A stretch of DNA of 64,000 nt, from contig CM119372.1 in the NCBI GenBank assembly GCA_051294905.1, positions 28,026,001 to 28,090,000 on the forward strand, read 5' to 3'. A program made the translations under genes and the position numbers. The notes under the pieces are model-generated. The model was not told the DNA's origin and ran no database searches. It saw nothing but the letters and a program-made list of their open reading frames with translations. This document shows positions 1 through 64,000 of the stretch, one piece after another; within the stretch, counting starts at the first letter, position 1; each line of letters begins with the position of its first letter. Source of the stretch: Botryllus schlosseri (lineage: Eukaryota).

Positions 1-1270
1 TTTGGAATTGAATTAGATTGTGTTGATATAGGGTAGCCTAATTGAGGGCGAAACTGAGCAACCTATACTGCATCCAAGTCTGTCTTAGGCAGTGCAGTTC
101 GCCAGCTATTAACAACAGCTAGCGCACCGAGCTTTAGGCTACTGCCAACGCTATGAATTAATGAATGACTTATAGACGTGGGAATTGCTCTAAACCTGCA
201 AAGAATATCAAAAATTTGCTCAAATGAACTTGAAATCAGCCTATCCTCCATTGAGCGCGACTGCTGGAGTTTGAATTTGGAGAGCTTTCTTGAATACGAA
301 ATAAAGTTTTATCTTCAACAATCGTCTTCCCAGAATGGTTGTGAAACACATGTTTAGTCATAATTCATACAGACTTTGTCAATTTCTCGCCCCCCTGAGA
401 GCCTCCCGCGCCCCCCCCCCCCAGGTTGAGAACCACTGAACTAGAGGGATGATGTGAACCGATGAAAGGTTCTGGTTTGTGTGATCACGAGCCTTTAGAT
501 AAGGTTCGCTGTGAACGCGAACGTGAACGTGAATACGATCCTCTGACGTCACATGACGTCACGTGACGCTACAATTCCTATTTCAAATATCACATTTTCA
601 GAAGGAAATTGCTGTGCAGGTGGACATTGTACCATTTTTAAAAGACAAAATAGATAAGTTTTCAAAACAAAATAATACCCTATTGCCACTCTGTCGTTCA
701 GAAGTATCAAATCTGGATAGACACGCTGGAGCTCGTGAACTCTCCCTGACTACATTCACGTATGTGATGTTACAGCTTGATCACTATCCCGAATGGTGTG
801 CAGCTTGGTTAAATCGTCCTCTTATATTTGTAATTTTGCTGGCAGGTTTTCCGAATTCGTCTTCTCGCAGCTTCAGCCGAATGACTGCATGCTTACTGCT
901 TATGTCATTTTCCTGACTTAAATTAACCCATGTTATATCGACTTTATTATGAATAGGCTACATATTACGCCAGGTATCGGTTACCCCTGGCACGCGCGCC
1001 AAATGTGGCACGCAAGATAATTTTTCATGGCACGCTAAATGAGTTGATGTGCATTATTATATTCACGTTTCTCACAACAAGTGAAACAAAAGTTTTTAAA
1101 ATTTAAAAAGCTCGAAGGTGAATACAAATTATTTCGTACAGGAACATGAAGTAGCCTAGGGTCTTTTGGGACCGATTTTATTTTTGTTCAAAATTTTCTT
1201 CGCACTTCCCATGTATAATCTATATTTGGCCAAGGGGCTGTAAAAAGCGCAGGTCTTCCCTACGCTGATG

Positions 1271-2221
1271 CAGTGTTGGGATCAAGTCACTACCTTCGAG
1301 TCACGAGTCATTTCGAGTCATTGCAGTTTTTGACTCGAGTCAAGTCAAGTCAATTGATTTTCGAAGGTGACTCGAGTCAAGTCAAGTCACTCCATTTTTG
1401 GAGGCGACTCGAGTCAAGTCAAGTCACGAGTCAAGTCACAATTCAAGTCAATTTGCCTTTTCGAAGTATGAGGCATGATTACGTCATTGCATTTTGCTAG
1501 CTGTCTGAATTACAGATTGAGTGGCCAATGATTCTGAATCGATGAACGCATATAGACGTAAATGTACCCGCAGGCGTTGTATCGCTCAATATACGTAGAA
1601 CTGGTAAACTACTTAAGTAATTGCATAGCCTCAGTTATTAGTTACTAGCCAAAATAGAGAATAGAGAAACGACTTGATAAGATGCAATGCATTACCCATT
1701 TATAAATATTGATATGATACAATTCGAGTCTGCGCCAATGGTTTAGGAGTATAGAAACTATATCATATTTCAATTTCAATAAAACAAGAGGTTTGGTTGA
1801 GGTAAGAACAGAAAACATAAATATATATCTTGCTGTTAAATTACTTTACTACTAGTTGCTTACTAGAGCTGTAGGCTTCGATCACTTCTTTAGTGGTCAA
1901 TTTATTTGCGAGAGAACAATGGAGGCTCGGTAAAACGCACGATCATTAATGTTTGGTCGCTCTCACGGTTTACTCCGCCGTTTCGCGAACAATCCGAACA
2001 TATGCGAGATGCAGTGATTTTTATCGATACCGATTACTTGATGACTTGAAATTGACTCGTGAATTTTGCCTCGAGTCACGAGTCGATCCACATTTCTGAT
2101 TAGCCGAGTCAAGTCAAGTCAAGTCATTTTAGCGAGGTGACTCGAGTCAAGTCAAGTCATACGAAAAAGTTGACTCGAGTCTGACTCGAGTCAAGTCACG
2201 ACTCGAGTCATCCAAACACTG
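1271..2221 (+). mobile_element. Non-autonomous hAT-type element, family A (GAGTC/AAGTC subterminal repeats)
   Basis: TIR CAGTGTTGGGAT / ATCCAAACACTG; TSD cgctgatg/cggtgatg (1 mismatch); colinear with 59209-60148. Confidence 0.9.
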
Positions 2222-2394
2222 CGGTGATGTACAAGCCTTCGGAGAACCCCTAATTTTCAGTGAGTCACAAAACAGAAGTCTACCACATGTGTGCGTACCA
2301 TATGTGTTATTGTAATCTGTATAGGACTACCAGTAAAGCTACTCAGGCAGACTTGTGTAAACTACCCATTTAGTTAGTTATTGAATGTCAACTA

Positions 2395-2610
2395 ACTAAC
2401 GTTTTTTGAGTAGTTCTAGTACTAGTTCTAGTTGCTGGTTTTGAAAATTGAGTATAGTTGTAATTCTACTTCTTGTTGCTGATTTTGAAAATTGGCTAGT
2501 TCTAGTTGCGGATTTTGAAAATCGTATAGTTCATAGTTGTAGTTGTGTTTGCGAGTTTTGAAAATTGAGTAGTTCTAGTTCTAGCCATAAGTTGCGCTTT
2601 TCGAAAATCC
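2395..2610. repeat. Degenerate tandem array (TTTTGAAAATT...TAGTTCTAGTT units), probably a transposon subterminal region
   Basis: About five imperfect recurrences of ttttgaaaat(t) separated by AGTT/CTAGT-rich spacers. Confidence 0.55.
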
Positions 2611-3325
2611 AGCATTTAGTATAAGTCCGAAACTGTTCCAACGCACAGTTACCGGCATGGCACACAGCGCCAAACGATTAGTCTGAGATATTATTCGTCC
2701 GGTACCGGAAGAATAGCCACTGTAATGTTTAAAAGCTCACTGGTAATAATCTGACGAATATTGATAAATGCTGCTATTTGATACATATTTAGAGCAGGTT
2801 CGCGGGCTACTCAGCTGGTCCTCGCAGGTTGCTGGTGACCCCTGCTCTATATCTATTGAGGGATATAGTGTTGATTGTGATTCAACGAGCGACTTCCGAA
2901 ACAATGCTCAAAAGATATCGTGTTTCGACATGCAGCCCGAGATGGATTCAGACATTTGAAATGCACATATAATGCACCATCGTGGAACCCAGAACTCAGA
3001 ATGCTTTGGGAAGAAGCAGACTGATTTGAAAATCGGCTCCAAAAATTGCAATCCGAGTTTCGAGTCGTTTCATACTTCTCATTGATCGGATCCAAGGCAA
3101 GTCTAGTCATTTAAAAAACGAGACCATAGTCAAGGCATTCCTCGAGACATCCTAACACTGCTTACAAGCTATTTGTAATGCATTTATTCCATGGGAAAGT
3201 TTAAAGAAAATTTGACAAAATCTCAAAGAGCGCTATAAAAGTTACGTAAGTGTTAATACCAGTGGTGGCATTCGAATGTTCTCGGTTTTTTTACACGTCA
3301 TTGATTGTAACCGGTAGTGCTAAAC

Positions 3326-4636
3326 CAGTGTTTCCCAAACTTTTTTGAGCTACCACCCCTGGGCAACGAATAAAGTGCCCCCCTCCGACCCCCCTCACCA
3401 CGCCTAAATCAAACGAGAGTTATTACAGCTAATAATGAGACGGATTAAGCTGGTGTATTATTATCATCATCCTCGTCATATTGGGTTTGACTTTGGATAA
3501 GAACAATCTCATTCTAAAATCTCAAGTCTCCACGTCCCGTACTGCCAAGTCGGTTTCTGCTGTGGGACAATGAAAACACGTTCGATCAAATATGAACGGG
3601 GAAGGGCAACGACAAAAAAGTCTACCCGACTCCAGTGAGAGTATTTCTATTTGATTCAATCGTGTATCCAGAACGATTGATTGGAGATATTGAACTTCAG
3701 TAAGAACTCAAAATTGTTCTACCTACACTACAGTCTAATAAGCTCTATCATCCCATGCTCGGAAACTTTACAGAATGAATTGATAATTCGGAAAGGTCTT
3801 TCTAATTGGAATATATCCGCGAATCAAATCCCCATATCATTGTGCAGTTTTCTAAGATGATTGATTTATGCTTCTCCGTCAAAATCGGGAATTCGAGCTG
3901 GACCGCTAGCTCATGTAAGCTTGTGAATTGGAACAGTTCCGTTCTCGTACAATTTCGGTGAAATATCACGGGCTTATCATTGAATCCGGGCAGTGCCGTT
4001 TTCATCTTTTTCAGGTTTCATTATTACTAAGAACGGAAATATTCCGCTCATAAATTCTGGAGAATATGCCCGTCAAGTAGGCCTAGAAGGGATATAGTTT
4101 TTCGCAAATATGACGTCGTGTCGAAGATCTCGGTCGCAGCACCGTAGATAGTCCACGATCGTTTGAAGCAGAGATTAAACTCACTCAAGACATTTCCTCT
4201 GAAAAAGTCATCACACCTTGCAGTGAGCAATAACTGCTTAAGTGATCAAGTACCTCTTGTCACAGCTCTCAATGAGCCACGCTTTCTACGGAATCTGCCA
4301 ACTGCTAAATTGGTCCATTGATGGGCAGGATCAGCATTGGTAAGTAACAATCATGGACTTTACCGATGCAGCTGATTAAATAGACAGCCGACCCTAAACT
4401 GCCCTGAATGAATCGATTTTGCATTTCTGCTGCATATATAGTAGCTTTATTCATCAATCGTTTCAACACTATGCAGTAGTTGCCTTCAAAACCTACACCG
4501 CCACCGTTTTCTCTCAGCGCCCCCCACAGCTCAATGTTATAGCCAGCGCCCCTCAATCGCCAATTTCATGGCCAGCACCCCCTTCAAGCTCTTGAACGCC
4601 TTCAGGGGGTGATGCCGTCCACTTTGGAAACCACTG
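3326..4636. mobile_element. hAT (Buster-type) non-autonomous element
   Basis: TIR CAGTGTTTCCCAAA / TTTGGAAACCACTG; TSD tgctaaac/tgctaacc. Confidence 0.8.
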
Positions 4637-4879
4637 TGCTAACCAGATCGCTTTTCTCATAAAATTTCGTGAGACGGTTTGATAGAATGAGGCCCGCGGC
4701 GCGATTCGGAGCTGCCCGCGAACATAGAACATAAAATCTTCTTTTGAATATCAAGTGTTAATCCCATTTTTGATATACGATATGTTCATTTGAATTCTCT
4801 ACAATAGTTCTGACGATTACCCCTGACGAGTGTCAGCCGAAAATATTCGGGTTCATTACAATATGAATATACTATTCAA

Positions 4880-6366
4880 TAGCGTGGAGGGAAAATAGGA
4901 AATGTATGAATTTCAAAACGGACACTTGATATGTCGTGCCAAATATCAAAAAAATAATTTCTGTAATAATTTTGGGCTCGTGCACTCTCTAGTGGTCGTG
5001 CAATTTCACCGAACGAGCCAAAAATAGCTAATTTCACTATATATTGATGACCGCTTACGACAGAAAGCCAATTTTGGGCTTAAAAGATGCGGAAGCAACA
5101 CGTTTCCATCTCACTTCCACATAACTTTGTCTTAAAAACGAAAATAAAAAAGGTTGCAAGCAAATTATTGATTTTTTGACCGTTTTCAGGTAACATCAGG
5201 CACTGAAGCAGTGGATACGATGCCAAAAGGGTGTAGTGATTGATCGTATGACTAACGACATAGAACATGTCGAATTTTGAGGTTCTTTGTGGGACAGAGT
5301 CATCCATCAAGCAATCAAAATTATCTTGCTCAATTCCGCGTGGAGGCTTATTTTCCATCATGGTTCGAAATCAAAATGCAAAATTCCATTGTTGTTGGTG
5401 CTAGAATCCGGAAAATGTTGATGAAGGCCTCAGAAGACTTGCAGTTATCAAGATTACGACTATCAGCAGATCAAACAGAACACCAGATTCCTATTGGCGA
5501 CTTTGAAGGAGGATATGTAAATGAACCGAAACTTAAAAACAACGTTGACACTAGAATCAGATTGTTTAAAATCCCAATTATAAACATCAAGGCCAAATCA
5601 TACCACCAAATTGTCAACTTGAATCTAAAAGATATGGAACAGCTACCAGCAATCAAAAAACTCGTCATATCTCAAGCTGGAAAATCTATGGTCATCACCA
5701 TTAATGCTCAATCATTCTTGGCACAACCAGGCAGTGGAAAGAGACGTTAAATTGGTGACCGAAGCTTCTGCCCATTTGTCGGGATTTAAACGTAGAGATG
5801 ACCTCATTAGACGAACATCTGAAGTCTCGATGGCAAATGAAATCCTTTAATACGAAACAAGATTTCAAAGTTTGTTCAGGCTAATACTCTGGTAATGAAA
5901 CCATCTTCGAAATATATCTTTTTTCAATATCGAATTGATGTTTTTGTGTTTTCAATACGGATTTGCAATTTATGTGCTTGCAATATGGAGTTGTTAGTCA
6001 TAAGATCAATCACTACATGCTTTTAGCATCATACCCATTGCTTCAGTGCCTAATTTTACCTAAAAACAGTTAAAAATCAATAATTTGCTTGTAAATTTTT
6101 TATGTTCATTTTTAAGACAAAATTCTGTAGAAGTGAGATAGAAACTTGTTGCTTCCGCATCTTTTAAGCCCAAAATTAGCTTTCTAGCGTAAGCGGTCAT
6201 CAATATATAGCGAAATTTGCTATTTTGGCACGTTCGGTGAAATTGCACGACCACTAGAGGGTGCACGAGCCCAAAATTATTATGGAAATCATTTTTATAA
6301 TATTTGGCACCACATATCAAGTGGTCGTTTTAAAATTCAAAATTCTCCATTTTACACAACACCCTG
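4880..6366 (+). mobile_element. hATm-like transposon deletion derivative with ~375-bp inverted ends and a transposase C-terminal relic
   Basis: Perfect TSD CTATTCAA; ~4880-5257 is the reverse complement of ~5990-6366. Internal 5277-5870 encodes a frameshifted YFPSWFEIK...HNQAVERDVKLVTEAS. Confidence 0.85.
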
Positions 6367-6885
6367 CTATTCAATTGTATTTTGAATATCAATCCGTGGA
6401 CTAAAATCATAGGCTGAATAAACTTGACAGGACATTGATTCCTTATGTAGCCAGTTTACTTATTTGTCGCGATTACGTAGCCTATATGCACGTCATACGA
6501 GTAATCCACAATCAAAACAAAGCCAATGTAGAAAAGTGTGTCGTAACAATTCAACTCACAAGAAGTCACTGTTGCCATGAGTATAGTACAAATCTTATTC
6601 GTTGTTATTGTCACATTTACACGCTCTGTGCCTCAAATTGTCACGTGTTTCGTTTCCGAATCCCTGATTCATTACCAAGTCAATCAGTGGTCGTGATCAC
6701 CAGTGATCATCACCCATAAACGATGAACGGTTGGACATGTCAAAGACTGAAACGTGAGGGCCGACGGCCGAAATTCCAAGAAGATTTCTTTACCCGCGGG
6801 TGTGAAGTGAATCCGTCCTTCTAGTTTGTGGCGAGCAGGCTGCCGTGGATTATAATTTAAGTCAATATTATGACAAAAAACACGA

Positions 6886-7030
6886 AGTCGACTCCAGAAC
6901 TCCTACCCAAGTGTTGGGGGTTTATCTAGGCTCTTCCTCGCCATCTCATCCACGTAAGCGGCGTCTTACGAAAAGCCTAGAAGTGGGCCGTGCTACAGAT
7001 CGGCAGTTCCAGAATAAAAATAAAGAACAT
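6886..7030 (+). mobile_element. SINE copy (5'-truncated), shared-core family
   Basis: GTCGACTCCAGAA.TCCTACC.AAGTGTTGG.GGTTTATCTAGGCTC and the A-rich tail match 24925-25130 on -. Confidence 0.7.
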
Positions 7031-7220
7031 CGTCGGCCTGGTATAAATGACCAGAGTAGTCAACAAACCCCATCAATACCACCAAACACACGAGGATAGG
7101 CAGTCGGCTAAGGGAGGGTGAAATTTGAAAGCAGTGCTGGTTTCCATCAACACAAGGCTATTCACCAAGCTGCACCACTGCTCGGGTGGCAGCGACCAAG
7201 ACAAGCTTAGTAGCAGACAT

Positions 7221-7375
7221 GGGGTGATTACTTCATGAATGTAATCGATTGCGATTACGATTACTTATGAATCACGCGATTACGATTACGATTACGATTA
7301 CAACAAAATCACGAAGTAGTCGATTACGATTACGATTACATTGGAAAAATAATCACGATTACTTACGATTACATT
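7221..7375 (+). repeat. (GATTAC)n array, probably the orphan end of a hAT-type MITE
   Basis: More than ten GATTAC units after TGGGGTGATTAC; no partner end found. Confidence 0.65.
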
Positions 7376-8677
7376 TATTTTGCTTCTTAGAACTAATCAT
7401 AGAATATATATTGAAGACAATATAAGGATTGCGATGAAAAGGCCTAATGGGATGACAACTTTCTTTATAAATGAAACGTCATTTCTTGTTACGTCATAAT
7501 GTAGGTCCATTGCCCAACTTTATATGGGACGACATATTGCACCTAACAATTTGCATTCTTGCCAGGTCCGTAAATGGGCACCCCAAATTCCCCAATAAGC
7601 TGGGGAGGCATCTCGAAGGGGACTCAATAGTATTTCGTAAATCAACATAAATTATACAGTATCTTCGAGAGATTTAATCAACTTTAAAATTTTCTTCGAG
7701 CTTCACGATTTGACGTTCTCTATAGATAGCTTGGTTTAGAAATGCATACCTCTCCTCCTCAAAAAAAGCATGCATAATTTATTGGAATAGGCATTTCTGT
7801 ACCGGTCATCACCGGGCCACGACACACCCAAAGATATATGCAGTTTTGGCCAAAATGCGACTCCGGGAAGTGTGCTACCAAAGAAAGACCTTAGCAGAAA
7901 CTTTGGGTATCTGTCCATTGTCAATAGCCCCCCAATACAAATGCCACCCGGGGCCAGGGCCTAAACAGCACTTCGTTATCCTCTCTCTGCCCACGTAATC
8001 AGATTTACCGGTGGAGATGTGTGAGGTATTGTCTTTGAATGTAGATAATAATTAGACATGTTCGGGCTGGACTGTTGCTATAATGACTTCGTTACATGAT
8101 GTTTTTTGTCAAATCTATTGAAATCGCCCAAACGTACTAAACTAAAAGACGCACACGATTTCAAATTGCTATTTCTCCACTGGTAAATAATTTTGGCATT
8201 TGCCTTGTGGAGTAGGCTACAGATTGCAAGGACATGAACATTCGGCACAAGCCATTTAGGCGCCTATGGACAATTAAACGTATATGTATATTGCATATAT
8301 ATCGATGTTTTCGGTCAGCTTGAGGGCAGTCCTTTTCGGCGAGAAAGGGCAATAAACGGCTCTGTTCTGATATATATCAGCGGTTTTTTAGTTTTATTGC
8401 TTCGTTGTGGAAATCGTAATGTTTCATTCGGCGAGTAGGCCTACAAAAATTCAAATCTTTTTAATTAAATTATACGCAGGCCTACGTTAACGTCGTACAT
8501 ATGTCTACTGCTTGCCAAACAGCAACGATCAAACTTCGTTTAACTAAGCATAACGAAACATCAATGCGAAAGTTCCTGTTTAAAACTGTAAGCAGAGTCG
8601 TGATTATTATCCAGATATACAGTATACGTCGGATGTCGGGTGTTCTTACAATCTCGCTAATGTACAGTACAACATGT

Positions 8678-9055
8678 CAGTGTTGGGATCAAGTCACTGC
8701 CTTCGAGTCACGAGTCATTTCGAGTCATTGCATATTTTGACTCGAGTCAAGTCAAGTCAATCGATTTTCAAAGGTGACTCTTTCTTGCGTGTATATTTAA
8801 CTCTATATTCGTTCATCAGTTCAAAATGAATCACTCCATCTGTACCCCAGACAGCCAACAAAATGCAATGACGTTATCATGACCCATACTTCGAAAAGGC
8901 AACTTGACTTGAATTGTGACTTGACTCGTGACTTGACTTGACTTGACTCGACTTGACTCGAGTCACCACCAAAAATCGAGTGACTTGACTTGACTCGAGT
9001 CAAAATGCCTCGAGATGACTTGTGACTCGAAGGTTGTGACTTGATCCCAACACTG
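8678..9055. mobile_element. Family A chimera: two left ends fused in inverted orientation
   Basis: Both termini read CAGTGTTGGGATCAAGTCAC inward; junction near 8780; flanks caacatgt/ctacatta are not a TSD. Confidence 0.8.
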
Positions 9056-9337
9056 CTACATTATATGGAAACATATTTATTTTGCATTTGATGAAGACCA
9101 TGCGCATGAGGTCTGAAGTGAAAAAGAATGACAAAAAAGGGAAAGTTGTGCAACCGGAATCATGTGGACCTATAACGGAATTTGGTTGCTTCCAATATTT
9201 ATACGGAGAAATATGCGTGATGATTATATCTAGAGTTGGTCGAAGTAATCAGCGTTTCTACTCAAGTGGAAATAGATGTAAGGCCGTAAATCTATACGTA
9301 CCAAAGAAATTACCGATTTCCGATGCATGTATAAGCT

Positions 9338-9623
9338 TAGGATTACCATTTTTTGGGGTCCGGAAAGGAGGACACTTTCACAAATCATCGAAGGCCGTTT
9401 TCTCACACAGACCCACGGATGACCCACTTTTATAATGAAAATACAGATTTCACGTCATTTATGGCGTTTTTTTTTGTTGAGGATGTTCAGTGGTCTGCCT
9501 GTCACAGCTTAAAGGAGAGCGAATTGTCAAAAAGAAGGCGTTTTAGGCGTTCTCGGAGGATATTTTCGATTTCCTGAAAATGAGGGGGGCAAATCCCCTA
9601 AAGGAGTACATATGGTAACCATG
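9338..9623 (+). mobile_element. Old MITE related to family D (GAGGAC motifs)
   Basis: TAGGATTACCAT...ATGGTAACC ends; similar to 40410-40757 on the opposite strand. Confidence 0.6.
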
Positions 9624-10586
9624 AGCATACGTAAATCGGCTGCAACTGTCTCTGACGAGGACGCGTGCGAGAGAGAGAGAGAGAGTGGAAGTCGTGGATG
9701 AGCGTGTGACTGGAAGTCGTCCGCAAAAATCGTACCGCAAGCAAAGACCAAGAAAAGGACAATATTCCATGATCGGGCGCAAATGACCTTATCGGCGATA
9801 AGCGCCAAACAATTGTTCAATAAAATACAATATGGTAAACATATCCAATCTACTCCTAGCGGAAGTAGAAAATAAAAGGTATGACAAGTACTCCATTAGT
9901 GAGTAATTTCAAAATGAGTGCTTATTTGCAATTAATCGGAGATTTTACGCGGTTTCTATGGAAATTTCATCCATAAAAGTAATGCCGAATGATGCAAAAC
10001 CACGGCCTACGTTTGAAAATCCAAATTGTAAAATATATGTAGTTTTGGTTCGCAAAATGTTAGAGCAGCGATGTAGACTGTAGGTAGAGTCTTCAAGAGC
10101 CACATGAGTAAGTAGGGAAGAAAGAGTAGAAGTACTTTGCTACTCACCAACTCTTATTATATCTACTCACGCGTCGTGTCATTACAGAAGATATCAATAT
10201 ATATATAATTACAAATCTGACCAATTCAATTTATGCTGAGCCAGAAAAGCAGCGATATATTCCATCCATCCGGTGAAAAAATGATGGTCTTGTGATCGCC
10301 TCTTTCTATTTGGACAGTATGAACAATAAATACGCATCAGGTAGCATGTTATAGCCATATAAAAGCTATGAAACTTGGCAAATAACACATATATCAAAGC
10401 ATTCAGCTGTAAAGCAGTCCATAAAACGACTAATGGAATGAACTTCAATAGAGCCAATGTTAACTTTACCAGGTGATACTGTTCTGATGTTATATTACCA
10501 AACTGGAGAATTTACTGAACTGCCACTATACATGAGCGCATTTGAGTTTCAGCTCTATTACCGATTTACAAGCTCTCAGTGGAGAT

Positions 10587-12131
10587 ATGTATATGTTTTC
10601 AGTCATCGCATCATTGGGTTTAGTTTTCGCGATTTTGCATCGTATTTTCAATAAAATTGCAGAAGAAATTGAATTGCGCCGCAAACGAAGTGATGTGACT
10701 CGAGATATTCCGTGTGAACACTGTCACTGGTTTTATGGAAACGGAAGATATTTTTCAGCAGACGAGCAGGGATTCAAGAACGAGATCGATACAGTAATAA
10801 AGTACCCAACATGTTATCAAAGATGGTTCGGACCTTTTCGATTATTTGTAACCGGGCATCATTCCGACAGCGCAAAGGCACTTCTAAGCACTAACACGCC
10901 GAAGAATGAATTTCAGTTTTTTCGCCCGTGGATAGGCGATGGCTTGCTCACCAGTAACGGAGAAAAATGGAGACGAAGCAGGCGATTACTAACACCTTTA
11001 TTTCACTTCGAATGTTTGAAAAGATATCTGCCTTGCACGAACGATGTAGCAATGGATATGATGGATAGATGGAAGTCAGATATGGGAAGATCTAGATCCA
11101 GAAGCATCGAAATGTTTGAAGAAGTCAGTTCAGCGACGCTTGATAATTTATTGCGATGTCTGTTCTCGAAAACGTCAGGATGTCAAACTGGCGAGGCGAA
11201 AAGATATTTGAAAGCCGTGACGCGTATCACCCGATCAATAGTACAAAGAATTCGCAACCCATTCCATCACACAGACTTCTTATATTTCCTAAGCTCTGCA
11301 GGAAGAGAGTACCGAAGAGAGCTGAAAATTGCTCACGACTTCACCGAGAAAGCTATACGCGAAAGAGTCACTGAAATAAATATGAGCCCCGATTACAAAC
11401 CGTCGACCGAATATGACTTTCTTGACGTACTATTGATGGCAAAAGACGGAGATGACAGGGGGATGTCTTACAAAGAGATTCGAGACGAGCTTGATACATT
11501 TGTATTCGAAGGACATGACACAGTGACAAGTGGAATATCGTGGGCATTTTACAATCTAGCTTTATACCCAGAACAACAGGAGAGATGTCGGAATGAAGTA
11601 TTAAGCGTATTAGGCGGAGCAGAGCGCGTTGACTGGTGCCATTTGCCGAAACTCAGTCATCTCACCAAGTTCATCAAAGAAAGCATGCGTCTTTTCCCGC
11701 CGGTCACGGGGGTGGCCAGAATGACAAAAGAATCTACGATTTTGCCTCGTGGATTCGGAACAAATGACTTTGGTCCAGTAAATGATGAGGCAAGTCAAAA
11801 GGTCTTTCCGAAGAGCACCAGGATAACTGTGCGGATATTTGCCCTGCACCGCAACCCTAAATTATGGGAGAATCCAGAGGTTTTTGATCCTGAGCGATTT
11901 GATCCGGAAAACATGACAGGGAGGTCACCTCATGCATATGTGCCCTTCTCGTCAGGTCCAAGGAATTGCATTGGACAGAATTTCGCAATGAACGAGATGA
12001 AAGTACTGCTGGCGATTGCATTGACGAAGTTCAAGTTCAACATTGACACAAGCTATCCCCTTCCTAAGCTGGAGGATTCTGTCATATTGCGCTCAAAAAC
12101 GGGAATTCATCTAATGGTGGAAGCCTTATAA
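10587..12131 (+). CDS. CYP4: Cytochrome P450, CYP4 clan (CYP4B/4F-like), single coding exon, ~514 aa
   Basis: Uninterrupted ORF; first in-frame ATG at 10587 (the track starts it at an upstream TTG). It has an N-terminal hydrophobic anchor, C-helix KWRRSRR, I-helix DELDTFVFEGHDTVTSGISW (CYP4 signature), K-helix KESMR, FDPERF and heme motif PFSSGPRNCIG. Family level only; subfamily not assignable by eye. Confidence 0.95.
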   Translation: MYMFSVIASLGLVFAILHRIFNKIAEEIELRRKRSDVTRDIPCEHCHWFYGNGRYFSADEQGFKNEIDTVIKYPTCYQRWFGPFRLFVTGHHSDSAKALLSTNTPKNEFQFFRPWIGDGLLTSNGEKWRRSRRLLTPLFHFECLKRYLPCTNDVAMDMMDRWKSDMGRSRSRSIEMFEEVSSATLDNLLRCLFSKTSGCQTGEAKRYLKAVTRITRSIVQRIRNPFHHTDFLYFLSSAGREYRRELKIAHDFTEKAIRERVTEINMSPDYKPSTEYDFLDVLLMAKDGDDRGMSYKEIRDELDTFVFEGHDTVTSGISWAFYNLALYPEQQERCRNEVLSVLGGAERVDWCHLPKLSHLTKFIKESMRLFPPVTGVARMTKESTILPRGFGTNDFGPVNDEASQKVFPKSTRITVRIFALHRNPKLWENPEVFDPERFDPENMTGRSPHAYVPFSSGPRNCIGQNFAMNEMKVLLAIALTKFKFNIDTSYPLPKLEDSVILRSKTGIHLMVEAL

Positions 12132-15100
12132 CTTCATTATTAATTCAAGCTATATTATGTAGATATCAATTGATCTAGCGACAGTTCGTTGATTGGTTTC
12201 TCTCAAAGAATGTATGTATGTGACATAATACGAATTTATGATCCTTTCATTGCTGTAGATCCGTGGTTCTTGAACCATTTTTCCTCCAGTGCCCCCTTTC
12301 AAAAATTATCGTGCTCCAGCGCCCCCCACCTCATATTGTGAAGACAATGGGTAAGAGGGAGGGCCGTAACAGCATTTCGTCAGCCCCCTAAAAACGATTG
12401 TCTTGCGCACCCATAGCCTGATAAACCAAACTTCTGAGGGCATCACCCCCAAGAACCCCGTCGCGTGATTTCGATGGTCAACAAAGTTTCTGTGGCCTGG
12501 TCTCCCTAGGCGCCAAAATTTACTATAATGCATGAATGGTTGGGTGGTAATTGCACATATATGTCGCTATAAACTTTTATCCTCTCAGTCAACGTAATGA
12601 GAGTTACCAGCAGCGCTGAGTGAGCTGTTGTATTGGAAAATGAAGGCCACGTAATTAATAATTGAACATATTCGGGCGTGCCCGTTGGTACAATTAATTC
12701 GTTACATGTTGTTATTTTAATTGATCTTGTCCGATATATATAGTCAAAAGATATTGAAAAGCATAAACGTATTAAACTAAAGTAATCACAAGTGCTTCAA
12801 AATAGGTATTTCTTCATTGGCAAATAATTTTCTCTGATGGATGTTATTTGTCCTGAGGGGGTGCAGATTGCGACGACATGATAATTCGGCACGAGCGATT
12901 TCAGCACCTATGGACAATTAGACTTATATACCCTACATCGAAGTTTACGGTCAACATAAGGGCAATCCTCTTCGGCTAAGGTTTTCTCACTGACGATCTT
13001 TTTGACACACTTCTCGGATTCCCATATTGACCGGAACTTCATATGTCTTTGTGCATCGTGGCGTGGAAATGGCCGACGCCGAAATGCCTATTTCTGTTTT
13101 CTATAATTATATTCTTTCGTGAGGGAGTCGGTAAAACATGATGTGTAATTTATGTTCATTCACCGAAATAATTTAGGGCACCCTTCGAGCTCACCGATTG
13201 GGGGTTTGGGTTACAGCAGTTTCGGTCCTGGTAAGAGGTCAAAGTCCTTTCGGGACTTTGATATTGGAAATATTTCGTGCGTCAATCGCGCTCGAGAACC
13301 ATTCGACTATAATAAACCATATAATAATTGTGTGTGGTGTATTCAGGGACAAATCAACGCTGTCATAACAACAATCGGGTAAGGTCTTATACCATGTGGT
13401 TCGAACCATCCCGAATTCACATCACGATTGGCAATACGAAGAAATTATTGGTATTGGATTTTGTCTTAGTGTTTTGTGTAACTATAAGTAGGGGAGATGT
13501 GGTAATGGATCAAAAACTGCAAAATGATCTCTGGCCCTCAAATCTTCATCCATAGCGGATCTTATGCTGTCTCAACACTTTGATACAAGCTCTACCTGTC
13601 GCGGACATTTACATGGATATCCTCCTTTTCAAAAAATATTTATAAACGTTTAAAATTTGTTGCTCGAACGTGTCATCGGTCCCCACTCGGTGGGTCCAAT
13701 GGCACAAGACCATGGGACATATGACACATACGCTCAAAACTGACATTTTCAACTTGTTCTGTTGTGTACTATAATCTAAGCTACAGGATAAAGAAGAATG
13801 TTTCGTCGCCACTTACAAGAATAAAAAATATTATATCAACTCAAATATGGGATAAAATCACGTTTTGATTTCCGCCGAAACTTTCAAAATTAATGCCACA
13901 GACATATTACCATAAAACCGACATGGTGACTTTCAAATACCTCATAATAGCGATAAAACACCACGGGTGACTATGATTTACAGCAGGGGTCGGCAACCTT
14001 TTGCTAGTCACGGGCCGAATTTCGAGTGCACAACTTTTTGGCGGGCCGGAATTTTTCTTAATGCTATATTTTACGCTCACTTCCGTATAGTATCATACAT
14101 CATACATCTCAATCATACCAATCACAAAACACATGTATTTACACTTCAACAATGCAGAATAAATGTGACAATTGATGCAGCTTGCTTTGTGAAAGGTTTT
14201 CAACTTCTGGTAACAAGTCAGATGATGCCGGAACCAGACCATAATCTAAATGGGCGTCCGAAATACGTGATCTTAGCTTGCTCTTCGTGAATTTGATTGT
14301 TCAAACTATTGTTCACATGCGTACGTGCTACAAAAAATGGATTCTATTTCTTTTGCATTGTTGGTCAAGCTGGAATAAAGACCAATTTCAAGAACTTACT
14401 CTTTGTCAAAGTCATGCAGCGATATGCTCTTTGTATGAAATTTGTCATTCAATTCAACTGCATCGCATTTCAAAAGGGCCCATTAGAAATTTTCGAGCAA
14501 TGGTATTGGCGTCCACATTAGATGGAGTACTGAATAGTCAGAATTTATTTTGTAGAGAAGGAATGTCGGAATAGCGGGTGAATAGTCAGTAATTAAATTT
14601 CGTATCACAGTTACAAATGTAGTGTTGGTACTAGGTTTTCTCTCGTTCAGTATAGGAAAGTGAGCATAATTTTCGTTGTACTGTTGACATTCCCAGAGTC
14701 GCAGATTTGTTTCGAAAGCCCCTCAACATCTCATGTATTCAGTTGTTTTCTCCCCGAAGTTGAGAATTCAATTTGTTCAGATGTGACGTTAAATGTACCA
14801 GGAAAGCAAGATTAGATTTTCGATTACAAGATTATGAGTCGGCGATATTGGTATTTTCTAGAAAGTTGCTATCATCTTTACTTTCATTCAGTGTGCAATT
14901 GTGCATGTCTCCTCTTTACATCGCCTAGGCCAAGGTGGGTGTCTGATTCTATAGACTAGGCTACTTCAAGTCGCTTCGACATCTTCCTGTCTTTTCATTG
15001 CATCGCATTTTTGTGGTGTATTGAACTGATAAAAATCGGTAATAAACCAATGATGATGATGATGATGATTTCTCAGTTCATACACTCGTCTAAGCATAGC

Positions 15101-15487
15101 TGCTCGACTTAATGCGCGAACATGGCAGATATACAGGACATCGCCATATTGATTTACTGCTTTTAGTAATATCTGGCGCAACTGTTGGTGATTCAGTTTG
15201 TGAGACAAAATCACAAAAAACACTGTTCATGTTTGTTGTGTTGGCGTACAATGCCTTCTGGTGAATTAAACTATAGATAACTATAACCTACGGAGGCTAG
15301 TTATCTATAATTAAACAGCGTAAGTTTGAGATGTTGTCATTGCGTCTGAGATGTTCCAAGCGTTTTTGAAGCAGAGGAAGGACACCTTTATTGTCACACC
15401 CCATTAGAGTGGTAAACCCGTTGAAAAGCATGGTACACCTTCGGTTGCGAGATGCACCCGAAAGATAACCACTGATCTAGTCTAATC

Positions 15488-17222
15488 CAGTGCTCTTCAA
15501 CCTTTTTCGACGTGGTACACCCTTTTAACGTTTGCTCGAAACTCGTACACCCCTGTTCATTAGGGGTCTTCAAACATGACTATTTTTCTCAAATCGTACT
15601 GGCTACTTGATAAAATTGTTAGGTTACCTAACTTAAGCCTACACACCAAATTTGGTTCAATTCCAACAAGTAGCCGCCTTGCTACGGGAGAGGAAAGTTT
15701 CTATTTACTATACAAAAATAAATAACGAAAAATTTGAAATTTTTCTGTTCACCCTATGAAAGTATTAGGTTATCTATAAAAACTATGTTCTTCAAATTTG
15801 GTTCAATTCCGACCAATAGAAGCGGAGTTGTTGCCGTCAAAAAAATTGGATTTGAATAAAATAGTATTTGGTCACAGAGTCGCAGCCAGTTAGGCAGCCC
15901 GCCACGCAAATTTAGGCTTACCATATTTTGGAAATCTAAAAAGAGGACACTTTTTCAGAAATTTGAGACTTGCAAAACCGGAGAAGAATTCTAAAAAACC
16001 GGTGAATTTTTCCCACTTGGTGATCGGTTGACTGAAATAAAAGGTCGTCTTTCCGCTCAGAGCTCAAAATACCGTTTTTCTCTCCGCATTGCTAGGTGCA
16101 TGACTAAAAAAAAGGTCAACGTTTCACTCAGAGCTAAAATCACAGTTTTTCACTCCGAAATACCCGCCGGAGCGTCACTTCTGTGCTGATTTACGGCATA
16201 TCACTCGCAATTTGCACTAAATCTGACCTGAATTTTCAAAAAAGAGGACAAAATCTCAAAAAAAGGGGACAAAAGGGCGTCCTCCGAGGACACTTTCAAA
16301 AAAGTCAAAAAAGAAGACAAATCCTCTTAAAAGAGGACGTATGGTAACCCTACGCAAATTGGAATTTATTTCGTGTCAGAGCAAAAACAGCATGATATAA
16401 CGAACGCTAATCAACCTAAATGTAACAGTATTGGGGGGAGAGTAGGTAAAGCTAGTGCTGCAGAAACGGTAATTCAGATCAGCGATGATAGCAGGCGCAC
16501 CAGCCTACTGCGCACCAGGCCTGCCACACACCACACAGAGTCTATAGTAGTACATGGGCTGCAAGAGATGTCAGTGACCTCAGAATCGTATGCCGCTACA
16601 CACAGTCCATTGTCGCTAATTTACATCAGTTATAACAAAATACTAAATTGCTAATGTGTGGCGAAAGATTGGACAAACAGTCGGCATTTTAAAACAAAAG
16701 GGTTTCGATTTCAATGTGGAAGCTGTTTCGACCCTGGCTGGCTACGTCACTTCATGTATGTGCATTGCGGTATTTATTAGCGTCGGGTAGGAAGCACAGA
16801 TTCAAAAAGTCTGAGCTATCGCGGCGGTTTCCTCAAAAATCCCTAAAATACAAATGACTAGCTGAAAACATGTTTGTTAACTGCATACTTTACAACACCA
16901 AACGGAACCATTGGTCTATTGCCGACGGCTAAATGAAGAGAAGAAATATTTGCTTATGACATCACTATTAAGCGGTGTACAGTATTACACTTGAGATAAC
17001 ATTGTACCATATTGCTCGTTAACCTGTGCGTCAACCCGTCTGTACTGACCTATAAACCTGCATTTGTGATAGCTAGCCATCGGCTCATTGTTACTCGGAT
17101 CTGGTACACCCCTGTACACCCCATCCTAGTGGTACACCCCTGTACACCCCATCCGAGTGGTACACCCTTTGCAAATTCTGGTACACCCTAGGGTGTACGA
17201 CCACCCCGGTTGAAGAGCACTG
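15488..17222. mobile_element. hAT non-autonomous element (GTACACCCC motifs)
   Basis: Perfect TIR CAGTGCTCTTCAACC; perfect TSD GTCTAATC. Confidence 0.92.
15913..16352 (+). mobile_element. MITE family D (AAAGAGGAC motifs)
   Basis: TIR TAGGCTTACCATA / TATGGTAACCCTA; perfect TSD CGCAAATT; closely similar to 53537-53914. Confidence 0.92.
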
Positions 17223-18741
17223 GTCTAATCTACAGACAATCTCGATTTCCTACTTCAACCGCTTTCGTTTTATAGCGTAACAATAGACTAATACGATGTA
17301 GGCTACTTATATCGTAGCAATGCCGCATTCTTTCCCAGCAGTGCTGCACTGCATATTGAAACTCATTATGAAACGGCGGGCCGTATTCTGGTGATAACTA
17401 ATCATCATGTCGCGGGCCGGACGATTTCGCTTGGCGGGCCGGATCCGGCCCGCGGGCCGTAGGTTGCCGACCCTTGATTTACAGCCTCTATATATGTAGG
17501 CGTGTTTCTGCTGTCAAGTGATTAGTTGGTCCAACTATTTTGCTTGACTTGTTACCATAGGTCCCCCACCCAAAAATATTGTAATTGAATTAGAAATAGT
17601 CCACTCGAGGATAGTATCGATTCAAAAGAATATATGACATTACCCTGATACTTCACATCAAAGTTATTGCGGGTTTGTTAATCCGGAAAGTGATATAGAA
17701 AAATGTATATGTTATTTGACACCCCTTAAATTGTAAATCATTTGGCACAGACCCCATAACTCATGCAGGCTGAAGTTTTTTGCCTGTTAGGAAAGATGCT
17801 GCCACCCAGCATGCCATGTCAACAAAGAATAGGATGCATATATCTGCTCACATTGAATTTAGTACTGTAGGCCTACACAGTTAATAATTTCTACATGAAT
17901 GTAGGCTATTCCTAACAAAGCAACTCATATTATACAACGTTCATGTGAGGTTGTGAACCACAACACTAGATAGTATCATCCTTTATGATACGATGAAGAA
18001 ATATTCTGACGATTTAATACTTTAGCTCTCAAATACAAGTGTATTTAGTTATTTATTTCGTGCACAAAGCTTCAAAACTTATTTTATGTACAAGGGGCTC
18101 TCACTCTTAAAAGTGATATACAGTGCCTCCTTCGATTTTCACACGCTGTGCGCTGCGGGATATAGTATCTATTTTGAAATATTTTGTGGAAAATAACCAT
18201 ATAAGCAAGCGCAACGGCAATGTTTTAACGGTAAAATGGTGATCTAAAAGTACGCGCAATTTGTTTTACATGGATTATAATAACCCACTACATTTATGAA
18301 AACATATGTATAGCAAACATCGTCGCGTAGCGCAACCAAAAATTTCGGGCTTTGACATGTTTTGTGGAATGTTAATTATTTGCTGTGAATGCTCATTAAG
18401 GATATATCATACTACCACATCATCTAATGCGAAGAAATTTTTCATCAGCGCCCTCCATATCGCTCCCTGAGCCCAGCGCCCCCCTTATCGCCCCCTGAGC
18501 GTGTCCTCCCGTTTCAAAATCGCCAGTGCCCCTTGGGGGTGTTGCAGGCAAGGTTAAGAACCACTGCTGTAGATGGTGTGGAAATCATAATAATTCATCA
18601 AAAACTACGTGTAATAATACACGATACTAAATGATAACATGATGAAAGCTGACTTGTGTATTTGTATCTATACACCATCTTTGGAGGCAGAGGCATATAG
18701 CAGTCAAGGGCGTAATTCGCTACCTAGTGCTGGTTCGTAAC

Positions 18742-19422
18742 CTATGTTTTCTCCTCTAAGCTGCGCACGTGCGCAATTGCGCAGTGCTGACACGGTCTCT
18801 GCGTACAGAAAATCTAAGCTGCGCACAAAAAATCCTAAGTGATGACTAGGGCAAGTTTTTGTTGCAGGTAAATCCGTGAAAAGATGCATTTATTTTTTCA
18901 CAAAAGTTGCACTAAAAGACCACCTTTTTCTCGGTTGACTAAAAAAAAAAAGGTAAACTTCCCAGTTTCACTCCCGAAATACAATTTTCCATCTGCATTC
19001 ACTCTATTGATTGACTAAAAAAATGGTCAACTTTCCGGCTCAGCTACCGAAATACCCGTAAGAGCGTTACTTCAGTGCTGATTCACGGTATTTCAGTCGA
19101 ATTTGACCGTGTATTTCACCAAAATAGAAAATACCTTCATGAAAAATCGAAAAAGCTGCAAAATGTTGCAAAAAGTTACATGAAAAAAACAAACAAAAGT
19201 TGCAAAAGTTGCACTATAAGATTCCTTCAAACAGCTTAAAACATCATTCTACATATCTTCCGAGTATTAAGGAAGCTGCCGGAAGCTGTAAAAAAAGGTG
19301 CAAAGTTGCAAAAACTTGCCCCAGTGATGACTTCTTTTTGGTCATTATGCACTGTTGTCCAAGGGACCGCGCAGTAAGTTGGTTAGTGCGCGCAGACTCG
19401 TGAAAAATTAGAGGGAACATTG
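18742..19422. mobile_element. hAT-type MITE (CAATGTTCCCTCTAA-type end, TGCGCA motifs) hosting a nested MITE
   Basis: Ends CTATGTTTTCTCCTCTAA / TTAGAGGGAACATTG; both flanks contain tcgtaac. Confidence 0.6.
18847..19323. mobile_element. MITE (TTGCAAAA motifs)
   Basis: TIR TAGGGCAAGTTTTTG / CAAAAACTTGCCCCA; perfect TSD GTGATGAC. Confidence 0.85.
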
Positions 19423-19594
19423 TGTCGTAACCTCTAGCGGCATGGAATAAAGTAAGATTGTGTCGTAACTCGTAACTAGACGTTGAATAAATACATTACT
19501 TGACAAAATGAAATTAATTGACAGAATTTTCAACAAAACATAAGCTTCAACAAAGTCCAGGAAAAGATCACTTGAGAAAATTAAGAGATGTGCC

Positions 19595-20436
19595 TGATCC
19601 GCGGTCCGCCGTTTACATTGCGAATTTTCTGATAGCCCGCCGGTCCGCAGTTCCGCTAGGTCCACCGTTTAGTATTGCAAGTTCCGCTAGTTCCGCGGTC
19701 CGCTCGGTCCGCTGTTTAGATTTGAGCTATTTTCTGATGGTCCGCTCCAGAGATGAGCATGGATTAGAATTATGATTTGAAAAAATAGGATTTGTGAAAT
19801 TTTGTCGGATTTGGATTGGATCAGAATTAGAGATATATCCCATTTTTAAACGGATTAGGATTTGGATTGGATTTACCGATTTTCTCGGAGATTGATATAT
19901 CGTATGGCAGTTGGAAAATGGCATCAAACTTTATTCATATCAGTTATTGATGTACCTATGGTACACTAGACTATGGTCCTACTCGGTGCCAATGAACATG
20001 ATAGGTGCAGTCCTATGCTAAGTTATCTTAAATCAAGAGAATTGTTGGCTGTGGTATAAAAATTTCCAATTTCTCCCTTGCATAAATTATCATTTTTTCT
20101 GAATTCCAAGTTAGAATCGGATCAGGACTGGACATGGATTTGAATATACAGAATTTATGAATTTGGATTTGGATGAGGATTTGGAGCTTCGGATTTGGAT
20201 TGGATTAGGACATCGAAATTCCAAATCCGATCATCGCTGGTCCGCTCGGTCTTCAGTTCCGCCTGGTCCGCCGTTCAGTCAATCAGGTTTATTAATATTT
20301 TCATCGTTCAAAACATCAGAAGACTGCGATACAATGAAAAGATAGGAAGGTGTCGAAACAACTTGGAGTAGCCTTTAAGATCCGACACCCACCCACATGT
20401 TCCGCTGTTCCGCGGTCCGCCGTTAAGAGTTGCCCG
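19595..20436. repeat. GGTCCGC/GTTCCGC-repeat element split by a MITE
   Basis: CCGCGGTCCGCCGTT recurs at ~19599 and ~20410, with many (G/T)TCCGC units between. Confidence 0.6.
19748..20239. mobile_element. hAT-type MITE with (GGATTT)n subterminal repeats
   Basis: Ends CAGAGATGA / TCATCGCTG; perfect TSD GTCCGCTC. Confidence 0.88.
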
Positions 20437-20864
20437 ATTAGAAATGCTTTATCGCGGAGCTTCACGCACGAGGGCAACATATCTATACCGCAACATAAAA
20501 CGGACTTCGCGCTAGATTTTTCCTAAGGCTTTCCCGTTTTTATCTGATTCAGAAACATATTGGGGTAGTGTCATATCAACAACAGTTTGCAGGCTCGGTG
20601 GGAAGAGCCTAGTTCAGCTGGCGACTGCACGACCGTAGTCATTCTCATGAATACCATAGATGAGCGTGTGAACTGCTGAGATCATGACTAACTAGATTAA
20701 AGTCAGTAGTATAGGCCTGCGTATTCCTCAGAGTTGTACCTTACCAAAACACGGATAAAAATGCCATGCTTACTATAGTAGCCTATCGTATCCAATTGAC
20801 CCTACGACCCGAAATCCCAAACCATTCAACTGAATGTTAAATCTATTTATACGTTTTATGATTT

Positions 20865-21011
20865 AAGGGTTGTGTTTGAAACAAAAATCATTCTGAAACA
20901 AACATGTTCAAAACAAGGCCATTGTTTGAAACATGTTATTTTAAAGGCCTTTGTTTAAAACACTGTTAAAAACATGTTTTAAACAACCATTAAAAAAAAA
21001 ATGCAACCCTA
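20865..21011. mobile_element. Family I mini-derivative (ends only)
   Basis: Both ends of 33809-34392 fused, with AAACATGTTT motifs; no clear TSD. Confidence 0.65.
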
Positions 21012-21632
21012 TCTATGGACTGCAGTCTTCAAAATCCATCCAAGCCTTTAGTGTGGATTGTGACGAAGCGCTTGACTCCTGGAACAATACGCAAAATACA
21101 TCGTTTTCTAAAACTATCATTCATTATATTGGTGCCTGAAAATCCAATCTGCAACCAGACACATATACCGAGCTGGATTTAGACATACATAATGGACAGC
21201 ACCCAGCAGATACTTTATTGCTCATGGATAAATTTAGGGCTCTGATTTCAGAATTGTTATAAGTTCTTCGCTATCATGGATGATAAAACCCCTATATATG
21301 CCAGATGTTGGTGAAGGACTCCCCGCGGGCAACGTGAGGTCAGCGACAACCTTTTGTGAGACCCACGAAAGCGTCAAGAAACGTTATAAAATGTTAGGCC
21401 TATGTATTAATGTTGGCCTACGTTGTGACGTCAATGAGAATAAAATCATGTTGATCAGTGATTCTAACATTTGTTATCAGCGATCGGTAATGTTGGCTAT
21501 AAATTGATATAACTTTGTGTTAATCATGAATGTTATGTAAGTAATAATAATTATTAAATAAGGTGTAAGCGTTGGCTTTGACAACCACAAGGATACCGCA
21601 CGTTGTTCTTGAAAGATATGTTGATTTGTGTA

Positions 21633-22916
21633 CAGAGGTGGTCAAAGTAGTCATGAAAGCTACTCAAGTAGAAGTAGAAGTAGTGACGGCAAAATCTACT
21701 TAAGTACGAGTAGCAGTACTTATTTCATAGTCAACCTAAAACTGCTTGAAGTAGAAGTTGAATTGACTGACTTTAAATCTACTCAAGTAAGTAAGTATAG
21801 TTGTGAAAATAATCGTAATTCGTTCGCATGGACTGTCAAAAGCTTCAAATTGAGGTATGCGGAAGGTGTAGCGAGCTTGATTGATATTGATGCAGCCCAG
21901 GAGATGTCAGTTTTTTACAGAATAAGCTTTCGTCCACATCATGGGATGTAAATGATAGTATTGGTATGGAAATGCGATACTAATTCTTTGTTTACTCGAA
22001 CACCCCGTTTTAGACAATATCATGGCATGGCGCCCTACCCTATATTATAAGGCCCCTAGTTCAGTCGAAGAGCAATACGGAGAAATTGTGTCGAATACGG
22101 CTTTAACACTTTGCGCGATTAGTAAACGTTAATTAAAAATATGGCAGATCGTAAAAATGCCATATAGTGATAGCTTTATATTCGGAAAATATAAGGCATT
22201 ACTACACTTGCTTTTATAGTTCAACATGTGTGTTTTCCAGACAAAAGAACTGAAACTATAATTAGAACTCAACGTATAATGCTCGTAATTGAAAGAAAAA
22301 TACAAATACTACTTCTAAAAAGAGGAAAATAAATTATATGTTTTTTTTTCAGAAAGTTTCATTGAAGGTCTACTAAAACAGGTCCAACGTAAAAAAAGTC
22401 AAAGTCCACTTTTCCAGATTAGGACACATCATGGGCTGGGTACAATAGGTAGAATAGGGTATTGCTAGATTGCGAAACGATAGTTTCAAACGTTATGGGG
22501 GGCCATACTTACTGTGATGAAATATTTGGTAAAGGTGACAATGCAATGTGAACGGAACCACACAACCCGGTATCTAAATTATATTCAGCGATACTTTCGT
22601 TAAAACATATTTGTCACTCCATATTTACTGTGTGCGATGCGCTACGAAAATTCTGGTTATTACATGACTTTTATGAAAATTAAATGTTGGTATTACGTGA
22701 AAACAGCCCCGAAATTCCTCAGGCTATCGTTCTTATTGGGGGATTATACTACTTCTGCTTGACTAACTGAAAATAGCGAAAAGTAAGTAAGTAGTTCACA
22801 AAATATTACGAAGTAGAAGTAGCGAAAAAAAGATCTACTTGAGTAAGTACCAGAAGTATAGGAAACTACTTGAGTACTTCGAAAAAGTAGAAGTACTTCG
22901 TTACTGACCACCTCTG
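21633..22916 (+). mobile_element. hAT-type non-autonomous element, family B (AGTAGA repeats)
   Basis: TIR CAGAGGTGGTCA; perfect TSD TTTGTGTA. Confidence 0.93.
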
Positions 22917-24145
22917 TTTGTGTATTGCATAGATAAGAAGTGAAGCCTATCCATAAATAACCGTCATCAATTATTCAGAATATGTGGCTTTGTATAGCAA
23001 TGCACTCCTGTTTTTACCGCCCACCGCACCACCCAATCGGCGAACATAGCCTACCTTAGTCCGGTGAAGCATCTTTTCGAATGTTGTCAGAAAATGAACC
23101 AAAGGTGCTAGTCGCCAGATTGATGCTACGATTCAAGTACAGTTTCACTCTTTTGTGAGTTCTAAATGCGAACCCATTCACCTCGCGATGACGTAACTTG
23201 TCGATTTAGTGGAAAAGTGCTATTGTTGCGAGTTAATATTGTTCTTGGGTTCGCCCTTTAAGCTTCGAAGGAAAGCACTGCACGATGCCCCCGGAAAAAG
23301 CATGAACACCACGAGAGCAGCGGGAGTGCGATATTTATGATTTTTCTACTGTAGTGATTCTAGTACTAGATTAATCACTAACACGATACGCTGAAATTAA
23401 AATATTGAAGCTCCGTACCCCCAAGAAGCTCTTCGAATACAAAAGTGATAGATTTCTTCATTTTCTTTTTGTTTAATAAATTCCGGCTGGCTGGTGTGAA
23501 TGAAATTAAAAAAAGTGCGTATGGAGCTCAAAAACGTTTAAAAGTACTGATATAGCCGTGTACTGGAAAACATATGTTGAATCAGCGATCCAATATATCG
23601 CTCAGGCTTTGCAGAGCAACAGCTGGTGTATAATAATATAGAACGAGGAGAAGGAAAGAAAGGTTTACTGTGAAAGAAAGTCACACATTTTAAACAACAG
23701 ACCTGGAAGAAGAACAACATACAGAGTACTTATATACCTATATTCTACAGTAGAACGATAATTGCATATTCTGACAATAATCATATGTGATCGATTAGCC
23801 TACGTATTGCCAAAGCCGAGATTCGCAAATACTTCTTGTCGCGAACACAGATTAATTGTTCTAATTCCAGAGGCCCGAGTATGTAGTAAGCATTGAATTC
23901 TTTGGACCAGTGGTCGCGCAGAGTTGTCTTCCGGTACGCCAAATATATTCGGATATTTATAATCTCAATTCCAAAATGCATGGAGTTGTACGCTTTTCCA
24001 TTAATTAGAGAAATGAATTACCAAATGTTAAATAGATTTAGAAGTTTGGAACGTTTCTTTTCTGTACGGTATCGTATTATATAGCTCGTACGTCACAATG
24101 GTGAAGCTGTCGTACGAAACTGTTTAAAAGTAGCCCACCCACAGG

Positions 24146-24694
24146 CCCGGGGCGTGCAACATACAGCCTGGGGGCCGGATCCGGCCCGTGACGGGATTTT
24201 GAGCCGTCATGAAATTGAAATTCTAATCTGAAAGTATTGACAAATTTTATGCGTTACAGAATGATTTCAAGTTTGCCAACCTGAGAAAGAGGGTCATGAA
24301 ACTACCTGTTCTGTTCCAGTCTACATACATTTGTAAGCAAACATTTTCGACCGTGAACCTTAACCAGACAAAGCTTCGTTCCAATATCGCTGTTGTTCAC
24401 GTGCAGTCTTAACTGAAGGTTTCTACATCCGACATGCAGCGAGAGTTCAACGAACTTGCGTTGACAACTTCAATAGACCACAGATGTCTGATTGACTTCA
24501 ACAGGTATTTATAGCCTACATTAGGTCGATAAATTCATTAAATACGGTTTTTAGTCTCTTGAAGTTCACATTAAATATGGTTTATTCCTTAGGGTAATAA
24601 AAACGCGATTAATGTATCGATTCTGTTATCCGGCCTGCAAAGTACTTCATTGTCCCATATCAGGCCCGCCGACCGGAGAAGTTGCCCGTCCCTG
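24146..24694 (+). mobile_element. Decayed Buster-type hAT element with transposase C-terminal relic
   Basis: GGCCGGATCCGGCCCG subterminal motif; relic STYICKQTFSTVNLNQTKLRSNI; right end GTTGCCCGTCCCTG. Confidence 0.7.
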
Positions 24695-24924
24695 CCGACT
24701 ACAAATCATTTCGGATAAGCTATATGTGAAAGCTACAGAGACTTGTAAACGAACTTCGTTAAATTACGGCAGTGCCAGTAAGCGACACTTGGTAGTATAT
24801 TAGATGCTATACGCTATATCAAACCTCAAAGTCGCATTTCTTTCAAGCGATACCAAAACAATCGAACAATCACAGTCAAGCTACTTGTTGCTATTTGTGG
24901 ACTACTATGATCATTTAAACCAGG

Positions 24925-25130
24925 CCCATTTTTCTTTCTTTTTATTCCGCAGCTGCCGACTTGTAGCCCGATCCACTTCTAGGCTTTTATAAGACACCGC
25001 TACAAGGATGAGCCTAGATAAACCTCCAACACTTAGGTAGGAATTCTGGAGTCGACCTCGATCGGACCGCAACCCCCTACCCATTGGTGCTGTAGCTGTG
25101 ATTATGCACCTACGCCATCTTGCCACTCGC
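24925..25130 (-). mobile_element. tRNA-derived SINE, shared-core family
   Basis: A-box-like TGGCAAGATGG, B-box-like GGTCGACTCC, core GTTGGAGGTTTATCTAGGCTC and A-rich tail. Confidence 0.7.
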
Positions 25131-25830
25131 AATCAAGCTAGTGATATTTACCAGGACTTCGCGAAGTTCACCTGGCAGAAACTTAAGATATCCCTGGCAG
25201 AAACTTCAAGAGAACCACATGACACATATAAATATAGAATATCAAAAACGCAGCTTAGAATGAAGTTTCCAATATCACGTTTGAGTTGCATACCTATATT
25301 GTAATTAAATTTAGGGTTAATTCGGGCTTTCGGAGGTTCACCGGTCAGCAACAGACGTTTTGAAGTTTTAGCAGTCCGCGAAGTCAGAAAGGTTGAAAAC
25401 CACTGCGTTAGACATCTAATTGAATAAGCAGGTACTATTTTCTTTCACCTTATAGCGCGAAACTTGCAAATGAAAATTGGAACGCTGACGAGACGAGAGA
25501 CGACTATAGCTGGATTGTTGCGACTTAATCTGTGCGCAGCGTCGATTATTATTGTGGATTGCTTCACATCGTTGCTACTTTCCATAACAATGAAGATTAT
25601 ATTATTTGAGTATTTCGGGATAACTCAACACCCCTATTTCCCTAACCCAGACTAAATTATTGTATTTTCGAAATCAGTGCTCAATCAATGCAGTAACAAT
25701 GAAAGTTTAAGAATAAGTGCATCATCAGAAAGGTGCGATGCGATGGTTAGTTGAAAATAATATGCGAGCCGGATTGGCTACGTCTCGCGATACCGAATTC
25801 GGTCGCGCACCAGTATTTGCGGACTCCGCA

Positions 25831-26035
25831 TTATCCGTTAATGGATATGAATTTGAACTTTGGCTCCGTCGATAAAACTCCAGTCGCCTTTATGATAGAT
25901 GTAGCAGGTGCGTGATGATACTCGACTTTAAAATTTGTCAGGATTTCGATTAACATCAAAAATATCTCTTGCTTGGCAAAGAAACGGCCAGGGCAAGCCC
26001 TAGCGCCTACGCCGAAACCGCTCGTCGTCATGAAT
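25831..26035 (-). CDS. Mito-clan P450 exon 11 (heme motif FGVGARACPG, stop)
   Basis: Acceptor tttacag; 58-bp intron to exon 10; TAA at 25831-25833. Confidence 0.93.
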
Positions 26036-29000
26036 CTGTAAATGATTTAAAAAAAATAATGAATCCCGTTAATTAATGGGATAACTTTGTTACTTTGACT
26101 TGTCTTTATCCAACCATCTTTCCGGTATGCATTCGTGCGGATCTTCGAAGTAGTCTGGGTTCATGTTGCTCGTGCTGTTGATGGTGTTGAGGATGGTGAT
26201 ACCTGAAAAATTTATCCGTTCAAATCGGCTTGCATTTAGCATCCGTCATACAGGCACACATTGATTGTCATGATTCAATTTTTAAATTAATTGGTGGTCA
26301 AAGATACGTCGTCAGTTCGCTAGTTAACACCATCATACTTGTTGATATGGACATAAATAATAGTAGAAATATTGTAATATAATGATATGTTATGTTTGGT
26401 GTCGGTATTCAGAATTTTGAATACAGTAACGGTAAAAAGTGGCAAATGTAAATAATTATATATATCACCGATAATAATAATAATAACGAAAAAAGGTGCA
26501 AACAGCATTGTTGAAAATATCTAGTATAGGCGGAATGTTAGATCGCAGATTGGTAAAAAAGGTGTACCGAGGATCAATGTCGCCTGGCTTCGGTAGCACT
26601 AAGAAATCACGCCAGTCACTCATCGGTGACTCAATTAATCAAAAATGGAACTGATTTCATTTTAGTTTCATAGATTTTTCGATAAAGACTTTGGAGGTTG
26701 ACACGTTTTAGGGTGCACCCGTCACAGTTTATCCCATAAGAACTTCAAAGTTTCTAATTCATAGTTGCCTGCTATTTTATTTAAAATTCATGTACTTTTC
26801 CGGCAGATCGTGTCCGCCGAAAATATTCCCCACGAGAATCGATGAATGGTTTTGAACAGTACGAGATTTGAAATGCGATGGATTCCTTGCTACGTCTCTT
26901 TATCTGATAATGTTTTTGATCATGGATGAAAGTACGAAAAATTCTGCAGGGCGGACATACATCTGTGATTTTCAGACTTATGAATAAGGTATAGTGACTA
27001 TCAGATCTAGTCTGTAGCATATTTTATCCATAGTTATTATGGCGTCAGACTGCGATGGTCCTACCAGAGAGCATGACATATTCTGTTAGAGTGAAGCTGC
27101 CTGGGCCGATGCTTCGCGCAAAATAGATATGGAGTGAACATTGCGTTTTCACATTACACTGGGCAACAACTTTGAACGAAAAATTTGTTGACTTTGATTT
27201 GGCACTTGATTTAGGCCAATTTTAGGGTGCTGATTCCAAAAAGGCCTCAGGTTTTCTTCTATCACGTCAACTTTTTGCTCTATGACATATGCCCAAAATA
27301 TGCAAATTTTCACGAATTTGGCCATACTACTTTTCCATATCATCTAAAAATCCACACTTTTAACATATAATAAGTTATATAGTCAAGGGGCCGATTGAAT
27401 TATGTAGGGAAAAAGTACTTGTATCGATCTAGCCCGATGTTTTCACCCATTTTTGGTCAGAGAATGCAATTATCTGAGGATATTTCACACACATATTTGA
27501 TTCAAACTGCAGGATATGACACGAAAAATAAACATGACATTTACTATCAGCCAATGCCACTTTCAGCTTATTCAGTGTCACCTGAAACTCCTATACGCTC
27601 GATAATTTGGATCAAGATGAAGATTCTAGGGATAGCAGCCCAAATGATGAAAATTTTGAAATCGAAGTTGATTCTGAAAGTAGACATCTTCGGAGCTTTT
27701 AACATCCTTATGAAGTGAGAAAAGATTACTTGGCAAGGTAGAGAAGGTATCTCACTTTCGATCAGGAGAAACAGCCTTTTCTTCGTAGGCCTACTTTTGG
27801 TAGCTCTGTGTATTGCCGTGATACTGGCATTGACATGATACCGTTACCATGGATTACCGGAGGAGTTGGGAATCCCGATTTTCAAGTCAAGTGAATGGCA
27901 AATGCCTATAGGTAGCTCAAAAAAGGATCCTAAAGTGTGCCATTCTCCAAAATGGCAAAGTCTTAGGTGCAGTAACAATTCCACACTCAGTTAGTCTTCG
28001 TGAATAATACAGAAACATTAGGAGTAATACAGAAACATTGAATTGTTGCAATACCACGAGCACGATTGGATCATATGTGTCTGCTTTGAAATATTGTGTT
28101 TTCTAGTGGTTAGACAATAAGGATGCACATGCAACCCTGATACACAGGTGTCACTGCCATATCTTTATGTCGAACAGCAGACATTCAAAAAAGCTAAAAT
28201 ATATTAAAAATTTCCCTAAAAACCTTGACATAGTCAGAGATAGACAAGGAGAAAATGTCCCCAACATCTGAAGATGATGGGGGTATGATACCAGAGTAGA
28301 TTGGAGCTTACTTATTTAAGCTGACTGTTGCTCAAGTATCAAACTAGACAACCTACAGAATAATAGGTTATTAGCGTAAATTTGGACCCTGAAACTCGCA
28401 CTTTATTTGTCATGTAGAAGCAATATTAGTTTAAATCAACCAAATAAAGCAGTGCAAATGTTTATTTGAAGTCTATTGATTCACTTTCGACTGCTTGTGG
28501 TTTTTGAAACGTTTTATACAAGAAGAAAAAAATATTAAAAATAATGCTATTATGTGGGTTTGAGACAATACGGTGGGTACCTAACCCAAAAAATTGACGT
28601 GATAGAGAAAAACGGAAGTCATTTTTGAATTCAGCGCCCAAACGTTAGTAAAAAAAAAATTGTCTGTTCAAAGTCAACAAAAATAGTGTTGAACGGTGTT
28701 ATTACTATTAATATTATTACACACATCAGTGCTACTCTCAGCCTATCCGTCGCTTCTTGCTTCACGACATGACAGTTGTTTTGTACAGTTCAATGCCTTT
28801 TTTCAGGTCTTTCATTTTCTTGCACCCTCTGTCAGGCGCGATTAATTGGTAATTTTTCTGCCGACTTGTAGCTCGGCTCACTGTCATTTCGGAGCTTTTT
28901 AAGTCCCAGCAATTGTAGTGAGGTCGGCGATGAAGAGCCGATATAACCTCCGACACATAGTAGTTGGTTTGAATCGGGATTCGAACAGAGGTGGTCAAAG

Positions 29001-32000
29001 TAGTCAAGAAAGCTACTCAAGTAGAAGTAGAAGTAGCGACGAAAAAATCTACTCAAGTACGAGTAGAAGTACTTCTTCCATGAGCAACCTAAAACTACTT
29101 GAAGTAGAAGTAGAATTGACTGACTTTAAAAGTACTCAAGTAAGTAAGTAGTTGTGAAAACGATCCTAATTCGTTCACATGGATTATAAAAAGGTACAAA
29201 TTGAGCTATGCAAAAGGTGAGGAGCTTGATTCATATTGATGCATACCAGCAGGTATCCAATTTTCGATAGTATAAGCATTCGTCCACATCATGGGATGAA
29301 AATGACAGTATTGATATGGAAATGCGATACTAATCCTCTGTTTACTCAGACAGCACGTTTTAGAAAATATCATGGTATTGCGCACTCCCCCTGATTATAA
29401 GGCCTGTAGCGATTAGTAAACGTTAATAAAAAATATGGTAGACCGTAAAAATGCTATATTGTGTAGCTTCATTTCTGGAAATTGAAGGCATTACTACACT
29501 TGTTTTATACTTCAAGATGTAGGTTATCCAGTCAAAAGAACTGATATCAATCAGAAATCAAAATATATGGTACTGGGAATTGAAAGTGAAATGTATTTAA
29601 TGTCTATAGTAAAGAAAGTTTCGAAGGTTGGTATGCAAAAACAGCTCTAAAACTAAAAAAGTCAGAGTCCACTTTTCCAGATTAGGACACGCCATGGACA
29701 GCTAGATTACGGTATGATAAGTAAATGCTAGATTGCGAAACATCAGTTTCAAACGTTATAAAAGTTATGATATATACTGTGATGAAATATTTGATATGGC
29801 GAAGGGCGACAATGCGGTGCGAATGGAACCACGCCAACCCGCTACCTAAATTATATTCACCTATACTTTCGTGAAATCATACTGGATACTCCGCATTCAC
29901 TGCGCACGAAGCGCGACGAAAATTCTGGGCTGAACTCAACTTTTATGAAAATTAAATGTCGATACTCCGTGAAAACAGCCCCGAAATTTCTCAGGCCTTC
30001 TTCCTGATTGGAGGATTAAACTACTTCTACTTGACAAACTGAAAATAGCGAAAAGTAAGTAAGTAGATCACAAAATATTATGAAGTAGAAGTAGAAGTAG
30101 TAAAATTCAGATCTACTCGAGTAAGTACCAGAAGTAGAGGAAAACTACTTGAGTACTTCGAAAAAGTAGAAGTACTTCGTTACTGACCACCTCTGGATTC
30201 GAACCACTTGCCATCGGTGTCGTGACGTTGGTGCTTAGCCAATTGCACCACTCGCTTCCCTGCGCTTTCACATGATGCGGTCGAAGTTTTACGTTGCTAA
30301 AATTCCATACCTACTGCGGGGAGTATAGATGCAATAAACCAGCTCTCTCCGCCGTCCGTATATGTCAGTTTCCAGCTTTTGACAAACCTTGAGAGCGTAT
30401 TGATGACAGCTTTTCCCGGATACTTACATACTTTAGTAATATTAACACTCACCTAATTCTACTTCTACTTGAAGTAGTTATGCACTACTTCTACTCGTGC
30501 TTGGGTTGAATTTTGAGTCGCTAATTTTATTTCTACTGGAGCAGCTCTCTTGACTACTTTGACCACATCTGTGAATTATTCTAGGCAAAGAGTGGGACTA
30601 AACCAAAAATTATCGTCTGATATCTATCTGTTCGAAATCGAAGCCTACAGTACCGGATACAGTGGTTTTACCTGCAGGAATTCTGTATCCGGAAAGTACA
30701 ATGTCGTGATCGAATTGGCGAGGCAGCCCGTGGGTGAATGGGAGCAATCGGTTAGATTCTTTGAAGAATGCGTTCATATAACTCATACTGTCGATTGCCT
30801 GTAATTACTTGATGGTAATAGAGTTTTAGAACAGGTTGGACGATTCCTTATCGTACCCGTCCCGAAGATATTTGTTCGGGCGTCAACGCCTTGATTTCGC
30901 TGCGAAGCTTGGCTTGTATTTCGCTGTTCATGGCCAAGCAGTATAGGCAAATAGCAAGGGTATTTGCTGTCGCTTCAATTGCACCGAGCAGCACATCCAT
31001 CAAAAGTGATTCCCTTTCCCTGCATACGGTATAGAAATGAATTGATTTTCTGAGTATGGTGACACGGGGAAACACAACACGTGGGACTTGAAAATCGCTA
31101 CATTCGCCACAGCACTGATGCACGAACTAAGTACATGGGATTTTCATACCCCAATTTTTCATGCGCTGCATTGTTTGATTGCAATTAGCGTCATGAATTT
31201 AAACGTACCGCAACGATATAATGCAATATAGCAAATCCGTCGATTCGAGCAAGAAACGCATTTTAGGAATTACAACCGTAGACGTAGACTATATGTTGGC
31301 TGGATGCAAAAATTATTTAGCTACCAACGCGAATGAATTCCATCGTGCTCTATTCCTGCATATAATTTTTGAATGATTCATACGATTTAAAAAAGACTGT
31401 AAAAACTGCTAGACTGTAGTGGTTTTCAATTTTCTCCACATGGTCCTGTGAATAACATATTGATAATGACACAAGTTCTAGCAATGACAACGCTGAACAA
31501 CTGCCAGCCAAGGGGCCAGCTATAGCAACCTAGCAATTAGAAAAACGGTATGTATGAATGCCTATAATCTCCACATCAATTCATCGGGCCAGTTACAGTT
31601 ACAAGTCTCAAATACCTTACTTTCCAAAGCGTTCGATCCTTCCCTATAGTATTAAAACATCTGACATTTTAGGTATGTAAAAAGAACTTCATTTTCGACC
31701 GTCTCCGAGCTCCAGATAAAATTTGGATTAACGGTGACTTATAGGCAGGCCGTGTTATTTTTGGCATTTCGGGAACCAAATGCCAAGACTGCCAAAAATA
31801 AAAACCTTAAAATACCAAAAATAAGGCTATTTGAAGATATAGGTTTTTATGAGAGTTATAGATAGAAAAGTATTGAAATTAGTCTGCACGAAGCGACAAA
31901 ACAAGTGTGTAACGCTAAATTCCCAAATTGAGGTCCGTGAACCCTTCGGAATGCCGCGGCCTACCGTCCAAGGGATCTGTGTAATGCGAATGAAAATCTT

Positions 32001-35000
32001 AAGGTCGGGGCCAAAAAGTCGAGTACTGAAATCTTGGTTTTCATGGATTGATCAACCGAGGTAGTAAATGATATCCAGCGATTAAGAAGAAGATGATATT
32101 TGCCCGCAACAGCAGGGTTTTCTTGGGAATTAGCATATTTCGGTATCCGTGAATGAGAACAGTAATTTTTAGATGCAGCGCAATGACTTGGCATTTTCCT
32201 GTTGTCAGCGCTCGTGCATTTTGTTGCCTCATGTAGCCGACACGCGCGACTCTGGGGCATTCAGCTAAATGCGTACATATAATTTCATTCAATTTGAACT
32301 TGTAAATTAAAATGTCAGCACATGGTGCAATCAGCATTAATAGACTAGCTGTGCCCCGTTGGACAATTTGGATATAGTTTCATCAATTAACAATTGAACA
32401 TACACACACAATGTAAAATGCCCCAGTCGCCAAGAATTAACCCCCATCAATACTTATCATACAGATGCCTACAAACATCCAGTTCCTTACTGTATTTTTG
32501 TTTGCCGGTTGGAAATTTATTCATATCATTTTGAATAATAAAGCCACTCGTGATTTATAACCATTGGTTGGCGAGCGGGGGGCTCCGCGATCCATAACAT
32601 AACATCGTTGGGTCCAATGTCACAGTTCTTTTCGATGTTTATCTTTTTGAAGCCGCGGCCCTTTCTACTAGTTCTTTCCATTCCTTGTGAGTGCTTTCTT
32701 TCGTCAGGTCTTCTTCTGGGCTTTTTCGTCGCCGTAAGAACGGCAACGGCGGGGTAGAGGAGCCCAGATAAACCTCCGACGGGAATCGAACCGGCTTCGC
32801 TTATCGTTACCACTACGCTATCTCCCCCGCCAATCGTGTCAGCAACGATGTTGAATAGGTATCATAATTGGTATTGTGATCTGTGGGAACGCAAGTAGTT
32901 ATGCGCACATATTGAATCGACTATTCGGATTACAGATTTCAGAAGTAGTCGGTTTTGTATTAGGTGAATTGACTCTCCAACACCGTTGTCAATTCGGTTT
33001 TTACTCTCGCCGTCAAAAATGCTGCCAAAAATATAATCTGAAAAATGCCAAAAATAAGCTATCTTTGGCATTTTTAGCATATGCCAAAAATAACATTGCC
33101 TGTCAAGTGTCGATAACTGAGAGGTTGTGTCACATTTTCCAATAGGGACATAGTTTCATCAATGAACAGACATCACGCAAATGGCCTCCAGATATTTACG
33201 TACCATACATACATAATGCATATAGATTCGGTCCTTTCCTAGTTTTTCATTGCCGGGTGGAAAATTTTCATATTGTATTGATTATCAAAGTCACTAGCGA
33301 AGGCTGCGATCCAAACGTGTCAGAAACCCTTTTGAACTGCTATCATAAGTATTTTGACCTGTGTGAATGCCTGCACTTTTGCAAGTATAGTGAATTGACT
33401 ACTAAGAATAGTTATTGCAGAAGCACTCGGCTTTGTATCGGGTATATATAGTCTCTAACATTCGGATTTAAATCTTGCTGTTTGATGACAGAGTGTGGAT
33501 ACTGCATGTTTTGGGACTTCCGTTTCATAGGAGAGACCAAACTGAAACGTTTCTTAAGGTTAATTCGAGCCTATAAATGTGAATTCAAGGCGATGCCAAA
33601 ATTGCCAAAATAAAATCTGAAAAATGCCAAAAATAACGCACCTGCTTATAGGTATAGAGACAACGTCAAATCCCTTTAGGTAGGACCTGCGTATATTCCA
33701 GTGGGTACAGTATTTTCTACTCATAATAATTCAAATATTTCAAAGGTGGTTTGTATATAGTCGGAAATAATTTACCAGACATTTATAAATAAGTTGCTAT
33801 ATTGCCCATAGGGTTGCATTTAAATCAAATGGTTGTTTGAAACAATTTGTTTAAAACATGTTTTAAACATTGTTTTAAACAAAGGCCTTTTAAAAAAATT
33901 GTGTTCTTGTAAGTTGCATAATTATGCCAAAAATTTGTAAATACTTTTCAAAAAACATGCTCCATGAGCCTACGGACGATTACCATCCGATATAGCCGAC
34001 GTATACTATATGCGTATATGGGATGGTTGGAACCCGCGAAATAGTCGGTTCAACAGCTGTAGTACGTAGATATAGAGCATTGGTACGGAATGAATGTTCT
34101 GATGATGATGACCGTCGACCGTAAAAATGCCTCATGACGATGTAGTCCTGGTTAAAGATATTTTTGATCCGTATATGACATGGGTTGGAAGCCTATTTCG
34201 TCAAAGCAGCTATATTTACCCTATATTTCAATCGTCAATACCAATCCACTATGACGTCACAATTTAATATTCGCGACGCCATTGCTTGAAAAAAAACAAA
34301 TAAACAAAAAAACAATAAAAAACATGTTTTAAACAAGGGCCTTGTTTCAAACATGTTGTTTTTAATTGATTTTTGTTTTAAACATAACCCTAATTGCCCA
34401 TAATAATTACAGCTTCAATAAGAGAATCGTCATCAATGAAACAAGAAATAGTGTTATTCGTAAATATACATACTCTTCAGTGAGGGTTTCTATGCTCATG
34501 ATTTCCTCCAGTAAGCTGCCTTTTATGCTCTTTTTCGACATCTGTTCATTTACGATGGTGAGCATGAAGTTTTTCGAATTCAGGAGACATTTCTTCAGGC
34601 CCTGCAGTGTAGAGAAATAGCTTTAATCAGCCAAAAATTCTGAAATATTCATGTAAGCATGTCTATCTGTCGAAATGATTCAGCTGTAAAATTCGCGCTA
34701 CGCAATACAGCATAAGAACTTTTCGGAAATCGCAGCAATAGGTGATAGCAAGACGGAAGAGATTCCAAAGTCTTGGGTACCACCCGCAAGATATGTTCTC
34801 AATTATCTAATGTGCATTTGCCACGCTGCCGGACATGAGCATGCGCATTTACATATAGTAGGGCTTTTCTAGTTCTCGGTCCCAATTTATGTTCAAGTTG
34901 GGTTTTTCGTCTTGTAATGATTTTTTGAGTGGTATTTGTTTTGGGTTGCTTCAACGACTATCGCAAATGCTTCGACCTTCATTGCAGCATACTTTTTATG

Positions 35001-38000
35001 CCAACTAGAAAATTTTCAGCTTTTCAAAATTTGATTATTATAATTAGAATTCTAGCTACACAGGTTTTTCGAAATAAGATTATATTTAGAATTACTGAAT
35101 TCGCGACATCTTGGTATTTGCGTGAAGCTCAGTTCATATCAAATCACAGTCGATTCTTATAAGCATGCGAACGGCAAATTTCTCTAGAATAAACTGAGCT
35201 GGTTTCGCACGATAAAGTTCTCCTGTTGCATTTTCAGGAAGACCAGAAATTAGATTAGAATTAGAGCAATGAAACATTGAACAAATTAGATTAGAATAAC
35301 ATTACCGGCATTTCGCTCTAATTTGGGGGGGGGGCAACCTTTTTGCTATTCACGGCCGCTTCATTTCTATTACTCATGTTGCCTACGGCCGGATTCCAGG
35401 GCACAGTCGTAATGAACTAACTGAACGCCAAATACCTCCCGGTGAACTCTGGAATAAACTATTCATTCATATCGGCTTACTATGCGCACCGAAATCGCCA
35501 GTGGTCGAATTGTCTCTGGGACTCGTTATCAGGGCTGTGGAGTCGGTAAATTTTACCACCGACTCCGGCTCCGACTCCACACATTTTCAATATAGCGACT
35601 CCGACTCCTACTCCTGAGTCTTTAAACGTAACGACTCCGACTTCTTGGTCTTTAAACGTAGCGACTCCGACTCCAACTGTATTACCAATTTACTTCGAAA
35701 ATTATATGCCACACTGTCGGTTGAATGACTATCATACAACCATTAAACATATGCAAACATATGCTTAACGGTGGCATGCAATATTGTTTCATTGTGGCCA
35801 GGGCTTTGGAGCCTGATCCGGAGCCCCGGAGCCGTGTATTTTTACCGGAGCTGGAGCCGGAGCCGGAGCTCTACATAAAATTCAGCCGGAGCCGGAGCTG
35901 GAGCCAGTTATTTGACTGGTGGCTCCAGCTCCGACGTATTTCATAAGATACTATTATATATGCAACAACCATATTTGCTGAGTTCACATAATTCAACAGC
36001 AGGCCTTCGCGAAATTAAGAATCTTTTCCTCTTTGGCGCTTCCTTTTCCGACTAACCGTGTTCCTAGGGATTTAACAGCAGAGCAGTCGTATGTTCAATG
36101 TTCAATTTTCATGCGCTAGTGCCAAACCTCGATATGCGAAATATGCCTGTGAATATTGTGGGTATTCGGCATACCTGCAATTTCATCATCAGCACAACCT
36201 TGTTGGCCAATTGTATGCGGTTCGAAAGTCATGATCACTATGTATTACGCGAAATGGGAGAGAGGATAAAAACGTGATTTCGTTGCACATGTCGATATGA
36301 CGAGCACGAGCCGAGAAATTCCATCTCATCGTTGCTATGAATTGGATGAGCAAATACTCGTTCTTATCGTGATAGTTCTTTATTCGGGCTGCGAAATTGG
36401 ACAGTGTTATTAAGTATGCAATTATGCATGCTAATTGGAATTCATTACAGCGCATCATTGTCATTCACTCAAGTAAGGATTTTCGAGCGTAAATAGGGGA
36501 TGGCAAAAGAATAGCCCAAAACCCCCTGGTGTTTTATGTTGGAGACAAATTACTGATTTGATACGCGATTTCCAATTTGTAATCATCTGTTTCGTAAACT
36601 TGTAAATGTGCAATGTGCAATGTGCAATGTGCAATGTGCAAGTGCATACTGCATACTGCATATAGTTTAAATCGTTATGGGCATGGCGCAATGTGCATGG
36701 CACAGTGTTTAATTCGATTATTCGATTCGTTTCAACGGTAAAATATTTATTCTGATAAACTTGATCGACACCGGATGGACTGGTAGCGAGTGCACCAATA
36801 TCGAACGTCAAACCATTGGTCATTTGGTACAAATCGAATTTCTATTGATCACGTCCTTATATCCGCCCATATTGCTCTTACTACAGTTGCAGTTGAATAA
36901 TAATCGCACATTTAAAGATTGAATTGAGCTGCATTACTTTATGTTACCGAGTATAGTGCCAGTGTTAAAACGCCGCATCAGAACTTTAATGCTGTACACA
37001 GCAATGGCACGGAGTAAAGTGCGTTCTAGTGCAACTGTGATGTTATCGACAATTGACTAAGTATTCATTATGTCGTCACAAGCCGGCAGGCGGCACCTAT
37101 GTCTTCGTCGCTCCATCCGATGTTACTGACGGCTGACAGACGCTAGATTACTATAGATAACTAACCTACGGGTAAATTAGTAATCTATATAGACCAGAGA
37201 TGGCCAACCTTTTCAGCTAAAGGGCCACATGAAATTGACGAACGAGTGCTTTGCCAACTAACCGCGCCAGGCGCGTAAAATTTTCAAAGTGAATTTTATT
37301 ATTACTTGGGTATATTGTGGGTCGACTGTATACCACCCGCTGGGCTCAGTTTGCAAGGACAGGACTATTCGGCATCTGGACATATCGATATCGAAGATTT
37401 CCGCTAATATACGACAATCATTTTGTGCCCCCATTTCATCGTCGACGATCTTTCTGTGAAGGCAAACGCGAATATACTTACTCTCTTAATTGCTAATATA
37501 GTTAGACTCAATCGGCTAAATCTGGCATTTTTTTCATTTTCAGGTGGGGTAGGCTACAGAGAAAGTAATCGTGTGACAATTAAACACACGAAGCGTGAAG
37601 AAAAAGTTTACTACTTTTTTAGTTTATTGTAATGTACGACGATTTACTAAAAATGTGACTTGCTGGACCCTGGGTCTGTCAATGCGTCGGAACTGATATT
37701 TTAGTCATCAACATCCCTAGTGTAGCGGCCATACTAATTATTTTTTTGGTTGGCCTTGCAAGTTCACAATCTGAGCAATTCAATTTCGATAATATAACAG
37801 AATTTCGACAATATAATGGGAAATTAGCTCGCGGGCTCCTCAAAACCTTCTCGCGGGCCACATATGGCCTGTAGGCCGCGGGTTGCCCAATGCCCACCCC
37901 TGATATAGACAGACACCTTCGATGGTTTTCAGAGCCGGAGCCGGAGCAGTAGTAATAATGCGGCTCCGGAGCTGGAGCCGAAGCTAATGTATGATAGAAG

Positions 38001-41000
38001 GAAGCTCCGGAGACGGAGCTGGAGCAATGCAAATTTACGGCTGCTCCAAAGACCTGATTGTGGCACAGCTCGAATTATCCACTATGCAATTAACATGAAA
38101 GAAAGATTTGCTAAATATCCTTCAAGATATTCAAGGATTGGGACTTGCAGTCTTTCTTAATCATTTGTTCGACCCAAACAGCTAAGCTACACTACAAATA
38201 TTTTTAATTTTGCCAAGTGGGGAGCATCATTTGCCTATATTTACATCATTCATACAATTTTACAAAACCAGCCGATGCATTTGTTCTGTCACAGTATCAT
38301 GGTATAATTCCAAAAATTGCATCAATTTTGACTGCATCGCGTATTGCATATTGCGATTTTCTTCCCCTCTGCAACTGAGTTGTAATTTGCAAGTAATGTC
38401 TAATTTTATCGATATCAGGGGTGGGCATAACTTTTTCGGCCAAAGGGACACATGAGATTTACAAACCATTGCGCGGGCAACTGGAATGTTGATAACATTT
38501 TTCTAGTCGTCCGATAGGAGCGAGCCAAATTAGGTAACATTTCAAACAAGACTTACATTAATACGCCATAAAATTGATAACAATATGTCATGCAACTTTG
38601 CAGTGTCCTATCAGGCCCCGGTCGTGCGAAGTGCAAAATTTTTTTGCAGGATAATGACTGAATTATATCAATAACTATGTTGCTATCATACATTGGGGGT
38701 CGCATCTGTATACCACTGGGCTCATTTGGCAAGGACAGGATTATTCGACGTTTAGACAGCAAAATCGTCGGCAGCGGTGAAAATGCCTCTAATATTTTTT
38801 GCATATGTTTCGTCGTCGACGATCTCGCTGCGAGTGCTCAAGCGAAGCCGCATGTTGGACGACACGTTATCTCTCAATTGCGAATACAGTTAGACGCAAT
38901 TCTGTGAATAATATGTATTTATAATTTTCAGAAGGGGGCTCCAATACTGAATGGCTGGCCCCTGGATACGTCAATGCGTCAAAACTGTTGTTTTAGTCAT
39001 CATCAAATTTCGCGGTCATGTTAATCAAATTTTGGTTGGCCTCGCAATTGTACCTGATGTTATAAATAATTTCGAGAATTACCTCGCCGGCCACACCAAA
39101 CCTTCTCGTGTGCCAAATTTGGCCTGCGTGCCACGGGCTGGCCGCACCTGATCTGTATGGTTATTAATAACAGTGATTGGTGGTACATAAAAATTCTATT
39201 GAAAATCCTTTGAAAGCAAATGTTTTCATGATAGAGAAGTTGGAGTCAGAATCGGAGTCGAAGTCAGGGTCATTTTCACAAACTCCGACTCCGACTCCAG
39301 TCAGTATTTTCCCCACGACTCCGACTCCAGCCATTATAGTTTTCGCGACTCCGACTCCGACTCCATCAAGCGAAAATTAGCCAGACTCCGACTCCGACTC
39401 CACAGCCCTGCTCGTTATGGTCGCGTCAAGCGCGAAATTTTTTCAGGTCCACGAATGAATTTCGTCATTAATATTTGTAGTTTCACGTATTACTGCCAAA
39501 CATTTATCCTTTCTCAGCCCATGTGATCGGATTCACCGGTAGAGTTGATGGAGATAGTGTTTTCGAAAATTTAGGACAAGTTATAAATGATGATGGATCT
39601 TCGAGTGGACCGATTGTTATTAGTCACTGTGTTGCATGCAGTTATTTCTTGACCTCCCATCAGTATTGTCGCTATAGTGGAAATATATTGGAATCGCCAA
39701 GACGTACCAGAAACAGATTTCTTTTTTGAGGAACATGGCACACGATTCCAATATGGTATTTCTATACGGGGCTCATCATTGTCCTCTGTTTTTCACATCT
39801 GTACTGTGGGACTCGGATTGCAAATGACGCTAGTATGTTAAAATCGAAAAATGAATTCCCCTTGAGTCGAGCGCAGCACGAACAAAATTTCAAGATGAAT
39901 TATAATCTCTAAAATGTTAGGGAGTCAATTCGTTAACTCAATTTGTATGTAGACGGCCGCCAACACATGCATACTAATTGAATTACGTGTTGACTAGGGT
40001 TACGATCATGGCTGCATTTAAAACAAAAATCAATTTGAAACAAACATGTGTAAAACAAGGCCCTTGTTTAAAACATGTTTTGTAATGTTTTTTAAAGCCA
40101 CGACGTCGCAGACAATCAATTGTGACGTCATAGTAGTTTCACATTGACAATTGAAAATAAAGGGTAAATATAGCTCCATTGACGAAATATCTATTTGCGG
40201 TTTCCAACCATCCCATATCGTATACGTCGGCTATATCTGGTGGTAATCGTCCGTAGGCTCATACAACATGATTTTTGAAACGTATTTACACAATTATGTC
40301 AAAAAATCATGATTTATTTTAAAATGCCTTTGGTTAAAACACTGTTTAAAACTGTTATAAACAAACTGTTTGAAACAACCATTTGTATAAAATGCAACCG
40401 AAGTTGCGATATGTCTTCCTTTAGGAGGATTTGTCCTCCTTTTTCAGGAAATCGAAAATGTCGTCTGAGGACGCCTAAATGTTCTCCTTTTTGGAAATCC
40501 GTCCTCTTTACAGTTTTGACAGCTAGTGAAATGGTCCTGGTCAACTAAAAACGCCATAAATGACGCGAAATACGCAAAGCGGACGTTCGAGCAGGTCATT
40601 CGGGAGTCAAGTCCGAATGATGAGGTTTTTTTTAGTCAACACAACACGATTTCCTTTTTAAAAATTTTAAAATCAGCTATTTTCAATTCCGGTAATCTAA
40701 CTTTTTATGATTTAACAAAGTGTCCTCCTGTCCCGATTCCAAAATATGGTAACGTTAGTGTCGACGGCCGCACAAATTTCTTTCTAAGGCCGCAGGCTCG
40801 TAACCCATGCTTTATTAAAAGTCCATTTAGTCAGCTAGAATTATACAGCTGTCCAAGTCTGCTTTCGGCATCATCTTATCTGTTCATTACATCACATTGC
40901 GTCTTGTGTATCGCATTGTACATTGTGTATCTTGGGCGAAAGAACATACATAATTCAACGATTATTACGATTACTCATCGGACCTTTCCATTCACCAGTT

Positions 41001-44000
41001 ATTATTATTGTAAATTTAGCCGGTCTTGGAGTTACCTGCTTACGTTTGACCAAAAGTTTGCACTGTTCATTAATTGCGCCCAAATGGATTATACTAGGCG
41101 ATATTTTTCAACTTTTTCATTATCTTTTAAAAACGCTGTATTGAGTTTAGCTAAGTCGACAATGCTGATTCTGAATTTGCAATCAGAATCCACTCATCCC
41201 ATCACACTTTTTTGCAAAAATTCAACAGCAATTTTGCTAAAAAACGGTTTTGTTAGGGGCGTTTGAGCTTCATTTCAGGTCAAGAGCTCCGTACATGAAA
41301 CGAAACACACCCTACAACAGACCTGGGCAAAGTGCGACCCGCGGGACAAATGCGGCCCGCGAAGCTATTCTCTGCGGCCCGTCAAAGGTTGCTTGGAATT
41401 CAAAATATAAAACTTGCTTTTTGAATGACTAAAACCATAGGCTGTATCAAATGATCAGGAAATTCGTTTACTTTGAAGCCTGTTCAATAATATGCCACGA
41501 TTACGCTTGCCCACTAACCTCGCTTGCGTAATCCAGATTCAAAATAAAGGCAATGTGACAAAGTATGAGTAGCAATTGAAGTCACAAGAAATCACTCTTT
41601 CCATATAGTTTAGTTCAAACCTTCTTAGTTGCCATTGTCACATTACGCATCATACTGTATGTGTTTCAAATTGTTACGTGATACGTTTCCAAATCCCAAA
41701 TTTTCAAAACACGTCAATCAGTACTCGCGATTACAATATGACTCATCATATCTACCATCCATAAAAAAGCCAAAAAAAAAGGATGCCGAAGACTGAAATT
41801 CAAAGATGTTCTAGGTTCACACTTTAGAGCACTAAACATTTGTATACTGGAGTCAGGGGTAAACCGGTCGTTTTAGTTTTTGTCGCCGAGATTAAAGAAT
41901 GAAATAAAAGTCGGTCTTATGACAAAAACACGAAGCACTCGGTCTAGGGAAGGCGAAGCTCAGAAAAACTGCAAGCTTCGCTCAACATAAAGGCTATTTA
42001 AGCTGCACAGTGCATAGTGCACACTGCTCGAAAGGCAGCGACCAAGAAAACAAGCATTTTACGATTGCATGTACATTTCAGTGCAGTGATTCTCGAACTG
42101 GGGGCGTGAAAGCATCAGAAGGGTGGCGCGAAGCCGAAGTTTGATAATAATCATGTTCAACATTGTTTCCAATCATGACGGCAAATGGATATTTTTTTAA
42201 TCAACCGGCAATTTCTCATTACCTATTAATATCAAGACATTCACTGAGCAGCGTATACTAACAATGTAATCAAGAAACAAAACTTAAAATACGGTTGAGA
42301 ATATAGCTAAAAATGTTCACTCGGCCCGCCAACGTATTTTCTACTTCTCATGTGGCTCGCGGAGGAAAATAATTGCCCACCCCTGCCCTACAAGGCTCTT
42401 AACTTACTCAATTGGATTTGGTATTTTGTTAGAAATCAACCTTCTAAACCATCGGTTCTCAAACATCTTTAGACACGTCCTCCTTGATGACAGTGAAAAA
42501 TTTCGCGTCATCTTATTGTCATATCACCGAGTGATGCGTTATAATGGATTCTTCTCATTGGTACCCCTCGAAAGAGCCCCATTACCATCTATCACCAAAA
42601 TAAGCTGTCACTTAAATGAGATGTCACTCAGTTTCGCGTCTACGTAAAATGATGTGAAGTGCAACTTGAAGGAAACTCATAATTTTACTCACCGGCTTCA
42701 GGAAATACCTCCAGGGACCTCCGATTGCTCCGGCTCCGACGTACTCCAGCATCCTCGACGACCCCTCAAAAACAGCAGCAACTTCAGTCGCTACATCCTC
42801 CCGAAGCAAGCCTATACACGAATATCCCCAATCAGACGGAAAGACAAGATGTGATAGTGCCGAAACGACAAGTGAATTCAAAAAATCGAATCCTAGATTG
42901 ATTTGAATGATCCGACCCAAGTAGTGAAAAATTGCTTACCCACTTGGGTATTGAAAATAAATATTCCAGCCATTTCGAAGGCCCACACTTGTAAGGCTTC
43001 TGCATAACCTGGAATCTGAACGAAGAAAAATATCATTTTATTGCAATCCATTTAATTGAGATACCAGAGGTATTTAAACGTCAAAGGTAGTCATGTGAGA
43101 ACGCCTACTTCTACTTTTTCCTGGTGACGTTAGTAGCACCTTTCACCTTGATGAATCACAACCTATGGAGATAACCAATATCCATTTATATATAAAATAC
43201 CTGAAAATACAGCGCCTTACTTACAGGCATGTTTTCAAGTTTAATGTGTGTGACAGTATTTTATCTGCAATTATCATTTATTATCAACATCAATATAATG
43301 CATCCACGCTGCAAATCTTGAAACGAAATTGTTGGCAGATGTGCCCCAGATCATCAAAGTTTCTTTCTTAGTGCAGCAAGCTAGTAACATCCGGCGCCTG
43401 ACGTCGCATATATTTTAGTGACGCTTAGTATTTTGGATAAGTCTTTCAGTGGAATCTCAACCATACCATTTCGAAGCGATGTAGGTGATTAACTGATTAT
43501 ACTAGGGTTACCATATTTTTGTGGCACAAGTTCTGGACGTTCTTTAGCGCCCACTAGCGGATTTCAAAATGAGGTATGAGCACATTGTCGATCAATATGA
43601 CGTCACACCAGCAAAGCTTTGTCTATCGACAAGAGGTGGTCACGATCCGGTTCAGGAGTATGTGGTTGTGTGTTGTAGTTGTAACCAGGGCCGAGGTCAC
43701 ATTTTTCAGCTCCCTCCAGCCCAAATAAACACTGATCTTGGGTCCACCGTAGGGTAATCGATTCAACTGCTGGGGGCTTACTATATGGATCTGGTCGTTA
43801 AATGATTTGAATGAATAATGTCAATAATATCGATTCTTCCATATATTACTACATACAGGGTTGTAATGACTCGAGTCACGATTTCTTTGTGACTCGACTT
43901 GACTCGAAGTCATTTTCTTGAAATGGGAAAATGACTCGACTCGACTCGAGTCAATATTTGGATTGACTCGACTTGTACTCGAGTCATTGACTCGGCTCAA

Positions 44001-47000
44001 GTCATTGACTCGGCTTATTCTATATGACTTGAAGACGAAGAAATTTGCGAATCGTAATGGCTAGATCAACGCATCTGACGAATTCTGCCGACATCGCTAT
44101 TTGTCACCACTGCTTTTGTTGCACTAGTCTGATATCAGATAGGCCGCCGTAAGAACAACAGACAATGGTACATAGTAGCAATGCATTGTACAAAATCATC
44201 CAGTTATGAAGAGGTAATAAATCCTCCGCAATCAAAGTACTCAAGACTTTTCAGTCATACAAGCAGAGAATCGAAGCAAAGTTCAATTAGAGCCAATGCA
44301 ATGACTCAGATGGTCAAGTACTTGGAAGAGACTGATAAGCTCATGTGTAGATTTGAAGGCGATGATTATTTGCATTTTTGGCGACTAGAAAGAATGAGTA
44401 TCCAGTGCTCTTCAGTGAGGTTCAAAAATGTTTGTCAATTCCTGCATCTAGTGCACCAGTGAAAAGTGTATTCGGTAGATGTGGATTTATTCTAAGGCCA
44501 TGCCGCTTTAATATATCTGAGGATCTCCTCTCCACTTTGGTATTTTTGAAGTGTAACTCATCATTGATTTGATCTGCCGTCTGTGAAAACACACAATACC
44601 CTCCGTCCATTTGACGTTTTATTAGGTATGCGCATTGTGCACGTGAGTAATAATGTATGGCTAATGTTGTGTGATGTTTGTACAATAGGGCTGTTGAAAA
44701 ATAACTTCTTTTTTATTTTACTTGATGGCTACTTGATAAAATTGTTATGTTGCATCAAAAGAACACTGAATCTGGTTAAATTTAAAAAAGTAGAATCCAT
44801 GATATGAGAAGAGAAAATTTTGGATTTGTAAATTAATGGAGTATTTTTAGTGAGAAATTCTTTCATATAATATAATTACATACTAGTGGTAAGTCGACTA
44901 TTTTTTCATATCCAAAATATCCTACTCTAATTACTTCGCTTCTTCTTGTTGGAATTGAGCCAAATTTGCTATGAATCATATTTTTACACAATCTAACAAT
45001 ATCATGAGGTAGCCAGTAAAATTCGAAAATCTCTATTCCTAATTAATCCAAAATTTTCTCCCACAGCATAACTTTCTACCGGTCGGAATTGAGCCGAATT
45101 TGAGTTTATTTTCAGGCAATCTAACAATTCTAAGAAGTAGCCGGAAAATTGGAAAAAATGTTTTTTAACAGCCCCAAATATTTCTCCAATGCTGTAACTG
45201 CGATGTAGTCTGTAAAGCAGTTGGGAAAACCTTTGGTAATATCAAAAGGTATCTGTTTTTGGTCCCTGCCCATAGCTGCATGCACGCTTTTACAGCATGC
45301 TGGCCTGGTGAAAATACCCCTACATAAACATGCATCTGTTGATTCTCTATCACCTTATTTGTCGACGTGAATTCGTAGGTTCTCTATCAGATAGTATGTA
45401 GACTTGAATTCGTTGGTTCTCAATCAGCTATTTGTGAGCTGTCGTCGATGTGGTCGTAATAAAAACTGAATGCTTGTATTTTTGATCTATCAGACCGACA
45501 AGATTGATTTTAAGTTCTACGATTAGTAAAGTTATCATATTGGCGGCCTGTCTCGTCTATCTGTAGCATCGGTAAATGAGGCCAGGAACTGTCCGTAATC
45601 TACCTAAATATACATGTGCCAAGACTCTGGTAGGGACAAAATAAGCATGTTTGGCAAGCAAGGAATTCGATATCACCCAAGCAGGATTGAAAACTTGAGA
45701 TGAACATGACTTCAATACTGTGACTTGGAGTCGGACTCGAGTCATAACACTATGACTCGGACTTGACCCAGTAAACGGTGACTTGGACTCGGACTCGACT
45801 CGGTGATGAATTGAAAATGACTCGACTTGACTCGAGTCAAAACCACAAAAGTAAGATTGACTCGTGACTCGGAACCATGTGACTTGGTTACAACCATGAC
45901 TACATAATTTCGATCCTCTCTCCGCCCACATGATCAGAGTTAGCGGCAGAGCTGGTGGAGAATGATGACTTCGAAAATGCAAGGCGAGCGTAATCGTACA
46001 TCGTTACGTCATGTTCATGTCACACTGAAAAAATTATTTATCAACATAATGCCGGGGCGCACGGCACCACTGAGCTATATAAACACCACACATCCGGTGG
46101 TTTCCAACCTTTTATGGTCGTTACTCCATTTCCGATTTGAAAATGTTCCGTTCCCAGCTTAAAGTTTGATAAGCTGATTACTAATTAAAGGTAGGCACAT
46201 TTGCCCAGATTTACTCACGGCCTGTTTTGAAAGCTGATTACGTTCAAAACCTTTGCGAACCCCAGAATAAAGGCAAACTACCCCCAGGTTTAGAACCACT
46301 ATCTTTGAATAAGCATCCCAGCGACCTAAACCGATTCTATGAATATACCATTATCTTGTAATTGCAATTACAATTAGACTTATTTTAGTAAATGAATGTT
46401 AATTACATTCTATTTTTTATCGCAGTTTTTACGAGGGTGGTAGTCCCCATATTAAAACTAAGATATGTGATACTTAATCGCGCGCAGCGTGACGACAATT
46501 TCATGTAGTATAAATCTGCCCAAAAATAATATTGACTATGTTGATTTACGAAAAATTATGAGCTTACTTCAAGCCTTCAAAATTCCGGACATGTCCGGGC
46601 TATTCCGGACGTATGGCAACCCTAGATTATACGGCACCTCTGACCCGGATAAAACAATGAGGAATTCTGGGTTGGGAAAGGCGTGGAATCAGGATTTTCA
46701 GCCTACGGGCCATGACGCTGTTTCCAGTGGGCAGCAGAGCCAGTATGCCATATATCTAAGGCTGTATTACCGTCCTTTTAATATTTGTCATTATCTGTAA
46801 GGACATTGCCATTGCGAAAGTAATGTTTTTAGTGATCCGCTTCCCACATTTTGCAGTAAGGTTTTTATTGAACGCTAGTTTTTAGTGGGTTATGAGCAAA
46901 GGAAGTTGAAACTCCTAGCGTAGAAGGAAACATATGAACTCCAGTAATGTAACACTAAATTTGCTATATTACAAACCTCCAGATTCTCATCTCTTCGTCT

Positions 47001-50000
47001 CTCCATATACGATACCATCTCTTTACATACATCTCTTTGTTCCTTGGAGTACTTCCACACTGTTTGCTTTTTTAGTAAAATTCTGTTTACGGGCTGACGC
47101 AGCTGAAAGAACGTCGGTAAAGTTCATCATTGTCAAGACCCAAAAATATGACACTTTGTCACAAAAACGAATTGCTCTGTGTATGACCATAGGACCATTT
47201 TTATAATCTGAAATGCGAGAGTCTGACTGCGGTACGGTGAACGCCTACACCAGGGGTTCTCAGCCCTTTCTTTGCCGTGGCCCATTTTCCGGTTTGAAAA
47301 TGTGCTGTGGTCCACCTCTAATCTTCAAGTCATAATCCTGTTCAATGCGTGGTAATCGACGGCGCCGATATTACTTTGTCTCTAAAATATGCGCATTTTT
47401 CTCCTTATGTACTGATGAAATTAAAATAGAAATAGGGGAGATGTGGTACCGATGGATCACTGGGACCGAAAATACTTTAAAAATTCTCCATGATAATTCC
47501 ATGATCACACTCCACGAATTTGTGCACAATTGCATGCTGGCAGTATCTTTCCTCACATGCAAAAAAATTCGACCGGCGTGAGTTATGGGGTCTGTGACGA
47601 ATGATTTACGTTTTAGGGGGTATAAAGTAAATTTGGATAGACATTGGCATTTTTCTATATCACCTTTCAGATCAACAAAACCGCCATCATTTTTGATGTG
47701 AAGTATAGGGCTTGTATCAGGCTATATAATGGCACATATTTTTTTAATCAATACCATCCTCGAGTTGACTATATTCAAGTCAATTACAATATTTATGGGG
47801 TGGGGGACCTATGGTACCATGGCCAAATCAAGCAAAATAGATGGACCAACTAATCCCGTAACAACAGAAACTCGCCTACATATATATAAGCTGTAAATCA
47901 TAGTTACCTGTGGTGTTTTATCGCTATTACGAGGTATTTGAAAGTCAAAATGTCGATATGCGGGTAATATTTATGTGGCATTAATTTTGTAAATTTTAGC
48001 GTAAATCAAAACAAGATTTTATGCCAACATTTGAGTTGATATAATCTAATTTATTCTTGAAGGTCGCGACGAAACATTCTTCATTGACTTGCTGTAGCTT
48101 AGCTTATAGTGCACACCAGAACAAGTGAACTAATTTGAGTTTTTGAGCGTATGTCTCATAGGTCCCATGGTCGTGTGCCTTTGGACCCACTGGGTGGGGA
48201 CCGATGACACGTTCGAGCAACAAATTTTAAACGTTTATAAATATTTTTTGTAAAGGCGGATATTCATGTAAATGTCTGCGATAGGTAGAGCTTGTATCGA
48301 GGTGTTGAGACAGCAAAAGATCTGCTATTCTCGACTGAAGATTTGAGGGCCAGAGATCATTTTGCAATTTTTGATCCATCGGTACCACATCTCCCCTACG
48401 TCAGGGCATGAAGTCGCGCGAAGCGCGACGAAAATTTTCAAGTTGAATGCATAGTTTCCAACAAACGACCAACGAAATAATCTTGGGCACCTTCTAGCTC
48501 CCCCAATTGGAGGTTTGGGTGCAGCAGGTACGGTAGATCATATGCTAAAACTTCTGAGTATTTTATGATCGTCCGCTGCTCCCGTCGCTTCGCGAAACAT
48601 AATGTTCGAATTCCTGCATTCACTGTGTGATTGGGATTTTAGTTCAACTATTGAGGGGAATAGTATAATCATTCTGGGCCAGCTTCAAACAATTCATTGG
48701 TGAATGGGGTACTAAAGGGAAGTGGAGAAAAATTTTCTTATTATGTATGCTGTACGTACAATGTACATTGTATGTCACGTACTGAACCAACTGAAGTTGC
48801 GATGTCGGAATATTCAATCCAGTGATACTATCAATTCATGTGACTTTTTCATCATGTACGTTGATTTCCAGGCATGACATTTTAAACAGACTTCAAATAT
48901 TAATGCGCTCCGCTGAATCCCCAATCCATCACTATTCGTTGCGGTGGTGCAGTATACCTTCACCAGAAGTTGCTAATAATTTGCAATTATGGCCATTTTT
49001 AACTTACAATAATACGACCTGCCGAAGTACAGTGAATCTATACATCAATTACACTTCATTCCGAGTTTATCGCACACTCCATTCAACGGCATACGACATT
49101 ATGACCCTGCCGGAACCCGGAATACTTGGTTACTTCAGTATTACCTTCCGGGTATTATGTACGCAAAATTATCTTAGTTGCTGTTAGTCATAGGTATCAT
49201 AGCCAGTGGAAAAGCCGCCGTTTCTGCCTCCCATTCTCGACTTGAAATGCTGACTCCATACGTACCACTACATCTCATCAGAGTCGGATGAAAAGCTTTA
49301 TGTAGCCTACGTATAATCAACTAATATGAATTTATTTTCTAAAATTTTCCAAATAGCTCTGTGGCCCACCTCAAATGCTCTTGTGGCCCACCCTTTGAGA
49401 ACCTCTGGCCTACACCAAAGGTGTCAAACATACGGCCAGCGGGACGTATCCGGCACGTGAAGCAATTCTGAGTAGATTCACAAATATCTATATTATCAAG
49501 CTTATTTTTAGCAAATGCTTATAGTTTTAGTAAGAAATACTTCGAGACTAAATAATCCTTCAAGACAGCAAATGTCGAGTATGTTCACTGTTCACCGGCC
49601 ACTTTATAGCCACCCAACAGCGGTCTTGTGGTTTCACTCTAATCGCCGTTAGAAACAAGCAGCTGATATCAACACCCAGTTCGGCGAAGGCAAAAAAGTG
49701 CACGCAGCATGGAGTTCATATAGTGTTATGGACAAATGAGCCAAAAAACTAGTTATTCACAAAAGCAAAAACGGCTTTTCTAAACCGGTATATCCAGGAT
49801 ACACGAAGAATATAATATGGTTACATAGAAATATAATCCAAATATATGTGGTCGCACTGCTGTATCGCTTCTAACTCAAAAGGTCCTCGCCTCCAGAGAA
49901 ACCTGAATCGCGACTTAATGATATATAACACTATTCAAATGGCCAATCATCGTATTTTTTTGCCAATTCAAGTGTTTGCGAATAGAAGGTGATGTTGCTA

Positions 50001-53000
50001 GAATTGAACCTGTATAAACCGTAACATAATGTAATATACTAATATAGACTTGAGAGTATAAGGTATTTAATGAAAAAAGGGGCATGGATTATGATGTATT
50101 GTTCTGGATTCATTTGAAGTGTCCGGCCCACTAGCAACCTGAAGGTTTGAATCCGACCAGCGACGCATGTTCAGTTTGACACCTCTGGCCTACATTGATT
50201 GCATACGTCATTATTTGATCAGAAAATTTTGGCATCACGCTAAAACAGTGGTTCCCAACCTTTTTTGTCTCGTGCCCCCCTTGGCTGATAGTTGAGCTAA
50301 ATTCCCCCCTATGAAAAAGTTGCCTGTGACTGAAAAAATGTGCTTTTTAACGCGCAACTATTTTTTGACTAAGCAATTGATGGCCAAACATATTCAGATA
50401 TGTCCGAACTATGGTGAATGCGGACCGCACTAAACTTTGATAAAGTACAGTCAAATTTGACCGGTCGGGTAGCCGCTGACGAAAAATAAATCACCAAGTC
50501 CTCATGCTATGGATTCGAGTTGAATCGATGAATTTGGTACGGTATGTTTTTCACGTTAGCTCATATGTTGGCTTAAAAAGTTAAACAATTTCACTAGCGG
50601 CCTTGTGCTGAATTCAGCTTGACGTTATCCTGCTTAGTAGCAATTTGGTCGAGAGGATGTCGCGGTCCCAACGAAATCGTCTCGTGAGCCTCACTTTATC
50701 AGGGGGTGTAATAGCTACGGAATGCATTTAAACACACACCTAGCTTGAAATCCGCCAAAGAAACATACAATTGTAAAGAACCAAATTCTACTTGACAGTT
50801 CTATACCATAAAAATCTAAAAACCTTGTGAACCCAGTGTATCTTCTGATACAATGCCAAAGCCAGATTGTCCCTTAAAAAATTAAGCCAGATTCCCCCCT
50901 AAAAATTTCGAAATTCCCCCCAAGGGGGGAATTCCCCCCCCCCGGTTGGGAAACACTGCGCTAAAACATGAGTGAATTGTGACATCCCAGTCATGACAAT
51001 CATGGATCGTTCATATCAAGTAGCCTACCTATTTCAGACCATATCAAGGCAGAAAATATTCCTTCATTGTCTCGCGCATAAAGGAAATGCTTAATTATAT
51101 TCGTACTCGATGCCAAGTTTCTCCCTTTTGATTCCCTATTGAGTCGGGATATCCCATCATCGTTTTCAACTCTCTCACTGCAGGCAATTCGAACCGAAAC
51201 GGCATTCTGCCTTCTGATCGGAAGAGTCTTTCCGTATCTTCCTTCGTTCGACAAAACACCCAATCTTAAAAAAGTACAAATAATACTGCCGCGCAACTAG
51301 AGGATTCACATTTCCAGATCTTACATTTCAATCCAATCCTTTCCTTGTATATATCACCGCATTCCTGGTGCCGTTTCATCCACAATTCATGAAGTCTCGT
51401 GATGTCGAATCCGCGTAACGGCGTGTAGTCGAGGGCCGTACGAACCAGCGGAAGGCCCGTCGGCTCAGGTATTTTATCGAATGGCAATGGATTATAAATG
51501 TCGTCTGAAAGGTGTTTTCATCCGTGTTATAAGTGATATCTTCAAAACCACCAGAAGATTAGACACGCATAGTCTAAAATATATTGAGTACCAACAAGGT
51601 ATTAGTTATTGGGAGGATTTAAGATTGTTTTGTTTACAAAGCTCACTCACGCACGTGGTGGGGATGGTGCGAACATGAGGTTCACGTTCGCGTTCGGTGC
51701 GTGAGCCTCAGAAATTTTAAGGGTCGCGTTCGCAAACGAATCTTGGTAGGTTCTACACTGTGAACCTTTTATATAAATTAGAATGTTTTAAGTTATCAAA
51801 ACGTCATTGGTTGAAATAATTAATTTCCCTTTCAACTTTGGATAAGTCTCTGGATGGCGCTGGTAGCATGGAATGAACTTCTACGCGAAACTAAAACCAG
51901 GCCAATTTCAGCAATTTTTTTGTCGTGTTTGAAAATTCTGCTTGTAATATTCCACTTATTTCAGTTTGTGTATATTTAATACTCTCTACGGTGATTGCTG
52001 TTAGCTTGACCCGCAATCACACAACATCACGAATATAATACACTATATCAGCGGTCGGAAACCTTTTTCGTCAAACGAGCCATATTGGCTTATTTTTTCC
52101 ATTTTAACTTCCAAAGAATCATACATGTCAATCAACTGTTACGTCACAATTGAAAATTAGTGACGTCATGGTACCACTTATACAAACTCACTACATGAGA
52201 TTCGTCGTGTGCGCCTCATTTTCTCTGTAGAAACTCGTACTCGTGCTGGTAACCTTATTCAAGAATGCGAAACTTGAGTTTCGAGAATGCATCGTCGTGA
52301 TGCTCCTTTTAAATGCGAGAACCAATGATCACATGCGTAAGTGGAGCCACACATGATCACTACAGCAATACATACCAAATGTTAGGTGTGATACATCAGT
52401 GACGTGGGGTCAGGGGAGCCAAGTGAGGCAGATCGTCACTTGTCGCCAGGATGAGTGAACGAAAATTTTGAAACCGACAGATAGCCTACTGTTGATATTT
52501 TCTATCGATGTTCATGAATGACTGCATTTTTAAACATTTTCCTCCCAAATTTAGGCGACTTGCATATTTAATATTCGATAATAAAGCCCGAAACGAGAGG
52601 TAAGGCACAGACGCGCTAAGCTTCGTCATTGATACCGCAATTCATAGTAAATAGCTTAGAATTTATAACTGATAATCATTGAATGTAACTGTTGCACTGA
52701 TTCCGAAAATCTAAATACTGATCGACTTCTCAAGTCTCAAAGTATTCGGTGGGAACATATAACGTGTCGCTAAACGCCTTCATTTTATCGACGGTACTAC
52801 GTAGCGACTTACCAATCAAGCACGTGGGTAGCAATGGCGTTGTTTGTAATTCGAGTTTCCACGGCGGCTAATTTCGCGCCGTAGATCAGGAAGACCGTGC
52901 GTATCTATTTTATAACTGCGTTGTCATATGGGCATCGCCATCTTTGATCAATCGATCTATTGTGCAACTCAAGATTTCGAGTCGGGTAGCCTACATCGAA

Positions 53001-54868
53001 CTCACGAGTGATATTGGTCGCGACAGTAACTTAAATTCGGTGATTTTGAAAAGAGGGGTCCGAGCTAACCTGAAGTCGGCATCGTCTTTACCTCTCGCAT
53101 ACATGTTTATACCGTCACGAGAATAATTATTCTGATCGTGATTCAAATTTACTAACAAGTTGCTGCAGTATTGAACCATTCAGTAAAAAAAATATTTGGC
53201 AAAGAGCCATATCTTATACCCAAAAGAGCCACATATGGCTCGCGAGCCATAGGTTCCCGACCGCTGCACTATATAGATAGCGAACTGCACTGGCTCAACC
53301 AATCAATTGGCAATTTACGGAAATCGTTGTCAAAGGTAAAAGTTGTGCTTGTGTATGTAAACATGCAGATATGTGAGAAATTCAATATTTTTCGGACTGA
53401 AGCTAAAGGCGCGTTACAATACTACTCCCTTGGAAAATGAAGAATAAAATAGAATTAGAAACATTTAATCCGGATCGATGCAAACTTCAACAAGCCGGTT
53501 CAAGAATGCATGCTCATATCCATCAATCCTATATTATAGGCTTACCATATTTCGGAAATGAAAAAAGAGGACACTTTTTCAGAAATTTCAGACATGCAAA
53601 ACTGGAGAAGAATTCTCAAAAACCGGTAAATTTCTCCCACTCCATGATCGGTTGACTAAAAAAAAAAAAAAAAAAAGGTCTTCATTTCGCTGAGAGCTGA
53701 AATCACCGCTTTTCCCTCCGAAAAACACGCCGGAGCTTCACTTCTGCGCTAATTCGCGGCATATCACTCGCTATTTCCTCTAAATCTGACCTAAATTTTC
53801 AAAAAAGAGGACAAAATCTCAAAAAAGAGGACAAAAGGGCGTCCTCCGAGGACACTTTCAAAAAAGTCAAAAAAGAGGACAAATCCTCTTAAAAGAGGAC
53901 GTATGGTAAGCCTACTATATTATATAAACGCATAGTTTTGTACGTACGTACGTTTGTACAATGTACAATTGTACATTAGGGTGGTTCAAAAAAAAAGTTT
54001 TTTTTCCAAATCTCACTCGCCTAGTGACTAAATCGTCAGGTTGTCCAAGAAAACGATGCACACCAAATTTGACTCAATTCCAACCAGTAAAGGCCGTGCA
54101 ATCTTGAACTGAAATTTTTAAATTAATAATAAAAATAAAAAAATAAAAATTCTCAAATTTTTCTGTCAACCCCATGAAATTGTTAAGCTGTCTTCAAAGA
54201 CGATGCAAAACAAATTTTAGTCAATTCTGACTAGTAGAAGCGGAACTATTTGAGTTTTTCGTTGATAATCCCCGATTTTTGAACAACCCTATTGTACATG
54301 CGTGAATGTAAATTGTAGACAGGGCGAGTTGACGAGCTCAAGCGTGACTATTCCGACTTGATATTTTCGAAAGACAATGGGCTATTATTGCATTTTGAAG
54401 AAACGAATCAATTTGTCTCTCAAATATGGTACACGCGTCGCCAGAGGTTCATGTCCACGTTTACGTTCATAGCGAACCTTTTATAGAGGAGTTGTCAGGG
54501 GTTCACACCATCCCCAGCACGTGGGGAAAATTCTACACCACACTCATAGTTCAACAAGTTTGATGCCAAATAGTTAGTTTATAGATTTTAGATTTCGTCA
54601 AGCACAAAGTATACTGTTTCAGTAGATTCCCATCACTTCATGTTACTGAAATTGTTACAACAACGGGGTAGGTTGTCGTGAATCAATGCAGCAGAATATA
54701 ATTTCAAAAATTGCACTCCGAGACTGCACATCTCATGCTGTCTGTGACAAAAATTCGAAAACAAAACTTACGGGCGGGTACCGACTCTGTCGCCGTGTTC
54801 GATTTTTGCGTTGCCCTGATGCTTTTACTTCCCCGCAGGACTTTGAACAACATCGACCTCGACTGCAT
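25831..54868 (-). CDS. Mitochondrial-clan cytochrome P450 (CYP11/24/27-like), 11 coding exons, 495 aa
   Basis: Exons 54772-54868, 51325-51504, 51107-51264, 46977-47102, 42940-43015, 42693-42811, 34474-34601, 30857-31019, 30672-30798, 26094-26202, 25831-26035. All introns are GT-AG and the phases join into one open frame (1488 nt). Motifs: PFDKIPEP, LFRSEGRMPFR, GETWHRLR, VWAFE, GAIEAT, KESNR, VLSGYRIPAG, PERW, FGVGARACPG. Confidence 0.9.
26094..26202 (-). CDS. Mito-clan P450 exon 10 (NMNPDYFEDPHECIPERWL)
   Basis: Acceptor tttttcag, donor AA|gtaaca; PERW motif. Confidence 0.92.
27157..28698 (+). mobile_element. Decayed Chapaev3-like (CMC) DNA transposon
   Basis: Ends CACTGGGCAACA / TGTTGAACGGTG with longer imperfect inverted subtermini and a 3-bp TTA TSD. 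Frameshifted relics VYCRD..EELGIP..SEW, CAILQNGK, LLQYHEHDWIICV resemble Chapaev3 transposases. Confidence 0.75.
28845..30260 (-). mobile_element. tRNA-derived SINE split at its B box by a family B insertion
   Basis: Rejoined, it reads GGAAGCGAGTGGTGCAATTGG...GGTTCGAATCCC...GTCGGAGGTTATATCGGCTC...GCTACAAGTCGGCAG. Confidence 0.78.
28986..30195 (+). mobile_element. Family B element
   Basis: TIR CAGAGGTGGTCA; perfect TSD GATTCGAA. Confidence 0.93.
30672..30798 (-). CDS. Mito-clan P450 exon 9 (K-helix FFKESNRLLP...VLSGYRIPAG)
   Basis: Acceptor ttacag, donor G|gtaaaa; ExxR motif; 58-bp intron to exon 8. Confidence 0.92.
30857..31019 (-). CDS. Mito-clan P450 exon 8 (I-helix LLMDVLLGAIEATANTL)
   Basis: Acceptor tgcag, donor CGG|gtacga; I- and J-helix sequence. 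Confidence 0.9.
31746..33644. mobile_element. hAT-type element (GCCAAAAATAA motifs) with nested inserts
   Basis: Ends CAGGCCGTGTTATTTTTGG / CCAAAAATAACGCACCTG; perfect TSD CTTATAGG. Confidence 0.85.
32630..32828 (-). mobile_element. tRNA-derived SINE with short head, shared-core family
   Basis: A box TAGCGTAGTGG and B box GGTTCGATTCC, directly followed by core GTCGGAGGTTTATCTGGGCTC; 3' limit approximate. Confidence 0.72.
33809..34392 (+). mobile_element. MITE family I (TGTTT/AAACA motifs)
   Basis: TIR TAGGGTTGCATTT / AAACATAACCCTA; perfect TSD ATTGCCCA. Confidence 0.9.
34474..34601 (-). CDS. Mito-clan P450 exon 7 (GLKKCLL...SLLEEIMSIETLTE)
   Basis: Acceptor ctacactgcag, donor GA|gtatgt; phases 0/2 fit. 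Confidence 0.87.
35799..38056 (+). mobile_element. hAT-type element F with (GGAGCC)n repeats
   Basis: TIR CAGGGCTTTGGAGC / GCTCCAAAGACCTG; perfect TSD ATTGTGGC. Confidence 0.93.
37195..37902. mobile_element. Buster-type MITE nested in F
   Basis: Ends CAGAGATGGCCAA / TGCCCACCCCTG; perfect TSD ATATAGAC. Confidence 0.85.
38416..39150. mobile_element. Buster-type MITE related to 37195-37902
   Basis: Ends CAGGGGTGGGCA / TGGCCGCACCTG; degraded TSD atcgatat/atctgtat; shared internal GCAAGGACAGGA..ATTCG and CGTCGACGATCT. Confidence 0.7.
40007..40402 (-). mobile_element. MITE family I, inverted relative to 33809-34392
   Basis: Reverse-complement similarity with an internal deletion; TSD gttacgat/gttgcgat. 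Confidence 0.85.
41318..42385. mobile_element. Buster-type hAT non-autonomous element
   Basis: Ends CAGACCTGGGCAA / TTGCCCACCCCTG; perfect TSD CCCTACAA. Confidence 0.87.
42693..42811 (-). CDS. Mito-clan P450 exon 6 (LLREDVATE...PWRYFLKP)
   Basis: Acceptor tatag, donor |gtgagt; phases 1/0 fit both neighbours. Confidence 0.85.
42940..43015 (-). CDS. Mito-clan P450 exon 5 (IPGYAEALQVWAFEMAGIFIFNTQVG)
   Basis: Acceptor cttcgttcag, donor G|gtaagc; E-helix W-x-x-E motif typical of mitochondrial P450s. Confidence 0.87.
43856..45898 (+). mobile_element. hAT element C (GACTC repeats) with transposase dimerisation-domain relic
   Basis: TIR CAGGGTTGTAA / TTACAACCATG; perfect TSD ACTACATA. Confidence 0.92.
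44181..44572 (+). pseudogene. hAT transposase C-terminal dimerisation domain (ZBED-like), frameshifted
   Basis: YLHFW then, in the next frame, EYPVLFSEVQKCLSIPASSAPVKSVFGRCGFILRPCR...LLSTLVFLKCN. Confidence 0.88.
46977..47102 (-). CDS. Mito-clan P450 exon 4 (LRQPVNRILLKK...RRDENLE)
   Basis: Acceptor ttctttcag, donor |gtttgt; completes the C-helix WHRLR. Confidence 0.87.
47251..49407. mobile_element. Buster-type hAT element hosting the TA-targeting element
   Basis: Ends CAGGGGTTCTCA / TGAGAACCTCTG; perfect TSD GCCTACAC. Confidence 0.88.
47435..48396. mobile_element. Non-autonomous TA-targeting element (Tc1/mariner-pogo-like)
   Basis: Perfect 25-bp TIR GGGGAGATGTGGTACCGATGGATCA flanked by TA on both sides; superfamily inferred from the TA TSD only. 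Confidence 0.9.
49416..50187. mobile_element. Buster-type hAT MITE inserted at the TSD of 47251-49407
   Basis: TIR CAAAGGTGTCAAAC / GTTTGACACCTCTG; TSD gcctacac/gcctacat. Confidence 0.87.
50246..50958. mobile_element. Buster-type hAT MITE
   Basis: TIR CAGTGGTTCCCAACC / GGTTGGGAAACACTG; perfect TSD CGCTAAAA. Confidence 0.92.
51107..51264 (-). CDS. Mito-clan P450 exon 3 (WVFCRT...LFRSEGRMPFR...GETWHR)
   Basis: Acceptor tttttaag, donor |gtacga; 60-bp intron to exon 2. Confidence 0.88.
51325..51504 (-). CDS. Mito-clan P450 exon 2 (DIYNPLPFDKIPEPTGLP...KERIGLK)
   Basis: Acceptor tttcag with an in-frame stop just upstream; donor T|gtaaga; proline-rich P450 hinge. Confidence 0.88.
52049..53266. 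mobile_element. Buster-type element nested in J
   Basis: TIR CAGCGGTCGG(A/G)AACC; perfect TSD CACTATAT. Confidence 0.9.
53537..53914 (+). mobile_element. MITE family D nested in J
   Basis: Perfect TIR TAGGCTTACCATA; perfect TSD CTATATTA. Confidence 0.93.
53977..54291. mobile_element. hATm-like MITE nested in J
   Basis: TIR TAGGGT(G/T)GTTCAAAAA; perfect TSD TTGTACAT; internal direct duplication. Confidence 0.85.
54772..54868 (-). CDS. Mito-clan P450 exon 1 (presequence MQSRSMLFKVLRGSKSIRATQKSNTATESVPA)
   Basis: ATG at 54868, donor C|gtaagt, and phase 1 matches exon 2. Arg/Lys/Ser-rich with no acidic residue in the first 27 aa. Confidence 0.75.
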
Positions 54869-56516
54869 TGTTAACGACTGATGGAAGTACTGGCTATTAC
54901 CTGGAGCAGAGTATTGTACTGGTCATCTATCTTGATCAAAGATTTGAACATAATCATCAGACCAAAATAAGACATAGTCACACCTGCTGACTAACATAGC
55001 TTATGTTCCTGTCTCACTCTGCCCCTATGATAGGCTTAAACTACAAAAGTGTACCAATTATACGGATATTATGCATCGCATGAACATACCTTTGACGTAT
55101 ATCCAATTTGATAATATATATAAATTATATATTCATGAATAAACAGTCCGTGATGGTAATGCATTTTCGGCCTGCTACATTGCGGTGACTTGGCGTTTTT
55201 TGAAATTACGTTTTTCGCTGGTCAAAAAGTCGTTGACTGCTTAACCTATCGACCTAAAAAATACTCAAAACTCGCATATATCCTCATGCGAAGCCGTGGA
55301 GCGTTGAAAGACTTCTACTCATCAATACTTTCATGTTTATCATAAGAAGCAACATTCGAGCCCAAAAACGCACTGCCGTACGAGTAGTCCCGCGAGTCTG
55401 CGTATTCATGAACCCGACGAACGATTTTCCCGTGATTATAATATCCGACAAAAGTACTATAAAGCGAGCGGGCAGGACGGCAACGACTACCGCTTTGTTA
55501 CAATTAAGATTTCTATCGTAACAATATGGTTGGATATGCAACCGTATAAGGTCATATAAGAATTTTAGATAGAATGGTAAATGGTGCACAAAAATGTGTA
55601 TGTTGGTCGTTACAGATGGGATGATAAAAATTTCAAATCCAAATTCTGGTCCAGATTCCAGCTTCAAACCGAGTTTGAATTGAAATCCTTGGGATATTTG
55701 ATACATAGTCGTCGAACACTGCCATAGATGTATATCAGTACAAAGGTCACTTCCAAATCAAATCTAGTCCAGTCGGAATTAGGTTCTGAATGATCGCTTC
55801 TGTTTACCAGGAATTGGCTTTTGTACAAACAATTTCAATAACAATACAGAGCTATACCACTAGGCGCATCACTATAACTCTACTACTCAACAAATCATGG
55901 GTTCATAATGCTGATACTGCAGCAATGTATACATTTCTTCAGAGATTAAACCATCAATAAAAGCCAGCACCAGCATCCTAGGTTCATGCCCTATATGACA
56001 TTTAATTGTTCAAATACGCGGCTCCTCGCTGTATTTTATTTATCTTCATTGAATTTTAATAGCGTTCGCAGAACATCATACTGCGAGGTACGGACAATGA
56101 AGTTTATTTAACCTGACGCTTGTTAAGTACACGAACTTGTCGAAACAACTAAAGTTCATCGCGTAGAGATCGGAAAGTAAATGACGCTTCAGGCTACGCT
56201 CGAACAGTTACGTAGTTAATAATAGTCCATTTTAGAGCACGATGCTTATCACCACTCACCAGCAATCGTAAGTTTGTACTTTTCCAGAGACAGCATTGGC
56301 ATTTTACGGCTGGGTCAAAAACATGAGATATGTAAACACAAGAATAGCGATTCTCACGCTTCATACAAATCATTTAACCTACGCAAGGCGGAGCGATTGG
56401 TTCCTCGCCGAAAAATGAATATGAAACACGCCATACCAATCAAAGTATAACAGTCAGAGATAAGTTTGTTGATTTGGGAATACACCCGATCTATTATATT
56501 CTGTATCACTATTTTG

Positions 56517-56760
56517 CATTATGTCAGCTAAACGAAATGCGGGTGAAATGTGCTTTGAAAATAGTATGAGCAAGCGACCAAAACTGGAATGCCGTTGACA
56601 GAGCTGTCGTCACCGAACCGTGCTGTAACGGATCTTGCCATTATGTCAGCTAAACGAAATGCGGGTGAAATGTGCTTTGAAAATAGTATGAGCAAGCGAC
56701 CAAAACTGGAATGCCGATGACAGAGCTGTCGTTACCGAACCGTGCTGTAACGGATCTTGC
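56517..56760. repeat. Tandem duplication, 2 x 122 bp
   Basis: Units start at 56517 and 56639; two substitutions seen between them. Confidence 0.95.
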
Positions 56761-56981
56761 ATGAATGTGCAAATGTGAGCGACTCGAGGATTTACCATAG
56801 TCTTTGAGGCTCTTATTCAATTGTTGTTATTTTCGCACGCGCCCACGCTAGACCATAAACCGTCAAGTAGCTAAATCGCCAGACGGAGACGGACATAAAT
56901 GCCGTCTGTAAGAACGGGGAGTGCGAGGAAGGGATAACGTTGTTCTGTAACAGGTTTCTGGAACCCTTTTCGTCAAAAGAG

Positions 56982-58272
56982 CAGAGGTGGTGAGTAACGA
57001 AGTACTTCTACTTTTTAGAAGTACTCAAGTAGTTTTCCTCTACTTCCAGTACTTACTCAAGTAGATCTGATTTTATCTACTTCTACTTCTACTTCGTAAT
57101 ATTTTGTGATCTACTTACTTACTTTTCGCTATTTTCAGTTTGTCAAGTAGAAGTAGTTTAATCCCCCAATATGTAAGATAGCCTGAGGAATTTCTGGGCT
57201 GTTTTCACGGAGTACCAACGTTTAATATTCATAAAAGTCAAGTAAAGCCAAGAAATTTTGTTGCGCTTCGCACACAGTAGTTTTGAAGTGATATATATGT
57301 TTTCACGAAAGTATCAGTGAATATAATTTAGGTACCAGATTGCTTATGGTTCCGCTCACACCACATTGTCGCCCATGTCAAATATTTCATCACAGTAAAT
57401 ATGGCTTATCATTACGTTTGAAACTACCGTTTCGCAATCTGGCAATTACCTATCATATCGTTATCCAGCAGCCCATGACGTGACCTGCTAATCATTAAGT
57501 CCAGGTTTTTTTAACGTAACACCTGTTTTGGCAGATCACCTTTGAAGCTTTATGACATGAAATATATTTTCCGCTTTTTAGAGGTAGTATTTGTATTTTT
57601 CTTTGAATTCCGAGTATGATTCTCGGAGTATCATACTTTGAGCTCTAATTAATTTCAATTCTTTTGTCTGCAGATCATACATGCTGAAGCATAAAAGCAA
57701 GTGTAGTAATGCCTCTATTTTCAGAAAATAAAGCAACACTAAATATAAATTTTACGATCCACAATATTTTCTATTAACGTATACTAATCGCGCAAAGTGT
57801 TGAAACCGTATCCGATACAACTTCTCCGTTTTGCTCTTCGCCTAAACTAGTGGCCTTATAATATGGGGTAGGGCGCCATGCCATGATATTCTCTAAAACG
57901 GGGTCTTCTAGTAAACAAAGAGTTCGTATCGCATTTTCATATCAATACTATAATTAGCATCCCATGATGCGAAAGAATGCTTATTCTGTCGAAAATTGAT
58001 ACCTCCTGGAATGCATCAATACGAATCAAGCTCTCTGCATCTTCCGATTAGCTCAACTTGCAGCTTTTGACAGTCCATGCGAACGAATTAAGACTGTTTT
58101 CAAAACTACTTACTTACTTGAGTAGATCTAAAGTCAGTCAATTCTACTTCCACCTCAAGTAGTTTTAGATGGCTTACGGAAGAACTACTTCTACTTGTAC
58201 TTGAGTAGATTTTTTTCGTCGCTACTTCTACTTCTACTTGGGTAGCTTTCTTGACTACTTTGACCACCTCTG
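56982..58272 (-). mobile_element. Family B element, inverted orientation
   Basis: TIR CAGAGGTGGT; perfect TSD CAAAAGAG; inserted into the end of an element resembling 52049. Confidence 0.93.
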
Positions 58273-59208
58273 CAAAAGAGCCATATTGACACAAAATTTC
58301 CAATTGTAATTCCCAAGGAACCAATAACCATACAACGACGTCAACTAACTGGCGCGTCACAATGGGAGATTCCTGACCTCGTGTCGCCACCAAATCTAAC
58401 TTCGCTACATGGGATTCGTCATGTGACGTTATAACACCCGCCCTAATCAGGTCGGTTGTATGGTATTTAATCAAGTGACACTTTATAATATAGATTAGCT
58501 ACATGCATTTGCAAGCCACAGCTACATATTTATATGATATTTTTCGAAACTTGAGCAATTAACGCGTACATTTTGAAGCAAAACCAACATTATGGTCATT
58601 TTAAAAGGACGGGGTTTCGCGTTTCAAAAGGGGGGGTTTCAACCCCCAAACCCCTTCCCCTGGCTACGCGCCTGGAACGTACCACTACGCTATCACGTCA
58701 TATCTTGTAAAATTGGACCGTTGTCACGAATTTGGTGTGGCAATTGAATTTCGCGTGGAAAATTGTGTTTGTTTTAGAACTAATCCGAAACTTTTTACCT
58801 CCATAGATTGTGTATGATAAAAAGAGATCAGAATTCATTCTAGAGGAATTAATTCCAGAGCCACTCACCACGAAGGAGGATTTAAAAAAGTTTGATGACA
58901 AATTGAATGAAAGCAAAAACCTCAGCAAGAGATGTGGTATGTAGAATCTATCTGTTTTATTATATTTTTAGAAATTTAGTCAGTCAAAGTTGACGACCGT
59001 ATTGCTTGGATCATTTTTAGGCTTGTTTTAGCATCTTTGAGATGCAACAGGGCTTTGAATGTGTACGGTCATGAACAGTCAACTAATTCTGTTCCTATAT
59101 TGACATTTCTGACATTTGCACTCCGTACCGTGGCGGCGATAATATTGGTCAGTCAGCAAAAAGCATCATGAAGAAAGTTGCCAGTGCTAGTGTCTGGTGT
59201 AATTATAG

Positions 59209-60148
59209 CAGTGTTGGGATCAAGTCACTACCTCCGAGTCACGAGTCATTTCGAGTCATTGCACATTTTGACTCGAGTCAAGTCAAGTCAATCGGTTTTC
59301 GAAGGTGACTCGAGTCAAGTCAAGTCACTCGATTTTTGGAGGTGACTCGAGTCAAGTCGAGTCAAGTCAAGTCAAGTCACGAGTCAAGTCAAAATTCAAG
59401 TCAAGTTGCCTTTTCGTAGTATGAGGCATGATTACGTCATTACATTTTGCTAGCTGTCTGAAATACAGATTGAGTGGTCATTGATTTTGAACCGATGAAC
59501 GAATATAGAGTTGAATATACACCCAAGAAGGCGCTGTATTGCTCACATATACGTAGCCTCAGTTTATAGTTACCAACCAACATAGAGAATAGAGAAAGGA
59601 ATTGATAAGATGTAATACATTACCCTTTACCCATTTACATATTGATATGATACAATTCGAGCCTGCTCCAATGGTTGAGGAGTATACAAACTATATTCGA
59701 ATTCAAAATAATAAAAAAACAAAAGGTTTGGTTAAGGTAGGCTAGATAATTTTCTATTATATTACATTACTACTAGTTTACGACAACGTAAGCTGAAAGC
59801 TTCGATTTCTTCGTTTGTGGTCAATTCATTTGTGAGATAACAATGGAGGCTCAGTAAAACGCACGATCATTGAATGATTGGTCGCTCTCACGGGTTACAC
59901 CAGCGTTTCACGAACAATCCGAACATATGCAAGATACAGTGATTTTTATCGACACCGATTATAATTGATGACTTGAAATTGACTCGTGAATTTTGCTCCG
60001 AGTCACGAGTCAATCCACATTTCTGATACGCCGAGTCAAGTCAAGTCAAGTCATTTTAGCAAAGTGACTCGAGTCAAGTCAAGTCATGCGAAAAAGGTGA
60101 CTCGAGTCTGACTCGAGTCAAGTCATGACTCGAGTCATCCCAACACTG
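59209..60148 (+). mobile_element. Family A element
   Basis: Perfect TIR CAGTGTTGGGAT; perfect TSD AATTATAG. Confidence 0.94.
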
Positions 60149-60302
60149 AATTATAGCAGAGTCGGAAAGAATGGGAAAGACGCTTTCATCAACCTCCATT
60201 TGAACAAGATCACATATAGTAAGAGACGTTCATGATATGCTGCAAATGTGATTGTGTTCATTGTCTATTCACCCCACTCATTTATCTGTTGAGGATTCAT
60301 GT

Positions 60303-60836
60303 CAGGGTTGTAACCAAGTCACAGAGCTCCAAGTCACAAGTCAATCTCACTCTTATAGTTTTGACTGGAGACAAGTCGAGTTATTTTCAATTCACCACCG
60401 AGTCAAGTCCGAGTCCAAGTCATCGATCAGAGGTCCCGGTCATGGTATTATGACTCGAGTCAGAGTCCAAGTCATGGTGTTGGCTGCTCAGTTTCCAGTT
60501 AAAGTCTTGTTAAACGAGCTTTTTATAACTTTTTTTGTGACATCGAATGGTTCTCATTTATAATATACTGATTTTCCTCACTTTTAGCAGTTTCTAGTCG
60601 CATTTTCAAATACCAGTACCAATAGACGAAATCCCAATAGCGTGTTTACTTTACTATTCTTCGAAATCACCTTGAAATGTCGGTCTTGGCCGTCCGAGTC
60701 TCGAGTCATATGACTTGGTTCGAGTCATGCGCAATGACTCGAGTCCAAGTCGAGTCAATACACAGATTGACTAGAGTCGAGTCATTTCCGTATTTTGAGA
60801 AAATGACTTGAGTCAAGTCGAGTCACCAGAAAATCG
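60303..60836 (-). mobile_element. Element C short derivative (one terminus lost)
   Basis: Starts CAGGGTTGTAACCAAGTCAC; both subterminal blocks match the reverse complement of 43856-45898. Confidence 0.82.
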
Positions 60837-62424
60837 CTACCGTTGCTATATGATGCATTGTTGATATGTTCTGGCTCATTGATGTTATTTATGAATTCGA
60901 CATCATTGTGTCATAATTCTCCATTTGGTTTTCAATTCAACTGTGTTTTGTTTCCTCTGTCGTGCCCGTAGCTCTTGGATAACTGGCACGCGAAAAGTTC
61001 TTAAGGTTTCAAAAAATATTTATAATTAAGGTAATGGAATATTGATTTAATATTCTTGATGCTAACGCTTCCAAAAATCGTTTTAGGATACGAATGAAAA
61101 AGGCTATTCATGTTATTGGGGAAGCTCTGCGGCACTTCCCAAGTCAGAAAGGGGGATGCCGATGAAGGTAGGATTTACACTGAAACACTTTATATCATAG
61201 GCCAGTGGTTCTCAACATTTTTGTCTTGGTGGACCCCTTATGCACCCCCATCTGCCTTGTGGAAATTTTTGCTGCAGGGTACTGATGAACAGCGATAAAA
61301 TGACTATTCTTCAAATTAACATCATGCTATTTATGTAGAAATTTGAAACACTTTTATAATTTTAAAGCGAATTCTGTAGCTGCATTTCTTGAAATACGCG
61401 GTCGAGTCTTAAAATTCCGCGTAGTCGATTTGATATGAACCAGTACCGAAAATCCATTCCCACGAAGATGGTGGCGAATATAACAATAACGTGTAACGCT
61501 TCCGACGACACCTTCAGGTATGATGGGTTAGTAAAGGTGATCACGGCGCAATGTAAGCACTGGGCCGTCTAAGAAATAGAGATACGTTGATATGAGATTA
61601 ATTTACTGCTACTACGACAACGTAAGCTGTGACAGGGATGCCACTGGGATATTTCGGAAAAACCCAGATGTGAACGCTACATAACCCCAGAAAACCGAGA
61701 TCCTATATTTCACACAAATTTATAGGCGAAAGCTGAGGAAATGGAAACTGACAGTCATTAATTTCAGTCATATTGACATAGAACTAAGTTTTAGCCCTTG
61801 ATATTGAAATTATGACAGTTCTTACTATACGTTTTGCTCGTTTAACAATGCAAATCCAGTAAAAAATATATGTTGTTTTCTTTTTGACGCATTGCCAAGA
61901 AAATAAGTGGTGCTCGTCGCTCCAAAAGCTCGTGTGATAAATAAATTATTACTTTGCAAATGGCGTTAAATAAGCTGTAAAAGCAACCACGGTCTTATTT
62001 TATTCATTGATACTAGCAGTCATGTAAAGAATCGATTTAGGTTGTAAGAAAACGGTTCCGATTAGTTTTACTGCGCACATGATTTTCTGTGAGCTGGAAG
62101 TTGGGATTCAATAAAGCTCCATGAAATCATGTCAAGGCCTTACATTTTAGTAGTGAAACCGTTTCTGAAGACTCTGCCGTTACAATACGACAAAACCTCT
62201 CGTCAATACAGCAATCAAGCAGTCAATCGACAACTGAAGCTCCTGCATTTTTCGATATTACGATCTTACTATCTAACATAATTTATTTTCGAACATAAAA
62301 TTAACTTGACGAACATGATGCTGAAATGAAAAACAGATTTCAAGGACAAAAACCCCAAAACCCAGGTGATGCTAGAAAACCCCAGATCCGGGTGGGAACA
62401 CCAAGGAGGGGCATGTCTGAGCTG

Positions 62425-63694
62425 TGAGCTTTGGAGCAGCCGTAAATTTGCATTGCTCCAGCTCCGGCTCCGGAGCTTTCTTCTATCATACATTAGCTCC
62501 AGCTCCAGCTCCGGATCCGCATTATTTCCACTGCTCCGGCTCCAGCTCCGGCTCCGGCTCTGAAAACTATCGAAGGTGTCTGTCTATATACGGGGTGGGC
62601 AACCCGCGGTCTGCGGGCCATATGTGGCCTGCGAGTAGGTTTTGAGTAGCCCGCGAGCTAATTTCCCATTATATTACCGAAATTGAATTGCTCAGATTGT
62701 GAACTTGCAAGACCAACCAAAAATCGAATAATCGAATTAAACACTGTGCCATGCACATTGCGCCATGCCCATAACGAATTAAACTATGCGGTATGCACAT
62801 TGCACATCTACAAGTTACAGTCCGCGATAATCCGGGAATACTAGAGTATCAAGCAGACATCAACAATGAATTAACGAAACAGATGATTACAAATTGGAAA
62901 TCGCGTATCAAATCAGTAATTTGTCTCTAACATAAAATACTATGGGGTTTTTGGCTACTCTTCTGCCATCCCCTATTTACGCTCGAAAATCCTTACTGCT
63001 GTGAATGACGATGACGCGCAGTAATGAATTCCAATTAGCATGCATAATTGCATACTCAATAACACTGTCTAATTTCGCGGGCCGATTAAAGAACTATCAC
63101 GAAAGAACGAGTATTTGCTCATCCGATTCATAGCAACGATAAGATGGTATTTCTAGGCTCGTGCTCGTCATATCGACATGTGCAACAGAATCACGTTTTT
63201 ATTCTCTCTCCGATTTCGCGTAATACATAGTGATCATCATTTTCGAACCATATACAATTGGCAAACAAGGTTGTGCTGATGATGAAATTGCGGGTATGCC
63301 GAATACCCACAATATTCACAGGCATATTTCGCATACCAAGGTTCGGCACTCATGTATGAAAATTGAACATTGAACATATGTCTGCACTGCTGTTAAATCA
63401 CCAGGAACATGGTTAGTCGGAAAAGGTAGCGCCAAAGAGGAAACGATTCTTAATTTCGCGAAGGCCTGCTATTGAATTATGTGAACTCAGCAGATAAGGT
63501 TGTTGCATGTATAATAGCATCTTATTAAATACGTCGGAGCTGGAGCTACCCCTCAAATATTTAGCTCCTGCTTCGGCTCCGGCTCCGGCTGAATTTTATG
63601 TAGAGCTCTGGCTCCGGCTCCAGCTCCGGTAAAAATGCACGGCTCCGGGGCTCCGGCTCCAGGCTCCGGCTCCGGCTCCGGCTCCAAAGCCCGG
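62425..63694 (-). mobile_element. Element F, second copy, inverted and internally deleted
   Basis: (GGCTCC)n ends; the body aligns with the reverse complement of 35799-36727 and 37745-38056; no TSD. Confidence 0.88.
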
Positions 63695-63709
63695 AATGTA
63701 AAAATAGAG

Positions 63710-63975
63710 GATCAGTGAAACGTACAAGCAGTGAATGACAATGGCTACTCTCACAAGTGATACAGGTGAATCGCGAATAATACGAACATACACAAAATAC
63801 AGTGATTTAATCGATATCGTTTACTTGTTGACTTGAAATTGACTCGTAAATTTTGCTCCGAGTCACGAGTCAATCTGCATTTCTGAAGCGCCGAGTCAAG
63901 TCATGTCATTTTTGCAAAGTGACTCGAGTCAAGTCAAGTCATACGAAAAAGTTGACTCGAGTCATCCCAACACTG
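63710..63975 (+). mobile_element. Family A right-end fragment
   Basis: Aligns with 59850-60148 and ends ATCCCAACACTG. Confidence 0.85.
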
Positions 63976-64000
63976 GTCGCCGTTGGATCAAACACACATT

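Follow-up and report, generated by a model that had tools for sequence, protein, structure and literature searches.

A mitochondrial-clan cytochrome P450 of Botryllus schlosseri carries alanine in the alcohol column of its I helix, while its spliced gene is intact and both the heme ligands and the acid, Glu310, are kept. The acid-alcohol pair of P450s delivers protons for compound I; the D/E-T form of this pair, a usual rather than defining feature of the superfamily, is absent from the 495-aa protein, which reads E310-A311. The gene was found in a 64-kb window, the whole stretch of DNA that was analysed. At a probability of roughly 0.55, the favoured reading is that the enzyme would still work as a monooxygenase, with a substrate pocket that is altered and probably narrower.

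Gene structure

The P450 gene lies on the minus strand from 54868 to 25831 and comprises 11 exons, 1488 nt in all, encoding 495 aa and a stop; the spliced frame has no internal stop, and all 10 introns are bounded by GT-AG. The model was rebuilt independently from open reading frames and splice signals, with exons joined by coordinates, and agrees in its 495-aa length with a sequence-only reading of the window that had described an otherwise intact gene of 11 exons with ExxR, PERW and the heme Cys. Its parts are as follows.

54772..54868, minus strand: exon 1, aa 1-33; ATG and in-phase GTAAGT donor; mitochondrial-targeting-like peptide
51325..51504, minus strand: exon 2, aa 33-93; AG/GT; matches ascidian and amphioxus mitochondrial CYPs
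51107..51264, minus strand: exon 3, aa 93-145; PxR Arg116, and the C-helix WxxxR begins
46977..47102, minus strand: exon 4, aa 146-187
42940..43015, minus strand: exon 5, aa 188-213; E helix
42693..42811, minus strand: exon 6, aa 213-252; F-G region
34474..34601, minus strand: exon 7, aa 253-295; G-H region; alone without a Pfam match
30857..31019, minus strand: exon 8, aa 295-349; I and J helices; Pfam p450 E 2.5e-7; PDB alignments; X3 contig piece ending at 31018
30968..30985, minus strand: I-helix motif GAIEAT, aa 307-312; GGT GCA ATT GAA GCG ACA
30971..30973, minus strand: codon GCG, Ala311; catalytic-Thr column
30672..30798, minus strand: exon 9, aa 350-392; K-helix ExxR (30759-30748), Lys362, Arg376; Pfam p450 E 3.2e-8
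26094..26202, minus strand: exon 10, aa 392-428; meander PERW
25831..26035, minus strand: exon 11, aa 428-495 and stop; heme loop, Cys442 (25995-25993), Glu451; Pfam p450 E 2.4e-12

Exon 1 is a predicted exon and the least certain of the 11, with the second Met, at 54853, as an alternative start; it is supported indirectly by the length of the X12 contig. Pfam PF00067 matches four of the five exon frames tested, three of them above the curated cut-off, and the spliced protein contains ExxR (E363-R366), PERW (418-421) and FxxGxRxCxG (435-444, with heme Cys442). The conserved residues kept are R116, W143, R147, K362, E363, R366, R376, R440, C442, R445 and E451. Among these, K362 in the K helix and R445 in the heme loop are presumably the basic adrenodoxin-binding residues, putative in this protein; the residue after R445 is F446, as against K or R in the ascidian relatives. 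The first 27 aa include six K/R, eight S/T and no D/E, with a highest 19-residue hydropathy of 0.26, and such a basic, acid-free N-terminus lacking a hydrophobic anchor appears targeting-like, a composition that fits a mitochondrial presequence within the predicted exon 1.

A broken pseudogene was considered and rejected, there being no stop, frameshift or damaged splice site across the 1488 nt and 10 introns. Four very short introns, at 51265-51324 (60 nt), 42812-42939 (128 nt), 30799-30856 (58 nt) and 26036-26093 (58 nt), sit among others of several kb, and a contig of run X3 keeps intron 8 and some of intron 9. Within the 64-kb window, tblastn found no second copy of the 11-exon gene, the sole other P450 being an unrelated one at 10587-12131 on the plus strand. 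That gene is intronless and encodes 514 aa (Pfam p450 E 6.6e-95); its I-helix motif, EGHDTV, has an intact Thr and resembles CYP4 rows in published motif tables of Capitella and cnidarians, and its single exon near the 11-exon gene suggests a retrocopy. An Rfam scan of the window gave no match.

Alanine 311 and the register of the I helix

The sequence-only reading had singled out the GAIEAT motif of exon 8 and its E-A pair in place of E/D-T, and both observations hold: the motif lies on the minus strand at 30985-30968, Ala311 is encoded by GCG at 30973-30971, and gapless alignment puts E310 and A311 in the acid-alcohol columns. When the spliced protein was aligned with mitochondrial-clan CYPs, as that reading had proposed, A311 fell on the catalytic Thr. 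Pairwise phmmer alignments of exon 8 agree, being gapless over 42 residues with rat CYP24A1 (3k9v, AAVETTAN) and over 40 residues with ancestral CYP11A1 (9njw, GGVDTTSM), with A311 on the first Thr in both.

An alternative named at the outset, with the following Thr in the catalytic position, is an arrangement that the alignment scores argue against. Residues 296-335, compared ungapped with 21 homologues, score 68.1 at shift 0 and between -10.6 and -30.9 at eight other shifts. Looping out A311 and shifting the right half lowers the score to 15.7, a loss of 52 points, and an insertion with a compensating deletion reaches 68.3 before gap cost, which is no gain for two mid-helix gaps. The register with T312 in the catalytic column was accordingly rejected, since it costs either 52 points or two mid-helix gaps for nothing. 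The Styela protein, the nearest relative of full length, gives when modelled with an alignment a pLDDT of 87 and one unbroken I helix at 311-342 (its single-sequence model has a pLDDT of 31.6). The position assigned to A311 rests on sequence comparison, the structural model being that of the Styela relative.

Transcripts and the allele at codon 311

The exon 8-9 stretch is present in 20 of the 24 listed sequencing runs, drawn from seven studies; none of these 20 runs is on record as RNA, the 'RNA?' run types being guesses. Read mapping covered 17.5 kb outside exons 1-4, and its output was dominated by intronic repeats. One of two informative records is the X12 contig of 1791 nt, which includes a piece over 25700-26035 with no differing letters that starts exactly at the exon-11 acceptor. 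This piece begins at record position 1310, and with 1283 coding bases upstream in the model a 26-nt leader is left. The contig explains the depths of two clean bins (11.4 against 11.51 expected and, for exon 8, 1.63 against 1.65 expected) and under-explains those of two others (8.17 against 5.84 expected and 10.8 against 5.21 expected). It fits what the full spliced mRNA would give. None of the 15 joints listed, out of 337, is a splice joint of the gene. In the raw-read RNA run X24, of which about 6% was read, mean depth is 0.63 over 30372-30955 and 0 over 30956-31539, the bin that holds the codon. A short repeat in intron 7, at about 32617-32792, reaches a depth of more than 12,000 in X24 at 32674-32750, with reads continuing into unlike sequence; it has no Rfam or Pfam match and is probably a dispersed, highly transcribed repeat.

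These data bear on the reading, judged very unlikely, that the enzyme is ordinarily of the E-T type and that its alanine stems from an assembly error or from a rare allele. A single transition, ACG to GCG, would suffice for it; the codon is not among the 40 of 1309 difference rows listed, and one letter differs, at an unstated place, in the X3 piece that spans 30618-31018. However, run X1, a possible source of the window DNA, holds all 46 of the sampled words, and because the chance that none of them overlaps the codon base is about 0.04, an assembly error is improbable. Word shares in other studies also favour GCG: ten runs from four other studies give 0.52, where 0.49 is expected with GCG in spliced exons 8 and 9 and 0.42 with ACG, and X3 gives 0.80, where 0.79 is expected with GCG and 0.72 with ACG. 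Each of these shares favours GCG by only about 2 to 1, and they are an indirect measure of the codon and not independent of one another.

Place within the mitochondrial clan

That the protein belongs to the mitochondrial clan, as first proposed, is upheld by sequence matches nearest to CYP11, CYP24, CYP27, CYP10 and CYP44. The support comes from PDB matches of exon 8, from searches with exon 2 (29 matches at E<=0.001) and then with its Ciona match as query (43 matches), and from the sequence and fold matches of the Styela relative. In a tree of 26 rows, which has no outgroup from another clan and so resolves the sub-branch rather than the clan boundary, the 495-aa protein lies within a 13-row ascidian 'cytochrome P450 10-like' clade (support 100/100), a name given by automatic annotation. 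Its nearest neighbours are the partial proteins P0003 and P0009 (97/96), and it is joined to Styela with weak support (80/70). The sequence of both partial proteins stops short of the I helix; what P0003 shows in those columns, 'ETY', looks like intron read-through, and both were excluded from the counts.

The clade includes Styela clava XP_039260487, Clavelina lepadiformis XP_076822910, and Ciona intestinalis XP_002127166 and its paralogues; each genome has several paralogues of the family, with five clusters in Ciona intestinalis. These proteins share N-terminal, K-helix and heme-loop signatures with the 495-aa protein. At the acid-alcohol pair they differ from it, since all 12 of those rows that include the I helix (eight named and four unnamed, one of the unnamed lying outside the tree) read D-T, against E-A in the Botryllus protein. 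BLAST identity to them is 34-38%, with the best score to Styela, and the best identity to any full-length relative is 38-39%. Because identity falls below 40%, a separate CYP family is possible by the usual naming rule, as given in a section of PMC12467003, and the 495-aa protein may represent one.

Further afield, the top PDB sequence matches of exon 8 are the vertebrate mitochondrial enzymes CYP11A1, CYP11B, CYP24A1 and CYP27. For the Styela relative, mitochondrial CYPs make up the first 11 of 25 PDB sequence matches, and its model is closest by fold to CYP11A1, CYP11B and CYP24A1 (TM 0.80-0.83). All of the vertebrate mitochondrial CYPs keep D/E-T, and CYP27-like rows are about 22-28% identical to the 495-aa protein. 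Vertebrate CYP11, CYP24 and CYP27 are shown to be its relatives at the level of the clan, so that their substrates cannot be carried over to it, and the hydroxylated sterol or lipid substrate first suggested is conjectural, as it leans on these distant relatives. Searches for an I-helix orthologue yielded none at E<=1 among 17 candidates when exon 8 was compared with longer proteins, and none at E<=1 in the single candidate among proteins of similar length. Exon 11 found 71 loci in metagenome contigs, where the two full-length matches are only 25-28% identical and read D-T, and an ESM Atlas search returned generic P450 clusters only.

Frequency of the missing threonine

In 48 aligned relatives, a set drawn largely from a word-based search and so biased towards the consensus, the catalytic-Thr column holds T in 46, S in 2 and A in none. 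Both Ser rows are one amphioxus cluster. In amphioxus (P0014 and P0034), the Branchiostoma belcheri protein deposited as a side-chain cleavage enzyme (BAF61103) has E-S as its acid-alcohol pair. Two published motif tables extend the comparison. The Capitella table in supplement S5 of PMC4229089 has 84 rows, of which five lack a hydroxyl residue and eight have Ser, and a table of three cnidarians in PMC8110760 has 83 rows with the motif, three of them lacking the hydroxyl, besides two degenerate CYP20 rows. Pooled by hand count, 8 of 167 rows lack the hydroxyl and none has Ala, so that the alcohol is lost in roughly 1 in 20 members of these invertebrate P450 sets; passages of both papers describe the I helix as a variable or the most variable motif. 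No mitochondrial-clan P450 with Ala was found among the 48 relatives, in the two motif tables or in literature searches conducted mostly outside subscription journals and with few supplements, and searches of the same literature found no functional study of the ascidian CYP10-like clade.

Conservation, divergence and the state of the gene

Across columns that are invariant in nine relatives, the protein keeps 66 of 79 residues (0.84), compared with 0.21 at variable columns; this is the lowest retention of the 10 rows tested, the others keeping 0.90-1.0. The losses are unevenly placed: five of the six invariant columns within 303-319 are lost, and outside that stretch 8 of 73 (Fisher p 0.0003); given 311, four of the other five invariant columns in 303-319 have changed (permutation p 0.0014). 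Since the 13 losses cluster in this way, change appears focused on SRS4 and not spread, a pattern that would fit an altered active site better than general decay. Three of the clustered I-helix changes are to residues that also occur in non-tunicate mitochondrial CYPs (A308 in 7 of 36, E310 in 5 of 36 and L316 in 21 of 36), so that part of the cluster may be a retained ancestral state, which counts against the remodelling of the pocket. At residue 134 in exon 3 (51107-51264), a position that depends on the alignment, 47 of 48 other rows have Gly (one has a gap) and the present protein has Ser; this Gly is also lost in P0003 and P0009 (Leu or Thr), making it a change shared throughout the sub-branch, close to the B'-C substrate loop.

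A 73-aa gene call, P0001, is 77% identical to exon 2 with intron 2 read-through (window 51269-51484), and by its sequence is taken as a close paralogue or relative of the 11-exon gene. Between exon 2 and P0001, 11 of 53 residues differ, and in the translated intron 5 of 18 do (Fisher p 0.53); the comparison has only 18 intron codons, some of them splice signals, and is compatible with change in either copy and with relaxed or positive selection. On such small numbers, the divergence hints that the protein has evolved fast, whether under relaxed or under positive selection.

These observations invite the view that selection has recently been relaxed on the gene as a redundant paralogue, which would still be transcribed but be poorly coupled or inactive, with Thr-to-Ala as one tolerated step of decay. 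The several paralogues per genome, the similar divergence of exon 2 and the translated intron, the lowest retention of invariant sites and the very low coverage in X24 all favour it. Against it, the gene is free of broken splice sites and interrupted frames, the protein retains its heme and fold residues and has its losses gathered in one helix, its terminal branch, at 0.72, lies close to the median of the tree (0.64), and the P0001 comparison fits change in either copy and either type of selection; decay of this kind is judged unlikely.

Precedents and probable mechanism

Engineered loss of the threonine is generally damaging. In the passages of PMC9260165 on this subject, P450cam T252A loses hydroxylation and is uncoupled, and CYP17A1 T306A is left with 6-8% of hydroxylation and with about 50% of lyase activity on 17-hydroxy substrates; the effect of such changes is also covered in part of PMC9112060. 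Three natural cases of Ala have had different outcomes.

The first is EryF (CYP107A1), a bacterial macrolide hydroxylase in which, according to sections of PMC6430224, hydroxylation is assisted by the substrate; the sequence-only reading had cited this precedent correctly, with Ala present and a substrate hydroxyl used. Its residues Glu244-Ala245-Ser246, Cys351 and Glu360 (given in part of PMC10741444) correspond to E310-A311-T312, C442 and E451, the Glu standing nine residues past the heme Cys in both enzymes, although the last two matches are general P450 features. Substrate assistance is shown in EryF and would be no more than a conjecture for the 495-aa protein.

The second is the plant CYP710A family of sterol C22-desaturases, which have acid-Ala-(S/T) in SRS4 and for which passages of PMC9368853 and PMC11311414 describe the Ala as needed. 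The same order of acid, Ala and Ser/Thr is found in the 495-aa protein. However, the family-wide FxFAxQDA(S/T) motif of CYP710A is absent from it and Ala occurs in one gene only; compared with F(L/M)F(A/S)QDA(S/T)(S/T)S, it shares the acid-Ala-hydroxyl order alone. The Botryllus enzyme is not a CYP710A member, and at most may work alike.

The third is CYP9Q4 of the bumblebee Bombus terrestris, which is reported in a passage of PMC6675907 to have Ala at the catalytic-Thr site. According to sections of PMC5887109, it makes 5-hydroxy-thiacloprid more efficiently than the Thr-bearing CYP9Q5, N-demethylates acetamiprid and has a narrower substrate range. This animal enzyme shows a natural Thr-to-Ala change beside Thr-bearing paralogues, as the 495-aa protein does; it is a microsomal member of clan 3 and differs in clan, compartment and redox partner, so that the analogy is one of mechanism and not of kinship.

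From the missing threonine, atypical chemistry had been proposed. The proposal stands as a possibility, with EryF and CYP710A as precedents, and is not required as a default, since CYP9Q4 still hydroxylates. In its fullest form the enzyme would be a desaturase like CYP710A, or would use ferric-peroxo chemistry, as a C-C lyase or deformylase, on a sterol already hydroxylated, with Ala selected because it curbs oxygen rebound or makes the peroxo state last longer. The CYP710A order with its needed Ala (PMC9368853, PMC11311414), the lyase activity left in CYP17A1 T306A, the sterol and secosteroid side-chain enzymes CYP11A1, CYP24A1 and CYP11B as nearest solved structures, and the clustering of changes in SRS4 all speak for it. 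Weighing on the other side, the only natural-Ala animal precedent found is an ordinary hydroxylase, the CYP710A motif is otherwise unmatched, and a sterol substrate is conjectural. Desaturation is, moreover, possible with the Thr in place, as CYP27C1, cited as a retinoid desaturase, keeps its catalytic Thr. Atypical chemistry is accordingly rather unlikely, and it is doubtful that an animal mitochondrial-clan P450 has turned to sterol desaturation or peroxo C-C cleavage and converged on the I helix of CYP710A and EryF.

Most weight falls on a working monooxygenase because CYP9Q4, the natural-Ala animal enzyme, offers the closest situation and performs ordinary chemistry. On this reading the protein would be a functional, mitochondrion-targeted and adrenodoxin-fed monooxygenase in a fast-evolving sub-branch of an ascidian-specific CYP10-like family. 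O2 would still be bound and compound I still formed, with protons probably arriving via Glu310 and ordered water; where the bound substrate has a polar group, this might help their delivery. The lost side chain would chiefly reshape SRS4, with good coupling tied to a smaller range of substrates. The reaction would most likely be ordinary oxygen insertion, as hydroxylation or dealkylation, into a lipophilic compound, perhaps a sterol or a lipid derived from one, as clan kinship would suggest, or else a compound taken in with food or used in defence. Counting against a working monooxygenase are the usual uncoupling of engineered Thr-to-Ala mutants, the retention of 0.84 together with the exon 2 divergence from P0001, and the fact that the Ala of CYP9Q4 is known from a published report and not from its sequence.

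Significance

Natural P450s with Ala are of a known kind; what is new, as judged from literature searches mostly outside subscription journals, where a prior mention is possible, is Ala in a member of the mitochondrial clan. The enzymes that make active vitamin D, bile acids and steroid hormones have uncharacterised cousins in the mitochondrial P450s of tunicates, which form the sister group of vertebrates. If the enzyme is an ordinary hydroxylase, it would be one more CYP9Q4-like case, of specialist interest only. If it is a desaturase or lyase, it would have converged on plant and bacterial solutions, and were the atypical reading true, an ascidian lineage would have gained a signal or defence compound of its own, derived from sterols or lipids. 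A natural Thr-to-Ala change beside Thr-bearing paralogues provides a clean test of adrenodoxin-fed O2 activation without the alcohol residue.
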